Below are positions 1-64,000 of a DNA stretch of 64,000 bases, piece after piece. Numbering within the stretch: the first letter of the stretch is position 1; each line of letters opens with the position of its first letter. The notes under the pieces are model-generated. The model worked only from the letters and a program-made list of their open reading frames with translations, did not search any database and was not told the DNA's origin. The position numbers and the translations under genes were made by a program. Source of the DNA: a bacterium (lineage in GTDB: Bacteria > Electryoneota > B3-LCP); contig JAPKYS010000054.1 in NCBI GenBank assembly GCA_026394195.1, positions 20,583-84,582 of the forward strand. The letters are read 5' to 3'.

Positions 1-366
1 CGTACTCCAAACGACATAAGCGCCACCCTGTTCATCGGAAAGTACCTCGGGGATTCCGGAATTAATCCATTGAGGCAATCCGGGAGCTAACTGGGTCATC
101 GGAGGGAACTCGAAATTACCGAAGCGGTTTATGATCTGGTAAATTATGCCGTTGTAGTCATGGTGATATGCAACCAGCACCCTTCCATTGGGGAAGGTCA
201 GAGCACATGGTAAGTCTTCGATTACGTCAGGGTCGGTCGCAATCGCCACATTTTCTGCCACGGTTCTGGGCCAATGGGCTTGGGCGGGCAGCGCCCATAA
301 AGTGGCAAGCAGCGCCGCCAGCAGTAGGGTAGCCAGCGCGGTAAGGGTCAGGGTTTGGGTTTTCAT
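1..366 (-). CDS. Hypothetical secreted protein, 5-prime partial at window edge
   Basis: Reverse-complement translation from ATG at 366-364 gives MKTQTLTLTALATLLLAALLATLWALPAQA..., a cleavable signal peptide. The ORF is open to the window start. It is absent from the ORF track only because it runs off the edge. Confidence 0.4.
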   Translation of the reverse strand, partial: MKTQTLTLTALATLLLAALLATLWALPAQAHWPRTVAENVAIATDPDVIEDLPCALTFPNGRVLVAYHHDYNGIIYQIINRFGNFEFPPMTQLAPGLPQWINSGIPEVLSDEQGGAYVVWST

Positions 367-396
367 GAGAGGCTCCTTAAATATTTAATTGTTGGA

Positions 397-600
397 GGGA
401 CGGGCTCCGTCCCGTCCTTGAGACAGTAACCAAGTAACCAGGTGAACAAGTAACCAGGTTTTAAGGACACGACGGAGCGTGTCCCTCCAGTCAGGCAGGA
501 ATGCCTGACCTCCCCATCAGCCCTCGCCCCGCCCTGAAGAACGGGGCTACGTCTAACTAGCCCCATGAATGGGGCAAAAAAGCAAATCAGGGCGGCACGC
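397..600. repeat. Composite of short palindromic repeat modules: GGGACGG hairpin 397-413, GTAACCAAGTAACC module 427-458, GGACACGAC..GTGTCC module 465-488, TCAGGCA hairpin 491-508, CCCCATGAATGGGG module 553-575
   Basis: Inverted repeats are visible directly. The same modules recur at 6860-6909, 24583-24620, 28722-28747, 49461-49494 and 10078-10095. Confidence 0.6.
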
Positions 601-735
601 AGTGCGCCTCTACATCTCGTGCCTCGAAACTCGCGTATCAAGAATATAATCACGAAATCTCCCAAAGTCAAGATTTATTTTCCAACCGAAGATAATTGTA
701 AGCCGTTTCTCTAAATTAATTTCCGATGTTAAGGC

Positions 736-812
736 GTGTCATTCCGGCTGGTCCGGAATCTGACACGCCGTCGGATTCCCGACGCATCCCTTCGGGACTT
801 GCGGGAATGACG
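736..812. repeat. ATTCC..GGAAT palindromic repeat unit (GTGTCATTCCGG..CCGGAATCTGACAC plus GATTCCCGACGCATCCCTTCGGGACTTGCGGGAATGAC)
   Basis: A near-identical 38-mer sits at 10218-10257. The reverse-complement copy of the first half is at 14724-14756. Related units are at 4102-4175, 33527-33573, 45767-45800, 49544-49578 and 60236-60300. Confidence 0.6.
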
Positions 813-912
813 GCCTGGTGTGCTGGGAATGTCGAGACTAAGAGATTAATATCAAGAAATGCTATAAATAAACCAAAATCCCGAAATTTCCTCCCATTAA
901 GCATCTTCCTGC

Positions 913-941
913 TTGACTTTCCTTTTGAAATTGAGTATATT
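913..941 (+). promoter_or_regulatory. Sigma70-like promoter: TTGACT (913-918), 17-nt spacer, TATATT (936-941), with conserved AATTGAGTATATT
   Basis: Matches the -35/-10 consensus with a 17-nt spacer. The same 13-mer AATTGAGTATATT occurs at the promoter at 6985-7013. Confidence 0.45.
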
Positions 942-986
942 ACCTTGTGCAAGGATCAAGTTGAGGGTCAAAGCAGTACAACCGGA

Positions 987-1736
987 GTGGCTCAGGAAAA
1001 ACCCTGGTATCATCACTGGTTCGGAGCGGATTACTTGGAGCTCTACGAGCACCGTTCCTCCGCCGAAGCCGCCCGCACCATTGGCTGGCTGCTGCGCGAG
1101 CTGAAGCTGCCTCCCGGCTCCCGAGTACTGGACTTGGCTTGCGGCAGCGGCAGACATGGCCGCGAGTTGTCCCGGTTGGGGTATCCGACCGTCGGATTGG
1201 ACCTCTCCTGGCCGCTCTTGACCCGGAACTGGGTTTCTCAGCATACTCCCGGAGTCCAACGGCTGCGCGGCGACATGCGGACTTTACCAGTCAAAGCAGG
1301 TAGCTTCGATCTGGCTCTGTCTCTGTTCACCAGTTTCGGGTACTTTGCGATAGAAGCCGATAACCAGCGGGTCGTTAACGAAGCGTCCCGCGCTTTGCGA
1401 AAATCGGGCTTCTACGTGCTGGATTTTCTGAATGCGGATCGGGTCAGAAGCAGTATTATCCCCGATGAGACCCGCAGACTGAAGGATCGGAAGGTCACCA
1501 TAACCCGCTGGGTAGACGTTCAGCAGCAACGAGTCGAGAAGAAAGTGACAATTCAGGAAAGGGACGGAACCGTCAGGGACTATCGGGAATCAGTCCGGCT
1601 CTATGGTCTTGACGAATTGCGACAGATGATGCAAAAGGCGGGTCTTACCATCCGATCGGTTCACGGGAATTACGACGGATCCAATTTCAACCAGGAATCA
1701 CCGAGATTAATCTTGATCGGTATCAAGGATGCCTAA
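987..1736 (+). CDS. Class I SAM-dependent methyltransferase. The track ORF is 726-1736, but its first 87 codons are read through the repeat element and promoter, so GTG 987 or TTG 943 is the likely start.
   Basis: LDLACGSGRHG is a glycine-rich SAM-binding motif I, followed by LDLS and FDLALSLFTSFGYF motifs. The stop overlaps the bshC start by 8 nt. Confidence 0.7.
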   Translation: MAQEKPWYHHWFGADYLELYEHRSSAEAARTIGWLLRELKLPPGSRVLDLACGSGRHGRELSRLGYPTVGLDLSWPLLTRNWVSQHTPGVQRLRGDMRTLPVKAGSFDLALSLFTSFGYFAIEADNQRVVNEASRALRKSGFYVLDFLNADRVRSSIIPDETRRLKDRKVTITRWVDVQQQRVEKKVTIQERDGTVRDYRESVRLYGLDELRQMMQKAGLTIRSVHGNYDGSNFNQESPRLILIGIKDA

Positions 1737-3363
1737 GAGTATCGCTTTTCATCGCTTGCCGGGCACGAACGCCCTCTTCCTGGATTACCTGGAAAATTTT
1801 GATAAAGTCAAACAGTTTTACTCCAATGACTACCGCCAGAACCCCAATCGCTGGGATACCGTCCAACAGAGTGCCAACATCTACAAGGAAGACCTGGTCG
1901 AGGGACTGTTGGAGAGCGCCAGACACTGGGAGTGTCGCAAGCAGGCCTTAAAAAACATCGAATTGCTGCGCAAACCGGAAACTCTGGCCGTGATGACCGG
2001 ACAGCAGGCCGGACTCTTCGGCGGACCGCTCTACACCTACTTCAAAGCGCTCAGCGCCGTCCTCTGGGCCAAGGAAATCCAGCGCCTCACCGGCAGACCC
2101 ACCGTCCCCATCTTCTGGATGGAGAGTTCCGACCACGATTTCTTCGAAGTCAATCACATCCGCCTGCTGAACCAGGACGGCGAAGAAATCACCCTGTCAA
2201 TTTCGGGTGCGCCCAAAGAAAAGCGCCGTATCGTCGGCGGAATAACCTTTAATGGTGAGATCGAGCAACTCATCCAGCGCCTCTGGACGCTGCTTCCTGC
2301 CAACACCTACCGCGGTCCTCACCTGGAAATGCTGGGGTCCTTCTACAAACCCGGCAACACCTTCGGCGACGCGTTCGCCGGCTTCTACAGCTATCTGTTC
2401 AGCGAAGATGGCCTGATCTTTTTCGACGCTCAGAACGATCGTTGCAAAAGAGCAGCTCTTCCCTTGCTGGACCGGATACTGGAAGCGAGTCCCAAACTCA
2501 ACGGACTGTTGGAAGAATCGTCCAAGACAGTCCTGAAAGCCGGATATCCGCCGCAGATACATCCGCAGAAAGACCGTCTGCAACTTTTCTTCCGGGAAGG
2601 CGAGGTGCGCATTCCCATCAGCACCAGCGGGGAGTTATTCTACGATGATAAACCCCCGGAGGCTGTCGGATTCGAAGAATTGCGCCGCCGCGCCGCGGCT
2701 CACCCAGAGCTTTTTATGCCCAAAGTCAGCCTGCGCCCCATCTTGCAGGATTTCCTCTTTCCGACGGCTGCTTATATCGCCGGCCCCGCCGAAATTGCCT
2801 ATTTCGCCCAATTGAAGCCGCTTTACCAGCAATTGGGCGTCAAAATGCCCGCGATCATACCGAGGCTTTCGCTCACGCTGATCGAAGCGAAGATTGAAAA
2901 AATCCTGGATAAATATAACTTCACTCCCGAAGAGTTGCGGCAGGGTCCGCAAGCGCTGATCGCGCAAAAATTAGAATCCGATCCAGGCAACGACCTGGTC
3001 GGTCTGTTCGCTCAGGTGCGCCAGCAGTGGGAAGAAATCCACGACCGATTGACCTTCGGGATGATGCGCATCGACCCTACTTTGCAACATCCCGTCGAAA
3101 AGACCATGGAACGCTGGCTTCAAGGGCTCGACGTGCTGGAAGAAAAAGCCAAATCTGCGCTTTCACGCAAAAACGAGACCTTTGTACAACAGATTAACAA
3201 GTGCTGCACTCATCTTTCGCCCGGCGGCAGCCTGCATGAACGGCGCTACAGCGTTCAGTATTATCTGGCTCGTTACGGGCGGGCTCTGACCTCGAAGATT
3301 CGTTCGCAAGCTCAGTTGGATCTCTACCGCCACCAGTTGATTTTTCTCGGAGAGGAAGAATAA
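1729..3363 (+). CDS. bshC: Bacillithiol biosynthesis cysteine-adding enzyme BshC (YllA family)
   Basis: N-terminus MPKSIAF...LFLDYL, then TGQQAGLFGGPLYTYFKALSAVLWAKE and PIFWMESSDHDFFEVNHI. This reproduces the B. subtilis YllA/BshC signature (GGQQAGL..GPLYT...IPIFW..EDHD). Length is 544 aa. Confidence 0.85.
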   Translation: MPKSIAFHRLPGTNALFLDYLENFDKVKQFYSNDYRQNPNRWDTVQQSANIYKEDLVEGLLESARHWECRKQALKNIELLRKPETLAVMTGQQAGLFGGPLYTYFKALSAVLWAKEIQRLTGRPTVPIFWMESSDHDFFEVNHIRLLNQDGEEITLSISGAPKEKRRIVGGITFNGEIEQLIQRLWTLLPANTYRGPHLEMLGSFYKPGNTFGDAFAGFYSYLFSEDGLIFFDAQNDRCKRAALPLLDRILEASPKLNGLLEESSKTVLKAGYPPQIHPQKDRLQLFFREGEVRIPISTSGELFYDDKPPEAVGFEELRRRAAAHPELFMPKVSLRPILQDFLFPTAAYIAGPAEIAYFAQLKPLYQQLGVKMPAIIPRLSLTLIEAKIEKILDKYNFTPEELRQGPQALIAQKLESDPGNDLVGLFAQVRQQWEEIHDRLTFGMMRIDPTLQHPVEKTMERWLQGLDVLEEKAKSALSRKNETFVQQINKCCTHLSPGGSLHERRYSVQYYLARYGRALTSKIRSQAQLDLYRHQLIFLGEEE

Positions 3364-3404
3364 ATCCGAGGCAGATCACGTGACACTTTAATGCGGAAGG
3401 AACT

Positions 3405-3647
3405 ATGAAAGTCATTGCATTTGTGCTCATCTCGGTCTCAGTAGGGAAAGCCCGGGAAGTCTATCGCGCCCTGCAAGATATGCGGGAAGTCGCCCAGGTC
3501 AATGCCATTTCCGGACCGTACGACATTATCGTCCGAATTGAGGCTTTCGACTTTGCCTCCATCGGAGCTTTGGTACTGGACAAGATCCAGGCGATCCCCG
3601 GCATCGAAGATACGATAACCTGTCAGGTTATCCCCATGGAGCAGTAA
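3405..3647 (+). CDS. Stand-alone Lrp/AsnC-type RAM (ligand-binding) domain protein, 80 aa, no HTH
   Basis: VSVGKAREVYRALQDMREVAQVNAISGPYDIIVRIEA is a typical AsnC C-terminal fold. A GGAAGGA RBS lies before the ATG. Confidence 0.65.
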   Translation: MKVIAFVLISVSVGKAREVYRALQDMREVAQVNAISGPYDIIVRIEAFDFASIGALVLDKIQAIPGIEDTITCQVIPMEQ

Positions 3648-3741
3648 ACCTCACTGGGGCGAGTTTGCGTTTCTTTACCAATCTATCCGAACCATCGTAT
3701 CAAGTTGAACTCCGTTGAAGCATTCAGCAGGAGGAACCGGC

Positions 3742-3984
3742 GTGCAAAGTGGCGCATACATCCTCATCTCCGTAACTGTCGGCAAAGCCCGCAAGGTCTT
3801 CGAGCAATTGGCGGCGCTGCCTGAAATTGCCCGAGTTGACGCCATTTCCGGACCTTATGACCTCATTGCCCGGGTGGAAGCGTCTGATTTTGGAGTGGTC
3901 GGTGTCCTGGTCCTGGATAAAATCCAGGCGATCCCCGGCGTGGTGGACACGGTCACCTGCCACGTGATCCCGATGAAGACATAG
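3742..3984 (+). CDS. Stand-alone Lrp/AsnC-type RAM domain protein, tandem paralog; GTG start with AGGAGG RBS
   Basis: About 65% identity to the 3405 gene product (VTVGKARKVFEQLAALPEIARVDAISGPYDLIARVEA). An AGGAGG sits 7 nt upstream of GTG 3742. The track ORF starts at 3715. Confidence 0.6.
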   Translation: MQSGAYILISVTVGKARKVFEQLAALPEIARVDAISGPYDLIARVEASDFGVVGVLVLDKIQAIPGVVDTVTCHVIPMKT

Positions 3985-4101
3985 GAGCTGCGAAGCTATT
4001 CGCAGCAGTTTCCTGTCCGAATCGACTATTAGGGGTTCGCTCCAGAACTTCTGTCCAATACTTATTAATCCGACCGGGAAATACTCGACAAACTATAGGC
4101 C

Positions 4102-4175
4102 GTCATTCCCGCAAGCGAAGCGCGTCGGGAATCGGACAGCCAATTCCGAATTCGCCCAGGCGGACGGTATGACTG
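4102..4175. repeat. ATTCCC-N16-GGGAAT palindromic repeat unit (GTCATTCCCGCAAGCGAAGCGCGTCGGGAATC..)
   Basis: Same family as 45767-45800 (GTCATTCCGGCAAGCGAAGCGCGTCCGGAATC). Confidence 0.55.
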
Positions 4176-4392
4176 GAGAACATTATCCACTATTAAGTGA
4201 TCAGGTTAATATTTGTCATTCGCTTCAGAACCTTCCGGCATGAGCTTTGCGATTATTTATTTTTTCCCATAAACTCAAGTGAATCGTGCAAATTGCAGCA
4301 GATTCAGCATAATTTGGCTCCTTCCCGCCACCTGTAAATGGTGGGACAGACTAAAACCTAATATCAACGATGCTAACCTCACGGAGATCAGA

Positions 4393-6813
4393 ATGAACTC
4401 GCGAAAGCTGTTACCAGGTTTGATCCTGATGCTTGGGGTTGTGTGCGCCCTTCAGGCCGCGCCGCAACCAATGGACGATCCGTCCGGCTATAAAATCCTC
4501 TTCGACATGCACGAAGGGAGAAATCCAGCCAGACTGGACAACACCGATGACGTGACTGGCTATAACGTCCTGCATTACGACCTTGCCATCCGCTTCAACC
4601 CCACCGATCACTCGGTTGCCGGACATGTGGACATGCGCTTTAAAAGCGATATCCCCTCACTGACCGATCTGGCCATGGATTTAAAGAGCAACATGGTGGT
4701 CGACAGCATTCGGGTCAATGGCGCTGCTGCCACTTACACCTTAACCAGCCCGGATAACCTGAACATCCATCTGCCCGTAGCCTTGCCGCAGGGGGATTCC
4801 GCTCTGGTAAAGATCTATTACCATGGCTTTCCTATCACCGGCAGTATGGGCGCGCTCTCCTGGGATCAACACCTGGGCGTGAACATTATCTCCTCACTGT
4901 CTGAATCCGAAGGCGCCCGCACCTGGTGGCCCTGCAAGGATATGCCCAGCGACAAAGCCACCGCCACCATGGCTTGGACGGTACCGAGTACTCTATATGC
5001 AACCAGCAATGGGAATCTGCAGAGTATCACCACGCCGGAACCGGGTTGGAAAACTTACTCCTGGGTGGAAAGCTACCCCATCACCACCTACCTGATCGCC
5101 GTCACCGCCACTAATTTCGCCCACTTCCGCAACTGGTACGTCTCCACGAGCGGTGATTCCATGCCGCTGGACAACTACGTCTACCCCGAAGATTCCCTGC
5201 ACGCCACCATTGATTTCGCTGATCTGGCGACCGTAATCGGTTATTTTGCCTCGGTCTTCGGACCCTACCCGTATCCTTCTGAAAAGTACGGCCATGCCGA
5301 GTTCCCCTGGGGCGGAGCCATGGAACACCAGACTCTGACCTCCTATGGAGAAGATTTAATTACCGGAACCAATGCCTATCACTGGATCATGGTGCACGAA
5401 CTGTCGCACCAATGGTGGGGAGACATGGTTACCTGCGAAACTTGGATGGATATCTGGCTGAATGAGGGTTTCGCCACCTATTGTGACGCTCTCTGGATTG
5501 AAAGCACCCAGGGGCAGACCGCTTTCCAATCACGCATGGCTTCCTTCCGGCAGACCTACTTCCAGGGTGACCAATATGGCGAGGGTCGTTTCCCCATCTA
5601 CAATCCGGTTCAAATGTGGGGCGGCACCGTCTATCAAAAGGGCGGCTGGATTCTGCACATGATTCGCTATGTCGTCGGCGAAGACGTCTTCTGGAACAGC
5701 TTCTGGCCGGCCTGGCGCAATAATTTCTCCTTCGACGCTGTGACCACGGCTGAACTGCAGCAAACGCTGGAAACCGTTTCCGGGCAGGATCTGGAATGGT
5801 TCTTCCATGAATGGGTTTACATGGCAGGCTACCCGGTGTATCAATGGGGTTGGACCACCGAAAACATCGGCGGCGGAGCGACGCGGGTGAAACTGTCGAT
5901 TCGCCAGACCCAGCAGTTAATCAACCAGACGCCCATCTTCACCATGCCCATCCAGATCAACATCGTGAAGAATACGGGTACGGAAACGGTCATCGCTCAG
6001 GACAGCCTGGCGTATCAGACCTTCAGCTTTGTGGTCAACGGAACGGTTTCTGACGTCCTCTTCGATCCGACTATATGGATTTTAAAGACGTCTACCGAAA
6101 CCGCCTACAGCGCTCCGGTGCAGACCGTAGCCATGACGCCCATCAATCCACCGATTCAGATCCCCGGTTCAGGCGGCAGTTTCCAGTACAACATCAATGT
6201 CCATAACACGGCAACGTCGCCTGTGAACATGGACATCTGGACTCTGATGAAGAAGCTGCCGAACGGTCCCTGGACGGGTCCCTATATGAACGCCAACCGC
6301 ACCATCGCGGCGGGAGGCAACCCGACCCGGTTGCGCTCTCAGAATATCGCCGCCGGTCTTGAAGCGGGCACGTATCTGTACGAAGCGCGCCTTGGCGATT
6401 ATCCGAATGCCATCTGGGACGTCACCAACTTCACGTTTATCAAGAACACGGCTGGCGATGCATCCGGCGGCTTCTTGGTGGATAACTTCGACAATACCGG
6501 AGAAGATTTCGATGACGCCTCTCTGGGCTCAACGGCGGCGAATCTCCCTGGCGAGTTCAAACTGATTGGTTCCACGCCCAATCCCTTCAATCCCACCACC
6601 ACCATCAGCTTCCAGCTGCCCGCAGCCAGCCGCATGAGCCTGGTTGTCTATGACGTCAGCGGTCGTCTGGTATCCACACTGGTGGACGGCTTCCGGGATG
6701 CGGGATCGCACCAGGTCACCTTCGATGGATCGAAGTTGGCTTCAGGCGTGTATCTGTACCGGCTGGAAGCAGGAGGTTACTCCGCTAATGGGAAAATGGT
6801 GCTGCTGAAGTAG
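4393..6813 (+). CDS. M1-family zinc aminopeptidase (aminopeptidase N-like) with T9SS type-A C-terminal sorting domain
   Basis: GAMEHQ (GAMEN-type exopeptidase motif), HELSHQWWG...NEGFATY (HEXXH-X18-E gluzincin). N-terminal signal peptide MNSRKLLPGLILMLGVVCALQA. The C-terminus is LIGSTPNPFNPTTTISFQLP...GKMVLLK, a T9SS CTD. The track ORF 4279-6813 is trimmed to the ATG at 4393. Confidence 0.85.
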   Translation: MNSRKLLPGLILMLGVVCALQAAPQPMDDPSGYKILFDMHEGRNPARLDNTDDVTGYNVLHYDLAIRFNPTDHSVAGHVDMRFKSDIPSLTDLAMDLKSNMVVDSIRVNGAAATYTLTSPDNLNIHLPVALPQGDSALVKIYYHGFPITGSMGALSWDQHLGVNIISSLSESEGARTWWPCKDMPSDKATATMAWTVPSTLYATSNGNLQSITTPEPGWKTYSWVESYPITTYLIAVTATNFAHFRNWYVSTSGDSMPLDNYVYPEDSLHATIDFADLATVIGYFASVFGPYPYPSEKYGHAEFPWGGAMEHQTLTSYGEDLITGTNAYHWIMVHELSHQWWGDMVTCETWMDIWLNEGFATYCDALWIESTQGQTAFQSRMASFRQTYFQGDQYGEGRFPIYNPVQMWGGTVYQKGGWILHMIRYVVGEDVFWNSFWPAWRNNFSFDAVTTAELQQTLETVSGQDLEWFFHEWVYMAGYPVYQWGWTTENIGGGATRVKLSIRQTQQLINQTPIFTMPIQINIVKNTGTETVIAQDSLAYQTFSFVVNGTVSDVLFDPTIWILKTSTETAYSAPVQTVAMTPINPPIQIPGSGGSFQYNINVHNTATSPVNMDIWTLMKKLPNGPWTGPYMNANRTIAAGGNPTRLRSQNIAAGLEAGTYLYEARLGDYPNAIWDVTNFTFIKNTAGDASGGFLVDNFDNTGEDFDDASLGSTAANLPGEFKLIGSTPNPFNPTTTISFQLPAASRMSLVVYDVSGRLVSTLVDGFRDAGSHQVTFDGSKLASGVYLYRLEAGGYSANGKMVLLK

Positions 6814-6818
6814 CATCG

Positions 6819-6842
6819 GAGGGGCGCGCTTCGTCGCGCCCT
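6819..6842 (+). terminator. GC hairpin GGGGCGCGC-TTCGT-CGCGCCC directly after the M1 peptidase stop
   Basis: Perfect inverted repeat. Member of the GGGGCGCAGC..GCTGCGCCCC hairpin family. Confidence 0.4.
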
Positions 6843-6984
6843 GATGATCTCATAATTTTGGACACGACAAAGCGTGTCCCTCCGGTTGTGGGCGGTTTTC
6901 GAACCGCCCCTTTCTGTTATGGGTAAAACAACGCTGAAAAAGCACCCCACCCCCAGAAAAATTTTCCTGAATATAAAATTCTAC

Positions 6985-7013
6985 TTGACTTTGACTAAAT
7001 AATTGAGTATATT
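6985..7013 (+). promoter_or_regulatory. Sigma70-like promoter TTGACT (6985-6990) - 17 nt - TATATT (7008-7013), with AATTGAGTATATT
   Basis: Same architecture and 13-mer as 913-941. About 170 nt upstream of the C25 peptidase start. Confidence 0.45.
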
Positions 7014-7182
7014 TTAACATGTGATTTTCATCTCTCCCTCAGATTCGAGGGCTGGATGTACAAAAATCATCTCGCGTTGCTTTGAAATCATCCAGCCGGT
7101 GATCTATACAGGAGGCAACGCAGTACAAAATCTGTGAAATAATACACATAATTAGCATAGTCAACTAAGCCATGGAGGTACA

Positions 7183-10014
7183 ATGCTGAGCAACAGGAAA
7201 ACCTACTCTCTGGTCATCTGCCTGCTTTTTTTATTTTCAATGGTCGCATGGGCTTCCGACACCATCACCTTCGAAGATAATTGGGGCAATGCAGGATTCA
7301 ACCTGATGTCACAGGACGCGGCGGCGGTCGAAGTCGTCTATTCGGTGCCTGCAGTGACTCTGGAAGACATCAATATCAACGGCGAAATGATGCAGGACCT
7401 CATCATTTCAGGCGTCATGCTTCCCAACGATGCCGGCGCACCGAATCTGCCCGGAACCGGCAGGTACATCGCCATTCCGCAGGGCTCCAAAGCGGAAGTC
7501 GTAGTTTTGGATTACCGCAGCACGGTTCTGCACAATATCAATGTCGCTCCGGCGTTCGTCATCCCGCGCGATACGGATAAATCTCCACTGAAGTATCTGA
7601 AAAATCCGAACATTTACAACACCGACGCCAACTTCCCCGCTGAACCGGTGATGATGAGCAAGCAGACCCAGATCCGCGGCGTCGACGTGGTCATTTTAGG
7701 TATCACGCCCTTCCAGTACAATCCGGTGACCAAAGATCTGACGGTTTATCAGGATATCCGAGTCAAAGTGAATTTCATCGGTGGTAACGGGCATTTCGGC
7801 GAAGACCGCCTGCGCAGCCGCTGGTGGGATCCCGTGCTGGCTCAAAACCTGCTGAACTTCAGCTCGCTGCCTCCGTTACCGAAGCAGCCAGTACTCAACC
7901 TTACCGACGATACCAACGTCGAATACCTGATCATCATCCCCGATGATCCCGCTTTCATCGCCTGGGCTGACACGCTGAAGAATTGGCGCAACCAGCAGGG
8001 TATTCGCACCGGCGTCACCCGCCTGTCCGAAATGGGCGGTAACGTCTACACCAGCATCAAGAACTACATCACCAACGCTTACAATACCTGGACTATTCCT
8101 CCGGTAGCAGTGCTCATCCTATCCGATTATCAATCCTCCGGCGATACTTACGGCATCACCGCCAATACGTACTCCTACAGCTATACTTGCGTATCGGATA
8201 ATTTCTACGCCGACGTCAACAACAACCAGCTCCCGGATCTCGCCATTGGGCGCATCTGCGCGCAGAACAACACCCAGTTGCAGACCATGATCGGTAAAAT
8301 GCTGACCTATGAACGCACTCCGGTGACCAGCCCCACTTTTTACGATCATCCGGTTACTGCCGGAGGTTGGCAGACTGAACGCTGGTTCATCCTCTGTACA
8401 GAAGTAATCTGGGGTTATCTGCACAATGTCAAGGGGCAGAATCCTGTGCGTGAATACGCCATCTACAGCGGTACTCCGGGGTCATCCTGGTCGTCCAATG
8501 CCAACACCTACATGGTAGTCAATCATTATGGCCCCAGCGGATTGGGTTACATCCCCGCCACCCCGTCCTATTTGACGGATTGGGGCGCCAATGCCACCCG
8601 GGTCAATGCCGACATCAATGCCGGAGCCTGGCTGGTGCAGCACCGCGACCACGGCATGGAAACGGGGTGGGGCGAACCCAATTATACCGTCAACAACTTG
8701 AGCGCTCTGTACAACACGCAGTATCCCTATGTGATCTCCGCCAACTGCCTGTCAGGCAAGTTCAACTGGAGCGGCACCTGCTTTGTGGAAGCCATGCACC
8801 GCAGCACCTATGGAGCCGTTGGCCTTCTGAGCGCCTCTGAGACGTCCTACTCGTTCGTCAACGACGTGTTCTGCTGGGGTGTATACGACTGCATGATGCC
8901 CGATTTCGATCCCGATTATGGTTCGATGTGGCAAGAGGCTAACATGCCTGCGTTCGGTAACGCCAGTGGTAAATACTACCTGCAAGCATCCAGTTGGCCA
9001 TATAATCCAACCAACAAGGATGAGACCTACTACCTCTTCCATCACTTCGGCGACACCTTCATGACGCTCTATTCGGCCGTACCGCAGAATCTGACCGTCA
9101 GTCATGCCGCCTCGCTCCCCAGTGGATCATCGACCTTCAGTGTAACCGCCAACGCCGGATCGTACATCGGCTTGAGCGTCAATGGTCAGTACATCGGCAG
9201 CGCCGATGGAACCGGATCGCCGGTTAACGTAACCATCGTACCGCAGTCCCCGGGCGCTACCGTCCGCGTGACCGTCACTAAGGCGAACTACTTCCGTTAC
9301 ATGGCGGATATCCCTGTCAGCGCTGGCGGTCCACCCAGCATGCAGAACAATGTGACGCCCATTAATCCGCCCATCGTCATCCCGGCTAACGGCGGCAGCT
9401 TCCAGTACACCCTCAACGTAACCAACGTGGGCAGTTCCACTCAGAGCTTCGACGTTTGGAACAAGGTGCGCACCGCCGGAAACGTGTACTACGACGTCTG
9501 GGGTCCGGTGAACCGTTCATTACCCGCAAGCGCCAACCCCACGCGCATCCTGACACAATCGATCGCTTCCACGATTCCTTCGGGCACGCTGACCTTCCTC
9601 TCCTACATCGGCTACTACCCGAGTACCATCGCCGACAGCGGTTACTTCACCATCACCAAGTCGGCTTTGGCAGATGGCGGTCCGTTTGTCTCGGAATCGA
9701 ACTCCTACGGCAGCTTCCTGGAAGAATATATGGTGAACAGCAGCTCTATCCCGCTGGAATTCGCTCTGCAGGGAGCCTCCCCCAACCCCTTCAATCCGTC
9801 TACCAACATCAGCTTCTCGCTGGCGACCGACGGCATCGTCAACCTGACCGTCTATGACGTTTCGGGCCGAGCCGTCGCCACACTGGTCGACGGATACCGC
9901 CAGGCGGGTCCCCAAGAAGTCACCTTCGACGGAACCGGTTTAGCCTCCGGCGTCTACGTCTACCAGTTGACTTCCGGCGATCAGACTGCATCCGGAAAAT
10001 TGGTGCTGCTGTAG
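7183..10014 (+). CDS. Peptidase C25 (gingipain-like cysteine peptidase) with T9SS C-terminal sorting domain
   Basis: Catalytic His in LVQHRDHGMETGWGEP and catalytic Cys in YVISANCLSGKFNWSG, the C25 His/Cys dyad. DNFYADVNNNQLPDLAIGRI is a gingipain hallmark. Signal peptide present. The CTD is SPNPFNPSTNISFSL...GKLVLL. Confidence 0.85.
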   Translation: MLSNRKTYSLVICLLFLFSMVAWASDTITFEDNWGNAGFNLMSQDAAAVEVVYSVPAVTLEDININGEMMQDLIISGVMLPNDAGAPNLPGTGRYIAIPQGSKAEVVVLDYRSTVLHNINVAPAFVIPRDTDKSPLKYLKNPNIYNTDANFPAEPVMMSKQTQIRGVDVVILGITPFQYNPVTKDLTVYQDIRVKVNFIGGNGHFGEDRLRSRWWDPVLAQNLLNFSSLPPLPKQPVLNLTDDTNVEYLIIIPDDPAFIAWADTLKNWRNQQGIRTGVTRLSEMGGNVYTSIKNYITNAYNTWTIPPVAVLILSDYQSSGDTYGITANTYSYSYTCVSDNFYADVNNNQLPDLAIGRICAQNNTQLQTMIGKMLTYERTPVTSPTFYDHPVTAGGWQTERWFILCTEVIWGYLHNVKGQNPVREYAIYSGTPGSSWSSNANTYMVVNHYGPSGLGYIPATPSYLTDWGANATRVNADINAGAWLVQHRDHGMETGWGEPNYTVNNLSALYNTQYPYVISANCLSGKFNWSGTCFVEAMHRSTYGAVGLLSASETSYSFVNDVFCWGVYDCMMPDFDPDYGSMWQEANMPAFGNASGKYYLQASSWPYNPTNKDETYYLFHHFGDTFMTLYSAVPQNLTVSHAASLPSGSSTFSVTANAGSYIGLSVNGQYIGSADGTGSPVNVTIVPQSPGATVRVTVTKANYFRYMADIPVSAGGPPSMQNNVTPINPPIVIPANGGSFQYTLNVTNVGSSTQSFDVWNKVRTAGNVYYDVWGPVNRSLPASANPTRILTQSIASTIPSGTLTFLSYIGYYPSTIADSGYFTITKSALADGGPFVSESNSYGSFLEEYMVNSSSIPLEFALQGASPNPFNPSTNISFSLATDGIVNLTVYDVSGRAVATLVDGYRQAGPQEVTFDGTGLASGVYVYQLTSGDQTASGKLVLL

Positions 10015-10044
10015 TAGCATTCAGCACTCAGCAATCAGCAATCA

Positions 10045-10075
10045 GTAGGGGCGCAGCGTGCTGCGCCCCTTTTTA
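10045..10075 (+). terminator. Rho-independent terminator: GTAGGGGCGCAGCGTGCTGCGCCCC followed by TTTTT
   Basis: Perfect GC-rich hairpin plus T-run 30 nt after the C25 peptidase stop. One of at least 9 copies of this hairpin family in the window. Confidence 0.65.
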
Positions 10076-10179
10076 GTGCCCCATTCATGGGGTATGTCAG
10101 TCGTAGCACACTGCTTCAGCGGTGCGCGGGGAATGGTTTGTCTTTGACACGTCCGTTTCAGCGGACTGAAGGTTATAAG

Positions 10180-10257
10180 CCCGGGAATTCATTCCCGGGA
10201 GCGTCATGGAAGCAGGTGATTCCCGACGCGTCCCTTCGAGACTTGCGGGAATGACAC
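10180..10257. repeat. ATTCC palindromic repeat unit (CCCGGGAATTCATTCCCGGG plus GATTCCCGACGCGTCCCTTCGAGACTTGCGGGAATGAC)
   Basis: 38-mer nearly identical to 775-812. The first module recurs at 60262-60281. Confidence 0.55.
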
Positions 10258-10420
10258 CATTTCTTGGGTCGGGGCAAAGCCCGACCACTACGCGGCGTTT
10301 TCATCAGCGTAATCAGTGTCATCCGTGTAATCAGCGATTCAGACAATTTTCCCAGCGTCAGGTCTCTGTTCCGGCAACTGTCAAACTTTCACTGATTAGC
10401 GACAATACTCAAATCTCCCC

Positions 10421-10449
10421 TTGCCATATTTCGTTAATATTAGTATATT
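10421..10449 (+). promoter_or_regulatory. Sigma70-like promoter TTGCCA - 17 nt - TATATT upstream of the acetyl-CoA synthetase gene
   Basis: -35/-10 spacing of 17 nt, about 40 nt before ATG 10491. Confidence 0.4.
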
Positions 10450-10490
10450 AGAGTGCTTTCACACTTTCTCAACCTTCTCGGAGACTCTGA

Positions 10491-12551
10491 ATGCCGCATA
10501 CTCTGACACCCCTCTACCAACCACAAAACGTCGCCATAGTGGGAGCATCATCCAACCCGAAAAAGCTGGGACATCGCCTGCTGCAGAACCTGGTCGATTA
10601 CGGTTTCCGGGGGAAGATTTATCCCGTCAATCCCAGCGGAAACGACATTCTGGGTCTGCAGACCTTAAAATCCCTGCAGGATCTCGTTCGCCCGGTTGAC
10701 CTGGTCATCATCTGCACCCCCAGTCAGTACGTATTGGGGATTCTCGAAGATGCCGCCAGTGTCGGTTGCAAGTGCGCCGTAGTGCTATCATCCGGCTTCG
10801 GAGAAACCGGCAGCGACGGCAAAAACACTGAAGAATCCATCGAAGCTCTCTGCCAGAGTTCGGGACTGAGAATCCTGGGACCCAATTGCATGGGCGTGTA
10901 CAATGTCAACGACAACCTGAACGCCACCTGCTTCAAGGAACTGCCGCGTACTCCCGGACCCGTCTCCATTATCAGCCAATCCGGCGCATTCGGCGGATTA
11001 TCCTTCCGTGAATTAGCGTTACGTGAGATCGGTATTGCGAAGTTTATTTCGGTGGGAAATCAGCTGGATATTTCTTTTACCGATCTTTTAGACCTGTTGT
11101 GTGAAGATGAAAATACCAAGGTCGTCGGTCTGTTTATCGAAGCTGTAAAAGAGGGCTTTCCCTTCTTGGGCGCTCTTTCCCGGCTGGCAAACACCCGCCC
11201 GGTGGTTGTATTAAAAGCCGGGCATGATGATGCAGGGATACATGCTGCCTCGACTCATACGGGATCTCAGGTGGGCAGATATGCCGTTTACAGATCCGTG
11301 CTGAAAGAAGCCGGCGCTCTGATCGTCGATGATTCTGAGCAGTTTTTTGATGCGCTTCAGGTTCTGGCGCTTCAGCCCCCCCTCAACGGTTATCGTGTCG
11401 CCATCATGTCAACCTCTGCAGGACCAAGCATGCTGGCTTCTGATTCATGCGTTGACCTTGGCATCACCGTCCCGCGCTTTCCGTATGAATTACAAAACCA
11501 GCTCAGAGAATTGACTTCTACCCACGAGGCTGTTTCCAACCCCGTTGCCATGACCTGCCAGATGGACCCCGGCAATTATGGTCCCGCCGTAGATCTGGTC
11601 CTCGGTCAAAAGAAGATTGACGGCGCCATCGCCATCAATGCCTTCATCGACAGACCGGAGTTCGCGCAAGGCTTTATTTCCGCCGCGAAAAAATATAAAA
11701 AACCTGTTATAGCTTTCGCTGTGGATGCTCCGGATACCGCCACCGCTTTCAAACAGGCCGGCATCCCCATTTACCCCACTCCGGAAAGAGCTGTCAGAGC
11801 CTACAGAGTGCTCTTGGATTACACTCTGGGATTGGTATCGAAAAAATTCCAAAGGAAAATCACTCCCGGGAAACCGGCGCGCACACTGCGCCAATTCCGG
11901 CAGGATAACCCTGACCAATTTCTGATCCCGGAAGCATTAGTTAAAAAATCGTTGGCTGAATACGGCATCCCCGTGGTGGATGAACAGGTGGTCAAAATCT
12001 GGAGTACGACGCTGCGCGCGGCTCAGGACATCGGATTTCCTATCGCCCTTAAAGTGCATTCGGCAGATTTCCCGCTGCACCGATCTGAAATTGGCGGGAC
12101 TGTGTTGGGTATTGAGACTGAAGATGCCTTGAGAAATGCCTGGCACACACTCAACCGTGAATTTCCTACAGATGATCTGCTGGCGCAGCGCCAGGTGCCG
12201 CCTGGGATTGAGATCGTAATCGAAGCGGAACGCGACCCGGTTTTCGGACCTGTTATCACCATGGGTTTGCGAGGAGCGTTTAGGGATATTTTTAATGACG
12301 TTGTACTGGGCGTCTGTCCTTTGAGCCGGGCTCAGGTCCTGCGCATGATCCGGTCTCTGAAAGGACATAAGATACTGGATAGTTATTCTAACCAACCGGC
12401 AGTCGAGGAGAACGCTCTGGTGGACGTCATGCTGCAAGTCTCCGATTTTATGCTTGCCAATCCAGATGCGCAAAAGCTATCCATCGACCCCTTGATAGGC
12501 AACGAGAAAAGCATCGTAGTCGTGGATGCAACCATCGAAGTAAGTCATTAA
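10491..12551 (+). CDS. Acetate--CoA ligase (ADP-forming), fused alpha/beta subunits (NDP-forming acyl-CoA synthetase)
   Basis: N-terminal CoA-binding domain (YQPQNVAIVGASSNPKKLGHRLLQNLVDYGFRGKIYPVNP), succinyl-CoA-synthetase-like flavodoxin domain, C-terminal ATP-grasp. 686 aa. Confidence 0.85.
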   Translation: MPHTLTPLYQPQNVAIVGASSNPKKLGHRLLQNLVDYGFRGKIYPVNPSGNDILGLQTLKSLQDLVRPVDLVIICTPSQYVLGILEDAASVGCKCAVVLSSGFGETGSDGKNTEESIEALCQSSGLRILGPNCMGVYNVNDNLNATCFKELPRTPGPVSIISQSGAFGGLSFRELALREIGIAKFISVGNQLDISFTDLLDLLCEDENTKVVGLFIEAVKEGFPFLGALSRLANTRPVVVLKAGHDDAGIHAASTHTGSQVGRYAVYRSVLKEAGALIVDDSEQFFDALQVLALQPPLNGYRVAIMSTSAGPSMLASDSCVDLGITVPRFPYELQNQLRELTSTHEAVSNPVAMTCQMDPGNYGPAVDLVLGQKKIDGAIAINAFIDRPEFAQGFISAAKKYKKPVIAFAVDAPDTATAFKQAGIPIYPTPERAVRAYRVLLDYTLGLVSKKFQRKITPGKPARTLRQFRQDNPDQFLIPEALVKKSLAEYGIPVVDEQVVKIWSTTLRAAQDIGFPIALKVHSADFPLHRSEIGGTVLGIETEDALRNAWHTLNREFPTDDLLAQRQVPPGIEIVIEAERDPVFGPVITMGLRGAFRDIFNDVVLGVCPLSRAQVLRMIRSLKGHKILDSYSNQPAVEENALVDVMLQVSDFMLANPDAQKLSIDPLIGNEKSIVVVDATIEVSH

Positions 12552-12610
12552 AAAATAAGATTCCTCTGGGGTGTAACGAACCTACCACCAAGAATGCAAG
12601 GATTCTCCTC

Positions 12611-13024
12611 ATGGACATGAAAAAGGTTCTGGATAAAGCCAAAGATCTCCACGATCAAGCCAAGGAAGCCGGCAAGGATACGCTGCAATCCGCTCTGGAC
12701 GCCTCGCTTGAAGAACTGCAAGGCTTGCGCCCCATCCTGGCGAAATGTGGATTCAGCATCAACAATATCAGCATCACCATCTCCATCCCTCCCAACGTTG
12801 TGCTTACCATTAAGCATGACCGGGAAGAAGCCATGGGGCTCGCTGAGATGGAGAAATCTACGGAGCTGACCAAGATGCAGTCTCTCGTGGTTAAATCTTT
12901 GAAAAACACCTATGAATACAGTGGAATGTTTGAGAAGTACGGCTACGTGATCGGAACCATCAGCGTAACTGTAACGATAATTCCCAAAATTACAATCAGC
13001 CTCGTCACTATCAGCGGCAAATAG
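12611..13024 (+). CDS. Hypothetical protein with two short beta-rich repeats (ISITISIPP / ISVTVTIIPKITISLV)
   Basis: ORF with start in good context. No recognisable family. Confidence 0.4.
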   Translation: MDMKKVLDKAKDLHDQAKEAGKDTLQSALDASLEELQGLRPILAKCGFSINNISITISIPPNVVLTIKHDREEAMGLAEMEKSTELTKMQSLVVKSLKNTYEYSGMFEKYGYVIGTISVTVTIIPKITISLVTISGK

Positions 13025-13084
13025 CGCCTTCCTGAGCTGGTTGGGCTTCCCCTTCCCTGCTGCAGTGACCGAAAGGACTTCAAA

Positions 13085-13654
13085 ATGAAGAAGCTGCCTG
13101 GTCTGATAGTATCAACCGCCATGTTTACCATCAACCTGATCGCGCCGGCGGGTTCTGCTAATATAGATACAACCAACCCGCCGTTGACAACCGTGGATCG
13201 CGTCGATCTGCATCGCTACCTCGGGCTCTGGTATGAGATCGCCAAGATTCCCAATACCTTCCAGAAGAAGTGCGCTGGCGGTACCACCGCCTTTTACACT
13301 CTACGCTCAGATGGGAAAATTGACGTGACCAACCGCTGCACCGGCGGGAAGGGACAAGCCTATCAAGCCAATGGCATCGCTCGCATCATCGACGCGCAGA
13401 GTAACGCCAGGCTGCAGGTGAGCTTCGTCCGGATTTTAGGCATTTCATTCTTTTGGGGAGATTACTGGATCATCGGTCTGGACGATGACTACGAGTGGGC
13501 AATCGTCGGACATCCTAAGCGTAAGTATGGCTGGATTCTCAGCCGCACACCCCGGCTTAGCGAATCCACCTTCAAGAGGATATTTGCCATTCTAGGAGAA
13601 AAAGGGTACGACCCGGCCGCGTTTGAGATGACATTGCAGCCCGAAAAAGAATGA
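13085..13654 (+). CDS. blc: Bacterial lipocalin Blc (outer-membrane lipocalin)
   Basis: VDLHRYLGLWYEIAKIPNTFQKKCAGGTTAFYTL...DYWIIGLDDDYEWAIVGHPKRKYGWILSRTP reproduces the Blc structurally conserved regions. Confidence 0.85.
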   Translation: MKKLPGLIVSTAMFTINLIAPAGSANIDTTNPPLTTVDRVDLHRYLGLWYEIAKIPNTFQKKCAGGTTAFYTLRSDGKIDVTNRCTGGKGQAYQANGIARIIDAQSNARLQVSFVRILGISFFWGDYWIIGLDDDYEWAIVGHPKRKYGWILSRTPRLSESTFKRIFAILGEKGYDPAAFEMTLQPEKE

Positions 13655-13772
13655 CGCATTGAAAGGTGATCGTTCGCCCAGGGCGAGTGATCGCGATTAA
13701 TCTGACTAAAGGAGATTCTCCAACAGGCTGATCACCTAAATAACCATTCTGAACCAACAAAGAGGGAAGAAT

Positions 13773-14144
13773 ATGTCTGATACTGAAAATGTTCACGGCG
13801 GCTTCTGGAAAGGGCTGCTGATCGGCGGCTTGATCGGAGCGGCAATCAGTCTCCTCTACGCTCCCAAGGCCGGAAAAGAGTTGCGCGCCGACCTCAAACG
13901 TAAAGGCGGCGAAGCCTTGGATGATGCTCAGAAACTGTTCCAGGAGGCGCGCACGAAAGCCGACGCTATCATGGAAGAAGCTCGCAGCAAAGCCAGAGAA
14001 GTGATGCTCGCAGCGGAAGAGAAAGCCGTCAAAGTCGGCGAGACCGCAAAAAAAGAGGTCAAGCGCGCCAAACAGGCTGTGGAAGCAGGAGTCGACGCCG
14101 CTCGCCAGGAATACACCAGGGCAAAAGACGACAAACAAGTCTAA
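13773..14144 (+). CDS. ytxH: YtxH domain-containing stress protein
   Basis: GFWKGLLIGGLIGAAISLLYAPKAGKELR is the YtxH N-terminal signature. The remainder is a K/E/A-rich helical tail. Confidence 0.7.
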   Translation: MSDTENVHGGFWKGLLIGGLIGAAISLLYAPKAGKELRADLKRKGGEALDDAQKLFQEARTKADAIMEEARSKAREVMLAAEEKAVKVGETAKKEVKRAKQAVEAGVDAARQEYTRAKDDKQV

Positions 14145-14162
14145 CCTTAAAGGATCGCTGTT

Positions 14163-14543
14163 ATGGTTATTAACATAAGCGTGGCAGTCATCGCGCTGGT
14201 CATGCTGGCGGCGGTGGCTTTCCTTATTCCCGTGTTGCTCCAGGTTCGACGCACCGCTCGAGAAGCAGAAAAAACTCTGGAAGTCGTCCGGCAGCATATC
14301 GTCCCCATCGGTCACGACCTGACGATAATTTCGCAGAGAATCAGCGATGTCCTGGCGACCGTCCAGAGCCAGGTTGAAAAAGTCGATCAGAGTCTTACCG
14401 CCGTTCGTGATTCTGCATTGGTCTTCCGCGACTTCGAGAAGAACCTCTTTCAAAACATTCAGGAACCGTTAGGCGAGGTGTCCGCGTTGATCAGCGGGAT
14501 TGTCAGGGGAGTTGCGTCCTTTACCGGTCTGCTGCGTCGGTAG
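14163..14543 (+). CDS. DUF948-like (YtxG-like) membrane protein
   Basis: N-terminal TM helix then coiled-coil. Adjacency to ytxH mirrors the Bacillus ytxGHJ arrangement. Confidence 0.5.
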   Translation: MVINISVAVIALVMLAAVAFLIPVLLQVRRTAREAEKTLEVVRQHIVPIGHDLTIISQRISDVLATVQSQVEKVDQSLTAVRDSALVFRDFEKNLFQNIQEPLGEVSALISGIVRGVASFTGLLRR

Positions 14544-14685
14544 ATCTATCTTTCTTTGCTTTCGCGTCAGGTCAAGTCCCGTTTCAACAGGACGCGGCCT
14601 GACGCTTTTATTTTCAGCCTGATGCCACGTCTTATTACATTTCTTGAAAATGATCTCCAATCGCACATATTCCACACACAAAGCC

Positions 14686-14757
14686 GTCATTCCTCCGCCT
14701 CTGGCGGATCGGGAATCCAACGGCGTGTCTGATTCCGGACCAGCCGGAATGACACGC
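14686..14757. repeat. ATTCC palindromic repeat unit (reverse-complement copy of 738-768)
   Basis: CGTGTCTGATTCCGGACCAGCCGGAATGACAC is the reverse complement of GTGTCATTCCGGCTGGTCCGGAATCTGACACG. Confidence 0.55.
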
Positions 14758-14892
14758 TTCTATATCGGAAATTACTTCCAAGAACTGGTATAAGAGCGAG
14801 AAGATTTTGTGAATTTTTTCGAAATCTGAACTTTTCTCCTCCTTCGGACGTATCACTAAAAAAATCGGAAAGCTATCTATCCACATCAAGAC

Positions 14893-16191
14893 ATGAAGCA
14901 ATTAACGATTTTCGTCCTGCTGATCGCATTTTTTCTATCCGCCCCCGCCACTGCTCAGCCTGACCCCGATAGTCTGCTGGCAGCCTATATCCAGGAAGCC
15001 TGGACCAACCACCCTGACCTGAAAGCCATGCAAGCCATGGTTTCCGCCGACAGCAGCAGAGTTGGAATGAGCGGATCATGGATGAATCCCGAACTCAGAA
15101 TCGGCTTGATGAACCTGCCCGATACTTTCAATCTCTGGTCCGATCCCATGACCATGCTACAGGTGGGCATCATGCAGCAAATCCCCTTTCCCGGCAAGCT
15201 GCATCGCGCAGCCAGGGCTGAACAAGCTCGCACGGCAGCAGCTCGCGCCGACTTGGAACGCGGCAGAGACGAGATGGCGGCTATGGTGGCGATGGCATTC
15301 TACGATCTGGCTGCGGCTTACCAGATAAGAACCGCCATGCTGCAGGGGCAAACTTTAGCCGATCAGATGACCCAATCCGCCGCTCTGATGGTCGGTTCGG
15401 GCATGGGAGCCCAATCCGATCTATACAAGGCGCGGTTGGATGAGGAGCAGTGGAAACTGAAGCTGTCTACCAATCAGGATGAGATCGAACAGAAGCGATC
15501 TACGCTGGCTTACGCACTGGGACGCTCCGATGCTCAAGCCATTGCCGATGTGATTCTCCCAAATCAACCACCTCCACTGCCAGATCCCCTTACTTCCTTC
15601 GATGATTCGCCCGGGCTCCGCAGTTCTCAATTGTTAGTCCAGGCTGCCCAGAGCTCGCTTGAACGGGCGCGGCTGGATTACTATCCAGACGTTAACGTCA
15701 TGCTGGCGTACGGTTTGCGCGGCGATCTGAAAGTCGGCAGCATGGGAAATCCGATGAACGAGCCCTTGAAACAGGATAACATGATTTCCCTGGAACTCTC
15801 TTTCCCCATCCCGCTTTTTTATCGTGGGAACCAGGCTGCTAAAACTCAGGAAATGGGAGCGATGCTGACTCAAAGTCAGAATGTCTATCAGAAAATCCGC
15901 CTGGAAAAACGGCGGGAGTTGGACCAAATTTACGCACATTGGAAATCAAAACTCGATAATTATCATACGACGGTTGAACGCATTTTACCCGCAGCCGATA
16001 ATCTCTGGAATTCAACCTTGAATGACTACAGAGCCGGCAAAGTGACGATCATGAACCTGGCGCAGGCTCGCATGAGCCTGGTGATGGCTCGTATGGATGC
16101 AGCCATGCTGCTGGCGGATACCTGGGCTCTGCGTGGACAGTGGCAGGCTGCGTTGGGAATGCCGCTGGTCGAATCCAAGGAAGGAAATTAA
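14893..16191 (+). CDS. cusC: RND efflux outer-membrane factor (CusC/CzcC/TolC family)
   Basis: Signal peptide. Two-repeat OEP architecture. Operon position ahead of the membrane-fusion and RND pump genes. Confidence 0.7.
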   Translation: MKQLTIFVLLIAFFLSAPATAQPDPDSLLAAYIQEAWTNHPDLKAMQAMVSADSSRVGMSGSWMNPELRIGLMNLPDTFNLWSDPMTMLQVGIMQQIPFPGKLHRAARAEQARTAAARADLERGRDEMAAMVAMAFYDLAAAYQIRTAMLQGQTLADQMTQSAALMVGSGMGAQSDLYKARLDEEQWKLKLSTNQDEIEQKRSTLAYALGRSDAQAIADVILPNQPPPLPDPLTSFDDSPGLRSSQLLVQAAQSSLERARLDYYPDVNVMLAYGLRGDLKVGSMGNPMNEPLKQDNMISLELSFPIPLFYRGNQAAKTQEMGAMLTQSQNVYQKIRLEKRRELDQIYAHWKSKLDNYHTTVERILPAADNLWNSTLNDYRAGKVTIMNLAQARMSLVMARMDAAMLLADTWALRGQWQAALGMPLVESKEGN

Positions 16192-16193
16192 CC

Positions 16194-17744
16194 ATGACGC
16201 AATCGAAATCCCGGCTGGTGGGATGGCTGGTTTTAATCGTAGTCATCAGCATTGCACTCTATCTCTACTTCGGGCTGATTCATAATAAAGACACTCAGAA
16301 CTCTCAACCGCCTGCGGCGAAAGAGGTCTACACCTGCCCCATGCATCCGGAGATCATACGGGATAATCCTGGTGATTGCCCTATCTGCGGCATGAAATTG
16401 GTGATCATGAAAACCGCCGACAGTACCGTAACGAATCCGTCATCTCAACCGGAATCGAAATCCGCTGAATCCAACGAGGCTGTGAAATATCAGTGCCCCA
16501 TGCATCCAGCGATCATCCGGGATCAACCGGGTGACTGCCCCATCTGCGGCATGAAACTGGTCCAGATGAAGAGTACTTCCCAGAACCAGGGAACGTCTCA
16601 TCCCTCGGATCCCAAGAGGATCGCATTCTATCGCTCACCGATGGATCCCAAACAGACTTCACCGACGCCCCGCAAGGACGAGATGGGGATGGACTATATT
16701 CCAGTCTATGAAGAAGAGGCTTCCGGCGGTGGGGGCAACGTATCCAACCGCGTTGAGGTCACTATCGATCCATCGCGGCAGCAATTGATCGGACTCCGTA
16801 CAGCCACTGTCATGCACAGCGATATCAGCTCTGACTGGCGTACCGTCGGAGTCGTCCAGATCAATCCCACCAAAGTGACGAAAACGAACGTCAAAGTATT
16901 TGGCTACGTGGAAAAAGTTTTTGCAGATTTCGTCGGCAAATCCGTACGACGCGGCGAACCCCTTTTCACCTACTACAGCCCCGATCTCCTGGCGGCACAG
17001 CAGGATTACCTGCTTGCTCATAAGGCGAGCCGCTCAGGCGGCGTCGATGCGTCAAACGACAGTCTGATGCTTTCCGTGGTGCGCCAGAAACTGATGCTCT
17101 GGGACGTCTCTCAAGTAGACATTATTCGGCTTGAACAGACCGGAGCGGCAACCAGGGCGTTGACCATTGTTTCGCCGGTTACCGGAGTTGTCACGGCAAA
17201 AAACATTGTCGCGGGTTCATCCATGAATCCCGGTGACGCAGCATACGAAATCACTGACCTGAATTCGGTTTGGGTCCTCGCCGATGCTTACCAATCCGAT
17301 GCAGCTAACATCAAAATCGGTATGTCAGCCACTATAACTTTGCAATCCTTGCCGCATCGTATCTTCAAGGGAACTGTAGCGTTTGTCGATCCGTTGCTGG
17401 ATCCACAGAGTCGTACATTTAAAGTTCGAATCAACGTCGATAATTCCAGCGGCGAGCTGAAGCCCGAAATGTTTGCAGATATCGAGCTTCAGAGTTCAGG
17501 ACATGATGCGCTGACGATTCCGGCAGATGCCATCATCCCATCCGGAAGAACGAATATGGTTTTTGTCGCCCTTAGCGAAGGCAAATTCCAGCCTCGAGCA
17601 GTAAAGTTGGGTGAGAAATCCGGCGACCGCGTCGAGGTTATAGAAGGGCTCAGCGAGGGCGAAAATGTCGTTACACGCGCGAATTTCTTGATAGATTCCG
17701 AGTCCTCGCTCCGCTCTGCACTGGCTGCCGTGGGAGGGAATTAG
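16194..17744 (+). CDS. cusB: Efflux RND periplasmic adaptor (CusB/CzcB-type) with two N-terminal heavy-metal-binding domains
   Basis: Duplicated YTCPMHPEIIRDNPGDCPICGMKL / YQCPMHPAIIRDQPGDCPICGMKL (HMBD, CPxCGM). The membrane-fusion-protein body follows. AAGGAAA RBS before ATG 16194. Confidence 0.8.
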   Translation: MTQSKSRLVGWLVLIVVISIALYLYFGLIHNKDTQNSQPPAAKEVYTCPMHPEIIRDNPGDCPICGMKLVIMKTADSTVTNPSSQPESKSAESNEAVKYQCPMHPAIIRDQPGDCPICGMKLVQMKSTSQNQGTSHPSDPKRIAFYRSPMDPKQTSPTPRKDEMGMDYIPVYEEEASGGGGNVSNRVEVTIDPSRQQLIGLRTATVMHSDISSDWRTVGVVQINPTKVTKTNVKVFGYVEKVFADFVGKSVRRGEPLFTYYSPDLLAAQQDYLLAHKASRSGGVDASNDSLMLSVVRQKLMLWDVSQVDIIRLEQTGAATRALTIVSPVTGVVTAKNIVAGSSMNPGDAAYEITDLNSVWVLADAYQSDAANIKIGMSATITLQSLPHRIFKGTVAFVDPLLDPQSRTFKVRINVDNSSGELKPEMFADIELQSSGHDALTIPADAIIPSGRTNMVFVALSEGKFQPRAVKLGEKSGDRVEVIEGLSEGENVVTRANFLIDSESSLRSALAAVGGN

Positions 17745-17745
17745 C

Positions 17746-20700
17746 ATGTTGCAGCGGATTATTCGCTTTTCCGCCGAGAACAAGTTCCTCGTAGTCGGAG
17801 CCACGTTGGTTGCGCTGATGATCGCATTCTGGACCATGCAGCGCATTCCGCTGGATGCATTGCCCGATCTTTCAGACACACAGGTGATTGTGTATTCCAA
17901 GTGGGATCGCAGTCCGGACATTCTTGAAGATCAGGTGACTTACCCGATCATCAGTGCCCTACTCGGTGCGCCCAAGGTTAAGGCAATCCGCGGATTCTCA
18001 GATTTCGGCTACAGCTATGTCTACGTGATTTTCGAAGACGGCACGGACATCTACTGGGCGCGAACACGCGTGCTCGAATACCTTTCCAAGATCACTTCGC
18101 AACTTCCCGCCGGCGTGAAGACTGAATTGGGGCCAGATGCAACAAGTCTTGGATGGGTTTTTCAATACGCCCTGCTGGACTCTACCGGGAAGAATAGCAG
18201 TGATGAGTTGCGCAGTTACCAGGATTGGTTTTTACGGTACGAGGTTCAGAGCGTACCCGGTGTGGCAGAGGTGGCTACAGTTGGTGGTCAGGTGCGGCAG
18301 TACCAGATAACAGTCGATCCGAATAAACTTGCCAATTACGGTTTGCCGCTGGACAGGGTGGTCGAGGCGGTCCGCAAGGGCAACAACGACGTAGGCGGTC
18401 GCCTCGTGGAAATTTCCGGCCGTGAATATATGGTGCGTGGTCGAGGGTATGTGAAATCCATCGGTGATCTCGAGAGTCTCGTCCTCAAATCGGAGAATGG
18501 CACGCCGATCACAGTCAAAGACGTCGCGACTGTGCAATTAGGCCCGGAATTGAGACGTGGTATCGCCGATTACAACGGCAAAGGGGACGTTGTCGGTGGT
18601 ATCGTGGTTATGCGTCAGGGAGAGAACGCGCTGAACGTGATTAATCGCGTGAAAGCCAAATTGGAGGATCTTAAGCCTTCGCTACCGCCCGGTGCGACGA
18701 TTATCACCACGTATGACCGCTCGGAACTGATTGATCGAGCGATTGATACGGTGAAAAGCAAGCTCATTGAAGAAATGATCGTCGTTGCGCTCATCATCCT
18801 TTTGTTCCTCTGGCATATTCCTTCTGCGTCAATTCCGATTGTAACCATACCTGTGAGTGTAGCGCTGGCATTCATTCCCATGTACTTAATGGGGCTCACT
18901 GCCAACTTGATGTCGCTTGCCGGTATCGCGATTTCCATCGGTGTCCTCGTGGATGGAGCGATTGTGGAGGTGGAGAACGCGTACAACAAGATCTATCACT
19001 GGCAGGCAGCCGGGTCAAAAGGTGATTTTTACAAGGTGCGACTTGAAGCCCTGATGGAAGTGGGACCTTCAGTATTCTTCTCGCTGCTCGTGATAGCGGT
19101 TGCCTTCATGCCCATCTTTACGCTGGTAGATCAGGAAGGTCGTCTGTTTAAGCCGCTTGCCTATTCGAAGAATCTTGCCATGGCGATTGCCGCGATTCTC
19201 GCCGTTACGCTTGATCCGGCAATGCGGATGATGTTCGCGCGCATTAAACCGTATCAGTTCAAACCCAAATTCCTCGCATGGACCGCCACCAAACTTGTGG
19301 TTGGAAAGTATTATTCCGAAGAAAAGCACCCCATCAGCAAGTTGATGCACAGGATCTATGACGGTCCTTGCCGTTTTGTGCTGCGACACCCCAAAGCCAC
19401 GATTCTGGCGAGTTTCGTGATAGTGCTTCTGACCATTCCGGTCTATATGAAGCTTGGATCCGAATTCATGCCGCCGCTCCGGGAAGGATCTCTGCTGTAC
19501 ATGCCTTCTGCTGTGCAGCCGGGAATGTCCGTTGCCGAGGCGCAGCAAGCTCTGCAGGTACAAGATAAGTTGCTGATGACGATTCCCGAGATCGACCGTG
19601 TTTTCGGCAAGGCTGGTCGCGCGGAAACATCCACCGATCCCGCGCCATTCACCATGATGGAAACGACCATTCTTTTGAAGCCCGAATCGCAATGGCGCGA
19701 AAAGCCTCGTTGGTATTCAAGCTGGTCCCCGGAGTGGTTGAAAAGCGTCCTTCGCACCATGTGGCGTGACCGGATTACGGAAGCTGAATTGGTCGCCGAA
19801 TTGGATGAGACGCTGCAGTTGCCAGGCATCAGCAACGCCTGGACGATGCCGATTAAGGCTCGTCTCGACATGCTGTCAACGGGGATTCGCACACCCGTGG
19901 GCATTAAGGTATCGGGCGCCGATCTCGCTACCATTCAGCAAATCGCCGTAAATATCGAGACCGCTCTGCAAAAGGTTCCGGATACTCGCAGCGTCTATGC
20001 GGAACGCGTTGCGGGTGGCTACTTCCTTGATTTCGTATTGAAACGAGATCGACTGGCTCGTTATGGCCTCTCTGTTGATGATGCCAACATGATGGTCATG
20101 ACCGCAGTCGGCGGCGATAATCAAACCACCACCTATGAAGGTCGGGCGCGCTATGGTGTGAATGTTCGCTATGCTCGGGACTTCCGAAACGATCTCAATG
20201 CCCTGCGTCGTGTTCTGATTTCCCTGCCCGATGGCAAGGGACAAATTCCCATGGAGGAGATCGCTGACATTAATTTGGTGGAAGGTCCGTCGATGATTCG
20301 AGACGAGAACGGTCTCCTGGCGGGCTATGTCTTCGTGGACTTCGACCCTTCCAAAGTGGACGTCGGGCGGTATGTTGAGAATGCGAAACAGGCAGTAGCT
20401 GCCTCCGTGACAACTCCCGCCGGCTATTCGTTAGTTTGGAGTGGGCAGTACGAAAATATGTTACGAGTGCAGGAACGGCTGAAGTTCATTGTGCCTCTTA
20501 CGCTGGTGTTGATCTTCGCCTTGCTCTATATGAATACCAAATCGGGATTCAAATCCCTGGTTGTGATGCTCGCAGTTCCGTTTTCAGCGGTCGGCGCGAT
20601 CTGGTTGCTGTATCTGCTCGGATACAACATCTCCATCGCGGTTTGGGTTGGCATGATTGCGCTGTTAGGTCTCGATGCAGAAACCGGAGTCTTCATGCTG

Positions 20701-21042
20701 CTCTTTCTCGATCTCTCGCATGCTGAGGCGAAAGCCAAAGGACTACTCCGTACTACCGGCGATCTGACGGAAGCAATCGTGCATGGCGCCGTAAAACGAG
20801 TTCGCCCCAAGGCGATGACGGTCTTCGCCGCGTTTCTCGGATTGCTGCCAATCATGTGGTCAACGGGAACTGGGTCGGACGTCATGAAGCGCATCGCCGC
20901 TCCCATGGTCGGAGGTTTGATCACCTCATTTGCCATGGAACTTCTGGTCTATCCCCCTATCTACTATCTGTGGAAGCGGAAGGAAGTTGTTCCTGGAGAG
21001 CCGACGTCACCCGAAGTGGTAACCTCGATGCCTGTTGCCTGA
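17746..21042 (+). CDS. cusA: Heavy-metal efflux RND transporter, CusA/CzcA family
   Basis: 1098 aa. 12-TM RND architecture. Translationally coupled (1-nt gap) to the adaptor gene. Confidence 0.85.
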   Translation: MLQRIIRFSAENKFLVVGATLVALMIAFWTMQRIPLDALPDLSDTQVIVYSKWDRSPDILEDQVTYPIISALLGAPKVKAIRGFSDFGYSYVYVIFEDGTDIYWARTRVLEYLSKITSQLPAGVKTELGPDATSLGWVFQYALLDSTGKNSSDELRSYQDWFLRYEVQSVPGVAEVATVGGQVRQYQITVDPNKLANYGLPLDRVVEAVRKGNNDVGGRLVEISGREYMVRGRGYVKSIGDLESLVLKSENGTPITVKDVATVQLGPELRRGIADYNGKGDVVGGIVVMRQGENALNVINRVKAKLEDLKPSLPPGATIITTYDRSELIDRAIDTVKSKLIEEMIVVALIILLFLWHIPSASIPIVTIPVSVALAFIPMYLMGLTANLMSLAGIAISIGVLVDGAIVEVENAYNKIYHWQAAGSKGDFYKVRLEALMEVGPSVFFSLLVIAVAFMPIFTLVDQEGRLFKPLAYSKNLAMAIAAILAVTLDPAMRMMFARIKPYQFKPKFLAWTATKLVVGKYYSEEKHPISKLMHRIYDGPCRFVLRHPKATILASFVIVLLTIPVYMKLGSEFMPPLREGSLLYMPSAVQPGMSVAEAQQALQVQDKLLMTIPEIDRVFGKAGRAETSTDPAPFTMMETTILLKPESQWREKPRWYSSWSPEWLKSVLRTMWRDRITEAELVAELDETLQLPGISNAWTMPIKARLDMLSTGIRTPVGIKVSGADLATIQQIAVNIETALQKVPDTRSVYAERVAGGYFLDFVLKRDRLARYGLSVDDANMMVMTAVGGDNQTTTYEGRARYGVNVRYARDFRNDLNALRRVLISLPDGKGQIPMEEIADINLVEGPSMIRDENGLLAGYVFVDFDPSKVDVGRYVENAKQAVAASVTTPAGYSLVWSGQYENMLRVQERLKFIVPLTLVLIFALLYMNTKSGFKSLVVMLAVPFSAVGAIWLLYLLGYNISIAVWVGMIALLGLDAETGVFMLLFLDLSHAEAKAKGLLRTTGDLTEAIVHGAVKRVRPKAMTVFAAFLGLLPIMWSTGTGSDVMKRIAAPMVGGLITSFAMELLVYPPIYYLWKRKEVVPGEPTSPEVVTSMPVA

Positions 21043-21218
21043 TCGTATGGTCGCAGGGCACCGGCGCCGACCTGATGAAACCGATCGCAGCTCCGATGAT
21101 CGGCGGGCTGCTGACTTCAGCGGTGCACGTTCTGATCGTCACTCCGGTGATCTTCGCTCTGATGAAAGAGCGTGAAATGAAAAGAGGCGAGCTGAAACCG
21201 GCAGAAATGCATTTTTAA
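21037..21218 (+). pseudogene. Duplicated remnant of a cusA 3-prime end (last ~57 codons of a divergent CusA C-terminus) in the +2 frame relative to cusA
   Basis: LIVWSQGTGADLMKPIAAPMIGGLLTSAVHVLIVTPVIFALMKERE aligns with the cusA C-terminus LPIMWSTGTGSDVMKRIAAPMVGGLITSFAMELLVYPPIYYLWKRKE. Identity is about 70% at nucleotide level. Confidence 0.55.
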
Positions 21219-21246
21219 GGAAACCCTTCGTAGCTGAGAATAAACA

Positions 21247-21274
21247 GGGCGCAGCATGCTGCGCCCCGTTTTTC
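21247..21274. terminator. Bidirectional rho-independent terminator GGGCGCAGCATGCTGCGCCCC flanked by T-runs on both strands
   Basis: Hairpin followed by GTTTTTCT on plus and TGTTTATTCT on minus. Sits between the convergent cusA and SBBP-repeat genes. Confidence 0.6.
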
Positions 21275-21300
21275 TCGTGACTCGTGACTCGAAACTCGTA

Positions 21301-23142
21301 CTACTTCAGTAAAACCATTTTCCCTGTCAGCATAGTCGGGGTCGCCCCTGACCCCGACGCTGACAGTCTGTAGAGATAGACACCGGAGACCAGCTCTGAC
21401 CCATCAAACGTCACCTCGTGCGATCCCGCCTCCCTCCAGCCGTTGATTAACGTGGTAACCAACCGCCCGGAAACGTCGAACACCTCCAACGTTACGAGAC
21501 TGTTCGCAGGCAGATCAAAACAGATGATCGTAGTGGGGTTGAAGGGGTTGGGAAAGTTCTGCTCCAAGCGATACTCTGACGGCAGCGGCGCGCCGAAAGC
21601 GGTTGCGACCGGCTGCTGCCAGTTGGGCAGGTCGGTAGCGGAATATTTGATGGTGGCGTAGTCGCTACCGGTTCCTATTCCCCTGCTATAACCTGTTACG
21701 TAGGCGTTGCCGTTGCCGTCCACCTCCAGGCTGGTAGCATAATCATCGCCGTTACCAGACCCCTGGTAGCGCGCCACCCACTCCTGAACTCCGGCGGAAT
21801 TGTACTTGATGCTGGCGTAGTCTTCATTAGTCTCCCCGCTTCCAGGACTATAACCTGTTACATAGACGTTGCCGCTGCCGTCCACCGCCAGGCTGGTAGC
21901 CTCATCATAGTCGTTACCAGGCCCATTATAGCGCGCCACCCACTGCTGAACTCCGGTGGAATTGTACTTGATGGTGGCGTAGTCGTAACCAGTCCCGCCT
22001 CCATCACTCCAACCCGTTACGTAGACGTTGCCGCTGCCGTCCACCGCCAGGCTGTTAGCACTATCAACGTCGTTATCAGTCCCGTTGTAGCGCGCCACCC
22101 ACTCCTGAACCCCGGAGGAATTGTACATCATGGTGGCGTAGTCTCGATTAGTCCCACTTCCATAACTATAACCTGTTATGTAGATGTTGCCGCTGCCGTC
22201 CACCGCCAGGCTGGTAGCCTCATCAGGGTCGCTACCAGGCCCGTTGTAGCGCGCCACCCACTGCTGAACCCCGGAGGAATTGTACTTGATGGTGGCGTAG
22301 TCGCCATTAGTAGCGCTTCCCCAACTATAACCCGTTACGTAGACGTTGCCGCTGCCGTCCACCGCCAGGCTTCTAGCCCAATCATCGCGATTACCAGGCC
22401 CGTTGTAGCGCGCCGCCCACTCCTGAACTCCGGCGGAACTGTATTTGATGGTGGCGTAGTCGTCATAAGTCCCGCTTCCCCAACTATAACCCGTTACGTA
22501 GACGTTGCCGCTGCCGTCCACCGCCAGGCTTGTAGCATAATCATCGCCGTTACTAGGCCCGTTGTAGCGCGCCACCCACTCCTGAAATCCGGCGGAATTG
22601 TACTTGATGGTGGCGTAGTCGTCATCAGTCCCGCTTCCATGACTATAACCTGTCACGTAGACGTTGCCGCTGCCGTCCACCGCCAGGCTTGTAGCATAAT
22701 CATAGATGTTTCCCGGTCCGTTGTAGCGCGCCACCCATTCTGGCGGCTTCAGTTTACAAAAAACTAACTGATCGCTATCCCAGATGGTGTTGGGGTAGAT
22801 GCCGATATTGGCAGTCAAGACATAATTACCCATGGGCGATGCTGCTGGAGCGGTTTGCATAAAAGATCGTTGGATGGTTTGCCCCGCGGTAATCCCTGCC
22901 GTCCAAGGTTGCAGCGTCACGCGCTGTTCCCCATCCGGCGCGGTAATAACGCACCACAAGGTACATTGCTGGGGTGTGGATTCATGGTTGGTCACAGAAA
23001 CTTGATAGTTGAACGATCCCCCTTCCGGAGGGATCTCGGTGGGATTAATCAGTGGCGTGACTTGGACGGTGAGATACTGAGCGAAAGCGATAGTGGCGGT
23101 TACCAGCAGAACCGCAAGAATAGAGAAATGAGAACAGCGCAT
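21301..23142 (-). CDS. SBBP (beta-propeller) repeat protein with T9SS C-terminal sorting domain
   Basis: About 9 tandem ~47-aa repeats (EWVARYNGPGN.DDYATSLAVDGSGNVYVTGYS.GSGT.DDYATIKYNSAGVQ). Signal peptide. The CTD is QNFPNPFNPTTIICFDLP...GKMVLLK. Confidence 0.8.
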   Translation of the reverse strand: MRCSHFSILAVLLVTATIAFAQYLTVQVTPLINPTEIPPEGGSFNYQVSVTNHESTPQQCTLWCVITAPDGEQRVTLQPWTAGITAGQTIQRSFMQTAPAASPMGNYVLTANIGIYPNTIWDSDQLVFCKLKPPEWVARYNGPGNIYDYATSLAVDGSGNVYVTGYSHGSGTDDDYATIKYNSAGFQEWVARYNGPSNGDDYATSLAVDGSGNVYVTGYSWGSGTYDDYATIKYSSAGVQEWAARYNGPGNRDDWARSLAVDGSGNVYVTGYSWGSATNGDYATIKYNSSGVQQWVARYNGPGSDPDEATSLAVDGSGNIYITGYSYGSGTNRDYATMMYNSSGVQEWVARYNGTDNDVDSANSLAVDGSGNVYVTGWSDGGGTGYDYATIKYNSTGVQQWVARYNGPGNDYDEATSLAVDGSGNVYVTGYSPGSGETNEDYASIKYNSAGVQEWVARYQGSGNGDDYATSLEVDGNGNAYVTGYSRGIGTGSDYATIKYSATDLPNWQQPVATAFGAPLPSEYRLEQNFPNPFNPTTIICFDLPANSLVTLEVFDVSGRLVTTLINGWREAGSHEVTFDGSELVSGVYLYRLSASGSGATPTMLTGKMVLLK

Positions 23143-23235
23143 GGTGGTCTCCTAAAAGAAAAGAATTGATGATTATACTCGATGGGGTAGCGTCAGTGAG
23201 TATAAAAAGGTAGTAGAACGCCAACCTACCTCAAG

Positions 23236-23264
23236 AATATACACAACTATTTCCCAAAAGTCAA
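23236..23264 (-). promoter_or_regulatory. Sigma70-like promoter on minus strand (TTGACT - 17 nt - TATATT) upstream of the SBBP-repeat gene
   Basis: Reverse complement of 23236-23264 reads TTGACTTTTGGGAAATAGTTGTGTATATT. Confidence 0.4.
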
Positions 23265-23374
23265 GCAAATAAATCGGCGGTGGAAAGAAATTCATGAAAT
23301 TTTGATCAGATAAAACCAATGAAAGCAAAAAAGCGACCCACCGGCCGCTTTATTCTTCTATCTTCAATCTCCAA

Positions 23375-23821
23375 TTATTGGCAAATCTTCCCTACAACCG
23401 ACAGAAACAGACACGTATACACCCCCACGATCACGTCGTCAATCATAATGCCCCAACCGCCGGGGAGTTTCTGCGACACACGCGCCGGAAAGGGTTTCCA
23501 CACGTCTAAGGCGCGGAAGATCAAGAAGGAAGCGATATAAACGGGGATGGTTCTGGGCAGAAACAACAGCGAGATCCACTGCCCCACGAACTCATCGAAG
23601 GTTGCTTGCTTGGGGTCATGGCCGTAGGTGTTCTCCATCTGGGTGCAGATGGGCACGCCGATGAAGAAGGTCACGACCACCAGGATAATCTGCGTGGTCG
23701 GTCGGAGCGGTGGCAGGAGTATCCAAATCAAAAGAGCAGCCAGGCTGCCCACCGTCCCCGATGCCACCGGAGCGTACCCCGTCCCCAACCCGCTGCCGAT
23801 GGCTTTAATGATGAATTTCAA
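23375..23821 (-). CDS. pgpA: Phosphatidylglycerophosphatase A
   Basis: GSGLGTGYAPVASGTVGSLAALLIWILL is the PgpA signature. 148 aa. Confidence 0.8.
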   Translation of the reverse strand: MKFIIKAIGSGLGTGYAPVASGTVGSLAALLIWILLPPLRPTTQIILVVVTFFIGVPICTQMENTYGHDPKQATFDEFVGQWISLLFLPRTIPVYIASFLIFRALDVWKPFPARVSQKLPGGWGIMIDDVIVGVYTCLFLSVVGKICQ

Positions 23822-23848
23822 AAATGTCCCCCGCTGAATGATAACCTG

Positions 23849-24460
23849 TCAGGTTGAGTTGCGAGTCTCGTAGCGGCTGCCGGTAATGTAAATAATCCCC
23901 GAAACCACCGTGACCAGCATACAGATGATGAAAAGAATATGTACGATTGAAATGAGGAACTTGTCTCCGGGATAGTAGGCAGCGCTTTCGGGAACAACCC
24001 GGCTGAAATGGCGGAAGTTAAGCAGGACCAGGGTGATGATGATGGTGAACAGTTGAGTGGTGGTTTTGGCTTTGCCCCACATGCTGGTAATCAAAGGCGT
24101 TTCCTGCTTGACCGCCCAGATGCGCAGCACTGTGATGCCGATTTCGCGCACGGCGATAATCGCCACCCAGACCGCCAGATAGGTGGCAACGCCCGCAAAC
24201 TCTTCTCGCAGCACGATAGTGACGAAAGCTGACAAGGTGAGCAATTTATCGGCTAAGGGATCGGCGAATTTGCCAAATGCGGTAACCAGATTAAATTTTC
24301 GAGCCAGTCGGCCGTCCAGGTGGTCGGTCAGTGCGGCAATTATGAAAAAAAGCGTGCCCAACATCTGCCAGATCAGGTCATGGGAGAGGACCAGAACGAC
24401 GATCACGGGCGCCAGAAGCAAGCGAAGTCCTGTCAAGATATTGGGCAGGTTTACAATCAT
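23849..24460 (-). CDS. pgsA: CDP-diacylglycerol--glycerol-3-phosphate 3-phosphatidyltransferase; track ORF extends to 24496, second ATG at 24460 more plausible
   Basis: DHLDGRLARKFNLVTAFGKFADPLADKL is the CDP-alcohol phosphatidyltransferase D-x2-DG-x2-AR...G-x3-D-x3-D motif. Confidence 0.8.
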   Translation of the reverse strand: MIVNLPNILTGLRLLLAPVIVVLVLSHDLIWQMLGTLFFIIAALTDHLDGRLARKFNLVTAFGKFADPLADKLLTLSAFVTIVLREEFAGVATYLAVWVAIIAVREIGITVLRIWAVKQETPLITSMWGKAKTTTQLFTIIITLVLLNFRHFSRVVPESAAYYPGDKFLISIVHILFIICMLVTVVSGIIYITGSRYETRNST

Positions 24461-24582
24461 GGCGTCAGCTGAGCTGGTTGACTGGCGTTTAAGCATCTTT
24501 GCATGATGCTCTTTACTGCCTTGTAGGGGCGCATGGCCTGCGCCCGTTTGTCCCGAATAGAGTACCCGCTGAAGACGTTTTT

Positions 24583-24620
24583 TACTTGGTTACTTGGTTA
24601 CTTATTCACTTGTTTACAAC
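24583..24620. repeat. GTAACCAAGTAACC-family repeat (reverse orientation)
   Basis: Reverse complement matches 427-458 and 49461-49494. Confidence 0.5.
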
Positions 24621-24679
24621 CCGGGTGCGGCCAGTTTTTTACCCTGACCGCACCACAGAATTATACTCGCGAGGTTCCC

Positions 24680-25603
24680 CTATTTCTCCCCGCAACGCTT
24701 CAGGATCTCTTCCCAATTCTCATCGACTTCCTGCTGCAGTTCTGCGATGACGTGCTGGTTTTCGGGACGGAAGAGGTGACGGAAGCGACCCTGCGGTTTC
24801 AGGAAATCCTCGATGGGAAGCTTTTCCTTCGGCTTGAAGTTCAGCTTCCACACGCCATTATCCACTTCAAAACTGGGCCAGAAACAGGTCTTGGCTGCCA
24901 GCCGGGACATGTTGATGGTTTCTTTTTCCTCGTACTTCCACCCCGGTACGCAGGGCGCCAGCACGTTGATGAAAGCCGGTCCTTCGACTTCCAGAGCCTT
25001 TTCAAACTTGCGGCTCAGATCCTTCCAGTTATCAGCCGTCGCCTGAGCAACGTAAGGGATATGGTGAGCCGCCATGATGGCGGTCAAATCCTTACGACGT
25101 CCGGTTTTCCCCGAAGACAGCTTGCCTACGGGGGTCGTGGTGGTGTTGGAACCGCGCGGCGTGGACGACGAACGCTGATTTCCGGTGTTCTGGTACGCTT
25201 CGTTGTCATAACAGATGTAAACCATGTTATGGCCGCGTTCCATGGCGCCGGAAAGCGATTGCAAACCGATGTCATAGGTTCCGCCGTCGCCGCCAAAGCA
25301 GATAAATTTGAAGTTTTCTTTGACCTTGCCGCGGCGCTTTAATGCCAGATAGGCTGCTTCGACTCCGGAAACCGTGGCAGCCACGTTTTCGAAGGCGTTA
25401 TGGATGAAGCTGCACTTCCACGCCGAGTAAGGATATATGGTGGTGGATACTTCAAGACAGCCGGTGGCGGATCCAACAACCAGGTAATCTTCGGTTGAAC
25501 GAACTGCCAGGCGAGCGATCCCCGGTACTCCACATCCCGGGCAGAGCCGGTGTCCAGCGGAAAGCCGCTCAGGTCTTAAAGCCAGGTCCTTTAGTTTAGC
25601 CAT
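24680..25603 (-). CDS. porB: Pyruvate/2-oxoacid:ferredoxin oxidoreductase beta subunit (TPP-binding)
   Basis: CPGCG near the N-terminus. GDGG..DIG TPP motif (FICFGGDGGTYDIG). Last gene of the gamma-delta-alpha-beta set. Confidence 0.8.
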   Translation of the reverse strand: MAKLKDLALRPERLSAGHRLCPGCGVPGIARLAVRSTEDYLVVGSATGCLEVSTTIYPYSAWKCSFIHNAFENVAATVSGVEAAYLALKRRGKVKENFKFICFGGDGGTYDIGLQSLSGAMERGHNMVYICYDNEAYQNTGNQRSSSTPRGSNTTTTPVGKLSSGKTGRRKDLTAIMAAHHIPYVAQATADNWKDLSRKFEKALEVEGPAFINVLAPCVPGWKYEEKETINMSRLAAKTCFWPSFEVDNGVWKLNFKPKEKLPIEDFLKPQGRFRHLFRPENQHVIAELQQEVDENWEEILKRCGEK

Positions 25604-25665
25604 TCTATCTCCAGATTGCGATTTTCTTAATTTGTGTCTGACGTTGCTGTTTCTTCGAGATTGCG

Positions 25666-26853
25666 CTATTCTTTCAGGTTCAGATAACCGACGCGGCGCT
25701 TGAAGCTCTTCTTGACCACCGCTTCCTTCAGGTCATCGAATACGGACAGGATGTGTTCAGGTTCGATCGGCTTCCCACCCAGACCGTAGATGTAATTGCA
25801 CATCATCGGAGCCGGATGAATGCCGTATAGCGCCGACCTGACTTCAATGTGTACCGGACCGCCATCCCCACCGTAGGCGATAGAGCGATCCATGACCGCG
25901 CAGGCTTTCAGACCTTTCAAGGCTTTGGCCAGTTCTTCATGGGGGAAGGGGCGGAAAACCCGCAATTTGATCATACCGGCTGCGACGCCACGGCTGCGCA
26001 GATCGTCGACGACCATACGGACTGAACCGGCAGTAGAACCCAGAACGACCACGGCGAATTCCGCGTCATCCATTTTATAAGCTTCGAAGAATTCGTAGCA
26101 CTCGGTGCTGTTGAAAGTCTTCTTGAACTCGCGCCCCACGTCGAGAATGACTCCGGCGGATTTATTGAAGGCTTCAAGTTGAGTCGCTTTATGCTCGAAG
26201 TAGAAGTCCGAGAAGTTCAAGGCTCCGAGGGTCAGAGGTTTTTTGGTATCCAGAAGTGTATAGCGTGGCTTGTATTCACCGACGAACTTCTTCGCCTTGT
26301 CATCATCGAAGATCGTTACGGTTTCGACACCGTGACTGATGATGAAACCGTCCAGAGTCACCATCACTGGCGTCAGTACCTCAGGATGCTCGGCGATGCG
26401 GATGGCTTGGAGAGTATTTTCGTAGGCTTCCTGCGCATTTTCGCTGAAAATGTGAATCCAGCCGGCATCGCGAACGCCCATGGTGTCGGAATGGTCACCC
26501 TGGATATTGATGGGTCCGGAGAGCGCCCGATTGACCACCGGCATGACGATGGGCAGCCTGTATGAGGAAGCGATGTACAGGATTTCAAACATGAGTGCCA
26601 GTCCGCAGGCGGAGGTGGCGGTCATGGATCGGGCTCCTGCCGCCTGTGCGCCAAGGGTGGCGGACATGGCAGAATGCTCGGATTCGACCAGAACCATTTC
26701 GCTGTCAACTTCGCCGCCCGCCACGAAGTCGGCGAATTTCTGCATCATTGAAGTCTGGGGTGTGATTGGGTAGGCGGCGACGACGTCAGGATTGATCTGT
26801 TTCATGGCGTAGGCGACCGCTTCATTACCTGTTAGAGCCAATATTTGCGGCAT
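25666..26853 (-). CDS. porA: Pyruvate/2-oxoacid:ferredoxin oxidoreductase alpha subunit
   Basis: 395 aa. N-terminus MPQILALTGNEAVAYAMKQINPDVVAAYPITPQT typical of PorA/VorA. Confidence 0.8.
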   Translation of the reverse strand: MPQILALTGNEAVAYAMKQINPDVVAAYPITPQTSMMQKFADFVAGGEVDSEMVLVESEHSAMSATLGAQAAGARSMTATSACGLALMFEILYIASSYRLPIVMPVVNRALSGPINIQGDHSDTMGVRDAGWIHIFSENAQEAYENTLQAIRIAEHPEVLTPVMVTLDGFIISHGVETVTIFDDDKAKKFVGEYKPRYTLLDTKKPLTLGALNFSDFYFEHKATQLEAFNKSAGVILDVGREFKKTFNSTECYEFFEAYKMDDAEFAVVVLGSTAGSVRMVVDDLRSRGVAAGMIKLRVFRPFPHEELAKALKGLKACAVMDRSIAYGGDGGPVHIEVRSALYGIHPAPMMCNYIYGLGGKPIEPEHILSVFDDLKEAVVKKSFKRRVGYLNLKE

Positions 26854-26917
26854 TGCATGTACCTCTATTGCAGCTTAAGTTTTTTCGATGGTTGGTTAGT
26901 ATGGGTGATCCCCACTC

Positions 26918-27211
26918 TTATTTCTTCACCATGACGATGGCTTTTTCCGGTTTGGTGGGACATTCCGTCGAGCAGATGGCACAGCCCTTGCAATGAACGT
27001 AATCAATGTCGACCACCTTGCCATCCTTGACCAGAATCGAGCTGTCCGGGCAGTAGACCCAGCAGAAGAAGCACTGAATGCAAATCTCCGCATTGAAGAC
27101 TGGCTTGAAAGTGCCCCAGGTTCCGGTGACGTATTTTTCTGCGTTGCCGGCTTCTTCGATTAAGCCGCCGATCGGCAACTCCTTGTATTTTGCGTCGAAG
27201 TATTTCTTCAT
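26918..27211 (-). CDS. porD: Pyruvate/2-oxoacid:ferredoxin oxidoreductase delta subunit (2x[4Fe-4S] ferredoxin)
   Basis: Two CxxCxxCxxxCP motifs (CIQCFFCWVYCP, CKGCAICSTECP). 97 aa. 4-nt overlap with the gamma-subunit gene. Confidence 0.8.
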   Translation of the reverse strand: MKKYFDAKYKELPIGGLIEEAGNAEKYVTGTWGTFKPVFNAEICIQCFFCWVYCPDSSILVKDGKVVDIDYVHCKGCAICSTECPTKPEKAIVMVKK

Positions 27212-27792
27212 TCTGATTTTACCTCCTTGGAGGCGTCCATGATGCAGAGAACGTTTCCTTCAAGTATCTCGCTTTTAAATTTTCCTTTGAATTTTTCTTT
27301 GAAGTCCGCAGCCACCGATTCAGGCGGCAGCATTTTGGTGACGCCAAGCAGAGCTCCAATCATCGGCGTGTTGGGAATGGCTTTACCGAGGTGGCGCAGC
27401 GAGATGCCAGTCGCATCGATGGTGAACAACTTCCGTCCCTGCAGCTTCATCTGAGCCCGAATATTCTTCGGCGTAGCCGGTGTATTGATGATCAGGATGC
27501 CATCGTCCTTCAGACCTTCTGTAACGTCGATTGCTTCCAGCAGCGATGGGTCCAGGACGATGACCACGTCAGGCGATGTTACCTGCGAGTGGTGCATGAT
27601 CCGCTGATCAGAGATGCGGGTAAAGGCTTTAATCGGAGCACCCTGGCGTTCGCTGCCATATTCCGGAAAAGCCTGGATCTGCTTGCCCAGAGCCATCGCA
27701 GACTCGGCAAGCACCTTCGACGCCGTCACGGCTCCCTGACCTCCACGACCGTGCCAGCGAATTTCCAGCATGTTTTTACCAGTATTTGTCAT
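27208..27792 (-). CDS. porG: Pyruvate/2-oxoacid:ferredoxin oxidoreductase gamma subunit
   Basis: IRWHGRGGQGAVTASKVLAESA is the gamma-subunit signature. 194 aa. Confidence 0.8.
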   Translation of the reverse strand: MTNTGKNMLEIRWHGRGGQGAVTASKVLAESAMALGKQIQAFPEYGSERQGAPIKAFTRISDQRIMHHSQVTSPDVVIVLDPSLLEAIDVTEGLKDDGILIINTPATPKNIRAQMKLQGRKLFTIDATGISLRHLGKAIPNTPMIGALLGVTKMLPPESVAADFKEKFKGKFKSEILEGNVLCIMDASKEVKSE

Positions 27793-28027
27793 TTATTCCT
27801 CTATGGTTATGCTCTCATGATTCAGGGGAGGTTAATCCACACTGAATCGCGGTATTGCGCTTGTTTTCTAATGGATGAGTTTGCACCTTTCTTCACATAT
27901 CCCACTTTTCACGCATTACAGGTTCTTTAGTTCCTTTTACCTACCAATTTGGCGAAATAACTTGCTGAACATCTATTTTGAACTTAAAACTACACGATAT
28001 TATTTTTCATTCGTAATTCGTAATTGA

Positions 28028-28627
28028 TTATAGTTCTCCACGTCCTTGCAGCGCTCGGGTTAGCGTCGCCTCATCGGCAAACTCCAGTTCCGACCCCACC
28101 GGCACGCCGCGGGCAATGCGCGTCACCTTGACGCCGGTCGGTTTAAGTCTCTGCGCTACCAAAAGAGCCGTGGTTTCCCCCTCGGACGTCGGATTGGTGG
28201 CGATGATGACTTCACGCACCTGATCCCGCCGGATACGATGGACCAGCTCTTCGATGTGCAAGTCACTCTCATTCTGCCGGTCCAGCGGAGCCAGCACGCC
28301 TCCCAATACGTGGTACAGCCCAGAAAAAGCCTGCGATTTCTCCAATGGCAGAATGTCGGTGGCTTGTTCGACCACGCAGATCATTTGCTGATCCCGGCGT
28401 GTGTCCGAACAGATGGCGCAGCGTTCGCCTTCAGAGATATTGAAGCAACTCGAGCACAGCTGCAGTTTTGCCTTGACGTCCAGAATCGCCTGAGCCAGCA
28501 GATTCGCCTGGTCCGTTGATTGCTTCAAAATGTGAATCGCCATCCGCTGCGCGGATTTTTTACCAATTCCGGGCAGTTTGGCTAACTGATCCGCTAAGGT
28601 TTGTAAGGTCGGTGGAATACCTGACAT
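28028..28627 (-). CDS. recR: Recombination protein RecR
   Basis: HhH (LPGIGKKSAQRMA), C4 zinc finger (CSSCFNISEGERCAIC), Toprim domain. 199 aa. Confidence 0.9.
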   Translation of the reverse strand: MSGIPPTLQTLADQLAKLPGIGKKSAQRMAIHILKQSTDQANLLAQAILDVKAKLQLCSSCFNISEGERCAICSDTRRDQQMICVVEQATDILPLEKSQAFSGLYHVLGGVLAPLDRQNESDLHIEELVHRIRRDQVREVIIATNPTSEGETTALLVAQRLKPTGVKVTRIARGVPVGSELEFADEATLTRALQGRGEL

Positions 28628-28686
28628 ATAAAGTACCTAAAATTCTGCTTCCTTTCGGATCCGGAAAATCCGATCAAGGTGTTGTG

Positions 28687-28894
28687 TAGGGGCGCATGGC
28701 ATGCGCCCAGTGTTTTCATTTGCCCCATTCATGGGGCTAGTCAGACGTAGCACATTGCTTCAGCGATGTGCGCCCCACTTGATGGAGGCTGGGTTGCCCT
28801 CAACCCAGCTCTATTTGCCGCGGTGTGCGGGAATGGTTCGGGTCGGAGCGACCCCAACTATATCACGCACGTAGGAGCACAGCGTGCTGTGCCC
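28687..28894. repeat. Cluster of repeat modules: GC hairpins at 28687-28708 and 28871-28894, CCCCATTCATGGGG module 28722-28747
   Basis: Direct matches to the hairpin family and to the reverse complement of 553-575. Confidence 0.5.
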
Positions 28895-28967
28895 TGTAAC
28901 GGAATATAATTACAGTATAAACAAAATCTTGCCCGCGCCCACGAGGCATCTGCCAGAAACTGTACTC

Positions 28968-29309
28968 TTAAAACCCTGGAATTTTAAATCCCGGCGGCAA
29001 CCCGCCCATCAGACCGCCTGCCACGGAAGACATACGTTGATCGGCAACTTCCTTGGCGTTCTTCAGAGCCTGATTGACTGCGGCAGTCACCAGGTCTTCC
29101 AACATTTCCACTTCATTGGGATCGATGACTTCCGGATCGATCTTGATGGAGATGATCTCCTGTTTGCCGGAGGCTTTTACCGTGATTACCCCTCCTCCCG
29201 CGCTCGCTTCGACAATGATCTGCTCAAGTTCCGCCTGAGCTCTCGCCATGTTTTCCTGAAGCTTCTGCGCCTGCTTCAGCAGACCGTCCATCCCACCGAA
29301 TCGTTTCAT
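28968..29309 (-). CDS. ybaB: YbaB/EbfC family nucleoid-associated protein
   Basis: MDGLLKQAQKLQENMARAQAELEQ...VITVKASGKQEIISIKIDPEVID is the canonical YbaB. Lies between dnaX and recR. Confidence 0.85.
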   Translation of the reverse strand: MKRFGGMDGLLKQAQKLQENMARAQAELEQIIVEASAGGGVITVKASGKQEIISIKIDPEVIDPNEVEMLEDLVTAAVNQALKNAKEVADQRMSSVAGGLMGGLPPGFKIPGF

Positions 29310-29337
29310 TTTATGTCAACCTTGGTTGTTGTCTGAA

Positions 29338-30999
29338 TTACGCGATGCGCTTCGCCCCCAGAGTACGGATCAACTCGGTTTCCAGCGGATCGTCATCCTG
29401 CACGCTTCTGGGGAGCTCCGCAGCTTCGCTTTTAGTGACTCGTTCAAACCGCAGCCGCGCCGGACTGCCGAAAACGACCTCCAGCCCTGCATCCAAACTG
29501 CCTGAAGCAGCAACCTTGATCAGTCGCTCCAACTGCATATCGTGCAGGTCGCTCCCGAAGCCGACCACCAGGGTATTGTCTTCCAACCTTTGCGGATGCC
29601 CCAGCTTGATCTGGCATGCCAGCGGAATCCTGCCTTCGCAAACGCGATCCACCAGTTCGAGCCAACGGGACCGGATGGATCCAAGCTCCAACGGGATAAT
29701 CCCACCCATCGTGGCTTTGATCATTGTAGCAGCGGGTGGATTGTCCGGCGATGCCGCGTTGGGTGACGGTGGTGGGGGCATCGTAGGAGCGGGAGTCGCT
29801 GCTGCGGGAGTTCTGGTTTTTTCCCGAGGCGCCGGTGTTGGCGGCTTGGATTCTCGTCCCGGAGGCGGGTTTTCGCCTCGCATTTCGTTGATCAATTCTT
29901 CGATCTGCGCAGTCCGATCCAGAGTCGCCAGCCGCAACAGGGTCAGTTCCAACTTCAAGCGCGGATTGGGGTGGCGCCGAATGTCCGTAAAAGCATCCTG
30001 CAGGATGGCCAGAATGCGCAATAAATCATTGATATTGAAATCAGCTGCCGCGTCCAGATAGCGCTTACGCACGTCCGCGGGAGCTTCGATGAATTCAGCG
30101 ATCTGAGCATTCCGGGCTTTTATGAAATTCAGAAAATGTTCCAGCAGACTGTGCAGGAACTCGCGTGGGCTCTGCCCGCGGGCATCCACTTCTTCGACCA
30201 GGGCGAAAACGGCTTCCGGTTTTTTCTCCAGGAACAGGTCTGATACCCGAAAGAAAAGGTCTTCCGGGACCATCCCCAGGGCATTGCGTACTTCATCGAC
30301 CGTGATGCCATCCGGAGCGAAGGTAGTCATCTGGTCCAGCAGACTCTGAGCATCGCGCATGGCGCCGTCAGCCCGTCTGGCGATCAGTTCCAAAGCTTCA
30401 TCATCGGCTTTGACTTGCTCCACGTCGCAAATATGGCGCAGGTGGCTGAAGATTTCCTGAACGGACAGGCGGCGGAAGTCAAAACGCTGGCAGCGTGATA
30501 ATATCGTGGCGGGCACACGACTGATTTCCGTCGTGGCAAAGATAAAGATGGCGTGTTCCGGAGGTTCTTCCAATGTTTTCAGCAAGGCATTAAATGCCTC
30601 GATGGTCAACATGTGAACCTCGTCGATGATGTAGATTTTCTTCCGCAGCGCTGCCGGATTAAAATGGATGTTATCGCGCAGGTTACGGATTTCTCCGACG
30701 CCGCGATTGGAGGCGCCATCGATCTCCAACACGTCCAGGCTGCGCCCCTCGGGAATCTCCTTGCAGGCAATGCACTGATTGCAGGGGTTCGCCGTGGGAC
30801 CGTTGACGCAGTTGATAGCCTTGGCGAGTAATCGCGCCGTGGTGGTCTTTCCAATCCCCCGTGGGCCCGCGAAAATAAAGGCGTGCGCGATGCGTCCGGC
30901 TTTCAGAGCGTTCTGCAGGGTTCTGGATACGCTTTCCTGCCCAACGACTTCGGCAAAGGTTTGAGGCCGCCACTTGCGAGCGGTTACCAGGAAAGACAC
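29338..30999 (-). CDS. dnaX: DNA polymerase III subunit gamma/tau
   Basis: RPQTFAEVVGQ, Walker A GPRGIGKTT, zinc module CVNGPTANPCNQCIAC, DEVHML. P-rich linker near the C-terminus. 553 aa. Confidence 0.9.
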   Translation of the reverse strand: MSFLVTARKWRPQTFAEVVGQESVSRTLQNALKAGRIAHAFIFAGPRGIGKTTTARLLAKAINCVNGPTANPCNQCIACKEIPEGRSLDVLEIDGASNRGVGEIRNLRDNIHFNPAALRKKIYIIDEVHMLTIEAFNALLKTLEEPPEHAIFIFATTEISRVPATILSRCQRFDFRRLSVQEIFSHLRHICDVEQVKADDEALELIARRADGAMRDAQSLLDQMTTFAPDGITVDEVRNALGMVPEDLFFRVSDLFLEKKPEAVFALVEEVDARGQSPREFLHSLLEHFLNFIKARNAQIAEFIEAPADVRKRYLDAAADFNINDLLRILAILQDAFTDIRRHPNPRLKLELTLLRLATLDRTAQIEELINEMRGENPPPGRESKPPTPAPREKTRTPAAATPAPTMPPPPSPNAASPDNPPAATMIKATMGGIIPLELGSIRSRWLELVDRVCEGRIPLACQIKLGHPQRLEDNTLVVGFGSDLHDMQLERLIKVAASGSLDAGLEVVFGSPARLRFERVTKSEAAELPRSVQDDDPLETELIRTLGAKRIA

Positions 31000-31069
31000 G
31001 AAATGACTCTCTTAAATTGAGCGATAGATTAAATGGCTGTGCCCTATCTTCGATTTTACGCCGTCGTTT

Positions 31070-31215
31070 CACCGACTGGTCGCCGATTCCGGGCAAGCTC
31101 CCCCGCGGCACATCGAGTTGTCACTGACCGCTGCTCCCTTCCAGGCCTGACGGGGTTGGGTGGAACCAGATTGCGCGGGACTTGACCTTCAACATCACGT
31201 GCCGGCCGGATCCGG
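31070..31215 (-). ncRNA. ffs: Signal recognition particle RNA (4.5S/ffs), approximate ends
   Basis: Minus-strand sequence GUCAGGCCUGGAAGGGAGCAGCGGUCAG...GUGCCGCGGGGGAGC matches the helix-8 consensus GUCAGGUCCGGAAGGAAGCAGC...GUGCCGGG. Flanking segments can pair as a terminal helix. It sits in the classical ffs-dnaX position. Confidence 0.55.
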
Positions 31216-31340
31216 AGGCGAAAAAACCTTGGTATAGGTATTCAGCCCCGCTGTAGCGGATTTCGGGTTCAGGGCACCGCTAACTCCCCACCTAGCACAG
31301 CCAATAGTGCGGTGATAGCCTTCCTTGGTCTACCACCGAT

Positions 31341-31415
31341 CGGTGGAGCTGAGCGGGATCGAACCGCCGACCTATACGTTGCGAACGTATCGCTCTCCCA
31401 ATTGAGCTACAGCCC
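31341..31415 (-). tRNA. tRNA-Ala (anticodon CGC)
   Basis: Reverse complement GGGGCTGTAGCTCAATTGGGAGAGCGATACGTTCGCAACGTATAGGTCGGCGGTTCGATCCCGCTCAGCTCCACC folds as a cloverleaf. G3:U70 Ala identity pair. Anticodon loop TTCGCAA. GGTTCGATCC T-arm. Discriminator A. Confidence 0.85.
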
Positions 31416-31854
31416 CGATGAACATTGGTTTCAGGTTGCTTATAAAATAACACTCCAGAGCGGAAAAGTCAACCGATTTGCCGCTCAAATCTCACGCTTG
31501 ATTAAGGGAATTTTCTTTCGGCTTTCGGTATTAGAGAGGCTGATATTCGCCGCTCAATCCTGACCGGAATCGAGGCGATGGGCTGCAACGGATCAACGGA
31601 TTAGATTTGAGCATGGGACGCAGGATAGATTCGAGGTGAACCCATTGATGAGTCAACCACCTATTATTTGTTTGAAGTATTTATTTATAAAATAATTAGC
31701 TCTACGTTTTCCCGTGAGAGAAGAATTGGCAGACATTCTCGGCGCCTGCCACAGGCTGTGCAGCTCGATTCATGTTAATCTTTTAGATAAACTGACATTT
31801 CCGGCATTCAAATTGCATATAGGGTTGTGGATTAAATAAACTGGCTGGGGGAAG

Positions 31855-32538
31855 ATGATGTTGGAAACGATTTTAGAACGGCGCGCTACCGCAGAAGAGC
31901 ACTATCGCCGGGGGCTGCGCCTGAAGGGGGAGGGTTACCTGCTGGAGGCAGAGCAGGAGTTCAAGCTTTCCATGGAAGTGGATCCTGCCTATTTCGATCC
32001 TCTCCTGGAAATTCTGATTGAACAGGAAGAAACTGGGGTTTCTGAAGATATCCGAACTGACGAGTTGTTGCGTAGAGCGGATCAGAAGTATCGGCTTGGG
32101 ATGGCGTTGCTCAAACACAAACGCGCCGAGAAAGCGATCCGTCACCTGAATGACGCCTGTCAGTCGGAGTTGGATAATGCCAAGTACCTGGTCGGCCTTG
32201 CTGAGGCTCTGGCGGATTGCGGCCGTCTCAAAGAAGCCAAGGAAAACCTGCGCATCGCCGCCGAACTCCACGGCGGTTCCGATCCCCTGAGATATCGCGC
32301 CAGGGCGCACCTTTTATTGAGTGAAATGCATTTAAAGGATGGCCATCTGCGCAGGGCGCGCCGACGCGTAATGATGGCGCACTCGCTGGACCCCAAAAAC
32401 GAAGATATTGCCCTGATGTTCAAGCGGGTCAAAATCGGTCCGATCCAGCGCATGTTCCTGGTTTCGCATCACAAAGACAAGGAACGCCAGAAATATCAGG
32501 CGCAAGCCGCCGCGCTCTCTAAAGCCGCGCAGAAATAA
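31855..32538 (+). CDS. Tetratricopeptide-repeat protein, function unknown
   Basis: Helical repeat composition with multiple 34-aa TPR-like units. No catalytic motifs. Confidence 0.5.
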   Translation: MMLETILERRATAEEHYRRGLRLKGEGYLLEAEQEFKLSMEVDPAYFDPLLEILIEQEETGVSEDIRTDELLRRADQKYRLGMALLKHKRAEKAIRHLNDACQSELDNAKYLVGLAEALADCGRLKEAKENLRIAAELHGGSDPLRYRARAHLLLSEMHLKDGHLRRARRRVMMAHSLDPKNEDIALMFKRVKIGPIQRMFLVSHHKDKERQKYQAQAAALSKAAQK

Positions 32539-32648
32539 ATCCACGATCTATTTTTCAATCGATGCAGGGGCGCAGCATGCTGCGCCCTTACTGTTGCTCG
32601 CCGCTCGCGCACCCCTCCCCCTGAGCGCACGAAATCTCTCAAAATCAC

Positions 32649-32677
32649 TTGACAAAGACCCCTATATTTTATATATT
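32649..32677 (+). promoter_or_regulatory. Sigma70-like promoter TTGACA - 17 nt - TATATT upstream of the porin-like gene
   Basis: Consensus hexamers with 17-nt spacer about 45 nt before ATG 32723. Confidence 0.4.
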
Positions 32678-32722
32678 ATCCGACAAATCAAGAAACAATC
32701 CTCTCGATAGAAGGAGTAAATC

Positions 32723-33397
32723 ATGAAAAAGACAGCTTTAGTTCTCGTGATTTTGCTGGTGGTGGCGTTAATCGTACCATCGGCTCATGCAAAGATGAAA
32801 ATTGGGTTGGGTGGTAATGTTGGTTTAAATATTTCCACCATGGTGAGCGATGCACAGGGTTTTGATACAAATAAAAAATCCCGTAATGGCTTCGTTTTGG
32901 GAGGGGTCGCAGAATTCCACTTTTCTGACTTCATTTCACTTCAGCCCGAAATGCGTTATGCAATGAAAGGTCTCAGACAAGAAGTCAGCGATCAGGGGTT
33001 CTACTATAAAGCTAAATACAACTATGACTATCTAGAAATTCCAGTCTACTTAAAAGTTACCATCCCAACTGGGATTGCTTTCGGTCCGCATGCTTTCGCT
33101 GGTCCAGTTGTTGGAATCAAATTAAGTTCAAATTATGATGTCAGCACAAACATCCCAGCGAATCAACTACCGCAGGGTACCCTGACCGGAGATGGTACCA
33201 TTGCCGACCAGAATAGTATAGATTTTGGTTTAGGGTTTGGTGCTGGCGGTCATTTCGATTTTGGAGCGCACGGAATCTCCCTGAGTTTCGTTTACAATCT
33301 TGGTTTGACCAATGTTGACGGATCTGAAGGCGCCGAAAGTATGCAAAACCGTTGCCTCTCGATCATAGCAGGATACGTCTACACGTTCAACAAGTAA
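32723..33397 (+). CDS. Small outer-membrane beta-barrel (porin-family/OmpA-like barrel) protein
   Basis: Signal peptide ending AHA. Alternating hydrophobic beta-strand pattern with G-rich turns. 224 aa. Confidence 0.55.
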   Translation: MKKTALVLVILLVVALIVPSAHAKMKIGLGGNVGLNISTMVSDAQGFDTNKKSRNGFVLGGVAEFHFSDFISLQPEMRYAMKGLRQEVSDQGFYYKAKYNYDYLEIPVYLKVTIPTGIAFGPHAFAGPVVGIKLSSNYDVSTNIPANQLPQGTLTGDGTIADQNSIDFGLGFGAGGHFDFGAHGISLSFVYNLGLTNVDGSEGAESMQNRCLSIIAGYVYTFNK

Positions 33398-33420
33398 TCT
33401 GCTGAGCAGGATAAAAGTAA

Positions 33421-33455
33421 GCGGTCAGGACGCAAGTCCTGACCGCTTTTTATTT
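33421..33455 (+). terminator. Rho-independent terminator GCGGTCAGGAC-GCAA-GTCCTGACCGC followed by TTTTTATTT
   Basis: Perfect 11-bp stem, GNRA-like loop, T-run, 24 nt after the porin stop. A second family hairpin is at 33468-33493. Confidence 0.75.
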
Positions 33456-33600
33456 GACACCGTAACGTAGGGGCACAGCGTGCTGTGCCCCTACATTTTG
33501 CTCCCTGGCTTTGATTTATTCAAATGCAATCGCCTGTCATTCCGACTTGTTCGGAATCCGACAGGCGATTCGTTAATTCGTTTCTTAGGAACTCTAAGCT

Positions 33601-34869
33601 TTAATTCGTTATCTCCAACATGATCAGCTTGCGGTTCAATTGCTGCTGCTTGATCTTGGCATTGGCGTATTTGCCGCTGAAGGCTGTCTTAATGTCCCGG
33701 TACAGGTCCCTCGCCTGCTGGTATTTGTCCGCCTTAGCCCAGAGCAGGTAATCCAGCGTTTGATCCGTCGCCACGTTCTCCTTGCTGCGGTTGGAACACG
33801 ACTTGACCGCGTCGGCGACCGCAAACTGCAGGTCTTCAAGCTGATCCTGGTCGAACGTGCCGGTAATGTTGAAGATTACTTTGTATTGGATTCCCTTCTG
33901 CAGGTCGTCTTTCCAGTAAGCCATCACTCGGGAAAGCACCTTGTCGATGGCGTCTTTAATCGCCTCTTCCGTCACGACTTCGGGTGGAGCCGGACGATCG
34001 TACGAATATCCAGTCTCCGTCCCTAACAGCCTGCCGGTTGTGGTCTCGAAGGCGCGCACGGTCACTGAGGCTTTCCGGGTTTCCGTCGAACCCTGCATCC
34101 CTGTGGCGATGCTGACAGTATAGGTGACATAGACGTCCGAACCGATCGATTGAGCCACCTGCAGCGAGACGTCATCTCCCGCTCCCTTGATCAACTTCAT
34201 GGTCGAACCGTAGTTGTTCAGGAAATCCTGCTGTTCCGGTACGATGACTTCGTAGCGCCGCGCGGTCAGATACGATTCGATGGAACGCGCCGCCTGCTTG
34301 AGTTCGCTCTGGTTGTCCAGAGCTTCCAGCGGATTTCCCCCTTTGGGCACTTCCGGCAGCACCAGGATCTGCGGAAGACCCAATTCAGCAGCCAGATCCG
34401 TCCCTGCAACGATCACTCCCAGCGTGACCAAATCCTCCTTGAGCAGTCCCACGTTGACCCGGAAAACCTTCTCGATCTTCAAAGATTTCCCATCAGCCAT
34501 CTTGGCGCGCAGGGTAAAGTCCTGCGCTTCCCAGGCGATATACTTGTTGACGTTGTTCAAGTCGAAGAAATTCTGTTCCTGCAGTGCAAATCGGCTCTTT
34601 TCCTCAGGAGCGGTCAGAATGGGATCTGTTCCCATGTACAGGCAGAAGTACAACGCCGACTTCTTGGCGTCGTTGATCGCGTTGACCTCCTGCTCTTTTT
34701 TGCTGCCCGTACCGATGCCGGCAGCTTGAATCATCCATTCCGTGGGCGAGTAGGATTCCACGAAACTGGCTTGCCGGGATTGGGGCAGGTTTCCCTGTGC
34801 CATTGCATTGGGCGTCAGGAAAGAAGCAGCGATCAGAACGACCAGAACATATTTTAAGACAGAACGCAT
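33601..34869 (-). CDS. Secreted multi-domain protein with LPP20/FlgP-like (TolB-N-like) domains; paralog of the 36759-37901 gene
   Basis: Signal peptide. IQAAGIG...EVNAINDAKKSALYFCL resembles the LPP20/FlgP A..A..A.RNA motif. The C-terminal region VTVRAFETTTGRLLG aligns with VSVRALETSTGQIIS of the paralog. Confidence 0.45.
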   Translation of the reverse strand: MRSVLKYVLVVLIAASFLTPNAMAQGNLPQSRQASFVESYSPTEWMIQAAGIGTGSKKEQEVNAINDAKKSALYFCLYMGTDPILTAPEEKSRFALQEQNFFDLNNVNKYIAWEAQDFTLRAKMADGKSLKIEKVFRVNVGLLKEDLVTLGVIVAGTDLAAELGLPQILVLPEVPKGGNPLEALDNQSELKQAARSIESYLTARRYEVIVPEQQDFLNNYGSTMKLIKGAGDDVSLQVAQSIGSDVYVTYTVSIATGMQGSTETRKASVTVRAFETTTGRLLGTETGYSYDRPAPPEVVTEEAIKDAIDKVLSRVMAYWKDDLQKGIQYKVIFNITGTFDQDQLEDLQFAVADAVKSCSNRSKENVATDQTLDYLLWAKADKYQQARDLYRDIKTAFSGKYANAKIKQQQLNRKLIMLEITN

Positions 34870-34948
34870 AAGTCCTCCGGGTATTCAAGTACAATATTAT
34901 ATCGTCAGGGAGATCCCGACGAGCTTATCTGTGTTTGAGGCTTCCAAA

Positions 34949-36658
34949 CTAATTGCCCATGGCGCCTCGAGCCATCTTCAAGGGATCATAGCTTAGCGAA
35001 GGCAGCGACCAGGTCAGGTAAACCTGAAACCCCAAACCGCCGAACTGTGCTTTAGGGAGATCCCAATTCGAAACGTCTTGCTCCGCACCATCCGATTTAT
35101 AGGTCCAAGACTTGGTTTCACCCGCTAACCGGTAGCCAGCGCCGACGCCCAGGTTCAGGTCATAGGAAAGCGCAATTTCCATGTTGGCGTTGAACACCAT
35201 GATGAAATTGTCGATGCTCCAACTGTAGTCATGGGAAGTTCCATTATCCATCCCGCTGCCGGAAAAACTGTACGCAGTATATTCCCCCAAAGCTTCCAGG
35301 CCTAAGTGGAAGCGGTTGGCGTAGAACTTCTTGACCAACCCGCCGCCGACTCCCCAGTTCAAGCCGCCCGGTACGTCTTCACCGTACATTTTCCAACCCT
35401 TCAGCTGCCCGTATCCGGCTTCTCCAAAGAGCGCGAAATAAAACTGAGAGATGTTAGTGCTGCGCGCCAGATTGTAGTTGAACCAGAGTTGTCCGCCGTA
35501 GAAGTTGGTTTTGATGTCGTCATCAAACCAATTCAGCGTCTGACCATTCGATTCATAGGTGGCATTCTTTACTGTAAAAGGCAGGTAGACCAATCTGAAA
35601 GACAGATCGATCGGCAGCCGGGGGTGTTCAAGCGCCAACTGGCCCCTCTCGTACCTGCCGCCAATGAGTACCCGGGCTCGAGAATTTGCCGGTTTGTCAC
35701 GGTTATCCGCCACTCTGGAAATCCTCACCATGCCCAGTTTCTTCTGCAGCATCGATCCGTCGGGTTTTTCGATGAATTCCGCCACGATGTACTTATCGTC
35801 AACTCCCAAGCCTTCCTTTTTACCCATACCGAATTCCACCCAGCCCGCCCCGGTATTGGTAATGGGGTTGGTGAGGCGAAACTCCTGGATCTCCTGCGTC
35901 GCCACCTTTAAATTCTTGGCTAACGCCTCGGCGGCAGTATAAAAAGCGTACTCTTCGCCTGACAGCGATTTCCCTGCGTAGCGGATGTTTGTTGCGCTAA
36001 GTTTAGCGAATCCACTTCCTGCCGCATCTTTTTTCGCGAGCAGTTGTACGCTGGATCCAATGGTGTCGGTTTTGATAGAAAACCATAAAATTCCGCCCTT
36101 CAGGTCGTAATTAACCGTGTTGGCGGATGCCGATTCATACTTTTTTGCTTCCGAGAGCACCGGCATATAGATGTAGGCTGAATTCATGATGGCTTTCAAG
36201 TCTTCAGCCGTGATGCCTGATTCTTTTGCTTTTTTTACGATGAAAGAGTTGCGCTCAACTTCGCTGACCAGATTCTGCGCGCGCATTTCTTTTTCTAGAT
36301 CGACGAAGCGCATGATCTCAGGAGCCAGCACCTCGTTCATCATTTGCGCTAATGCGTCCAAATCCGTGACGCCGCGCGCCAATATCTGCTGCTTGAAATC
36401 AGCTAAAATCGCATCTGGTAGCGGATTATAATCGAAGCGGCTCATGCTCATTTCGTTATTAATAGCGTTGAGCAGGAATGCATCCTGATCGGCGTTTAGC
36501 TGGGCGCCACCCAATTTTAAGACCGCGTCAACGTAGGAGATGGATTTGCGCTGATATTTTGCCTGAGTGTCCTGAGCGTATGGTGTGTTGTAACTGACGG
36601 CAAGTATCAGAAACAGGATCAGACCGCTTAAAATTCCTCTGTGGCAGCGAAACCGCAT
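34949..36658 (-). CDS. Predicted outer-membrane beta-barrel protein with N-terminal helical domain (Wzi/YjbH-like architecture, tentative)
   Basis: Signal peptide. About 250-aa helix-rich N-terminus. C-terminal half has amphipathic beta-strand periodicity with aromatic girdles (YGGQLWFNYNLA, GLEALGEYTAYSFSG, FQVYLTWSL). Confidence 0.4.
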   Translation of the reverse strand: MRFRCHRGILSGLILFLILAVSYNTPYAQDTQAKYQRKSISYVDAVLKLGGAQLNADQDAFLLNAINNEMSMSRFDYNPLPDAILADFKQQILARGVTDLDALAQMMNEVLAPEIMRFVDLEKEMRAQNLVSEVERNSFIVKKAKESGITAEDLKAIMNSAYIYMPVLSEAKKYESASANTVNYDLKGGILWFSIKTDTIGSSVQLLAKKDAAGSGFAKLSATNIRYAGKSLSGEEYAFYTAAEALAKNLKVATQEIQEFRLTNPITNTGAGWVEFGMGKKEGLGVDDKYIVAEFIEKPDGSMLQKKLGMVRISRVADNRDKPANSRARVLIGGRYERGQLALEHPRLPIDLSFRLVYLPFTVKNATYESNGQTLNWFDDDIKTNFYGGQLWFNYNLARSTNISQFYFALFGEAGYGQLKGWKMYGEDVPGGLNWGVGGGLVKKFYANRFHLGLEALGEYTAYSFSGSGMDNGTSHDYSWSIDNFIMVFNANMEIALSYDLNLGVGAGYRLAGETKSWTYKSDGAEQDVSNWDLPKAQFGGLGFQVYLTWSLPSLSYDPLKMARGAMGN

Positions 36659-36758
36659 GATGCCTCCGGTGTTGGGTTGAAATACTTGGTAATTTTAAAC
36701 TTATTTGTCTATTTTGGGCAACAATTAATGAAAGGTTGAGAGTCCCTTCTTCGTGGAT

Positions 36759-37901
36759 TCAGTTCTGCGGCGCGGTATAGCGGGCAGTCACCTTGTCTTT
36801 GGTCGTTTCAGAAACTGCAAGGTTGGGTAAATGATCCAATTTCAGCGCCACCAGGTGGATGTTTTCCGAGTAGTTGAAGCTGAAAGTCGACGTCTTCCCT
36901 TCCTGAAATCCTTCGTCTTTGACCTCCGAGTCCCGGAAGCGGACGTTATTCAGGTAGTTCTTTACCTTCATGTACTCATCCACGTTTGGGATGCCGTCCA
37001 CTTGAATGGTGATTTCGCTGGCTTTCTCCTTGCCGTAAGCCGCCAATTGCTCGAAAAAGTCCTTGCCGAAGGCTTTCGCGGCAGCCTTACTCAAAGCATC
37101 GAAGGAGGCTTTTTCGGGTGTGGGTCCCGTTCCGATGATGCCTTCCATAGGAGCGGCATACTGAGAAATAATCTGTCCCGTCGAGGTTTCAAGGGCGCGT
37201 ACACTCACCCAGCAGGTATAGATATAGACCGTTACCGGTCCAGCAAATCCGGACACCTGTTTGGAGTCCCCCGCTTTCAGCGTGACCGTACCCGGGATAA
37301 CAAGATTGGAGAGCAGGGCATAGCCGATCTTGCGAGCCGCCGCCATATCCTGATGCTGAGCCGCCGCGGTCAGATCGGCTTCCATACCACTTACGGCTGA
37401 TAATTGCGACGCATCGCGCACGTCAAATTTGGCTTTGACCAGCTTGGAAATCAACAAATCCGCCATCCGCTGATCCGAAACCACCTGCCCGTCGAATTCG
37501 TTGACGAAACCGACCACGCAGGAGTAATTGCGCAGGACTTTGGCGGCAGCCTCCGGCGTGATCTCCTTGCTGACTTCGCATTCCACCTGCAAGACCAGGT
37601 ACTCCTTCTCCATCTTTTCCGAAAGAATCTTGCTGCTCTTCACGTAGCCGTTGACCATGGAGAGAACGTCATCGTTCGCCATCATGAAATCCTGAACCGC
37701 TGTCTGGGCTTTGATTTGAACTCCCAGAACCTGTTCGACGGCGTTGCGCTGAGCATCCACCAGGGCTTCTTCACGCGCTGCGGGCATGTCATTGTTGAAA
37801 ACGGTCGCTTCGCCGCGTGCGGTGATTTTTACGACCGGCGCTTCTGCAAACGCTACGCCGATCATGGAGATGAGAATCAGTGGGATGAGTATCGATTTCA
37901 T
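36759..37901 (-). CDS. Secreted protein with N-terminal LPP20/FlgP-like domain; paralog of 33601-34869
   Basis: ARGEATVFNNDMPAAREEALVDAQRNAVEQVLGVQIKAQTAVQDF reproduces the LPP20/FlgP signature. Signal peptidase I site AFA-EA. Confidence 0.5.
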   Translation of the reverse strand: MKSILIPLILISMIGVAFAEAPVVKITARGEATVFNNDMPAAREEALVDAQRNAVEQVLGVQIKAQTAVQDFMMANDDVLSMVNGYVKSSKILSEKMEKEYLVLQVECEVSKEITPEAAAKVLRNYSCVVGFVNEFDGQVVSDQRMADLLISKLVKAKFDVRDASQLSAVSGMEADLTAAAQHQDMAAARKIGYALLSNLVIPGTVTLKAGDSKQVSGFAGPVTVYIYTCWVSVRALETSTGQIISQYAAPMEGIIGTGPTPEKASFDALSKAAAKAFGKDFFEQLAAYGKEKASEITIQVDGIPNVDEYMKVKNYLNNVRFRDSEVKDEGFQEGKTSTFSFNYSENIHLVALKLDHLPNLAVSETTKDKVTARYTAPQN

Positions 37902-38049
37902 AGTTGCCTCAAGAATATAGAGGTGTTCAGCAGTGATCGTGATCTTGGGGTGTATGGAAATAAAAAAGGCAAAACCACCCCGTTTTGCCCCGTTATACTC
38001 AAAGTTAGATTTAATCGTTCCCCGCCGTCTTCGGCTGTCCTGCCGTACT

Positions 38050-38547
38050 TTATCGGCGAGTGGAAAGGTGCGCCAGGTAATATACGTTGGCTACGATGGC
38101 CAACTGCGCCACTACCTGAACTACGGTGGAAAATAAATACCATACTGATCCCGAGACGATGATGGTATCTTCCGGCTTTAAAGTCGGGATGAGATTGCGG
38201 TCTCCGGTTTTCAAGTACTTGCGAATGTTTACGTCGATCACTTCGCTGCCGGAAGACGCGCCGCGCACCAACTTGACGTTATCCAACCGGCTCTTATCCG
38301 CTGGTCCGCCCGCTACCGAAATCAAGGTGATCAGATCCGTATCCGTGGGCACCACGTACTGACCGGGCTTCACCACTCTCCCCCAGACGTTGATGATCAT
38401 CATGAGCTGGTTTTCGTCGCCGATGATATAGCGCGCAGCAGATTCACCATATTTCGAAATGGTAGTTATCGGCGGTTCCTCGGCAGCTTTCGTGGTCAAT
38501 GCTGCGGAAAATAACAGTAACGCAAAGAGCAGAAATCGTTTGATCAT
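38050..38547 (-). CDS. SLBB-domain polysaccharide-export-like protein (mini-Wza/GfcC-like) with C-terminal hydrophobic helix
   Basis: YIIGDENQLMMIINVWGRVVKPGQYVVPTDTDLITLISVAGGPADKSRLDNVKLVR matches the SLBB/Wza D2-D3 pattern I.V.G.V..PG.Y.....L...I..AGG......V.L.R. The C-terminus LFSTVVQVVAQLAIVANVYYLAHL is helix-like. Signal peptide. Confidence 0.45.
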   Translation of the reverse strand: MIKRFLLFALLLFSAALTTKAAEEPPITTISKYGESAARYIIGDENQLMMIINVWGRVVKPGQYVVPTDTDLITLISVAGGPADKSRLDNVKLVRGASSGSEVIDVNIRKYLKTGDRNLIPTLKPEDTIIVSGSVWYLFSTVVQVVAQLAIVANVYYLAHLSTRR

Positions 38548-38591
38548 CTCGTAACCTTGATTGGGAAATCTCTTAACGTTCGTGTTTAGTT

Positions 38592-39365
38592 TCAGTTAAG
38601 GTTGAATTGCACGGCGGCTTCACTGCCTGACGGCAGAAGGACCGATGTGGCGCCCACCACGTCCACCTGGTATCGATAAGTTCCCGCTGTCAGCGGACCG
38701 ATAAAGATGCTGGTCAAGGGGAAAAACTCCTGGTGGTTTTCCAGAAATATCGGCGTCCACACACCACTTTCAAGGCGATTCAACCGGACGATAAACCCGC
38801 TGGTGACGGTCGGATCCAGGTGATTGTAACTCCAGGACAAAATCAAACTGTCCCCCTGTGCCACGGGATTGGAGAGTACTGGTTTGTCCATAAGGCGATA
38901 ATACGCCTCTGCCGATAAGGCGCTCTCATTACTGCTTTCGTCCAACGCGGTCACCCAGTAATAGAATCCCTGCGAAAACCCGGTCTGAGAATTGGGCGCC
39001 AGGTTGGCGTCTCGGTCGGTATATTCCGTCAGCTCCAATCCGTCGGCGATGATCTGCTTCTCGGATGAATCTTCCGACATACGGTAGAGGCGGTATCCCG
39101 CCAGATCCAGAGCAGCCGAAGGGAGCCAGCTCAGGTAGATGTAATTGCCTTCGGGGACAGCATCGATGCCGGTCTCGATCGAATCGGTCTCGGCGCTGCG
39201 CGGGGTGAACTGCATCTGCGCGGGCGGTTCGGTGTCCGCAGCGAACTTTTCCTTGCCGCAGCCGGAGAATAAACTCAACGCGATCAGAGCAAACAGGCAG
39301 ATTTGAACCGTTGTCCGCTGCTTTTTATCGATGTTCAATCGATCCTCGAAATGACCTGTCGTCAT
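38592..39365 (-). CDS. Lipoprotein with fibronectin-III-like domains
   Basis: Lipobox LFSGC. Two beta-sandwich-like segments with W..Y cores. Start overlaps the PorV-like stop. Confidence 0.45.
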   Translation of the reverse strand: MTTGHFEDRLNIDKKQRTTVQICLFALIALSLFSGCGKEKFAADTEPPAQMQFTPRSAETDSIETGIDAVPEGNYIYLSWLPSAALDLAGYRLYRMSEDSSEKQIIADGLELTEYTDRDANLAPNSQTGFSQGFYYWVTALDESSNESALSAEAYYRLMDKPVLSNPVAQGDSLILSWSYNHLDPTVTSGFIVRLNRLESGVWTPIFLENHQEFFPLTSIFIGPLTAGTYRYQVDVVGATSVLLPSGSEAAVQFNLN

Positions 39366-39367
39366 GA

Positions 39368-40429
39368 TTAGAATTGATAACTGATGGATAACCGGTGAGC
39401 ATTCCCTAACTCAGCCTTCAGAAATGCGTAGTCGCAAAAGAGATGCCAGTAGTTGATCCCGAACCCAGCCGTCCAGACGCCGAAGTCGATGTCGTTCCAT
39501 TTCCCCGAAACCAACTCGCCCCAATCCAACCGGGTGAACCCCATACGGAAAAAGAGGGTACGATCGTAGATGTATTCCAAGCCGAGGCGGCCATCGTATT
39601 GGTATCTCGTGTTGGAGACGCGCTCGAAACTGAATTCGCTCTTGATGGACGGAATTTTATGCCGGTAGGCGAGTCCGATGCGCAGATTCTGGGTGATGAC
39701 GTCGGTGTTCTCCCCGCTCCACTGAATGCCGGTCTTGGTGACGTCCTGGTAGGTCATCCCTAAGGCAAATTCACCTAAGTATGGTTTGGCGAACATATCC
39801 GCCAGCGAAAACTTGATCTGAAAGCCGAGGTCCGCTCCCAAACCGAAAGCCTCTTCGGTGTAAAGCTTCTGCCGGATGATTTTAACGCTGGCTCCGTAGG
39901 GAATTTCGATGGGGATTTCGAACAGTGCCCATCCAAAATCCAGATTGACCTTGTTCATCCGGGCAAAGCTGATGAAGACCGCGTCTTCGGCGTCGCTGAA
40001 GTAACCGGAAGGGACGCCGTTAATCAGATTCTTGCGTTGTTCCAGCGAATACCCTGAATAGTCCGGGAAGATGGGAATTTCATCGACCGCCAGACGGATC
40101 CAGTGTATTCCCAATGCCGCTCCGGTAATGGGAATGACCGCGCCCAGCACCGAATGCTGCGCCAGCGGATTCCCAAAAGTTCCGAATTGGTTGGAGTACA
40201 TCCCCCAGACAGTGATACTGGGCACGCGCGCAAGTCCCGCCGGATTCCAGTAAAATGACGAGGGATCTTCCGCCAGAGCGCAGTAGGCTCCACCCAGACC
40301 CAGCGCCCGCCCGCCCACGCCGATCTCCAGAAATTCTCCGGCGTATCGCGTCGCCCGGCTGACCGGAATCAGGCTGATCATTCCGGCAGCTATCAGAAAA
40401 ATACCAACTGTCCAGCGTCGCATCATCAT
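39368..40429 (-). CDS. FadL/PorV-superfamily outer-membrane beta-barrel; PorV-like (T9SS shuttle) by gene context
   Basis: N-terminal hatch motif LEIGVGGRALGLGGAYCALAEDPSSFYWNPAGLA corresponds to the FadL GLGRAYSGEGA..D....NPAL motif shared by PorV/PorQ. C-terminal SISYQF beta-signal. 9 nt downstream of the PorU-like gene. Confidence 0.5.
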   Translation of the reverse strand: MMMRRWTVGIFLIAAGMISLIPVSRATRYAGEFLEIGVGGRALGLGGAYCALAEDPSSFYWNPAGLARVPSITVWGMYSNQFGTFGNPLAQHSVLGAVIPITGAALGIHWIRLAVDEIPIFPDYSGYSLEQRKNLINGVPSGYFSDAEDAVFISFARMNKVNLDFGWALFEIPIEIPYGASVKIIRQKLYTEEAFGLGADLGFQIKFSLADMFAKPYLGEFALGMTYQDVTKTGIQWSGENTDVITQNLRIGLAYRHKIPSIKSEFSFERVSNTRYQYDGRLGLEYIYDRTLFFRMGFTRLDWGELVSGKWNDIDFGVWTAGFGINYWHLFCDYAFLKAELGNAHRLSISYQF

Positions 40430-40438
40430 CTCTTAGGG

Positions 40439-43400
40439 CTATCCTTTGCGTAATTTCGCCATTTTCATCGTCTTTTCGATCTTGGTATCGCCGCGCCTGG
40501 CCATGATCTTATAAAAGTAGACTCCGTTGGCAATCGTCGATCCATCTTCATCCAATCCGTCCCAGTAAATTTCACCATAGTTGATTTCCTGAGCGGAGTT
40601 ACTGTAGAGTGTGCGGATCAACCGGCCCGAAACGGTGTAGATACGGATGCGGACCGGTTCGGTGGTCTGTTCGGTCAACCGGTAGGAGAAATAGGTCTTG
40701 TCGTTAAACGGGTTGGGGTAATTGCCTATGAAATCCAGCTTGAACTGTCCCACTACGGTGAACTGAATGCTGGCGGAACCGGTATTGCCGGCCAGATCGT
40801 GCGCTACCACCGAAACCGTGTGATTTCCGGTGGCGAACGTTGGGTTGATAGACAGGTTGAACACCTGACCGCTGTTTTCTATCCCGACGCTGACCAGGTT
40901 GGTATCCACCGCCACGCCATCCACCGAGATCCAGTAAGTACTGGTCTTAACGTTCACTCCGCCGACGTCCTGCACCAGGGCAGAAATCTTCGGCTGCATG
41001 GGAACGTACCCACCCTCAGTATAGATCTGTCCTTCGACGCTGAGCTCGATTTTGGGACCCTGATGGTCGCCGTTCTGCAGGATGGTAAACAGACCGGTTG
41101 AATGAGTCGAAACCGAATAACGGTACTTGACCGGTGGTGTGAAGGAAAGAGTATCCACCACGCTGTTCAAGCACTGCCAGAAAGGCTGCTCGCCGTTCTG
41201 CAAATGAATATACGTCTCGCTGTTGTCTGTCAGAGTATCATTTTGCACCTGTTGATCGACGCTGAGCTTCATCGAATCGCCGACGATCTGAATGCTTCCC
41301 AACAGATCGACTTCAAATCCCAGACCCGATGGCGACCCGTTGGAATCGGGCATGGCGAAGAAGAGCCCGTTCTGCATGGTCGGGATGGAGAGATCGTCTC
41401 GCATCCGGTAGATCATCACGCCCTGCCCGCTGACGCCTCCGGGTGGAATGAACAGCCGGAAAGAATCTCCCAAAGTCAAGGTGTCGGCGGTTCCCGTACT
41501 CGGGGAAATTGAGAAATGGTCGATCAGCAGCTGCTGTTGATAGAGAGCCGTGGAATCGAAACTCCCCCAGCCGGATTCATTGATAGATATTTCCAGATTG
41601 TGCCAGCCTGGATTCAGCGTCGAAATCACGTAGGCTTCCTGAGTCTGGTTAAACGGGAGGTTACGGATGATCGCCGTACCCAGTGGAACCAGAGCTGCGT
41701 CATGGAGATAGAAACGAACGTCCAGAGAATCTATGGTGGTTTGCCCCAGATTTTTCACTTGCACGATCAAGGCGGCCTGATTCTCCCGCATCCCCATGGT
41801 CAAGCTGCTGTCCACCCAGACCGGATTGGCGCGGCTGTCCAGGAAGGGAAAGTTCTTGTCTTCAGAAGTGGTCAAATTCCCCGACGAATCCTCTACCACC
41901 ACCCAGGCGACGATGCGGTCGGTAGGAGCGTAGTGATACGTGGCTGAATCCATCGGCGTCGTCGTATGGTACCAGGGTGGATTGACGGCGGGACTCATGG
42001 GCAGCGAGTCGTGCGGGACGATGGGAATGCCCTGGTTGGTTTCGATGATGTAATGCATCCGGGCTGAAGCTATCCCCTGAGCGTCCAGAATCCGAGCTTT
42101 CAGCGTGAAGGTATCCCGCGCGTAGACCGGTTCCGGATCGGTGGATAGTGAGTCGATGACGGAACCATCGGAGTAGGCATCCAGAAGGTACAGTGGAGCG
42201 ACTCCACGGTAGGTGGTTGATCCGATGGCATCCCAGAAACTTAGGCGATAACTGCCGCCCGAAAGGAAGGAGCTGTCGCCCAAAGCGGGCAGCGGAAACA
42301 CGGCACGCAATCCATCCGCGTAGGGAATCAGCGGAGTTTCATAAGGCGGTCCACCCAGTGGACCGAATTGCAGAGCCGGGTAATTATTACTGTCATAAAC
42401 CCGCAGCATTCCCTGGTAGCCGGAATAATTCCCCGGAACCAAGATAGTGATCGTATCGCCGCTGGAAGAGAACTGCGGTGAATACTGCACTGGATTTGAG
42501 TATCGGGTCGAATACGCCAGCTTTACCGATGGATCGCCCAGCAAATTCATCAGATGGATGGTATCGAACGCTTCGACGGACTGCCCCTGCTGCCCCCAGT
42601 AGGAATAGAAAGCGATCTTGGCAGCATTGACGACCTGTCCCAGCGACAGATTCTGGTCATCATAGATCAGCCCCACCAGAGTTTCCTGCAGGTAGCTTCC
42701 GTTTAGGAACCAGCCCAGACCGGTCGATCCGAGTACGGCAATTGCGCCTCGCTGCGGCACGAAAATAAATTCCTCGCCCAGCGTGGAGGCGTCCTGCAAG
42801 GCATCGAAAGCGCCGATGAAACAGGTGAAGTTGGTGACGAAGGGGTATTTGCCGAAGTTGGTAAGCTGGGGCAGATTATCGATGCGGAACAGGGAGTTAT
42901 CCGACCAGACGGCTCCAGCGCCGTGACCGTTGTAATCGACTGCTAACGCTCCCTGGTCCAACAGGTCGATCAGATCTGTTGTCGCGCCGTAAAATGGGTT
43001 GGTGGTCGGATCGGTCGCAAGACGTTCCGGCAGAACGTCATCGTCGAGTTGGTCGATGACTGCCTGACTGACCGACAGGAAGGTGTAGTTCTCTATCCCG
43101 CCGGTTCCGGAGACGAAGAGGTGCGTATTACGCCAGGCTCCGGGGCTGGGATTGGTATCGTACTCCTCTAATTTGGCGAGATAGTTATCCAACTCCTCCG
43201 TGTCGCGCGCCGAGATGCGTCCCACCGCCACGTCGGGGATTAAATCATCGTCCAGCAGCCCATACCAGAAATCGCTGGCGACAGATCCGTACGCCTTGGT
43301 TTGTATATAATGCGCCGGCATCAGATTCCCGCCGTTGCCGAAGATATTGCGTGTGTCGTAGGATCCGTCGCCGACTAACAGCAGGAACTCCGGTGGTTCT

Positions 43401-45466
43401 GGCAGCGCCAGCAGAAGATCTTTGATCGCCTGCGGATTATAGATTCCGTCCGAGAAGCTGTTGAAGACCTGGTCGATGAACACCAATTCCGTGCGTCCCA
43501 ATCCAGCCTGGCGGCGCTGCACCAACCCATCCAGAGCGGCGTCGTTCTCGAAATCCCGGTGAGCTACGATCAGCATCTTGATGGGGGGCCCCAATGACAA
43601 CTCCGCCAAAAGATCGTTGCCCTCGACCACCTGTGCTGAGTCGGGCTGCAATTTGGCGGAAGGCGTCAAGGCAACGTATTCCGGATCGCCATAGGGTCGA
43701 TCCTGAAAATGGACCTGATAGAATGTCGTATTATTGGCTCGGTAGGGGATGACCGAACCATTGATCACCTTGGACTGGCCCAGTTTGTAGATGCTGATAT
43801 CCGGCGAGGTAAAACCATCGACCCGGTAGTCGACCAGCGTGTCCGCCGCCGTTTCAGGAGACTTGAAGCGAATTTGATCATTGTAAGCCTTGTACAACCG
43901 CTGATAGGTCACTTCAAACCAGTTCAGCAGGAAGGTATCGTTGGGACCTGCGGGTGTATCTACAGGACAGAATATCGAGAGATTGTTATTGCCGTGGTGG
44001 ACGTCTCCAGGACCTATCCCCTCTTCGGAATAGAGGACCACGCCGGTTTGCCCCACCCACCAGGATGCTCCGGATGAACCTGCTTCCAGAGCCGCAGAGG
44101 TCTGGTCGTTCAGGATGACGTAGCCGTGATGCTGCCCTCCCAACCCGAAGATATCCGGATAGGTCAACCCCTGCAAAGCCACCTTGACCCGCACGTCGAT
44201 CAGAGCGTTCACATCGGGGTAGGGCAGGAAGCAGTTGTAAAGTTTGGTCTGTGACGCCGAAACGCCACCGTCCCAATACCAGTGCTCCTTCAGCGAATCC
44301 GGTCCGACCTGCGAGAGCCGGTTGAAGTACTGGTTCAGCTCGAAGTGTTCCCAATAGGGGTAGGAAAGCGCCCGGTACATTTTCAGAGGATCGACCTCGA
44401 CAATCTCACCGGTTTCTTCCACCAATCGGCTCCCCAGATTCCCTCCCCAGGACAGCCAGTAAACGTTGATGTCCGTGTAAAGATCGCTCCAGATCTGAGG
44501 ATTCTCTGTGGAAGAGGTCCCATGCAGCTTGTCGCCCCAGAATTCGACATAATCTCCTTCGTCGAAGCGGCCGTCTGCTTCTCCGGCGACGTAGATGGAC
44601 AGTTCCTGACCTTTGTTTTCCAACCGGATGGTGCGAGGATCGACTCCGGACAAATTGACACCGTAAGCAGACAAATCATCTGAACTCAGGTGATACAAGC
44701 CTCGGGTGGAAACGTAGATTTTGAGTTGGGTGCCGGTGAACTGGCTGGCGATGGCGGACTGCGAAGCACCACGGGTACGGCTTACCGGCAGGTGCAAAGC
44801 TCCGCTTAGCGATGCAACGGTGCCGGGAAGCAGGCTTTGAGTCGTGCCGCCTCCCGGTTGTACGGGGTATTCGATGCGAAATTTAATCGAGGTCAGATAG
44901 GTCAGCGACTTGGTGCGGGCGTCGAATCGAACCGGCGAGAATTGCAGCGTCGACAGTGGGACGCCGCGATGTTTTCCCAGCGGCGTCAGATCCGCCCAGC
45001 GGTCAGAACGAACCGGGGCGGCAGGCGCATTGGTTCGGCGGCCCGGAACGGTTTTCGCTGTTACGGCCGGTTTTGCCGCATCGGATTCGGTCAGCACTTC
45101 GTCCACCGGAGCGCGCTGGAGATCGGCATCGACCGGGAGCAGAGCCGTCCTCGCGTCTAAGATCTTCAGCGAGAGCGTGCGCGCCTCTCCCGGCAGCACC
45201 ATCTGGTAGACGGGCAGCAGGCGTTGATCGCTTCCGGCGACCAGAGGCAGTCTGCCCATCTGCACCTTGATGCCCGACGAACTGCTCAGGCATTCCGGTT
45301 TCGGGAAGATGATCTGCGCCTCGATAACGCCGGGCGATTCCTTGATGACCTTCAACACGGGATCTGAAGTCACAACCGCTTCGGGAAGGCTGTTCCCGAC
45401 CAACTTGGCGACGGCGTAACTGATCAACAATCCCGGTATGACGATGTAAAGCGCTTTCCGGAGGGT
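40439..45466 (-). CDS. Giant C25-family peptidase with T9SS CTD; PorU-like (T9SS C-terminal signal peptidase/sortase) candidate. Track ORF to 45553 uses a weak TTG; GTG at 45466 gives a proper signal peptide.
   Basis: Central C25 domain (about nt 42523-43483): LLLVGDGSYDTRN, FWYGLLDDDLIPDVAVGRI, His in VDYNGHGAGAVWSD, Cys in FVTNFTCFIGAF. C-terminal NPFNDKTYFSYRL...RRGDTKIEKTMKMAKLRKG, a T9SS CTD-like domain. PorV-like gene immediately downstream, as for porU-porV in Porphyromonas. Confidence 0.55.
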   Translation of the reverse strand, partial: TLRKALYIVIPGLLISYAVAKLVGNSLPEAVVTSDPVLKVIKESPGVIEAQIIFPKPECLSSSSGIKVQMGRLPLVAGSDQRLLPVYQMVLPGEARTLSLKILDARTALLPVDADLQRAPVDEVLTESDAAKPAVTAKTVPGRRTNAPAAPVRSDRWADLTPLGKHRGVPLSTLQFSPVRFDARTKSLTYLTSIKFRIEYPVQPGGGTTQSLLPGTVASLSGALHLPVSRTRGASQSAIASQFTGTQLKIYVSTRGLYHLSSDDLSAYGVNLSGVDPRTIRLENKGQELSIYVAGEADGRFDEGDYVEFWGDKLHGTSSTENPQIWSDLYTDINVYWLSWGGNLGSRLVEETGEIVEVDPLKMYRALSYPYWEHFELNQYFNRLSQVGPDSLKEHWYWDGGVSASQTKLYNCFLPYPDVNALIDVRVKVALQGLTYPDIFGLGGQHHGYVILNDQTSAALEAGSSGASWWVGQTGVVLYSEEGIGPGDVHHGNNNLSIFCPVDTPAGPNDTFLLNWFEVTYQRLYKAYNDQIRFKSPETAADTLVDYRVDGFTSPDISIYKLGQSKVINGSVIPYRANNTTFYQVHFQDRPYGDPEYVALTPSAKLQPDSAQVVEGNDLLAELSLGPPIKMLIVAHRDFENDAALDGLVQRRQAGLGRTELVFIDQVFNSFSDGIYNPQAIKDLLLALPEPPEFLLLVGDGSYDTRNIFGNGGNLMPAHYIQTKAYGSVASDFWYGLLDDDLIPDVAVGRISARDTEELDNYLAKLEEYDTNPSPGAWRNTHLFVSGTGGIENYTFLSVSQAVIDQLDDDVLPERLATDPTTNPFYGATTDLIDLLDQGALAVDYNGHGAGAVWSDNSLFRIDNLPQLTNFGKYPFVTNFTCFIGAFDALQDASTLGEEFIFVPQRGAIAVLGSTGLGWFLNGSYLQETLVGLIYDDQNLSLGQVVNAAKIAFYSYWGQQGQSVEAFDTIHLMNLLGDPSVKLAYSTRYSNPVQYSPQFSSSGDTITILVPGNYSGYQGMLRVYDSNNYPALQFGPLGGPPYETPLIPYADGLRAVFPLPALGDSSFLSGGSYRLSFWDAIGSTTYRGVAPLYLLDAYSDGSVIDSLSTDPEPVYARDTFTLKARILDAQGIASARMHYIIETNQGIPIVPHDSLPMSPAVNPPWYHTTTPMDSATYHYAPTDRIVAWVVVEDSSGNLTTSEDKNFPFLDSRANPVWVDSSLTMGMRENQAALIVQVKNLGQTTIDSLDVRFYLHDAALVPLGTAIIRNLPFNQTQEAYVISTLNPGWHNLEISINESGWGSFDSTALYQQQLLIDHFSISPSTGTADTLTLGDSFRLFIPPGGVSGQGVMIYRMRDDLSIPTMQNGLFFAMPDSNGSPSGLGFEVDLLGSIQIVGDSMKLSVDQQVQNDTLTDNSETYIHLQNGEQPFWQCLNSVVDTLSFTPPVKYRYSVSTHSTGLFTILQNGDHQGPKIELSVEGQIYTEGGYVPMQPKISALVQDVGGVNVKTSTYWISVDGVAVDTNLVSVGIENSGQVFNLSINPTFATGNHTVSVVAHDLAGNTGSASIQFTVVGQFKLDFIGNYPNPFNDKTYFSYRLTEQTTEPVRIRIYTVSGRLIRTLYSNSAQEINYGEIYWDGLDEDGSTIANGVYFYKIMARRGDTKIEKTMKMAKLRKG

Positions 45467-45877
45467 CACTTTTACGTTTAGAATTTGGGACCTTAGGTGG
45501 GATTTTGTGCTCAATTGCCTGATTAAATTAACCAAGTGGCAGCACAATTGCAAGGCAAATTATCAGAATTTAGACCTCAGTTTGTAAGATGGTGGAAGAA
45601 GAGTAGAGGTTTTTTTTAAATTCGTCATTCTTCAATCTTCAATCTTCAATCTCCAATTCGCAGCTGGGTGCCCCACAGCTCTGCTGTGGGTTGCTATGCT
45701 GGAGAAAACCGTAGTCGAGGTCGTCTGGCTTGCCATCCCTTCGGGGCCTGACCCCGACGGGAGTCAGTCATTCCGGCAAGCGAAGCGCGTCCGGAATCAC
45801 CTTGCCGTTACCGCCAACCTCGCCCCGCCCTGAAGGATGCGCCTTTTTTCTCGTGACTCGTGACACGTGACTCGTGG

Positions 45878-46100
45878 CTATTTTAAAATAACCACCTTCC
45901 CCGTCACCCGTTGCTGACCGGCGTCGAGGCGGATCAGATACACCCCCCAGTGCGCCCCTACAGCCCTCCCCTCCACATCGAACAATTCCACCCGCACCAA
46001 GCCCGCTCCCGGCAGCGTAAACCGCACCACCGCTCCGGCATTGGACGGGTTGGGGAAGAAAAAAGGCAGCAGAGAGCCGCCTTTAAGATTATTGAACCCG
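45878..46100 (-). pseudogene. Orphan, degenerate T9SS C-terminal sorting domain remnant (no upstream cargo body)
   Basis: Minus-strand frame reads ...FFFPNPSNAGAVVRFTLPGAGLVRVELFDVEGRAVGAHWGVYLIRLDAGQQRVTGKVVILK*. It has the CTD pattern (NPxN..I.F.LP.....V.L.V.D..GR.V....GKxVLLK) but lacks the middle segment. It is bounded upstream by the AT-rich island. Confidence 0.5.
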
Positions 46101-46116
46101 TCAAAGGAGCGTAGGA

Positions 46117-46971
46117 TTAGTCTGCCTTAGGGAACCATAGCATAGTAGCTCCAATGTGCTTATAAATAAATGACGAAAAGAATCTCTGCTTCACCCAAGG
46201 GCGAAGTGAATCAGGAATCGGTCCAAAATTTGCTTCTGTTACTTTGTTAAGGTCAAAACTCCAAATCTCATCGTTTCCGCCAATCTCTTTGAGGGCGCGA
46301 AGAAGATTTTTATTTGAATCCGCAAGAGAAGTCATGGGATATTCAGCCAGTTTATTTTTCAAAGAAGTGAAATTATCCTTGCTTATCTGCTCCTCTTCAC
46401 TATGCAAGAGGAAATACTCAGAATCCTCAGTAAAGGTAACAGATTTATGCCGTCCCGTAATCTTTTTGACGTCAAGGTGGGGGACCATGTCTAAAAGCCT
46501 ACCCTCCTGCCATGCAAGGTATAGATGTTGTTTCTGTAGAGTAGAGTTGGTAGCGTAAAATGTCGGGTAATTTTTATCTGCAAGGCCCTTTAAACGGTCC
46601 CATTGATGATAATCATCCACATATTCTTTAGCAGCATTTCGGGTAATGAAGGGAATCTTGAAACGATAAAATTCTTTACCCCAATGCTTCCACTCACTTG
46701 CCTTATCCGTAGTTAAAAGCCCAGAAAGCTTATACTGAAGGAAAAAGTTGCAACCTTCAGGATCAACGAGTTCAGTAGAGGGGAGCCAATCAAAATAGAA
46801 AGCAGTATCCCATCCAAGATTGAATTCAGCCCTCAGAGAAGGAACAATTGGAAGAATCCACACTCCTCTCTGTTTAACTATGTACCGAGTATATGCAGTA
46901 TTTACTGCTTGTTGAAGTTGAGATTCTGAGAAATCCGGTTCGCGCATAGAGTTCCTAATTCCATATCCCAT
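46117..46971 (-). CDS. Hypothetical protein (AT-rich island gene B, 284 aa)
   Basis: ORF in an about 40% GC segment. ATGA overlap with the upstream gene. Confidence 0.5.
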   Translation of the reverse strand: MGYGIRNSMREPDFSESQLQQAVNTAYTRYIVKQRGVWILPIVPSLRAEFNLGWDTAFYFDWLPSTELVDPEGCNFFLQYKLSGLLTTDKASEWKHWGKEFYRFKIPFITRNAAKEYVDDYHQWDRLKGLADKNYPTFYATNSTLQKQHLYLAWQEGRLLDMVPHLDVKKITGRHKSVTFTEDSEYFLLHSEEEQISKDNFTSLKNKLAEYPMTSLADSNKNLLRALKEIGGNDEIWSFDLNKVTEANFGPIPDSLRPWVKQRFFSSFIYKHIGATMLWFPKAD

Positions 46972-47504
46972 TAATTTGTTTCAATATCGTAATCTCCCTT
47001 CTTAGGATTAAAAAGAAATTTAACCTCTTGGGGGTAATCCTTCGCTGCAATTAAAAAAATTCGACGAATTTCTGCTATTGGTATTCGCCATATACAGTCA
47101 TTGCGATCATAATCTGAAACCACAAAAACGTCGCTCCAATTTCTACTCGCATCTCTAACTACAATGCTTGTGTACGCATGAATGAATTGGTTGGCAATAT
47201 ATCCAGGCTTTTTGATCTCGAGAATCTCTTGGTCCAAATTATAAAGCTCCCATATTTTGTGTCCATTTAGTTGAGTCACATTTTTGCCATGCGCCTGACA
47301 TGAGAACACGTTTAGCAGGTGTTCGCGAGTAGCTGTTGAGACTAGGCATAACTCAACCATTCTACGCACTATAAAGAAGCCTATCATAATATCTCGTTCG
47401 ATGATGCACTCAGCTCTATGGCTCCAGCGAGGTGGTTTAGGAACTCGGCGAAGGCTCCACGCAATGCGTTTAAGTTCTTCTTTCCAGTAACAGGACTCAA
47501 TCAT
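46971..47504 (-). CDS. Hypothetical protein (AT-rich island gene A, 177 aa)
   Basis: ORF translationally coupled to gene B. No family recognised. Confidence 0.5.
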   Translation of the reverse strand: MIESCYWKEELKRIAWSLRRVPKPPRWSHRAECIIERDIMIGFFIVRRMVELCLVSTATREHLLNVFSCQAHGKNVTQLNGHKIWELYNLDQEILEIKKPGYIANQFIHAYTSIVVRDASRNWSDVFVVSDYDRNDCIWRIPIAEIRRIFLIAAKDYPQEVKFLFNPKKGDYDIETN

Positions 47505-47656
47505 TAATCAACTACAGTTTAGAGATGATTAGATTAGCTTACCGTCAGATTCGATCTGGTGGTTCGATTTTTTAGCACGTCGTTAATACTATCAACCAGA
47601 GGTACCCGTCTCAGAGCTGAAGAGCCATTAAGGGATGATTATGTCCTGATGAAATT

Positions 47657-47866
47657 CTATGATTCTGTTAGGATAGCATCTAGTCCATTCCCATGTGTCG
47701 CCTTGTGGCATTGGCGATAAAGAGTGAGCCAATATTTTCGATCTTTTCTCTGGGCTTCGCTAGCCTCATAGAGGGCAATTCTATCCATGAGATCAAATGC
47801 AACCGCTTCCTTCGTTGATTGTTCAACCTTTACTGCGCCGGAAATTGACCTAGATGAGTCGGACAT
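47657..47866 (-). CDS. Small hypothetical protein (69 aa) in the AT-rich island
   Basis: ORF only. Charged, helical composition. Confidence 0.3.
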   Translation of the reverse strand: MSDSSRSISGAVKVEQSTKEAVAFDLMDRIALYEASEAQRKDRKYWLTLYRQCHKATHGNGLDAILTES

Positions 47867-48149
47867 TGATCTTTCTCCTCATTCATTATTAAGGTGGTAA
47901 AATTAGGCTATTGTAGTTCTTTTTTATAGCTAACTATATTTATTCTTGTCTATTCCTATTTCACAATATAACGAAATCTCCTCCCATAATCAAGTAATTT
48001 CTGCCATCTTTTTCTGCAAATCAGAACCCGCTTCAGAATTTGCGGGAGTGATTATTTAGGGCGGTATCCCCACCTTTTCTGGGCAGTCACGGACCATTCC
48101 GTGACTGCGTTCAAGATGGCATGGAATGGTCCATGCCACCCCAGATAAA

Positions 48150-48270
48150 ACGAAGCAATCCGGTCGACCTGGGTACGGGATTGCTTCGCTACGCTCGCAA
48201 TGACTGCTTTTTTCAGTCGTTTCAACGACTTGACGTCAACGAGCACCCGATTTCAATCGGGTGTTAAGCA
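48150..48270. repeat. Repeat modules CGAAGCAATCC..GGATTGCTTCG plus CGCTCGCAATGAC, GTCGTTTCAACGAC and AACGAGCACCCG..CGGGTGT
   Basis: Matches 50646-50720 (GTCATTGCGAGCGTAGCGAAGCAATCCGG..GATTGCTTCGG) and 49521-49534 / 49622-49657. Confidence 0.55.
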
Positions 48271-48434
48271 GCGGAACAGCCACCAACCCTGCCTCCGGAG
48301 CAGGCACTTGCTTCCATCTCGCTGAATTTTAGCCGGAACTTTTCGCACCATCTCTCGTTATGCTACTTGAGCCTCGCCAGAGGCTCCGACTTCCTATGAA
48401 ATAGACACAAATCATTGAAATTCAAGATTATACG

Positions 48435-49457
48435 TTGAGCGGAGGTTCTCCCGTGGCCATTACTCCCAGCTCCAAAGTCATCCAGGAAATCACTCGCCAG
48501 ATTGAAGAGCAATCGGCGTTTGTGGATGATCTGGTCGGACAGATACAGAACGAAATCGTCGGCCAGAAAAAGATGGTCGAACGGCTGCTGATCGGTCTTT
48601 TGGCAGACGGTCATATCCTGTTAGAAGGCGTCCCCGGTCTGGCGAAAACCATGGCGGCGAAGTCGCTGGCTATGGCGATCCAGGCGCGCTTTCAGCGCAT
48701 CCAGTTCACCCCCGACCTGCTCCCCGCCGACCTGATCGGCACCCTGATCTACAGCCAGAAGAGCGGCGATTTCACCGTCAAGCGCGGACCGATCTTCGCC
48801 AATTTCATCCTGGCGGATGAAATCAACCGCGCCCCCGCCAAGGTGCAGTCGGCGCTGCTGGAAGCCATGCAGGAACGTCAGGTGACCATCGGCGAACAGA
48901 CCTATCCGCTGGAAGCCCCCTTCCTGGTCTTAGCCACGCAGAACCCGATCGAACAGGAAGGAACCTACCCCCTGCCCGAAGCTCAGGTGGACCGCTTCAT
49001 GCTGAAAGTCCTGATCGATTATCCTCCCCGGGAAGAAGAGCGGGAAATCTTAAGACGCCATGCGGTCGCGCACCCCCTGAATATCAAACCGGTGATCTCG
49101 ACTCAGCAGATTTTGGAAGGCCGCCGCGCCGCCGCCATGATCTACGCCGACGAAAAGATCGAAAATTACATCTTGGACATCGTCTTCGCCACCCGCCAGC
49201 CGGAACAGTTCGGTCTGGCGAAATTGAAGAATTACATCTCCTACGGAGCTTCCCCCCGAGCCACCCTCTACCTGATGAACGCGGCAAAATGCCACGCCTT
49301 CCTGCGCCACCGCGGCTTCGTCATCCCCGACGACATCAAGGAGATCGGCCCGGACGTGCTGCGCCACCGCGTCACCGTCACCTACGAAGCCGAAGCCGAA
49401 GAGGTCACCCCTGAACAGGTGATTCAGGAGATTTTCAACAAAATCGAGGTACCGTAG
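48435..49457 (+). CDS. MoxR-family AAA+ ATPase
   Basis: Walker A GVPGLAKT, Walker B ILADEINRA, sensor and VWA-interacting C-terminus. 340 aa. TTG start in the track; GTG at 48452 is possible. Confidence 0.85.
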   Translation: MSGGSPVAITPSSKVIQEITRQIEEQSAFVDDLVGQIQNEIVGQKKMVERLLIGLLADGHILLEGVPGLAKTMAAKSLAMAIQARFQRIQFTPDLLPADLIGTLIYSQKSGDFTVKRGPIFANFILADEINRAPAKVQSALLEAMQERQVTIGEQTYPLEAPFLVLATQNPIEQEGTYPLPEAQVDRFMLKVLIDYPPREEEREILRRHAVAHPLNIKPVISTQQILEGRRAAAMIYADEKIENYILDIVFATRQPEQFGLAKLKNYISYGASPRATLYLMNAAKCHAFLRHRGFVIPDDIKEIGPDVLRHRVTVTYEAEAEEVTPEQVIQEIFNKIEVP

Positions 49458-49460
49458 GAA

Positions 49461-49657
49461 GTAACCAGGTATACAAGTGAACAAGTAACCAGGTAAAATG
49501 TTGACGGCTCTTGACACCAAGTCGTTGAAACGACTAAAAAAAACGTGTCATTCCGGCGAAGTCCGGAATCTGACACGTATCGCATGACATTGTTATCATT
49601 GGTTTTAACCAATTGATTTAAACGAGCACCCGTCCGCCTCAGGCGGATCATTCGGGT
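49461..49657. repeat. Intergenic repeat cluster (GTAACCAGG module 49461-49494, GTCGTTGAAACGAC hairpin plus A-run 49521-49542, ATTCC module 49544-49578, AACGAGCACCCG module 49622-49657)
   Basis: Each module matches copies elsewhere in the window. Confidence 0.55.
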
Positions 49658-49739
49658 GTGACCAAAGGCAACATAGTCGGGGTCGCCCCTGACCCCGACG
49701 GAGGGTAGCGCGGCAGCATGTGGCCGCAGGTAACCCAAG

Positions 49740-50615
49740 ATGGAAACTCGTGACATATTAAAAAAAGTCCGCCAGATCGAGATTAAAACCCGGGGCATCG
49801 TCGAAGAGATCTTCTCGGGGGAATATCACTCGGTCTTCAAAGGGCGGGGCATCGAATTCGCCGAAGTGCGCGAATACATTCCCGGCGACGACATTCGCGC
49901 CGTGGACTGGAACGTCACCGCTCGCATGGGGCAGCCGTTCGTCAAGCTGTTCGAAGAGGAGCGCGAACTGACTCTGATGCTGCTCTGCGACTTCTCTTCG
50001 TCGGGCTATTTCGGCACGCAGAAGCAGTTGAAAATCGAAATCGCCATCGAGGTGGCGGCGCTGTTAGCCTTTTCCGCCATTAAGAATCACGATAAAGTCG
50101 GACTCTTGCTTTTCACCGATTCCATCGAAAAATACGTCCCCCCCAAAAAGGGCAAGACTCACGTCCTGCGCATCCTGCGGGAATTGATCTCGTTCCAGCC
50201 GGAACGAGCCGGGACTAACATCAAGGAAGCCTTAAGCTACTTCAGCCGCTTGCAATCGCGCCGCTGCATCGTCTTCTTGATCAGCGATTTCTGGGATGAC
50301 GGCTATCAGGACGCCTTACGGCTGGTCGGCAAAAAGCATGACCTGATCGCCCTGACCTTGCGCGATCCCCGCGAAGAGACCATCCCGCCGGTGGGATTGA
50401 TCAAACTGCAGGACGCCGAAACCGGTCAGGAATTCTGGCTGGACAGCTTCGACGACAAAGCCCGAAAACAGATCCAAAATTTAGTCGCCGAAAAGCGGCG
50501 CAACCTGAAGACGCTGCTGCGCTCCGCGGGCGTTGATCAGATCGAATTATCCACGCCGGAAGACTATATTATCCCACTGAACCGCTTCTTCCGCATGAGG
50601 GCGAAACGGCGATGA
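49740..50615 (+). CDS. DUF58 domain protein (MoxR-partner, VWA-like)
   Basis: Conserved DIRAVDWNVTARMGQPFVK...LLCDFSSS block typical of DUF58. Follows moxR. Confidence 0.8.
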   Translation: METRDILKKVRQIEIKTRGIVEEIFSGEYHSVFKGRGIEFAEVREYIPGDDIRAVDWNVTARMGQPFVKLFEEERELTLMLLCDFSSSGYFGTQKQLKIEIAIEVAALLAFSAIKNHDKVGLLLFTDSIEKYVPPKKGKTHVLRILRELISFQPERAGTNIKEALSYFSRLQSRRCIVFLISDFWDDGYQDALRLVGKKHDLIALTLRDPREETIPPVGLIKLQDAETGQEFWLDSFDDKARKQIQNLVAEKRRNLKTLLRSAGVDQIELSTPEDYIIPLNRFFRMRAKRR

Positions 50616-51754
50616 TGCAGCAATCTGGCAATCTCAACTCGCGCGTCATTGCGAGCGTAGCGAAGCAATCCGGTAGATATGGGAACGAGATTGCTTCGGC
50701 TCCTGCGGAGCCTCGCAATGACTGCAAAAGGTCAAGTTCTTTTGTTAATTGGATCTCCAGTAGCCTGAGGACAGCCCGAATTCTGATTCTCTCGATATTA
50801 ATTTTTATCTCGTTCTCTTCCGCCTCCCCCGCCGCTGCGTCAATCACCGCCTCTCTGCAGGGTCTCCCCGACTCCACCAAATTCGGTGACCCGCTGAAAC
50901 TTCAGATAACCGTAACCTCTCCCCCAGATGGCAAGATTCTGCTGCCGGATTGGACCAAGGCGCTGGAGCCTTTTGAACTACTATCCCCCCCAGACACTTC
51001 GCAGCAGCAGATTGTCAACGGACAGCGGCAATGGAACCTCAAGCTGAACGCCGTCTGCTACCAGGCGGGAGCGCAGGTCTTTAAATCCCTCACCTTCAAG
51101 TGGATTTCCGCTGACGGGTCCGTCATTGATTCTGCTGCGACTGACGTAAAGATCGTAGAGGTTCAGAATGTCATCCCCGATTCGATCTTGGCTGTCGCCG
51201 ATTCCACTCAGCAGCCGCATCACCTGCTGCGCCCCAACCGTCAGTGGAAGCTGGGTTACTCATTGGCTGATTTTTATATCTATATCCTGATTCTGTTCGG
51301 AGCAGCAGCAGCGTACTTTCTCATCCGCTGGTACCTGCGCAAGCGCCGCAGCAAGGTAGTGGAAGCGGTTGCAGGACCTCCTCCCGAACCGGCGCACGTC
51401 ATCGCCCTGCGAGCCCTTGACCACCTGCGCGACCAGCAGTTGTTCCAGGCAGGGCGCATCAAAGACTACTACAGCGAACTCAGCGAAATTTTGCGGCGCT
51501 ACTTCGAACTCCGCTTCGACGTCCCCGCCATGGAATCGACCAGTTTCCAGTTGTTGCGGGACATCGAAGTACATCTCGGAGATAAAGAACTGATCGCTTC
51601 TCTGGAAACACTGTTGACCGACGCCGATCTGGCCAAGTTCGCCAAGCACCAACCGAATGCGAATACCTGTCAGCAGGACCTCGAGCAAGCGTATACCCTG
51701 GTCAATCAGACCAAGCCCGCTCCTAAACCGCTCCTTTCCGAGGAGGCGGCATGA
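50612..51754 (+). CDS. DUF4381-like membrane protein of the bat operon; N-terminal 40 codons are encoded by a dispersed repeat
   Basis: ATGA overlap with the DUF58 gene. Hydrophobic segment ILILSILIFISFSSASPAAA. TM helix YIYILILFGAAAAYFLIRWY. Positioned between the DUF58 and batA genes as in Bacteroides bat loci. Confidence 0.55.
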   Translation: MMQQSGNLNSRVIASVAKQSGRYGNEIASAPAEPRNDCKRSSSFVNWISSSLRTARILILSILIFISFSSASPAAASITASLQGLPDSTKFGDPLKLQITVTSPPDGKILLPDWTKALEPFELLSPPDTSQQQIVNGQRQWNLKLNAVCYQAGAQVFKSLTFKWISADGSVIDSAATDVKIVEVQNVIPDSILAVADSTQQPHHLLRPNRQWKLGYSLADFYIYILILFGAAAAYFLIRWYLRKRRSKVVEAVAGPPPEPAHVIALRALDHLRDQQLFQAGRIKDYYSELSEILRRYFELRFDVPAMESTSFQLLRDIEVHLGDKELIASLETLLTDADLAKFAKHQPNANTCQQDLEQAYTLVNQTKPAPKPLLSEEAA

Positions 51755-52554
51755 TCGAATTTAAAGATCCGCTCTACCTGCTGCTGCTCCTTTTGATACC
51801 GATTTTCCTGATCTGGAACTACTTCCGAGGCAGCCGGCGCAAGGTGGCGATTAAATTCCCAACCTTGAATCTGATTAAATCGACCGGAGGTGGTGTAGGC
51901 GCGAAATACCGTCACCTGCTGACTCTGCTGCGCTACGCCGCGCTGATTCTGTTGATTTTCGCGCTGGCGAGACCGCAAAAACTCTCGCAGGAAAAGAACG
52001 TCCAGACCGAGGGCATCGACGTCATGCTGGCTCTGGATATTTCCACCAGTATGCTGGCTGAAGATTTCAAGCCCAAGAACCGCATCGAAGCGGCGAAACA
52101 GGTGGCTGAAGAGTTTATAGCAGGACGAAACTCTGATCAGATCGGTCTGGTGGTTTTCGCCGGTCAGAGCTTCACCCAATGCCCTTTGACCCTGGATTAT
52201 ACTCTGCTGAAACAACTCCTCGAACGGGTCAACGTCGAGCTGGTGACGGGCGGACAGATTGAGGACGGCACCGCCATCGGTATGGCGATCGCCAACGCGG
52301 TCAACCGTCTGCGAGCCTCTCAGGCCAAATCCCGCATCATCATCCTGCTGACCGACGGTCAGAACAACCGCGGGGAAATCGACCCCCAGACCGCGGCGGC
52401 AGCCGCGCAGGCTTTGGGGCTTCGCATTTACACTATCGACCGGCGGGAAATACTATCGCGCCAAAGACACGGAGGCTCTGCGGCGCATTTACAGCGACAT
52501 CGACCGGCTGGAAAAAAGCAAGATCCGGGTGCACCAGTATCGCCAGAAATCTGA
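51751..52554 (+). CDS. batA: VWA domain protein BatA; frame disrupted near 52438. The authentic C-terminus (..TGGKYYRAKDTEALRRIYSDIDRLEKSK..) continues in the +1 frame to 52642.
   Basis: N-terminal TM. VWA MIDAS motif DISTSM. IYTI then frame switch. The +1 frame ends with ATGA overlap onto batB. Confidence 0.6.
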   Translation: MIEFKDPLYLLLLLLIPIFLIWNYFRGSRRKVAIKFPTLNLIKSTGGGVGAKYRHLLTLLRYAALILLIFALARPQKLSQEKNVQTEGIDVMLALDISTSMLAEDFKPKNRIEAAKQVAEEFIAGRNSDQIGLVVFAGQSFTQCPLTLDYTLLKQLLERVNVELVTGGQIEDGTAIGMAIANAVNRLRASQAKSRIIILLTDGQNNRGEIDPQTAAAAAQALGLRIYTIDRREILSRQRHGGSAAHLQRHRPAGKKQDPGAPVSPEI

Positions 52555-52638
52555 ATTATTCCTCCCTTATCTGGCTGTAGCGCTGCTGCTTCTACTGGCA
52601 GAAATATCACTCTCTTCGACTCGCCTGAGGACCATGCC

Positions 52639-53679
52639 ATGATTCGCTGGGGTTATCCACAGTTTTTTTATCTGCTGCTGTTGCTGCCCATATTGGGTGT
52701 ATTTCTGTTTATTATCAAACGGCGCAAGAATCGGCAGCTCAGGGATGCTTTCGCCTCCTCGACGCTGCTGGCTATGATCGCACCGGGGATATCGTTCACC
52801 CGACAAAGCCTTAAAGACGTCTTGTTGCTGGTCGCGCTGCTCTTCATGATCATAGCGCTGGCAGATCCTCAGGTGGGCACGCGCATCGAACAGATCAAGC
52901 GGGAAGGTATCGATCTGGTGATTGCGGTGGACGTCTCCTATTCGATGCTGGCGAAGGATATCGCGCCTTCCCGCCTGGAAAAAGCCAAGCATGAAATCCG
53001 CAGTCTGCTGGATCGTCTGCAGGGTGACCGGGTGGCGCTGGTGGCGTTTTCCGGGAAGGCGATCGTCGAATGTCCGCTGACGCTCGACTACGGAGCGGCG
53101 GAAATTTTTCTGGACGTGATCGACCCCACTCTGATATCCATGCCCGGCACTTCGCTGGCCGCAGCGATACGCACCTCGCTGAAAGCCTTCGCGGAGGACA
53201 GCCCTGCCAGCAAAGCCATGGTGCTCATCACCGATGGTGAAGATCATGAACAACAGGTAGATGAAGCCATCAAGGAAGCCAAAGCCAAGGGAGTTATCAT
53301 CCACGCCGTGGGGATCGGTTCGGTACAAGGCGTGCCGATTCCTGCCGGAGATCTGGGAGGCGACTTCAAAAAAGACCGGCAGGGCAACGTGGTGGTCACC
53401 AAGTTGGATGAAGCGATTCTGCAGCAGATCGTCTCCGAAACCGGAGGTGTGTATCAGCGCTGCAGCAGCAGCGAAGACGAATTGAAAGCCATCACCAACG
53501 CTATCGCCGGGTTGGAAAAGGGTGAGTTGGGATCAAAACAATTCACTCAATATGAGCATCGCTATCAACCCTTCCTGGTGGCTGCCCTCATCCTGCTGGT
53601 TCTGGAATTCCTGACCTCGGATCGCCGCAGACGGCTGCCGCGCTTCTTAAGAATCCTCTTTGCGGAGGAACAGAAATGA
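52639..53679 (+). CDS. batB: VWA domain protein BatB
   Basis: TM helices at both ends. VWA with DVSYSM MIDAS motif. 346 aa. Confidence 0.8.
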   Translation: MIRWGYPQFFYLLLLLPILGVFLFIIKRRKNRQLRDAFASSTLLAMIAPGISFTRQSLKDVLLLVALLFMIIALADPQVGTRIEQIKREGIDLVIAVDVSYSMLAKDIAPSRLEKAKHEIRSLLDRLQGDRVALVAFSGKAIVECPLTLDYGAAEIFLDVIDPTLISMPGTSLAAAIRTSLKAFAEDSPASKAMVLITDGEDHEQQVDEAIKEAKAKGVIIHAVGIGSVQGVPIPAGDLGGDFKKDRQGNVVVTKLDEAILQQIVSETGGVYQRCSSSEDELKAITNAIAGLEKGELGSKQFTQYEHRYQPFLVAALILLVLEFLTSDRRRRLPRFLRILFAEEQK

Positions 53680-54437
53680 TCAAACGCATAATACTGATTA
53701 TCACGGCGTTGGCTCTGTTGACGTCAATGGCATCAGCCTCCTGGCGCGGCAAAGTGCGCACCGGAGATAAGCTTTACGAACAAGGTAAATACGATGATGC
53801 GTTGGTCAAATATCTCGAAGGCTTGAGTCAAAAAGGAGACTCGGCGCGCATCGGCTACGACCTGGGCAACGTCTTTCAGGGGCAGGAAAAATTCAAGGAA
53901 GCCGGGCAAGCCTTCCAGGGAAATATGGCGCGACGCGACAGCCTGGGTCGAGCGGACGCGCTTTACAACCTGGGCAATGCCCTCTTCGGTGAACAGAAAT
54001 ATCAGGACGCTGCCCAGGCATACAAATCCGCCCTGAAGCTGAAACCGGCTCAAACCGACTACCTGCACAATCTGGCTTTGGCGGAAAAATTGATCCAGAA
54101 ACAGCAGCAACAACAGAAAAACAAAGACAACAAGGATCAGAAAGACCAGAAACAGGATCAACAGCAGAATCAGGATAAGCAGAAGCAGGATCAACAAAAA
54201 CAAGACCAGCAAAAACAACAGGATCAGAAGAACCAGCAGGAACAAGATCAAGCACAACAGAACCAGGATCAAAAGAAAGACCAGGATCAGCAACAGCAAC
54301 AACCCTTGCAGGCTCAGCAGATGTCCAAAGAGGACGCTCTGAGACTACTGAACGCCATCCAGAGCGACGAAAAGCGCGTACAGGAAAACCTGCACAAACA
54401 ACCCGTCACCGAAGGCGGAGTCGCCAAGGATTGGTAA
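53676..54437 (+). CDS. batC: TPR protein BatC with Q/K/D-rich low-complexity tract
   Basis: TPR units (YDLGNVF, YNLGNALF). About 65-aa QQKNKDNKDQKDQKQDQQ... tract. C-terminal KEDALRLLNAIQ motif typical of BatC. Confidence 0.75.
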   Translation: MIKRIILIITALALLTSMASASWRGKVRTGDKLYEQGKYDDALVKYLEGLSQKGDSARIGYDLGNVFQGQEKFKEAGQAFQGNMARRDSLGRADALYNLGNALFGEQKYQDAAQAYKSALKLKPAQTDYLHNLALAEKLIQKQQQQQKNKDNKDQKDQKQDQQQNQDKQKQDQQKQDQQKQQDQKNQQEQDQAQQNQDQKKDQDQQQQQPLQAQQMSKEDALRLLNAIQSDEKRVQENLHKQPVTEGGVAKDW

Positions 54438-54475
54438 ATACTGAATTGAATCTATTCCAGGTACAACCAAAAACC

Positions 54476-56317
54476 ATGCGCAGGATTATTTTACTTACAG
54501 CGATTATTCTCCTCGCCTACGGGTGCGCAGCCTCTGCCGCAGAAATAAATTTCCGCGCCGCCACAGACCGCAATACCCTAAGCATGTCCGAGTCGCTGAC
54601 GCTTAGCTTTCATCTCGAAGGCAAGATGTCCAACGTCCCCGATCCGCAAATGCCGGATCTTTCCGATTGGAACGTCCTGTCCGGACCCAATGAATCTTCA
54701 TCGTTCCAATTCATCAACGGGCAGACGTCGTACAGCAAAGACTGGAGTTTCGTCCTTAATCCTAAACGCGCCGGGCAGTTGACCATCGGTTCTGCGCTGC
54801 TGACCATAAAGAATCTGACCTATCGCACCGATCCGATCACCGTCACCGTGTCGGGGCAAGCCAGCCCTGCTCCGTCGTCAGCACAGCCCCTGCCGACGCC
54901 GCCAAGTTCGGCTCCGCAGAGCGGCAGCGAACCCTCTGAACTTTTCGTGCGCGTCAACGCTGACAACACCAATATCTATCAAAATCAACAGGTGATTCTC
55001 ACCTATACCATCTATACACGGGTCAATGTCAACGGCTTTGAGGTCAGCAAGCTGCCCAGCACTCCCGGATTCTGGCAGGAGGATTTTCAACAGGCTCAGC
55101 AACCGCCGGTTCGGGATGAAGTCATCTCTGGGCGGCATTACCGCGCCGCCCAGATCAGGCAAGTGGCTCTATTCCCCACCCGCTCAGGGGATCTGACCAT
55201 CGATCCTCTGGAGGTCACCTGTCAGGTTCAGATGCAGGACACGCAGCGTCGCCGCCGCGACCCCTTCGACATGTTCTTCGACAGCCCCTTCGCAGGCTAC
55301 CGCACTGAAAAACGGGTGGTATCCACGCAACCATTGACACTGCACGTCAAACCGCTCCCTGAAGATGGTAGACCTGCTGATTATTCCGGATCGGTCGGCG
55401 ATTTTAATCTGATAGTCGACCTGGATAAACAGGCAGTCAAGACCAATGAAGCCCTGACCATGACCGTCAGGTTCAACGGCAGCGGCAATATAAAAGCTCT
55501 ACCTAAACCAAATTTTAGCGCGCCGTCCGATTTCGAAGCCTACGATCCCAAGGAATCGGTGCAGGTCGATAAATCCGGCGGCAGAGTGACCGGCACCAAA
55601 ACCTTCGAATACATACTCATCCCACGCGCACCCGGCAAGACTCGTCTTCCACCGATCAGCTTTTCCTATTTTGATCCAGCCTCGAGAAGTTACCGTACTC
55701 TGACAGGCGGCGGCTATGACCTTGAAGTGGCAAAGGGGTCGGGAGAATTGGCGTCATCTGTCCCCGGAATAGCCCGGGAAGACGTGAAACTGCTGGCAGA
55801 GGACATCCATTACCTTAAGACACCCCAACGGCTGCTGCGCATCGGACCTCCTCGTGACCTTTCATTCGGCTATTGGGCCTTAATGATCCTTCCACCGCTG
55901 CTGGCGCTGCTCTTATGGTGGGGGGCACGCATGCTGGGCGGAGCCGCCTTACAAGCAAAATTGCGCTCGCACAAGGCATATGATCGAGCAAAACGCCAAA
56001 TGCGTGAGATCGGCAAAACGTCTGCAAGCAGCAAGCCGGAAATCGTTTTCGGCGGCGTGCACAAGATTCTGATGGATTTCATCAGCGAAAAACTGAATGC
56101 TCCCGCTTCAGGTTTGAAGGAAGAGGAAATCCTGGAAAAAATCGCCGAAAACCAGATCGAAGCGGCGATGGTCGAAGAAGTGAAGAACGTTTTTCTCGAA
56201 TGCAACTTCGCCCGATTTACCTCCGGTAACGTGGAGGCACAGCAAAAAGACCAAATCGTCAGGCGTGCTGAACAGATCGTAGAACACATTGAGATTTACT
56301 GGGGAGGCAAGTCATGA
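54476..56317 (+). CDS. batD: BatD (oxygen-tolerance) protein
   Basis: Signal peptide MRRIILLTAIILLAYGCAASA. Large extracytoplasmic domain. C-terminal TM (ALMILPPLLALLLWW) and cytoplasmic tail. Track ORF 54431 is trimmed to the ATG at 54476. Confidence 0.75.
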   Translation: MRRIILLTAIILLAYGCAASAAEINFRAATDRNTLSMSESLTLSFHLEGKMSNVPDPQMPDLSDWNVLSGPNESSSFQFINGQTSYSKDWSFVLNPKRAGQLTIGSALLTIKNLTYRTDPITVTVSGQASPAPSSAQPLPTPPSSAPQSGSEPSELFVRVNADNTNIYQNQQVILTYTIYTRVNVNGFEVSKLPSTPGFWQEDFQQAQQPPVRDEVISGRHYRAAQIRQVALFPTRSGDLTIDPLEVTCQVQMQDTQRRRRDPFDMFFDSPFAGYRTEKRVVSTQPLTLHVKPLPEDGRPADYSGSVGDFNLIVDLDKQAVKTNEALTMTVRFNGSGNIKALPKPNFSAPSDFEAYDPKESVQVDKSGGRVTGTKTFEYILIPRAPGKTRLPPISFSYFDPASRSYRTLTGGGYDLEVAKGSGELASSVPGIAREDVKLLAEDIHYLKTPQRLLRIGPPRDLSFGYWALMILPPLLALLLWWGARMLGGAALQAKLRSHKAYDRAKRQMREIGKTSASSKPEIVFGGVHKILMDFISEKLNAPASGLKEEEILEKIAENQIEAAMVEEVKNVFLECNFARFTSGNVEAQQKDQIVRRAEQIVEHIEIYWGGKS

Positions 56318-57090
56318 AGAGACCTTCGATGCCTTTCCGGTGCGCACTGTTGATCGCAGGACTGCTGACGATTGCGCTGGTTGCGGCGGCTCAGAACCCG
56401 CAAGGAGATCTCGGCGCCGCTGAAAAGCTGTACCGATCGGGTGATTATCAGGGCGCCGCCGACGTTTACCAGAACCTGCTGCGCCAGGGGTGGGCTAACG
56501 GTGAATTATACTACAATCTCGGCAACTGCTTCTTCAAGACGGGCAGATACGGCCAAGCTATCCTGAATTACGAACGAGCCCGCCTCTTTCTCGGCAAGGA
56601 CCCCGATCTGGAAATCAACCTGAAGCTCGCCAATTTGAGGATTTTCGACCGAATCGAACCACTGCCGCGAGTTTTCTTTATCAAGATCGTTGAATCGGTG
56701 GGAGGCTGGTTCTCGGTGCGCCGCTGGGGAACGTTTCTCATCGCCATCGAGTGGCTGCTGCTGGCTTGCCTGGTCGCTCTGCATCTGCTGCGTGACCCTA
56801 AAGCGCGCAAGCTGTTCGTGGGTGGATTTTTTGTTTTGGCGACCGCAATGATCATTGCGGGTGGATTTTTCTGGTTGGAAAAAATCAGCCAGGATCGCAG
56901 GACTGAGGCTATTGTTCTGGTGAACAAAGCTGACGTGCGCAGCGCCCCCGAAGCTGGGGCAACCGAGCTTTTCACCCTGCACGACGGAGCCAAATTGACA
57001 GTCTTGCGGGAGGTATCGGGCTGGGCGGAAATTCGACTTGCCGATGGCAAACAGGGCTGGCTGCAATTGACGGCTTTCGAGGAAATTTAG
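56314..57090 (+). CDS. batE: BatE-like TPR/SH3 domain protein
   Basis: TPR units (YYNLGNCFFKTGRYGQAILNYERA). Two TM helices. C-terminal SH3b-like (GWAEIRLADGKQGWL). Confidence 0.7.
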   Translation: MKRPSMPFRCALLIAGLLTIALVAAAQNPQGDLGAAEKLYRSGDYQGAADVYQNLLRQGWANGELYYNLGNCFFKTGRYGQAILNYERARLFLGKDPDLEINLKLANLRIFDRIEPLPRVFFIKIVESVGGWFSVRRWGTFLIAIEWLLLACLVALHLLRDPKARKLFVGGFFVLATAMIIAGGFFWLEKISQDRRTEAIVLVNKADVRSAPEAGATELFTLHDGAKLTVLREVSGWAEIRLADGKQGWLQLTAFEEI

Positions 57091-57119
57091 GGCAGAATCA
57101 CGTACTTTCGAGGGGAACC

Positions 57120-57647
57120 ATGACCAAACCATCCAGACTGCCAACCGTTCAGATCATCTGCATCATGGCAGCAGCCGGGCTGCTGCTAACATCCTGCGCC
57201 CCTACCAAGCCTTCAGCATTGCAGAACGGCAGTACTCCAATAGCTGAAACGGTTCGCGTCCAACAGGATGAAAGCCTCGATCCTCTGACGCTCGGCGGAA
57301 AAGACGTCATCACCTTTCCGGACGTCCGGAAACCGCTGGCTCTGCCCTCACCAGCGCCTGATTCGCTTAAAAAGGCGGCATGTAATCAGCAGGCCGTTGA
57401 GATGTCCGGTTTTCGCGTGCAGCTTTACGCATCAGACTTTGAAGAGGAAGCCAGGAGCTACGAGGAGCGGGCGCTCCTGGATTTCAACGAGAATGTCTAT
57501 CTGACCTTCGACGTACCGATGTACAAGATCAGGATCGGCGATTGCCGAACCCGTGCGGAAGCCAATTTAATCCGGCAGGAAGCGGAGAACAAGGGTTATG
57601 CCGGAGCCTGGGTGGTGCGCTGCAAGGTTCTGGTTACGGATCCTTGA
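57120..57647 (+). CDS. SPOR domain lipoprotein
   Basis: Lipobox LLTSC. C-terminal SPOR fold (FRVQLYASDFEEEAR...YKIRIGDCRTRAEANLIRQEAENKGYAGAWVV). Confidence 0.7.
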   Translation: MTKPSRLPTVQIICIMAAAGLLLTSCAPTKPSALQNGSTPIAETVRVQQDESLDPLTLGGKDVITFPDVRKPLALPSPAPDSLKKAACNQQAVEMSGFRVQLYASDFEEEARSYEERALLDFNENVYLTFDVPMYKIRIGDCRTRAEANLIRQEAENKGYAGAWVVRCKVLVTDP

Positions 57648-59208
57648 AATAAACGGGATTAGTGTAACACGCCTTGCCTTTGTTCGTCATTACTTCCATG
57701 CGTAGGTAACCATCTTTGACTGAAAGAGCTGCTCTTCCGGTATACTGTGTGCTCCCCACACTGCTCACCTCCAGTACAGTAGACTCCCTCAATTCGCCAA
57801 ATTGACCATGCAGCAGTCTTACCGACTCGATATCACCGAATTCCGGTGAGCTGATCGCCTGTGCGACGGCACTTTGCTTATCATCCGTCCCCCTTTGCAG
57901 CTCAACTCCAGCAAAAGGTCCATTGCTGATCAGCGAAGGTTGAAGTTTCAACGCCTCCAGCAAATTTTCCGAGTTCAGATGCTTCTCCAATTTAACGCCG
58001 GTCCAAACGCAGCCGAAAAGCTGTTCATTAGACTCTACCAGGCGCAGCATGGGAAAACCTACCTGCCGGAAGCGGTTGAAATTGCCGTGAGCGTCGCTGC
58101 CCGCCACGATCTTCCAGCGCCTCCCCTGCAGTAATCCCTCGACCCAGACTTGCAGCCCTGCGCGAAAACCCGCATCGAAGGCTCCGTTGCAGACCTGCAA
58201 TCCCCAGAGTTCAGGATCATGAAGATCGTTCATCTCCCAACGCCCACGGCGCAGCAGCAGTTTTTCCAGCAATGGTGGACGCATTCGCGGGTGAGCTGCC
58301 ACGGCCAGCGTCCCGACATCGAGTCTTTGCAAAGCCTCCGCAGCATTTAACTCGCAGGTGGTGATTAACCAGCGTTCGGCTGAATCGCCGGTTCCCGGGA
58401 GAAAAGTTTGCTGGTTGATCAGCAGCAGATGAACGTTCCGGTCCCGGGAATTGCTCACCGAAAGCTCGTACCCGGGCAGTAAGACGAAGCGTCCGGATTC
58501 GGTTTTCGCGAGGCGATCAAGATGATCGGCTCGGGCGCGGTAGCGGCGCAGTTCCGGATCGATTTTATAGTACGACCCGGGCTGGTCGTCAAGGTCATAG
58601 GAGTGATCTGCCGCGAAAGCGAAAGAGCAGCCCATCGCCGGTCCCAACGCCGGGTAAGCTATCAGCGGCGCACCGAATTCGACCTGATCTTCCGTATAGA
58701 CGGTATGGACGTGCATATCACCAAATACCCAGCCCGGTTTCGCCGGCAGCGGACGTCCGGATTGTGTAACTTCAAGCGCACGGTGCGATAACCCGGGAAG
58801 ATTGTCCGTCCAGAACTGGTGACTCCTCCCATTAATCCGAACCTGCCATCTGACCGAGACCTTCCAGATGCAGGGGGCAGCGTCCGGCAGTTCGATCCAC
58901 TCGATATGCTGCCAAAAGTGATCACGGATTTCTTGAGTTGGAAGGGTTATTGGCTGATCAAATTGGAGATGACCGCAGTCTGCGTGGACGTCGACCTTTT
59001 CCAGGGTTACCGGGGATCGGTCAGCATCCTTTACTATCAGCAACACCGGCAGAGACTGCCCGGGGTCGAGACGATAGGGTGCATCGGCGATTATTTCCGG
59101 CTGACGGCGAAAATAGCGGCAGAAAGGAAAGAGCTTGAAACGGTAGTGTATCTCAGGATAGAGAGCAATCAACGGGAGCAGGCGGGTGAGCGGCTCATCG
59201 AGGATCAT
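57634..59208 (-). CDS. PHP-domain (CehA/McbA-type) metal-dependent phosphoesterase/hydrolase
   Basis: FGDMHVHT, AADHSY and GSDAHG are the PHP His/Asp metal-ligand motifs. ATGA-coupled to the upstream radical SAM gene. Confidence 0.6.
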   Translation of the reverse strand: MILDEPLTRLLPLIALYPEIHYRFKLFPFCRYFRRQPEIIADAPYRLDPGQSLPVLLIVKDADRSPVTLEKVDVHADCGHLQFDQPITLPTQEIRDHFWQHIEWIELPDAAPCIWKVSVRWQVRINGRSHQFWTDNLPGLSHRALEVTQSGRPLPAKPGWVFGDMHVHTVYTEDQVEFGAPLIAYPALGPAMGCSFAFAADHSYDLDDQPGSYYKIDPELRRYRARADHLDRLAKTESGRFVLLPGYELSVSNSRDRNVHLLLINQQTFLPGTGDSAERWLITTCELNAAEALQRLDVGTLAVAAHPRMRPPLLEKLLLRRGRWEMNDLHDPELWGLQVCNGAFDAGFRAGLQVWVEGLLQGRRWKIVAGSDAHGNFNRFRQVGFPMLRLVESNEQLFGCVWTGVKLEKHLNSENLLEALKLQPSLISNGPFAGVELQRGTDDKQSAVAQAISSPEFGDIESVRLLHGQFGELRESTVLEVSSVGSTQYTGRAALSVKDGYLRMEVMTNKGKACYTNPVYFKDP

Positions 59209-60173
59209 CTAAGAGTACCAAGGGAACGGGGACGGCGGCGGCGATAATAAAAGTACTTGACACCCCAGGGAAGAAACGAGGCAAAATAGCGGTCGAAGCG
59301 ATAAGGAAGCGACGGCGCCAGGTAGCAGTTGATCGTACATCCATCGCAAAAATCTTCCCTGCCTTCTCGCTGCAGAGCTATTTTTCGCTCGGGGCTCTTT
59401 AAGACCTCCAACAACTTGCCGCGAATGGGAAGATGCTCACTCGCGTGATGGAAACAGGGGAGCAGCAGTTCATCCTTCGGAGATATGACGATCGCCGCGG
59501 AGACGGCTTTGCAGCGTGGACGGTGGATGCTGTTGCCGCCTCCCTGCATTAACTTCATCACCCCACCGTTCAAATAGACGTACGGCCTGCGACAGAGTTG
59601 CGCCAATTCCTTTAATTCCTGAATGTCCAACTCCCCCGTTCCGCCACCGATGGCAAACGCCGGGTTTACGATCAAGATCAATCCCAGCCGCTGCGCCAGC
59701 TCCGCCAGCGGAATCACTTCGCGGTAATTTTGGCGCGAAGCGGTGAAAAGGAGGTCGGGACGCTCGCCCAGCGCCAGGGCGGTGTGAATGGCTTCTATGA
59801 CGCTGTCATAAGAAGAGACCCCCCGCATCCGGTCCTGCACCTCACGGGTTGCTCCATCAATCGATATATGCAGCAGATTGACCAGACCGGATAATTCACG
59901 GCTGCGCTTGGTGTAGAGCAGCCCGTTGGTCGTGACCGTTGTCATCAATCCACCAGCACGCGCCGCCTTCAAAAATAGCGGTAAATCCGGGTGTAGCAGC
60001 GGTTCCCCGCCGGTGAAGTCAACGATGCGTACTCCCGCTTCGGGGAGTTGGCGCAGGTTGGATAGAACCGCATGGCCGGACGCCAGTGTTTTGTCGGCAC
60101 CCTGCCAGATGTTGCAAAAGCTGCACTTGGAATTGCAGCGTAGAGTCAGGTAATAATTGCAGACTAAAGGCAT
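59205..60173 (-). CDS. Radical SAM/SPASM-type enzyme (paralog 1)
   Basis: CNSKCSFC (CX3CX2C) at residues 13-20. GGEPLL. C-terminal Cys cluster (CFHHASE..., CDGCTINC). Confidence 0.7.
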   Translation of the reverse strand: MPLVCNYYLTLRCNSKCSFCNIWQGADKTLASGHAVLSNLRQLPEAGVRIVDFTGGEPLLHPDLPLFLKAARAGGLMTTVTTNGLLYTKRSRELSGLVNLLHISIDGATREVQDRMRGVSSYDSVIEAIHTALALGERPDLLFTASRQNYREVIPLAELAQRLGLILIVNPAFAIGGGTGELDIQELKELAQLCRRPYVYLNGGVMKLMQGGGNSIHRPRCKAVSAAIVISPKDELLLPCFHHASEHLPIRGKLLEVLKSPERKIALQREGREDFCDGCTINCYLAPSLPYRFDRYFASFLPWGVKYFYYRRRRPRSLGTLR

Positions 60174-60235
60174 CGAGTTCTTCGCAATGAGTTCATGATG
60201 TCAGTGGACGGATGAAAAATTGTTTTCGTCCCCGC

Positions 60236-60339
60236 AGGGGACTGAAGCAACGTAGCCCGAGAATTCATTCCCGGGGATTAATCAAAGTCAGAGACGCCCC
60301 GACTATGTTGCTGTGTAGGGGCGCAGCATGCTGCGCCCT
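60236..60339. repeat. Repeat modules (GAGAATTCATTCCCGGGG; GC hairpin GTAGGGGCGCAGCATGCTGCGCCC at 60315-60339)
   Basis: Matches 10182-10199 and the hairpin family. Confidence 0.5.
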
Positions 60340-60418
60340 GTTAAAACGGGAATTCTATCCTGTCAATTTAATTAGTCAGCTGCCATCAACCTTGGGGGTG
60401 AGGTTCTGGTATAATAAC

Positions 60419-61510
60419 CTAATCAAACTTTCTCCCTTTCCACTGTACCCGACGCCTGGTCAATGTGAGATAGCCCAGGTACGGCGCTGAGCACGTGTAA
60501 AAGAGCTCCCAAAGTACGAAATAACGCAGCAACTCCTTCCACTCCAGCTTGGAAGCAATATGCCTTTGCAAAGCATAATCGAACAGTGAGGTCAACACCC
60601 AGGCGGTCCATGCAGCCGGACACCCGAGAATGATCCCCAACAGAATCAGATAGTGTCGCAGCGCCATGGTAAACACGCAGAGTTTGCCGACGGGATTGAG
60701 CCAACGTATACCGGTGGCCCAACGCAGGCGTTGTTGAGTGAACTTCGACCAGGTGGAAACCCCGGGAGTAATCACTGCCATTTCCGGCGAAATCGGAAAG
60801 GATACGCGAGCTCCCCGCCGGGCTAATGCCTGCACCAGCGCCCGGTCTTCGGTTAAAGAAAAACCGATCCCTTCAAGCCCTCCCACGGATTCATACGCTG
60901 ATCTCCGCACGGAAAGGTTCTTGCCCAGGGCGGCTTGAGGCATACCCCAGCGTGAAAGCGAACTCCCGACGCCTAAGAGGAACAGCCAGTCCAGAGCCTG
61001 TACTTTCGACCATAATCCTTCACCTTCGATGATGGCAAAACCAGCCGCGGCTTCAGCGCTTTCCAGCTCCAGCAGGTGCCGTTCAGCCCAGGTCGGTGTC
61101 AGGATGGCATCGGCGTCGCTGAGCAGCAGCGCTTCATACTGCGCCAATTTGATCCCTTCCTTTAAAGGACGCCATTTCCCGCCGGGTTCGCCAGGAAGCA
61201 ACGCAAGCATATGTAATACCTGGACTTGATACCGACTGCGTGCGGCATAATTATCCATCAGCGCACCGGTGGAATCATTGGAACAGTCATCCACCAGAAT
61301 GACTTCCAGCAGATCGGTCGAAATCGTTTGATCCTCGATGGACTGCAGACAGGCCGGCAGGTCTTTTCCCTCGTCTCTTCCGCAAATAACCAGCGAACCG
61401 CGAAGTGTCTGCGTACCTCTGACGAATTTTTGGCGAAAGCTCAAGCCCACCCGGATGAATAGGGCGAGAAGAATATAGAGCAGAGTAATAATTGCGATTA
61501 GAAGCGTCAT
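60419..61510 (-). CDS. Family 2 glycosyltransferase
   Basis: VILVDDCSNDST (DXD-type), LSDADA, and Q..RW motif (QQRLRWATG). N- and C-terminal TM helices. Confidence 0.75.
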   Translation of the reverse strand: MTLLIAIITLLYILLALFIRVGLSFRQKFVRGTQTLRGSLVICGRDEGKDLPACLQSIEDQTISTDLLEVILVDDCSNDSTGALMDNYAARSRYQVQVLHMLALLPGEPGGKWRPLKEGIKLAQYEALLLSDADAILTPTWAERHLLELESAEAAAGFAIIEGEGLWSKVQALDWLFLLGVGSSLSRWGMPQAALGKNLSVRRSAYESVGGLEGIGFSLTEDRALVQALARRGARVSFPISPEMAVITPGVSTWSKFTQQRLRWATGIRWLNPVGKLCVFTMALRHYLILLGIILGCPAAWTAWVLTSLFDYALQRHIASKLEWKELLRYFVLWELFYTCSAPYLGYLTLTRRRVQWKGRKFD

Positions 61511-61515
61511 GGCTG

Positions 61516-62169
61516 TTATCTATTGAGATAGGGCAGATTCAGCGCTGAACAGCGCTTACCGGTCTGTTGAAAAAACTTCAGCAGCTCCTCGGTCAATTCC
61601 AAAACCGGCGCGGGTCTTAAATTCGTGCCGTCATGCAGTGTGATAACGTCTCCGTTGCGCAAACCTTCAATAGCCTTATTGAACAACACCTGGAGATCAT
61701 CCGGGCGATAGTCACCCGGCATCTTCGACCAAAGAATGGTTCTGATGCCGCGCAGTCGTAAAGACAGAATCGTATCCGGACGGATATGACCGAAGGGAGG
61801 TCGGTAAGCCGCCGTAACCTTGACGCCGGCAGCTTGAATCATCGATATAACGCTGTCAAGCTGCTGGTGCAGCATGGAATTGGTCATCAAATATTTCGAC
61901 TCATGCCGCAGACCGTGCAAACCGATGCGATGCCCCCCTTTGTCGATCTCCCGAATCAACTCAGGCCACCAATCACCAGAATTCGCCACTACAAAGAAGG
62001 TGGCTTGGGCGCGGTATCGAGCCAGGACGTCCAGGAGTTGTGGTGTCACTTCGGGATCAGGGCCGTCATCATAGGTCAGGTACACGGCTCCATCAGCAGG
62101 ATCGGCAAAAAATACTGCTCCGGGAAGCAGTATCCTAGCCAGAATCCCGGGATATTTCCAGGGTTTCAT
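61516..62169 (-). CDS. Polysaccharide deacetylase (NodB-homology, CE4)
   Basis: TYDDGPDP (motif 1), HGLRHE (motif 2). 217 aa. Confidence 0.75.
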   Translation of the reverse strand: MKPWKYPGILARILLPGAVFFADPADGAVYLTYDDGPDPEVTPQLLDVLARYRAQATFFVVANSGDWWPELIREIDKGGHRIGLHGLRHESKYLMTNSMLHQQLDSVISMIQAAGVKVTAAYRPPFGHIRPDTILSLRLRGIRTILWSKMPGDYRPDDLQVLFNKAIEGLRNGDVITLHDGTNLRPAPVLELTEELLKFFQQTGKRCSALNLPYLNR

Positions 62170-63163
62170 GCTTTTTTGTCTTTCGGAAAATGCCGGATCG
62201 ATTGCCCAGCAATTCCTTCCAATATGGCCCCAGAGATTCCATTACCTCCGCCGGGGATGTGAAAAAATCGATGGCGAAATATTGATACCAACCGCAGCGC
62301 CGGTCGCAGGATTTCATACTCTGGCGGTACTCTTTGGCTTCCGGTGTAACTAAGAAATCCATCAATGGCGTCACAGCCAGATTCATGGGTTTGGTTCCCA
62401 GTGTGCGGCAGGGGTAGAATAGCCCGCCGTCGCTGTCGATAATAATGGAGGCAGCCGAACAGCCTGATTCACCGTTGACCGCATCGAGATAGCGGCGCGG
62501 CGTCAAGATGGTGCGGGGATAGCGTTGTTTCAATCTCAGCACTTCGCTGCGGAAGCCGCTGGGATCGGGAAAGTGATGTTCTGCGCCATCCAACTCGACT
62601 GCAGGCATAATCAATATTTTAGCGCTCTGCGCGGCGCAACGGTCGACTTTTGCTTCCAACACGTCCAATTCACCCCGCCTGACTACAGTCTGAACGCAGA
62701 CAATCCAGGGAAAGCGTACCAACTGCGGTAATTGATCGAAAAGCTGCAAATTGTCGTGCCCTTCATCGATGGAAACGTGCAGAAAATCGATATAACGGCT
62801 GTATCGTTCCAGAGGATAATCCAATAAATTCCGAACGCTGGTGGTAAAGAGCAGATAAAACGGCTGTTTCGCCGCCTCCTGCAGTAGGATCTCGATATCT
62901 TTACGTAAGAGAGGCTCGCCGCCTTCCAGAGATGCCAGCACGATGGATGACTTCCCCAGGTTGCGGATTACCTTGATCATACCCTCGGTATCCAGATCGA
63001 GAGCAGGCTGTCTCCAGACGTTGCAGAAGGAACAGTGGAAGCCGCAGTGGTCGGTAACCTTAAGAGACGCATAAAAGGGGTAGACACCCTCACCGCTGTG
63101 CCGATTCAGGTAGAGCCAACGCGCCACCTTGAGCAGCTTGGAAACGGGCAGCATCCTGATCAT
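62135..63163 (-). CDS. Radical SAM/SPASM-type enzyme (paralog 2); track ORF to 63313, ATG at about 63163 overlaps the upstream GT2 stop
   Basis: CGFHCSFC (CX3CX2C). GGEPLL. LHVSIDEG parallels LHISIDGA of paralog 1. C-terminal CRTLG...CDRRCGW cysteines. Confidence 0.65.
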   Translation of the reverse strand: MIRMLPVSKLLKVARWLYLNRHSGEGVYPFYASLKVTDHCGFHCSFCNVWRQPALDLDTEGMIKVIRNLGKSSIVLASLEGGEPLLRKDIEILLQEAAKQPFYLLFTTSVRNLLDYPLERYSRYIDFLHVSIDEGHDNLQLFDQLPQLVRFPWIVCVQTVVRRGELDVLEAKVDRCAAQSAKILIMPAVELDGAEHHFPDPSGFRSEVLRLKQRYPRTILTPRRYLDAVNGESGCSAASIIIDSDGGLFYPCRTLGTKPMNLAVTPLMDFLVTPEAKEYRQSMKSCDRRCGWYQYFAIDFFTSPAEVMESLGPYWKELLGNRSGIFRKTKKHETLEISRDSG

Positions 63164-64000
63164 GATGGGGCCGCCTCCGGTGTCTGTGCTGCCGTCTTGC
63201 CGGTCCGTTTGAACCGCTCCCCCTTCCAGCGAAATCCCCAGAAGTGTCCGCCGATGCTGAACGTTAAAATGGCGGGAATATGGATCAGTTCCAACACCGA
63301 GAATGTCAGCCAATCAGGCTGCAGAGCGAAAGTTCTCCATCCTTGCGCCATCACCCGCCCTTCCTGCAGAAATTTAAATCCGAAAAGGATCATCCCCGCC
63401 CCGGTGGATAAGCCTGCCAGCCAGAAAAACGGAGTCAGGAACAGAGAGAGAAAAAACAGGAAGGTTAATAGAGCAAACGTCAGCGCCAATGGCGTATAGG
63501 AGAGTCCGCCGGAACCCCAGCGCAGCCGCTGATTGAGCACCTGAATCGGTTTTTCTTCAGGCCAGGATCGCACCAATGTATCAGGGTCGGCGCTGAACCG
63601 TATTCTCCATCTTCCCCCTTGGCGGATATGCTGTAACAGCAGTGTGTCATCGCCGGTTATGACCTGTTGGAATTGATCGAACCCACCCGCATCCGCGAAC
63701 GCTTCACGTCGAATCGCCAGGTTGCTGCCGTTGCAATTGAAGGCGTAGCCCCGGGCGATTGCGCCCGCCGCAAAAAAAGAGTGCGAAAGATAATCCAATT
63801 GCTGCAACCTTTGCCAGAAGGGTTCGGGTCCGGCTCGATCGAAGATGGTCAACCCCGTCACCACGCCGGTTTCTGCGGAAAATCCACCGATCAGCCCGCT
63901 GATCCAGCCGGGAGCGACACGACAATCGCCGTCCGTGGTGATGACGATTTCACCGGTTGCGGTTTGCCACCCCCGTCTGATGGCATTTTTCTTGGGTGAA
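63160..64000 (-). CDS. Family 2 glycosyltransferase, 5-prime partial (runs off window end)
   Basis: Reading frame open to position 64000 (..EIVITTDGDCRVAPGW..). QQVITGDD and QRLRWGSGG (GT2 Q.xRW). C-terminal TM helices. Confidence 0.65.
   Translation of the reverse strand, partial: SPKKNAIRRGWQTATGEIVITTDGDCRVAPGWISGLIGGFSAETGVVTGLTIFDRAGPEPFWQRLQQLDYLSHSFFAAGAIARGYAFNCNGSNLAIRREAFADAGGFDQFQQVITGDDTLLLQHIRQGGRWRIRFSADPDTLVRSWPEEKPIQVLNQRLRWGSGGLSYTPLALTFALLTFLFFLSLFLTPFFWLAGLSTGAGMILFGFKFLQEGRVMAQGWRTFALQPDWLTFSVLELIHIPAILTFSIGGHFWGFRWKGERFKRTGKTAAQTPEAAPS

Follow-up and report, generated by a model that had tools for sequence, protein, structure and literature searches.

Repeat Modules along the Window

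The window, that is, the whole 64-kb stretch of DNA that was analysed, carries repeat modules in many of its gene junctions and in a divergent promoter region at 367–987. Its MoxR protein was MCX6640986.1, with candidate division LCP-89 as the nearest named relative, and type IX secretion sorting domains were seen on many of its proteins.

In the divergent promoter region, module c was an 8-nt tandem array (AGTAACCA x4) at 425..459 (+), detected by TRF. Related arrays were detected by TRF at 49459–49497 (+) and 24578–24615 (−). Module d (GGACACG-N6-CGTGTCC, then CTCC) followed at 465..488 (+; dG −7, z = −2.8), with a second copy at 6860–6883, and an 8-bp hairpin at 490–509 was unrelated to d. 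A composite REP cluster occupied 525..612 on the − strand; according to a three-copy alignment, it consisted of a degenerate module a (589–612), a T-run, module e (GCCCCATTCATGGGGC, 558–575) and module h (525–550). A head-to-head dimer at 707..815 (+) was made of b1 (TGTC-ATTCCGG-CTGG-TCCGGAAT, 736–763) and a reversed b2 (774–813).

The ORF starting at 726 encoded 336 aa, while its homologues of about 248 aa aligned only to its C-terminal 72–74% and the NCBI call was 263 aa. Its methyltransferase domain began at about residue 121–134, and a TTGACT-17-TATATT promoter was found at 913–941. The true start of the methyltransferase gene is at or after 945/987, downstream of the 707..815 dimer.

Module b2 (CGTC-ATTCCCGC-AAGCGAAGCGC-GTCGGGAAT) was found by repeat comparison and folding at 4097..4133 (+), with sister copies at 14681–14717 and 45762–45798; the inverted copy of the b1+b2 dimer lay at 14681..14784 (−). 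The stretch 6818..6909 (+) held an a-like hairpin without GTAG (6818–6842), the second copy of d, and GGGCGGTT-ttcg-AACCGCCC, a hairpin whose tail is T-rich (6890–6909, +). Directly 3′ of the C25 peptidase gene's stop codon, a mosaic at 10016..10257 (+) combined a 7-nt array (10016–10045), module a with a T5 tail (10045–10072), e+h (10077–10131), b3 (10159–10199) and a reversed b2 (10218–10257). Between two convergent genes, module a (21243–21267) had T-rich sequence on both sides; a 7-nt array (21274–21299) abutted the stop codon of the − strand gene, and module g (GTCGGGGTC-gcccct-GACCCCGAC, 21328–21359) lay in the last codons of that gene. An a variant (GTAGGGGCGCATGGCCTGCGCCC, 24522–24545) and the 8-nt array at 24578–24615 were placed between the gene for the TPP enzyme and that for CDP-alcohol phosphatidyltransferase.

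The composite in the dnaX-ybaB-recR operon (28685..28896, +) comprised an a variant (28685–28709), e+h (28719–28772), a nested hairpin (28788–28809), a g-like hairpin (about 28838–28860) and another a variant (28871–28896). Module a at 32564..32591 had the 3′ foot only. The best-preserved double-foot a, with a perfect 13-bp stem and a compensated G-C to A-T change, was located at 33467–33494 (+), between a classical terminator with no relation to the repeats (33419–33448) and a b1 with compensated outer-stem changes (33522–33560, +).

Further on, 45625..45876 contained 7-nt arrays (45625–45657 and 45850–45876), b2 (45762–45798) and a partial h (45818–45842). On the − strand, repeat comparison and folding identified a truncated f (48151–48204), followed by a GTCGTTTCAACGAC hairpin and AACGAGCACCCG-hairpin modules (48208–48263). 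The mosaic between the MoxR and DUF58 genes, a junction of 282 bp, extended over 49459..49700 (+) and held the 8-nt array, GTCGTTGAAACGAC, b1 (49544–49580), a AACGAGCACCCG hairpin and g (49669–49700). The complete f (GTCATTGCGAG...CGAAGCAATC...GATTGCTTCG...CTCGCAATGAC) was found at 50645..50728 (+), in frame, within codons 12–39 of the third gene of the Bat operon. Module b3 at 60235–60275 (+) and a module a with the 5′ foot only at 60315–60342 (+) were also found.

Density and Placement of the Repeats

Repeated exact 16-mers (at least 200 nt apart, either strand) covered 659 of 7,542 intergenic bases (8.7%) and 169 of about 54,000 coding bases (0.3%, three internal gene duplications excluded), compared with about 32 bases in total in the shuffled control. 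Word lengths of 14–18 were used, since at k = 12 chance matches were too many for the test to be informative. Perfect hairpins with stems of at least 8 bp were about ten times denser in intergenic than in coding sequence (2.39 vs. 0.25 per kb). The pattern searches for the modules gave 0–0.05 matches in dinucleotide shuffles, and the modules other than c folded well (z from about −3 to −6.7). No Rfam family was found for any module at the gathering or E-value threshold. Copies of a module shared loops, tags and flanking linkers over 28–110 nt, and compensated stem changes between copies were seen in modules a, b1 and h.

Modules were present in about 15 of 17 gaps of at least 180 bp and in none of about 11 gaps shorter than 150 bp. 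Many modules lay directly 3′ of stop codons, and copies were also found in the divergent promoter region (367–987), inside operons and inside one coding region.

The shuffles, the 16-mer test and the hairpin test agreed with the initial annotation, made from the sequence of the window, that the matches exceed random expectation. Nearly all the copies it had listed were found, within 1–8 nt of the positions given, including both sites of d (465 and 6860), the three of e (561 on the − strand, 10079, 28723), all eight of b, and those of f (48151–48249, 49511–49632, 50645–50728); additional b copies were recognised at 774–813, 10218–10257 and 14727–14760. Its description of repeats in nearly every intergenic region held for the long gaps but not for the short ones. 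Of its six hairpin-forming modules, a, b, d, e and f folded. Module c was indeed recovered as an array (426, 49460 and, as reverse complement, 24578), but its fold was no more stable than that of shuffled sequence (z = −0.64), and it therefore does not form a hairpin.

Modules a, e, and h

Module a was a double-foot palindrome, GTAG-GGGCGCAGC-NN-GCTGCGCCC-CTAC, with the stem and feet of a GTAG-tagged REP, a class whose palindromes measure 20–40 bp and have GT[AG]G at the stem foot. Copies were located at 10045, 21247, 24523, 28687, 28871, 32564, 33467 and 60315, and the extra degenerate one at 589–612 lay on the − strand. The initial annotation had counted nine; eight of these were retained, while the site at 6819 was only a-like (GGAG-GGGCGCG..CGCGCCC, without GTAG), and the degenerate copy was added. 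The 64-kb window thus had 9–10 copies, all outside confirmed coding sequence. The stem was GCGCAGC/GCTGCGC at 10045, 21247, 32564 and 60315, and the compensated GCACAGC/GCTGTGC at 28871 and 33467; the copies at 24523 and 28687 had the short variant GGGGCGCA-TGGCM-TGCGCCC. Both the GTAG and the CTAC foot were kept at 33467 only, and the loss of one or both feet from all other copies in the window suggests that these are old, decaying copies rather than products of ongoing transposition.

Module e never occurred alone. It was always part of an approximately 90-nt composite, of which three copies were aligned, in the order module a, T-run, GCCCCATTCATGGGGC, linker CTAGTCAGAC, module h; in the composite at 28.7 kb, an additional hairpin was nested inside. 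Module h consisted of GTAG, an 8-bp stem and an invariant TTCA loop, with three differing but complementary stems, and, like a, is probably a double-foot REP with the GTAG tag. A search for the pattern of the a+e+h composite in the JGI metagenomes gave 0 matches, and this looks to be the only module arrangement with an apparently restricted distribution.

Modules b and f

Module b occurred in three forms: b1 (TGTC-ATTCCGG-N4-6-CCGGAAT, enclosed by an outer stem), b2 (CGTC-ATTCCCGC...GYCGGGAAT, whose loop is structured) and b3 (CCCGGGAATTCATTCCCGGG). The b1+b2 block of about 110 nt was present twice, in inverted orientation, at 707–815 and 14681–14784 (76 nt at 87%). Module f was CGTC-tagged with nested stems, the outer one being GTCATTGCGAG/CTCGCAATGAC (11-bp terminal inverted repeats) and the inner one CGAAGCAATC/GATTGCTTCG; the complete f folded with −27.8 kcal/mol (z = −6.7).

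REPs have been divided into two super-families, GTAG-tagged and CGTC-tagged (PMC3733652, Di Nocera et al. 2013). According to the same study, the stems of CGTC REPs almost always start with AT, TGTC is frequent, head-to-head dimers occur and there is no transposase; the canonical form has a stem of 8–9 bp, a loop of 4–5 nt and a CCA-like tail that is short and unpaired, TGTC and CCTC tags also occur, and dRS3 of Neisseria belongs to this class (PMC3733652). Modules b and f shared with these families the CGTC or TGTC end and the AT-starting stem (ATTCCSG, ATTGCGAG), as seen in TGTC-ATTCCGG, CGTC-ATTCCCGC and CGTC-ATTGCGAG. They also shared the clustered mosaics, the lack of an adjacent transposase, and the head-to-head dimers, which were observed at 707–815 and 14681–14784 and with the same architecture in metagenome copies. 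Loops and tails differed: b1 loops were 4–6 nt, those of b2 and f were long (11–50 nt) and structured, and the tails were CTG, CCG and CGG instead of the published CCA. Modules b2 and f are variants of the CGTC family, not its canonical form. The published families are mostly from Alphaproteobacteria, whereas those described here came from a candidate-phylum MAG and many viral contigs.

Module b1 was found in at least 120 JGI metagenome contigs and in 13 viral contigs, frequently within the b1+b2 dimer seen here. Module f was found in at least 120 IMG/VR viral contigs, among capsid, portal and terminase genes, and also in replicons of Novosphingobium (40 places on one replicon), Methylobacterium and Aulosira. 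When the ORFs lying up to 1.2–1.5 kb from the repeat were clustered for 120 viral loci with f and for 133 loci with b1, the recurring ones encoded only structural proteins of phages or housekeeping functions; no recurrent protein family next to b1 or f was found in at least 250 loci. As no neighbouring protein recurred, the case for the mobility of b1 and f is that made by copy number and by syntenic presence and absence.

A 343-aa Y1-type protein with the motif NHYH occurred at 3 of the 133 b1 loci. In the two that were inspected, it was 650–830 bp from the repeat, with features between them, and no association is claimed; the length and motif of the protein would be compatible with class 2.1 or 2.3 of PMC6006769.

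Comparison of Gene Junctions with Relatives

Syntenic loci were compared with those of relatives from the candidate division LCP-89 group, with protein identities of 68–87%. The MoxR–DUF58 junction measured 282 bp in the window (modules c, f-type, b1 and g), compared with 13 bp in L120 and L121, 76 bp in L123 and 292 bp in L126; the gap of L126 held different hairpins, including a GTAG-GGGTCGGG REP. The ybaB–recR junction measured 340 bp in the window, compared with 0 bp in the closest relative (JGI 3300075153, gene map), 14 bp in L386 and 211 bp in L387. Here it contained a, e, h, the nested hairpin and a second a, while in L387 it contained a CGTC dimer of the b1+b2 type, so that different REP families entered ybaB–recR independently. 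The junction of the TPP-enzyme and CDP-OH transferase genes was 183 bp, compared with 1–23 bp in the relatives.

The third gene of the Bat operon had about 45 extra N-terminal residues, which included the complete f in frame, and there was no in-frame ATG, GTG or TTG after f; in the relatives, the signal peptide of this gene directly followed the start codon. Two overlaps of repeats with coding ends had been proposed, and that at 50612–50730 proved genuine, as f lies in this N-terminal extension, while that at 726–986 was an artefact of the ORF start.

The junctions are short and free of repeats in most relatives, and the expanded ones (L126, L387) hold different hairpins. From these alignments, the expanded junctions of the window are best read as insertions, with deletion in the relatives as the alternative copy by copy.

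Module a in Other Genomes

For each species, one genome was searched for the 22-nt core of module a; the exact core matched at least 119 genome stretches in MAGs whose labels span more than 12 phyla, a breadth that is approximate because the labels are the submitters' own and some MAGs (e.g., Patescibacteria, Gracilibacteria) may be mis-binned. In the 125 copies listed at 119 loci, the conserved unit was exactly GTAGGGGCGCAGCATGCTGCGCCCCTAC, a 28-nt palindrome, with unrelated flanks, and GTAG...CTAC was present on most of them. The other modules were almost absent from these 119 loci, which indicates that they are independent families and not parts of one element. In plasmids, the 28-mer gave only matches of 26/30, which lay in a LysR gene on plasmids of enterobacteria and are irrelevant.

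Among the matches listed, a RAYT homologue was located directly at the 28-mer in three loci. In L020 (Gemmatimonadota MAG), perfect copies lay 9 bp before and 2 bp after a 200-aa RAYT gene. In L108 (Desulfuromonas MAG), one 28-mer was 55 bp upstream of the RAYT gene and another was inside it, encoding VGAQHAAPL between NHVH and WQRNYYEH. In L109 (Dehalococcoidia MAG), a copy overlapped the RAYT stop codon and a variant was inside the gene at the same place as in L108; this gene was also split by an IS3-like insertion. The three proteins matched NCBIfam REP_Tyr_transpos (E ~1e-18) and Pfam Y1_Tnp. Their motifs were NHVH, WQ and YIAANP in L108 (197 aa), NHVH, WQ and YIQENP in L109, and DHVH, WQ and YIRDNP in L020 (200 aa), all three being close but inexact counterparts of subclass 2.4. 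The RAYTs were mutually 44–56% identical, and the adjoining REP was identical. Three adjacent RAYTs in 119 listed stretches of 8 kb would be far above chance for a roughly single-copy gene. REPtrons composed of a RAYT and the exact a sequence are present in other genomes.

Subclass 2.4 of TnpA-REP is characterised by double-foot REPs (GT[AG]G...C[TC]AC), by REPs inserted within tnpA and by its patchy occurrence among phyla (PMC6006769, Quentin et al. 2018); its protein is about 194 aa long with the motifs NH[IFV]H, WQ and YIxNNP (Table 1, PMC6006769). Module a was similar in its GTAG/CTAC ends and long GC-rich stem, in that the 28-mer in other genomes flanks RAYTs and is inserted in frame between the HuH motif and the Y motif, closely though not exactly in the features of these RAYTs (about 197–200 aa; NHVH/DHVH, WQ, YIxxNP), and in its patchy occurrence across phyla. 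This likeness is one of description, as the text of PMC6006769 does not include the sequence of this REP. Module a differed in that the window copies were mostly degenerate, no RAYT was found in the 64-kb window by tblastn, and the host is an uncultivated LCP-89-related group outside the sampling of PMC6006769. The lack of a RAYT in the window, together with the decayed feet, counts against current activity of module a.

Possible Terminator Role

The consensus scan flagged module a at 10047, 21247, 28690 and 33467 (+ strand, T-rich tails). Only those at 10047 and 21247 were downstream of co-oriented genes; the T-tail at 28690 was on the non-transcribed strand of the operon, and the copy at 33467 followed the classical terminator and was redundant. 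The mosaics within operons had no T-run in the mRNA sense, and modules other than a lacked a terminator-like hairpin of this kind. The suggestion that some copies act as terminators is therefore plausible for 10047 and 21247 only, and does not extend to the in-operon insertions. Judged from sequence, the few T-tailed copies downstream of genes probably terminate transcription, and any role in stabilising RNA would likewise be predicted from sequence.

Discussion

The window very probably contains several families of REP-type miniature mobile DNA, which were inserted at gene junctions after the split from the sequenced relatives. The resemblance to REP/BIME or MITE-like elements proposed in the initial annotation was borne out and could be refined to GTAG-tagged (a, h) and CGTC/TGTC-tagged (b, f) REPs.

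A RAYT (HuH/Y1), encoded at another place in the genome, would recognise the hairpin of module a together with its GTAG foot on single-stranded DNA, as TnpA-REP of E. coli is established to do with single-stranded hairpins (cited in PMC6006769). We infer from the biochemistry of the family that this enzyme would cut and rejoin DNA and so spread a copies, now or formerly. The CGTC/TGTC-tagged modules b and f, commonly paired head-to-head as dimers and of a class that is not known to have a transposase, would also be mobile, and the untagged hairpins d, e and g and the 7–8-nt arrays (c) may travel with REPs or gather beside them, giving BIME-like mosaics. After insertion, the elements would mostly be passive hairpins in DNA and transcripts, and one f element is carried in frame by a protein, in an N-terminal segment that would be dispensable. 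The REP/BIME and REPINs of E. coli likewise form intergenic clusters of different palindromic units with short conserved linkers, and occur as inverted dimers, with a single-copy RAYT as their presumed mobiliser in trans. The sequences of E. coli REP/BIME differ from those described here, and the a+e+h composite is arranged head-to-tail instead of in alternating orientation.

The hairpins could alternatively be signals that evolved locally (terminators, attenuators, protein-binding sites) and became similar by convergence, and in this respect it is relevant that four a copies are T-tailed on the + strand, two of them (10047, 21247) after co-oriented genes, and that many modules closely follow stop codons. 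Convergence is nevertheless very improbable, since the copies share loops, tags and linkers over 28–110 nt, and are also placed in the divergent promoter region (367–987), at operon sites without T-tails and in a coding region. Unrelated phyla and phage contigs carry these sequences as well, and the orthologous junctions of relatives lack the modules. Another reading is that the CGTC repeats are mainly places where other mobile elements, phages or IS110-family recombinases land, and that these elements maintain or spread them. The dRS3 repeat of Neisseria has been reported as a landing site for such elements. The many viral contigs with f and b1 would fit this reading, as would a 1.4-kb two-gene island (41% GC, absent from relatives) between REP-rich stretches at 45554–48434; however, the repeats of viral contigs lie among structural genes, away from contig ends and from integrases, and no recombinase was found in the island or near the repeats, which makes a landing-site role very doubtful as the main explanation.

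Classical MITEs are deletion derivatives of IS elements with a DDE transposase and are bounded by terminal inverted repeats and target-site duplications; Correia elements are an example. The size of the full f (about 85 nt) with its 11-bp terminal inverted repeats, GTCATTGCGAG and CTCGCAATGAC, and the block copying of the b1+b2 unit of about 110 nt are what such an origin would give. We consider it unlikely to a high degree, because no target-site duplication was seen at the ends of f or b1+b2 in the window and in the viral and metagenome copies inspected, no IS transposase recurred nearby, and the tags and stems fit the published definition of CGTC REPs (PMC3733652).

Insertion of REP families, the preferred reading, extends GTAG and CGTC REPs to an uncultivated lineage of the FCB group; the kind of element is known, and the host group is new for it. 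Less ordinary are the identity of the 28-mer from phylum to phylum despite divergent RAYTs, the CGTC REPs in phage structural modules and the repeated independent insertions at ybaB–recR. A use of the repeats as a genome signature for the lineage, as had been suggested, fails for a (more than 12 phyla), b1 (at least 120 contigs) and f (at least 120 viral contigs). It is possible, though we hold it only tentatively, that a few REP 'species' are cosmopolitan, given an identical 28-mer in more than 12 labelled phyla and CGTC cores of 24–26 nt in hundreds of metagenome and phage contigs. If this were true, it would imply that REP systems often pass from one phylum to another, perhaps with phages as carriers, or that the enzyme constrains its DNA unusually strongly, and the phage-borne CGTC copies might hint at how CGTC repeats move. 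The wider distribution may interest those who work on RAYTs and on the mobilisation of CGTC repeats.

For the annotation of this genome, the repeats explain the oversized intergenic regions and one real N-terminal protein extension. They also explain spurious ORFs and ORF boundaries, namely the ORF at 363–671, the start at 726 and the ORF at 28884–29336.

REP Families at ybaB|recR and in Viral Contigs

Comparison of the ybaB|recR junction among relatives showed that its content of REPs, the short palindromic repeats filling larger gaps, differed between genomes. In the syntenic locus of one relative (L387, 9790-10000), the junction held a CGTC-type dimer of the b1+b2 kind, while the window held a GTAG composite of modules a, e and h at 28628-28967; in two other relatives, the junction was 0-14 bp. 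These differences indicated repeated, independent REP use of the site.

The CGTC-type f element, which has nested stems, was found in at least 120 viral contigs from IMG/VR (L133-L252), where it sat amid capsid, portal, terminase and head-tail genes and reached a copy number of 2-4 in some contigs. No transposase was found near f in these viral contigs.

Other Features of the Intergenic Regions

Nine short arrays of 7-8-nt tandem repeats were identified in the window (10016-10045, 21274-21299, 23354-23375, 28009-28025, and 49459-49497, as well as 425-456, 24582-24603, 45625-45657, and 45850-45876), and all were intergenic. A stop codon lay at most about 3 nt from the array start in five of the nine, whichever strand carried the gene, and the units were unlike one another (AGCAATC, CTCGTGA, TCTTCAA, ATTCGTA, and AGTAACCA). 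The arrays could have arisen by slippage in unconstrained 3' UTRs, or could be a co-inserted part of the mosaics.

Sigma-70-type promoters of near-consensus TTGACW-17-TATATT shared gaps with the repeats and lay directly upstream of genes (913-941, 6985-7013, 10421-10449, and 32649-32677; on the minus strand, 671-643 and 23264-23236). These promoters explained D19, one of the families returned by the repeat finder.

Two overlapping minus-strand genes of 284 and 177 aa occupied 46117-47504, with the C25 peptidase gene on one side and the MoxR gene on the other; in relatives, these two neighbours were only 290-500 bp apart. GC content there was 41%, compared with about 53% elsewhere, and neither gene had a match in Pfam, NCBIfam, or PADLOC. 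With REP-rich DNA on either side, this segment looks like an inserted island.

One of the few long gaps without repeats contained a large-type bacterial SRP RNA (Rfam, 149.6 bits) adjoining tRNA-Ala(CGC), both on the minus strand (31037-31416).

Doubtful ORFs and Coding Duplications

Five ORFs of 80-150 aa, at 363-671 (-), 10206-10451 (+), 14635-14901 (-), 28884-29336 (+), and 49424-49798 (-), were probably spurious, because they passed through repeat mosaics and had no family match. The 28-mer, the GTAG…CTAC double-foot palindrome of module a, translates as VGAQHAAPL from either strand, and look-alike "proteins" therefore arise in many genomes. In a Dehalococcoidia MAG (L109, 6304-7845), the REP-associated tyrosine transposase gene adjoining the 28-mer was interrupted by an IS3-like element of two ORFs, the second a putative IS3-type transposase.

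In the CusA/CzcA-type RND transporter region (17746-21218), the ORF ended at 21042, and its conserved C-terminal segment (…PIAAPMIGGLLTSAVHVLIVTPVIF…) ran on to 21218 in a different frame, an apparent frameshift or sequencing error close to the 3' end. The CusB-like adaptor gene carried a 77-nt segment twice (16335-16411 and 16494-16570, 159 nt apart), coding for the putative metal-binding motif CPMHPEI..GDCPICGM.

Two tandem 80-aa paralogues (3405-3647 and 3742-3984; about 70% DNA identity) resembled the Lrp/AsnC C-terminal ligand-binding (RAM) domain without the HTH part. At 21686-22737, a 159-bp unit was repeated in tandem (6.6 copies) within the gene of a 613-aa SBBP beta-propeller protein with a type IX secretion sorting domain.

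Follow-up and report, generated by a model that had tools for sequence, protein, structure and literature searches.

The locus and its question

Do seven genes that lie close together on one strand form a single outer-membrane system, or are they two systems that came to be neighbours? The question is raised by a 12-kb minus-strand cluster in a stretch of bacterial DNA of 64,000 nucleotides (the window). A preliminary description had read the cluster as a PorU/PorV-like pair followed by five genes possibly linked to it. To our knowledge, Bacteroidota are the only group in which T9SS attachment is understood, with PorU, PorV, PorZ, PorQ and A-LPS as its components. In this study we show that the first four genes recur as a block of their own and that the last three are found mostly without them.

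Layout and transcription units

All seven ORFs were found on the minus strand at exactly the coordinates first given (Table 1), and nearly all of the earlier domain calls hold. The tight spacing was seen as well, with gaps between successive ORFs of 9, 2, 44, 148, 100 and 79 nt, but a reported 4-nt overlap was not found, the smallest gap being 2 nt. One or two transcription units had been allowed for; two are favoured, with a terminator-like hairpin lying in the widest gap. At the same position three relatives (L005, L006 and L011) have a similar hairpin with U-run (GGGCAAAAC...GUUUUGCCC); in L007 another strong hairpin lies between the two modules. The low-GC ORFs at 46117-47504 gave no match in Pfam, NCBIfam or PADLOC. 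All carriers of the modules are uncultured MAGs.

Table 1. Features of the 12-kb region, with positions in the window
Feature	Position	Strand	Content or basis
Module A	45553-38050	-	four genes: PorU-like C25, PorV-like barrel, tandem FN3-like lipoprotein, 165-aa SLBB protein
PorU-like C25 cysteine peptidase, 1704 aa, candidate T9SS sortase with its own type-A CTD	40439..45553	-	Pfam, NCBIfam, PDB
PorV/PorQ-family FadL-like outer-membrane barrel, 353 aa	39368..40429	-	NCBIfam PorV2, PorV_fam
Lipoprotein, 257 aa, two FN3-like domains	38592..39365	-	lipobox; PDB profile search
Secreted SLBB protein, 165 aa, one SLBB domain and conserved C-terminal hydrophobic helix	38050..38547	-	Pfam
Terminator-like hairpin between modules A and B	37966..37991	-	10 bp stem then U-run, in 148-nt gap
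Module B	37901-33601	-	three genes: FlgT_N/FlgP-like, 569-aa CsgG/PelC-like plus barrel, DUF6175
Secreted FlgT_N/FlgP(LPP20)-like protein, 380 aa	36759..37901	-	Pfam FlgT_N; PDB FlgP
Outer-membrane protein, 569 aa, predicted periplasmic helical and CsgG/PelC/FlgT-like alpha-beta part, C-terminal small OmpA/OmpW-like barrel of 8-10 strands	34949..36658	-	AlphaFold2
Secreted DUF6175 protein, 422 aa	33601..34869	-	Pfam PF19672
Bidirectional terminator-like hairpin	33419..33448	-	13 bp stem; closes module B and convergent OMP gene

Module A begins with a PorU-like enzyme and a PorV-like barrel

The most upstream candidate start of the C25 gene is the TTG at 45553; the true start may lie about 25-55 codons further in. 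The features ascribed to its product earlier, a His in GHGAG, a Cys in TCFIG and a T9SS CTD, were all confirmed by profiles and by alignment to PorU. The protein matches Pfam Peptidase_C25 over the full profile (8e-71) and the T9SS CTD model TIGR04183 at 29.3 (cutoff 23). Its top PDB match is P. gingivalis PorU (6za2, E = 1.2e-18) in two collinear stretches; His877 (NGHGAG) and Cys911 (FTCFIG) align with the equivalent PorU residues, and the C-terminal stretch aligns with the CTD region of PorU. Both catalytic residues are invariant in 13/13 C25 proteins compared, as is the CTD. The assignment to PorU stands in part: PorU is the best match in NCBIfam as in the PDB, but the NCBIfam score (NF033707; 324.9 bits, model positions 4-737 of 1095) lies below the curated cutoff of 420. 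A second C25 protein in the window, which is gingipain-like, reaches only 58 bits on the PorU model.

The barrel gene follows 9 nt downstream, and the FadL/PorV hatch motif (GGAYCALAEDPSSFYWNPAGLA) and C-terminal Phe that had been reported along with this spacing were all found. The PorV_fam model (NF033709) matches the protein end to end (positions 4-326 of 326) with 85.9 bits against a cutoff of 90, which two orthologues reach (L086, 90.0 bits; L088, 96.7 bits). Among the equivalog models PorV2 scores 100.6 bits (8e-29), PorQ 28.0 and PorV 21.8, with the protein far under each cutoff. The best matches of the pair are PorU and PorV-family models, in agreement with its description as PorU/PorV-like.

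It might be possible that module A is instead a paralogous PorU2/PorV2-type sorting system that serves a subset of cargo and is not the main T9SS attachment complex. The barrel indeed scores higher on PorV2 than on PorV or PorQ, and the PorU2 model matches the C25 protein too (202.8 bits, like PorU below its cutoff). However, in all lineages tested PorU is clearly the better of the two models for the C25 protein, and the match to PorV2 is confined to positions 18-213 of 354, whereas PorV_fam is matched over its full length; we think a PorU2/PorV2-type system possible but rather unlikely. Our literature search on PorU2/PorV2 returned nothing relevant.

A lipoprotein and an SLBB protein complete the block

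The third protein of module A has the lipobox LFSGC, whose cysteine, Cys36, shows no substitution among 11 homologues (11 loci). This part of its earlier description as an FN3 lipoprotein is firm; the FN3-like domains are weakly supported, fibronectin FN3 fragments coming out on top at E of about 1e-3 in a PDB profile search, and the protein having no match in Pfam.

The fourth protein matches Pfam SLBB (1e-7) and shows no Pfam match to Poly_export at E <= 0.1. Weak NCBIfam matches were to pepcterm_export and EpsE, in both cases to the C-terminal half of the model. As in OPX/Wza proteins (PMC9603273), the SLBB beta-grasp is followed by a C-terminal hydrophobic/amphipathic helix. Relatives of the window protein at 35-42% identity have the same helix and are encoded next to Wzz/GNVR (Wzc-type) kinase genes in EPS loci (L087, L090). 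Unlike OPX/Wza proteins, the window protein lacks the Poly_export (PES) domain and has a single SLBB domain, and its gene stands in a PorU/PorV operon and not in a polysaccharide locus; no Wzc/Wzz partner or polysaccharide synthesis genes paired with it were seen in the window. By its sequence the protein looks like a minimal OPX derivative without the Poly_export domain, and descent from polysaccharide-export proteins appears supported. A Wza-like helix had been claimed before. The SLBB domain and the conserved hydrophobic helix were indeed found, but the terminal residues of the helix are basic (STRR), so that an inner-membrane anchor is as likely as a Wza-like outer-membrane helix.

Module A recurs without module B

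We looked up the contexts of module A from SLBB homologues at least 46% identical. The four-gene block is present without module B in seven contexts outside LCP-89 (L085, L086, L088, L089, L091, L092 and L093), with different flanks in each; in L089 it is cut at the contig start and no PorV-like gene is visible. This synteny is tight and repeated, and a functional link of the PorU/PorV pair to the lipoprotein and the SLBB protein is likely. The two genes are previously undescribed partners of the putative sortase operon, and our literature search found no papers on SLBB together with T9SS. T9SS cargo with CTDs is encoded in the window at 4279-6813, 7183-10014 and 21301-23142. Neither PorZ nor PorQ was seen in the locus.

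Two further candidates for membership of module A were rejected. The gene after the SLBB gene in L085 and L086 encodes an extra beta-rich outer-membrane-like protein; it was dismissed as a conserved fifth gene because nothing in the window is homologous to it, the 380-aa protein included. The GldK/PorK-like genes that adjoin module A in L089 score 110 bits against a cutoff of 350 and were seen once only.

One system or two neighbours?

Adjacency of the two modules was found only in the LCP-89/Zixibacteria-like clade. Seven relatives (L005-L011) keep the tandem order and six of them show the whole block, L009 being a 4-kb contig with module B genes only. Seven-gene synteny is hence conserved within this clade, and elsewhere modules A and B are separate. 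The flanking genes of the clade (MoxR ... TPR-DnaX-RecR) are syntenic too, so that the juxtaposition is best seen as a single evolutionary event. It may be simply inherited gene order, and as the flanks are equally syntenic we do not read the conserved order as a sign of selection.

According to the preliminary description all seven genes might form a single system, the five downstream ones making up an outer-membrane anchoring or export device by which the attachment of T9SS cargo is coupled to a surface polymer. The genes do share one direction and stand close together, their order is kept in L005-L011, and the extra outer-membrane-like protein after module A in L085/L086 hints at a possible need for a barrel partner. 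Nevertheless we consider a single system quite unlikely: the modules are apart almost everywhere else, a terminator-like hairpin separates them in the window, the shared flanks point to one event, and module B is already missing downstream of SLBB orthologues with 62-74% identity (L091, L092). What survives of the earlier proposal is the link of the PorU/PorV pair to the lipoprotein and the SLBB protein, members of the recurrent four-gene block; the genes at 33601, 34949 and 36759 do not belong to a PorU/PorV system as conserved members. A functional link between PorU/PorV and module B is weakly supported. A lineage-specific link between the modules in the LCP-89 clade is possible, as the seven relatives keep the tandem order.

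Proteins of module B

The 380-aa protein matches FlgT_N at 32.8 bits (1e-7), above the Pfam cutoff of 28.8, and is remotely similar to FlgP chains of the PDB (8e-5). Its score on Pfam LPP20 (PF02169) is 15.8 bits, below the cutoff of 25.9; of the FlgT domains in Pfam, FlgT_N alone was found, FlgT_M and FlgT_C not being detected. The family comprises 232 representative clusters at E <= 1e-10, with an FlgT_N match in 23/30 sampled members.

The 422-aa protein belongs to DUF6175 (PF19672; 2e-9, 37.4 bits, cutoff 23), and a precomputed PF19672 assignment exists for its homologues. Between lineages that their source labels place in different phyla, this protein keeps 44-49% identity and the invariant motif RAxETTTxRLLGTETGYS. 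We found no papers on DUF6175. The two proteins had been called paralogues. A direct BLASTP comparison is near-negative (E = 0.007, barely similar), but profile-profile comparison with hhalign aligns them over 313 collinear columns with 88.8% probability (E = 2.5e-6), and at the level of sequence profiles they are distant paralogues.

For the 569-aa protein an AlphaFold2 model (pLDDT 88.6) shows an N-terminal helical/alpha-beta part and a small C-terminal beta-barrel, which bears out the helix-plus-barrel architecture proposed earlier; comparison of modelled structures also gives matches to CsgG and PelC. The protein has no Pfam family, comparisons of its profile with LPP20, CsgG and DUF6175 clusters were negative, and searching the PDB by sequence with the profiles of the barrel protein and of DUF6175 gave no match. 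CsgG/LPP20-type folds, which the preliminary description had invoked, were confirmed for the 380-, 569- and 422-aa proteins. Its analogy to Wzi and GfcD fails: the barrel of the 569-aa protein is small and OmpA-like, with 8-10 strands in the model, whereas Wzi and YjbH-GfcD anchors have a large barrel of about 18 strands (Pfam Caps_assemb_Wzi or YjbH).

Module B as an envelope module of many lineages

Outside the clade of the window module B has a wide distribution. The barrel gene is followed by the DUF6175 gene in 57/62 informative loci, from records whose titles name many phyla, and C25/PorV genes of the window's kind occur in only 5/71 loci with a barrel ORF. Mostly the module is accompanied by LPP20 genes, without a window-type C25/PorV homologue within 10 kb. 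Its neighbours in other lineages (129 proteins, 196 Pfam families) are housekeeping genes and unrelated, and no T9SS or flagellar enrichment was seen among these 129 proteins. Module B is not specifically tied to T9SS or flagella. Extended operons of other phyla add LPP20, CsgG and weak FlgO matches, and those of Kryptonia include a true CsgG gene.

Module B is best described as an independent envelope module in lineages labelled as many phyla. The 569-aa protein would anchor it in the outer membrane by way of its small OmpA-like barrel, and two secreted or lipidated partners (elsewhere up to five) would contribute SHS2 (LPP20/FlgP/FlgT_N) and CsgG/PelC/TolB-N-like domains. Rings or plugs beneath the outer membrane are the usual assemblies of such folds, and we infer by analogy that the proteins could form a periplasmic ring or lattice, tethered to the outer membrane, that serves as a structural element or scaffold. 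FlgP/FlgT-type SHS2 proteins form rings (PMC12222027).

Alternatively, module B might be a funnel of the CsgG/PelC type that secretes an extracellular fibre or a polysaccharide, given the CsgG and PelC matches of the 569-aa protein and the CsgG gene added in Kryptonia. We judge this improbable. The sole membrane element would be the predicted 8-10 strand barrel, which has no obvious pore, and no genes for a substrate, a polymerase or a glycosyltransferase are conserved beside module B. None of the window's proteins matches Pfam CsgG. The module B proteins of the window differ from the lipoprotein rings and plugs of CsgG, PelC, LptE and TraT in that all have type I signal peptides without a lipobox (the 380-aa protein included) and in lacking the CsgG transmembrane hairpins, and no curli, Pel or LPS genes lie near. 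We rejected an identity with the CsgG curli channel, which combines Pfam CsgG and a lipobox with a 36-strand pore made by transmembrane hairpins.

A flagellar accessory like the H-ring or basal disk of FlgT, FlgP and FlgO is highly improbable: FlgT_N above its Pfam cutoff, the sequence match of FlgP chains and the weak FlgO match in an extended operon speak for it, but the 25 commonest Pfam families of the 129 neighbours include no flagellar one, none was seen among the scanned window proteins or in the listed contexts, and the carriers include Cloacimonadota, WOR-3 and Fibrobacterota MAGs, lineages commonly considered non-flagellated. The likeness of module B to the Vibrio and Campylobacter flagellar rings (FlgT, FlgP/LPP20, FlgO) lies in the toolkit, that is, SHS2 FlgT_N/LPP20 domains together with TolB-N/CsgG-like alpha-beta domains, sequence matches to FlgP, structural matches to an LPHT-ring chain, and LPP20 paralogues in the operons of other phyla. 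It differs from them in having no flagellar gene context in the loci examined, no detectable FlgT_M or FlgT_C, and as membrane anchor a dedicated barrel protein outside any Pfam family.

Discussion

We favour, with moderate confidence, the explanation that the 12-kb region consists of two tandem transcription units, a proposed sortase module and a proposed scaffold module, that are neighbours in one lineage.

Module A would be a version, outside Bacteroidota, of the T9SS cargo-attachment (sortase) module. It resembles the attachment complex of Porphyromonas and Flavobacterium in the C25 Cys/His dyad, the retained CTD, the position of the gene directly upstream of a PorV-family barrel, PorU 6za2 as top PDB match and CTD cargo encoded nearby. 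It also differs from the known complex. PorU has 1156-1158 aa, whereas the window enzyme has 1704 aa and a long Ig-rich stretch inserted ahead of its CTD; the window proteins score below the NCBIfam PorU and PorV_fam cutoffs, and the host stands outside Bacteroidota. The complex described in Bacteroidota does not include a tandem FN3-like lipoprotein or an SLBB protein; PorZ and PorQ, which belong to that complex, were not seen in the locus.

The PorU-like enzyme has a CTD of its own and probably stays at the cell surface through the PorV-like FadL-type barrel. By analogy with PorU of Bacteroidota, it would remove the CTD from T9SS cargo and join the freed C-terminus to a surface glycan. The FN3-like lipoprotein and the presumably OPX-derived SLBB-plus-helix protein are constant members of the operon, and they could fill the role of PorZ/PorQ and of A-LPS delivery by holding or presenting a polysaccharide acceptor beside PorU. 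A more far-reaching version of this proposal might be possible, although we think it unlikely to hold in full: module A would then be a PorZ- and A-LPS-independent attachment system outside Bacteroidota, in which the SLBB protein and the lipoprotein present the glycan acceptor, cargo is covalently anchored to an exported glycan and not to LPS, and in LCP-89 the system may also dock on the ring of module B.

Module B looks like a housekeeping outer-membrane structure made from parts of flagellar H-rings/basal disks and CsgG/PelC rings. This is a lead; the module sits outside any flagellar or secretion context and bears on the evolution of ring-forming toolkits. Module A is likewise a lead. It would tie protein sorting to glycan export and offers a testable candidate for how cargo might be anchored in other T9SS-bearing phyla.

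Organization of the cluster

The seven minus-strand genes form two separable modules, since the two blocks occur apart across genomes. Module A comprises a 1704-aa C25 protein, a 353-aa PorV-like barrel, a 257-aa lipoprotein and a 165-aa SLBB protein, and module B a 380-aa FlgT_N/FlgP-like protein, a 569-aa barrel protein and a 422-aa DUF6175 protein. The ORFs lie exactly where the preliminary description placed them, and almost all of its domain calls were borne out by profile searches; the 4-nt overlap that it reported was not found among the measured gaps (9, 2, 44, 148, 100 and 79 nt). The nearest relatives come from candidate division LCP-89 and from a MAG that bears the label Zixibacteria. 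A hairpin and U-run lie between the modules, and similar GGGCAAAAC...GUUUUGCCC hairpins with U-runs occur at the equivalent site in three such relatives (L005, L006, L011); a fourth, L007, has a strong hairpin of a different kind at the corresponding gap. The total count of terminator-like sites does not exceed shuffled expectation, and the terminator argument draws on the length of the stem, its place between genes and its conservation.

Features of the window and of compared loci (L handles, loci in other MAGs)
Feature	Locus	Position	Strand	Remark
M1 peptidase	window	4279-6813		T9SS type-A CTD
Gingipain-like C25 peptidase	window	7183-10014		propeptide, T9SS type-A CTD
Cus-like RND efflux operon	window	14893-21042		OEP, HlyD with heavy-metal-binding domains, AcrB
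SBBP beta-propeller protein	window	21301-23142		T9SS type-A CTD
Terminator-like hairpin	window	33448-33419		brackets region
Module B	window	37901-33601	minus
10-bp hairpin, then U-run	window	37991-37966	minus	148-nt gap, SLBB gene to 380-aa gene
Module A	window	45553-38050	minus
Terminator-like hairpin	window	46084-46062		brackets region
Two ORFs, 284 and 177 aa	window	46117-47504	minus	GC 41%, window ~53%
Gene run	window	48435-52554	plus	begins MoxR, DUF58 (only these two scanned)
Kryptonia-type module B	L001	10001-20947		9-10 gene operon
Beta-rich secreted protein	L085	10524-11702		follows module A
Beta-rich secreted protein	L086	10735-11877		follows module A
Two FGE-sulfatase lipoprotein genes	L089	3867-6692		convergent to module A
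Second PorV-like gene	L091	11629-12627		two genes 3' of SLBB gene

The two ORFs in the low-GC stretch have no Pfam, NCBIfam or PADLOC match. The LCP-89 relatives lack them and have MoxR ~1 kb upstream of their C25 gene, which makes a recent insertion of the stretch probable. The gene run beyond it suggests a Bat-type operon, judging from its first two genes.

Module A is a recurrent four-gene unit

The 1704-aa protein matches Peptidase_C25 (8e-71) and bears a T9SS type-A CTD. Among solved structures it matches P. gingivalis PorU best (6za2, E = 1.2e-18), in two collinear stretches that take in the catalytic domain and, at the C-terminus, the Ig/CTD region; gingipain structures reach ~1e-8 only. 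His877 and Cys911 are invariant in 13/13 aligned homologues, and the CTD is conserved. On sequence grounds the protein is thus PorU-like, as had been proposed, and not gingipain-like. Its scores on the NCBIfam models PorU (324.9 bits) and PorU2 (202.8 bits) lie below the curated cutoffs of 420 and 450. As an internal control, the second C25 protein of the window scored only 58 bits with the PorU model; it looks like cargo because it has a propeptide and a CTD. The window holds three genes for cargo with type-A CTDs, so substrates for a PorU-type sortase exist in this organism. PorV-family models agree with the naming of the 353-aa barrel as PorV-like: its match to PorV_fam runs from end to end (85.9 bits, cutoff 90), and orthologues from two other lineages score 90.0 and 96.7 bits.

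The lipoprotein has no Pfam family in profile searches and belongs to a conserved family in which the lipobox Cys is invariant; its profile recognises fibronectin FN3 repeats weakly (E ~1e-3), so that the FN3 part of the earlier label has weak support. The SLBB protein has a signal peptide, one SLBB domain (1e-7) and a conserved C-terminal hydrophobic helix; the domain and the helix had been described. Relatives 35-42% identical share this architecture, head polysaccharide loci and adjoin Wzz/GNVR kinase genes; polysaccharide-export proteins are therefore the ancestors of the family. Profile searches found no Poly_export domain in it, unlike OPX proteins, of which this domain is the defining feature (PMC9603273). 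The helix ends in basic residues, so it could with equal plausibility be an inner-membrane anchor or an outer-membrane helix of the Wza kind.

Starting from homologues of the SLBB protein, we looked up nine contexts. The block C25, PorV-like, lipoprotein, SLBB occurs in seven of them, those of homologues at least 46% identical, and all seven (L085, L086, L088, L089, L091, L092, L093) lie outside the LCP-89 clade. The block was confirmed by tblastn in each, with different flanking genes every time; the L089 contig begins within the C25 gene and has no PorV-like gene between the C25 and lipoprotein genes. No module B was found by tblastn in these seven contexts, and contexts lacking it include SLBB orthologues 62-74% identical to that of the window. 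The four genes of module A form a genuine unit, one that recurs and is undescribed.

Some contexts carry further genes. The beta-rich proteins of L085 and L086 (380-392 aa, with a C-terminal coiled coil) are conserved (37% identical, E = 5e-79) and have neither a Pfam family nor a homologue in the window. The FGE-sulfatase lipoproteins, a single occurrence, match PorK/GldK best among NCBIfam models (~110 bits, cutoff 350). The second PorV-like gene of L091, 23% identical to that of the window, may be a PorQ-like partner.

Module B is widespread and joins module A in one lineage

We mapped the seven window proteins onto 80 loci, with 10-kb flanks, found from homologues of the 569-aa protein. 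The barrel gene is followed by DUF6175 in 57 of 62 loci with enough downstream sequence; among the names in the titles of their records are Kryptonia, Marinimicrobia, Fibrobacterota, Cloacimonadota, WOR-3, Gemmatimonadota and Raymondbacteria. LPP20-family genes accompany the pair in 42 loci, usually in the order barrel, DUF6175, LPP20 (~450 aa), LPP20 (~190 aa), LPP20 (~250 aa). C25/PorV genes are present in only 5 of 71 loci with a barrel ORF, each of them from the LCP-89/Zixibacteria-like clade. Elsewhere the neighbours are unrelated housekeeping genes (196 Pfam families in 129 proteins, each family seen at most three times), with no T9SS or flagellar family among the 25 most frequent ones listed.

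The Kryptonia-type operon (also in L012, L013, L014 and L078) is larger by three LPP20 proteins, one CsgG homologue, an LPP20-DUF4384 protein of 653 aa that matches FlgO weakly, and a fusion of a caspase (C14) with an outer-membrane barrel; the caspase is another clan-CD peptidase next to module B. Marinimicrobia-type loci (L002/L003, L020-L044) have a recurrent block upstream of and divergent from module B (a 1400-1940 aa LTD/CARDB protein, DUF6588, a TerB-DnaJ protein and Peptidase_S46), probably reflecting within-phylum synteny.

The proposal that all five genes after the PorU/PorV pair may form a module functionally linked to it is thus supported in part: the lipoprotein and SLBB genes are syntenic with the pair, and the other three are part of another module, carried by lineages whose labels name many phyla. 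Module A recurs elsewhere without module B, and module B adjoins module A in this lineage only. LCP-89-like relatives keep the wider neighbourhood (the conserved MoxR flank upstream; TPR, DnaX and RecR downstream, at 57-86% identity), and since the flanks are also conserved, the tandem order can be explained as gene order inherited within one lineage, a single event.

Possible roles of the two modules

The 569-aa protein has no Pfam family in profile searches and an AlphaFold2 model with pLDDT 88.6; the suggested likeness to Wzi, YjbH or GfcD was not supported. Of the two presumed LPP20/FlgP-like paralogs, the 380-aa protein matches FlgT_N (1e-7) and, weakly, LPP20, and its N-terminal domain matches FlgP chains at 8e-5 in a sequence search. 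The 422-aa protein is a DUF6175 member (2e-9; model pLDDT 83.3). Homologues with the source labels of other phyla share 44-49% identity with it, and the motif RAxETTTxRLLGTETGYS hardly varies. The profile of the 380-aa protein is collinear with DUF6175 (88.8% probability), and its family is separate and large (232 representative clusters at E <= 1e-10), with FlgT_N in 23 and DUF6175 in none of 30 sampled members.

Rings of FlgP and FlgT have been described (PMC12222027). Because the folds of module B characterise ring- or plug-forming proteins beneath the outer membrane, we favour, by analogy, a periplasmic ring or lattice tethered to the outer membrane. Less likely are a secretion funnel, as a pore-sized barrel and substrate genes are absent, and a flagellar accessory, as the most frequent neighbour families listed give no flagellar context.

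Together the modules are no categorically new system. In Porphyromonas, PorZ is reported to deliver A-LPS (PMC8545088); analogously, the lipoprotein and SLBB protein of module A might provide the PorU-like enzyme with a glycan acceptor or present one to it.

Follow-up and report, generated by a model that had tools for sequence, protein, structure and literature searches.

Between about 46.08 and 48.06 kb of the window (the whole 64,000-nt stretch of DNA analysed here) lies a segment that is compositionally foreign. It carries three genes, which we call p69, p177 and p276. The reading that we prefer, at roughly even odds (a probability of about 0.5), is that of a horizontally acquired mini defence islet, made up of stand-alone candidate genes and holding no dedicated multi-gene system. 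The genes p177 and p276 belong to two families that are unrelated to each other, strongly conserved and widely transferred, and each of which sits alone in variable islets at all other loci examined. Each of the two would work on its own, as an accessory gene of the kind found in defence islands. The features on which the argument draws are collected in Table 1.

Table 1. Features of the low-GC segment and its flanks (positions in the window).
Feature	Position	Strand	Basis
Native dispersed repeat modules, PorU-like gene to CTD remnant	45616..45875		D6, D7, D13 and D15 copies elsewhere in the window
Truncated, internally deleted T9SS type-A CTD, cargo-less	45878..46117	-	TIGR04183 match, tblastn
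Terminator-like hairpin and T-run	46062..46084	-	Consensus scan; 33 nt after the p276 stop
AT-rich foreign segment	46082..48058		Two-change-point likelihood fit, GC profiles, GC3
p276, 276 aa, widespread uncharacterised family	46117..46947	-	Homologs, start-site comparison
p177, 177 aa, second unrelated widespread uncharacterised family	46971..47504	-	Homologs, AF2 model
p69, 69 aa, rare family, first gene of putative transcription unit	47657..47866	-	Three homologs
Promoter-like site TTGATT-17-TATATT upstream of p69	47965..47993	-	Consensus scan only, weak
Native dispersed intergenic repeat modules	48151..48204		38-nt module and 26-mer recur at 50645-50698

Composition and setting of the segment

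An earlier note on this DNA had placed a sharp drop in GC content at 46117-48050. The drop is borne out, with boundaries that shift by a few tens of nucleotides at most: the maximum-likelihood fit of two change points gives a GC content of 0.403 inside and 0.558 outside. When all 1934-nt windows of the 64 kb are compared, the minimum (0.404) is reached at this block and nowhere else; the remaining windows have a mean of 0.535 (sd 0.017), and none falls below 0.48. Codon usage deviates from that of the host as well. GC3 is 0.37-0.40 in the three island ORFs, as against 0.62-0.76 in eight host genes. The block is located with a PorU-like T9SS gene on one side and a MoxR-DUF58 operon on the other.

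Such an abrupt break in composition, in a window that comes from a metagenome-assembled genome (MAG), could also mean that the block is a chimera of assembly or binning and not part of the genome at all. This is very improbable, given an assembly made by a different assembler: a Logan contig from run SRR20698647 (L010) is 100% identical over 46010-48204 and runs across both junctions, reaching the CTD remnant on one side and a host repeat module on the other. Moreover, the Logan contigs break exactly at host repeat modules and not at the GC boundaries.

It is just as hard to credit that the three genes are native and ancient, their low GC content being kept by selection or by constraints of expression. 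All three are intact, with plausible signals for their expression, and nothing specific favours this origin. Against it, the GC3 of the island lies about 0.3 below that of every sampled host gene. The nearest homologs are only 58% (p276) and 72% (p177) identical, and the closest relatives are taxonomically scattered over Proteobacteria, Cyanobacteria, Planctomycetota and Nitrospirota. The homologs of p276 also tend to be AT-skewed relative to their own hosts: in 11 of 12 loci their GC content is below that of the flanks (for example, 0.40 vs. 0.68 and 0.35 vs. 0.57). The preferred reading has foreign DNA recently acquired between the PorU-like gene and the MoxR-DUF58 operon, and as yet un-ameliorated.

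Edges of the segment

On the low-coordinate side the segment abuts a degenerate T9SS C-terminal sorting domain (CTD) that has no cargo body, as had been noticed before. The 79-codon frame at 45881-46117 matches TIGR04183 with 30.3 bits (E 3e-7; cutoff 23), and the homology begins at about 46057-46090. In tblastn the remnant aligns, with gaps of about 20 aa, to the intact CTDs of the window, which end at 6810, 10011 and 21304; about 20 internal residues are missing relative to these three. Over 45878-46057 it resembles the T9SS type-A CTD (TIGR04183/PF18962) in scoring above the cutoff and in aligning with the intact copies, and differs from it in having no cargo, no signal peptide and no usable start. 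A stop lies a few codons upstream of 46117 and closes the frame, within which only an internal GTG is available, giving an ORF of 50 aa. The 3′ flank of the remnant holds repeat module D13, also found after an intact CTD gene at 21263-21299. Judged by its sequence, the remnant is a pseudogene stump.

The site of acquisition would be the place where a T9SS cargo gene shrank to this sorting-domain stump. No cargo fragment or 5′ part of a cargo gene was found at 48059-48434, so a simple insertion into a former cargo gene, as the earlier note proposed, would be insufficient and would call for a deletion or replacement as well. The dispersed repeat modules that had been reported for the high-coordinate edge are present there, and their second copies indicate that they mark host DNA. 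A 64-aa ORF at 48052-48246 is not counted as a gene, since it consists of repeat modules of the host and matches no family.

None of the usual marks of integration explains how the DNA came in. Between the two edges, direct or inverted repeats are at most 7 nt long, a chance-level length that was reached in 39-53% of shuffles. No integrase or recombinase ORF was found in the block, and the sole tRNA of the window is at 31342, with none at the island. Sister genomes were sought along three lines, and none was found. An exact look-up of the DUF58 protein returned only contigs of about 1 kb from the same population, a metagenome scan with the N-terminus of PorU gave no match, and a scan with MoxR gave matches of at most 68% identity without PorU synteny.

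Gene organization and the question of a two-gene module

The earlier note had described three ORFs of orphan proteins without recognisable families, two of them coupled through ATGA. All three ORFs are present, on the minus strand, the longest frame of the p276 gene being 46117-46971 (284 aa) and the other two as in Table 1. It is also correct that none of the three proteins is matched in Pfam, NCBIfam, PADLOC or PHROGs; with PADLOC-DB v2.0.0 no family was found at E<=1 for any of them. They are not orphans, as there are more than 150 homologs of p276, more than 250 of p177 and three of p69. The coupling, in turn, is an artefact of taking the longest ORF. The overlap is a TAATG sharing a single base, and all homologs of p276 begin with MREPNFSE, which starts at M9 of the 284-aa ORF (position 46947, with AGGA 5 nt upstream of the ATG). 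With this family start the two genes are spaced by about 23 nt.

The three genes appear to form one minus-strand transcription unit, which would run from the promoter-like site through p69, p177 and p276, in this order, to the terminator-like hairpin. The promoter-like site falls in the most AT-rich stretch of the block (47875-47975, GC 0.22-0.30), and the hairpin is at the junction of island and remnant, overlapping the frame of the remnant at its N-terminal edge. A GAGGAG Shine-Dalgarno sequence lies 9 nt before the ATG of p69. The three homologs of p69 are 47-62% identical and have in common an invariant DRKYWLTLYRQC-KA core; none was found in the other p177 or p276 loci examined. A hit of p69 to AcrIC5 (E 0.057, 14 bits vs. 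a cutoff of 27) was rejected as noise.

The arrangement invites the thought that p177 and p276, perhaps together with p69, are a single toxin-antitoxin-like or two-component anti-phage system with interdependent parts. They are on the same strand, 23 nt apart (or, with the long ORF, overlapping by 1 nt), and one promoter-like and one terminator-like site bracket the unit. They are also nearly identical in GC content (0.404 and 0.409) and in GC3 (0.376 and 0.372). This equality, together with the spacing, shows that the two genes arrived together, which makes co-operation in this genome possible. Elsewhere, however, the pair dissolves. At 15 p276 loci and 7-8 p177 loci the two are never adjacent, an all-against-all BLASTP of the ORFs within ±5 kb found no neighbour in common, and in the homolog lists of the two proteins the lengths of the longest contigs coincide only for this MAG. 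A toxin-antitoxin or dedicated two-gene system is therefore unlikely. The same holds for interdependence in the wider sense, which we consider improbable: neither family has a conserved partner, each consists of solo genes whose length is strictly conserved, no known toxin, antitoxin or defence component is similar to either protein, and the start that would allow translational coupling is not the start of the family.

The comparison with type II toxin-antitoxin modules points the same way. The island genes are like them in being small, tightly spaced and on the same strand of foreign DNA. They differ in that the p177-p276 pair is not conserved and belongs to no toxin or antitoxin family, and both proteins are too big for such modules and, as solo genes, too strongly conserved. 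The proteins encoded upstream of p276 homologs (238, 239, 297, 349 and 402 aa) were also considered as a diversifying partner and set aside, as they have no similarity to each other. What the earlier note saw as a defence or toxin-antitoxin-like module of two genes thus survives in part: the company that the families keep elsewhere makes a defence-type role plausible, and a functional two-gene operon is unsupported, the families never co-occurring outside this genome.

The two families and their genomic company

The homologs of p276 are 47-58% identical to it, and a profile search found 274 clusters at E<=1e-3. The relatives amount to some 270 clusters at 50% identity, together with a distant branch of about 290 aa. 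Seven residues (E8, E41, D47, Q71, K73, Q115 and Y131) are invariant in the superfamily, as judged across 26 sequences, down to 15-25% identity. The resulting pattern, E…E…D…QxK…Q…Y, is like the site of a PD-(D/E)xK nuclease, and the order of the residues matches that expected for alpha(E)-beta(D)-beta(QxK)-alpha-beta. In the model of p276, E8 is within a helix (8-27) and QxK is at the end of a strand (65-73); residues 34-61, exactly where E41 and D47 sit, are disordered. Foldseek of the model against PDB and BFVD matched no nuclease or other fold, profiles of the family and superfamily matched no PDB sequence, and hmmscan against Pfam, run on 35 members of the family and 10 distant relatives, gave nothing consistent. 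With a pattern that fits and a structural match that is absent, p276 is a candidate PD-(D/E)xK-like nuclease. It would be metal-dependent and would act through E8/E41/D47/Q71-x-K73. The only Rfam match, to the mcrA sRNA inside p276, was below threshold (22.7 bits vs. a gathering score of 57.6) and was treated as noise.

A type II restriction enzyme would need a cognate methyltransferase. None was found in the window, and only two of the 15 p276 loci have one nearby (a Ralstonia strain with Dcm and a Brenneria prophage with a D12 MTase). Closer parallels are Shedu SduA (DUF4263), a single-gene defence that uses a PD-(D/E)xK nuclease, and Mrr, a type IV restriction enzyme. Like them, p276 is a solo gene, is widely transferred, is found in variable or defence regions and has the invariant acidic-acidic-QxK residues correctly ordered. 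Its AT content exceeds that of its host, and most of its loci do without a methyltransferase partner. On the other side, its sequence matches neither Shedu nor Mrr nor any nuclease model of PADLOC or Pfam, and Foldseek matched p276 to no nuclease structure. It also departs from the PD-(D/E)xK motif in having Q where D or E is usual.

The homologs of p177 are 55-72% identical to it, all are 177 aa long and all begin with MIES. The NCBI annotation shortens the protein to 138 aa. Distant relatives at 26-30% identity keep E3, S4, W7, E36, R47, E51, Q106, H109, S130, D131 and D171. The AF2 model is a confident one (pLDDT 91.3); Foldseek matched it to nothing in the PDB, and the family and superfamily profiles matched no PDB sequence. 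The protein would be separate from p276 in its action, with a conserved surface rich in E, H and D. Scans of single members of both families against Pfam gave two hits, both of noise level: one member to Cfr10I/Bse634I (E 0.089) and six to TPK_B1_binding (E >= 0.0046). In the literature searched, no mention was found of the accession numbers of the homologs of either family.

A defence-type role for both families is plausible from their genomic company in other genomes. In one context p177 lies next to a DUF4011/AAA_11/AAA_12/MTES_1575 helicase; in another to Mrr, SIR2 and Phd/PIN; in another to SLFN_AlbA_2, TIR_2-FRG, CAP12-PCTIR_TIR and ApeA-HEPN; and in a further one to SLFN_AlbA_2. The neighbours of p276 include type I HsdM/HsdS, AAA_13, WYL, NYN, Trypsin_2 and a 1292-aa AAA_22 protein in one context, HNH, WYL-WCX and a double AAA protein in another, and Phd/PIN, three tyrosine recombinases and Dcm in another. 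In all, 146 neighbour ORFs matched 275 PADLOC models and 140 control ORFs from unrelated loci matched 113, a contrast that is only suggestive, since models and not proteins were counted, the sample is small and the control is crude. The matches of the neighbours include Hhe, Avs2, type I RM, mREase_IV, RT_VI, DpdF, PDC-S37, PDC-S08 and mad2; the listed top matches of the controls are mostly GajB/UvrD helicase and type IIG models.

The same surroundings could be those of mobile-DNA cargo that hitch-hikes in variable regions and has a role other than defence, for example as selfish or addiction nucleases, as anti- or counter-defence factors or in other accessory functions. Several contexts of p276 or p177 are without defence genes. 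Among the contexts are a Mu-like prophage with Dam, trios of recombinases, a resolvase with ParB/RepB and plasmids with Rpn transposases, and some of the islets interrupt a hyp operon or an MR_MLE gene. Yet for genes carried as such cargo, both are virtually absent from phages: neither protein had a match in 50,697 phage genomes, and 2.9 million viral contigs gave 1 and 0 matches for the two. They are also rare on plasmids (one match for p276 and three distant ones for p177, with uninformative annotation). There is no link to any particular mobility gene, and known defence genes recur as neighbours. We regard a cargo role outside defence as rather unlikely.

We return, then, to the islet of stand-alone defence candidates. 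Like the defence islands and islets described elsewhere, the block is a small piece of foreign DNA with unrelated accessory genes between conserved host genes, and its homologs in other genomes adjoin RM, SLFN, TIR and Mrr genes and PADLOC matches to Avs2 and Hhe. Unlike them, it includes neither a recognised defence gene nor an integrase, a tRNA or an att-like repeat. A stronger claim, which we put forward only tentatively, is that p276 and p177 may each be found to be a new stand-alone family acting against phages or mobile elements, p276 as an unrecognised PD-(D/E)xK-like branch and p177 as a compact fold without a counterpart in the PDB.

The locus itself is of a common type, a small laterally acquired islet beside gene debris. 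It illustrates that tight spacing and a foreign composition in common are not enough to define a system; the comparative context dissolved what had looked like a module. Should the defence reading be true, the window would offer clean, minimal examples of two widespread and strongly conserved families that have no annotation, no Pfam model and no solved relative. Both would then be candidate immunity proteins of a new, single-gene kind, one of them perhaps also a new branch of nucleases.

Composition and gene content of the islet

The low-GC islet carrying the genes p276, p177 and p69 (named by the length of their products in aa) is a real, recently acquired 2-kb segment. Its limits, from a likelihood fit with two change points over 43-51 kb, are 46082-48058, with a GC of 0.403 vs. 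0.558 outside, in near-exact agreement with the edges drawn in the earlier note. Scanned over all its 1934-nt windows, the 64 kb has its lowest GC (0.404) at the islet; the rest average 0.535 (sd 0.017) and none falls below 0.48. GC3 is 0.37-0.40 in its three ORFs vs. 0.62-0.76 in a sample of eight host genes from across the window. The foreign base composition noted earlier is thus borne out, and we put the probability of a foreign origin at about 0.9. An assembly chimera is very unlikely, since an independent Logan contig (run SRR20698647), 100% identical to 46010-48204, crosses both junctions.

The family start of p276 is the ATG at 46947: MREPNFSE is the N-terminus in 34/34 aligned homologs, and AGGA lies 5 nt upstream. 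The supposed coupling of the ORFs for p177 and p276 is lost with this start, as their one-base TAATG overlap is present only with the longest p276 ORF. The NCBI call for p177 in the MAG (MCX6640985.1, 138 aa) is truncated. p69 is probably a real gene, because its three homologs have an invariant DRKYWLTLYRQC-KA core in common; within the collection searched, p69 of this population is present from Logan only, and therefore was evidently not called by NCBI. The three genes are bracketed by a promoter-like site and a terminator-like hairpin, both consensus matches only.

Features of the islet and of the T9SS genes in the window
Feature	Position	Strand	Remarks
Intact T9SS type-A CTD cargo gene	4279-6813	+	
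Intact T9SS type-A CTD cargo gene	7183-10014	+	
Intact T9SS type-A CTD cargo gene	21301-23142	-	six tandem 159-nt (53-aa) repeats, 21675-22772
PorU-like ORF, 1704 aa	40439-45553	-	C-terminus (last 153 residues scanned): NF033707 E 2.6e-24, also TIGR04183
Terminator-like hairpin	46084-46062	-	consensus match only
p276	46117-46971	-	ORF of 284 aa; real start 46947, giving 276 aa
p177	46971-47504	-	177 aa; full length in all homologs
p69	47657-47866	-	69 aa; strong GAGGAG ribosome-binding site
Promoter-like site	47993-47965	-	consensus match only

Edges and surroundings

The degenerate T9SS sorting domain reported beside the low-coordinate edge is genuine: the frame 45881-46117 matches the type-A C-terminal sorting domain (CTD; TIGR04183) at 30.3 bits (cutoff 23). 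It aligns with the CTDs of the three intact genes of the window, lacks about 20 internal residues and is closed off on its upstream side, where a stop lies a few codons 5′ of 46117. Its 3′ flank holds a CTCGTGACTCGTGAC module, and since the same module follows an intact CTD gene (21263-21299), this side is native. With the PorU-like ORF as the direct neighbor of the CTD remnant, the islet adjoins core T9SS machinery.

The repeat modules described at the high-coordinate edge were also recovered: host modules occupy 48151-48204, with a second copy at 50645-50698, and a MoxR-DUF58 operon follows. The latter (48435-57090, plus strand) begins with genes for a MoxR-type AAA ATPase and a DUF58/VWA protein and continues with further same-strand ORFs; of these assignments the DUF58/VWA domains alone come from a tool result, and we presume a likeness to a Bat-type aerotolerance cluster. 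Plain insertion into a cargo gene does not suffice to explain the locus, because no N-terminal cargo fragment was found at 48059-48434: either a deletion accompanied the arrival of the islet, or the CTD stump is older debris. Neither an integrase in the islet nor a tRNA nearby was found, repeats at its edges are at chance level, and a search for a sister genome to compare the locus found none.

Short palindromic modules of many families are dispersed through the intergenic DNA of the window, e.g., GGGGCGCAGCATGCTGCGCCCC in six copies (module sites include 10044, 21242, 28870, 32563, 33466, 60314, 45616-45875 and 48151-48204), and the breaks between Logan contigs of this population coincide precisely with modules of this kind (48204, 50670). 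The ORF 16140-17744 contains, at 16335-16570, a direct repeat of 77 nt whose copies are 159 nt apart.

Two families and their relation

None of the three proteins matches Pfam, NCBIfam, PADLOC v2 or PHROGs. The description of p276 and p177 as orphans nevertheless has to be given up in favor of unannotated: homologs of p276 number >150 and share 47-58% identity with it (they occur in, e.g., Methylobacter, Microcystis, Ralstonia, Paraburkholderia, Brenneria, Iodobacter, Nitrospirota and Dehalococcoidales), and those of p177 number >250 at 55-72% (e.g., in Methylohalobius, Planctomycetia and Phycisphaerae), with p177 relatives at 26-30% identity on plasmids of Scytonema, Halioglobus and Leptospira. 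All are labeled 'hypothetical protein', and their accessions are absent from the searchable literature. An exhaustive search (E<=1e-3) with the p276-family profile gave 274 clusters of 50% identity, including a distant ~290-aa branch (P0324-P0394) with 20-50 residues inserted after the conserved D and before QxK, in which no Pfam domains were found. Both families are essentially absent from the phage genomes and viral contigs searched, a distribution more in keeping with accessory genes on the host side than with phage genes.

The earlier note took the two genes for a coupled, TA-like system. Our comparison took in 15 independent p276-homolog loci and 7-8 loci containing a p177 relative. A tblastn search of the tested loci for the other family found it only in the window and the identical Logan copy, and when all ORFs within ±5 kb were compared all-against-all by BLASTP, no recurrent neighbor of any kind emerged. 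The same-strand genes upstream of p276 homologs (238, 239, 297, 349 and 402 aa) show no relationship among themselves or to p177. Because the families do not co-occur in the other loci tested and lack a recurrent neighbor, each is a solo gene, a strong argument against a TA-like or two-component module; p177 and p276 are in all likelihood not a conserved pair. They did arrive together in this genome, given their near-identical GC and GC3 and their 23-nt spacing, and co-operation local to this genome, not a family property, is conceivable.

Possible functions and genomic company

Among p276 and relatives down to 15-25% identity, exactly seven residues are invariant (E8, E41, D47, Q71, K73, Q115 and Y131). 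In the AF2 model (pLDDT 77.7, pTM 0.78), E8 starts a helix (8-27), Q71-x-K73 ends a strand (65-73), Q115 starts a helix (114-124) and Y131 is within a strand (129-133); residues 34-61, holding E41 and D47, are of low confidence. PD-(D/E)xK nucleases have the order acidic-helix, acidic-strand, QxK-strand, helix, strand. Since the invariant residues of p276 follow the matching order, we tentatively propose that it may be a metal-dependent nuclease. Foldseek with the model against PDB and BFVD found neither a nuclease nor any other match, and profile searches against PDB sequences were empty. The p177 model (AF2, pLDDT 91.3) is confident and has two N-terminal helices packed against a seven-stranded alpha/beta domain, with no Foldseek match in PDB (TM <= 0.24). 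Its deeply conserved residues (E3, S4, E36, R47, E51, Q106, H109, S130, D131 and D171) suggest an enzyme or a protein with a specific binding site.

Elsewhere, p177 homologs are found directly 3′ of a DUF4011/AAA_11/AAA_12/MTES_1575/DUF3320 helicase gene; between an unknown gene and Mrr, with SIR2 and Phd/PIN near; and within a block of SLFN_AlbA_2, TIR_2-FRG, CAP12-PCTIR_TIR-TPR, integrase and ApeA-HEPN. p276 homologs adjoin type I HsdM/HsdS, AAA_13, WYL, NYN, a trypsin-like protease and a 1292-aa AAA_22 protein; adjoin HNH, WYL-WCX and a double-AAA protein; lie near Phd/PIN and three tyrosine recombinases (in one strain also Dcm); or have a Dam-type methylase next to them within a Mu-like prophage. 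In some contexts no defense genes were seen. At locus L117 (7001-9239), a NiFe-hydrogenase hyp operon carries a p276 homolog together with a DUF2971 gene in the interval that separates hypF from hypC; at L114 (~3100-8200), a p177 homolog follows an SLFN_AlbA_2 gene in an islet that apparently splits an MR_MLE gene. These two loci show that both families travel in small islets landing within operons or genes.

A pooled PADLOC scan of 146 neighbor ORFs matched 275 models, vs. 113 for 140 control ORFs from unrelated MoxR loci, a contrast that points to defense company and is suggestive only, because models, not proteins, were counted and the assignment of matches to particular neighbors is the author's inference. 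Models matched by the neighbors include Hhe, Avs2, type I RM, mREase_IV, RT_VI, DpdF, PDC-S37, PDC-S08 and mad2; the top matches listed for the control are, for the most part, models of GajB/UvrD helicase and of type IIG.

The two main genes of the islet are thus members of large, unannotated, horizontally mobile solo-gene families in defense-island company. Of the earlier proposal, a defense-type function survives as the best explanation, though unproven, and the coupled two-gene system does not; we rate a defense role for at least one islet gene at slightly under even odds. The feature is of a familiar kind, and the p276 and p177 families are new candidates for phage defense.
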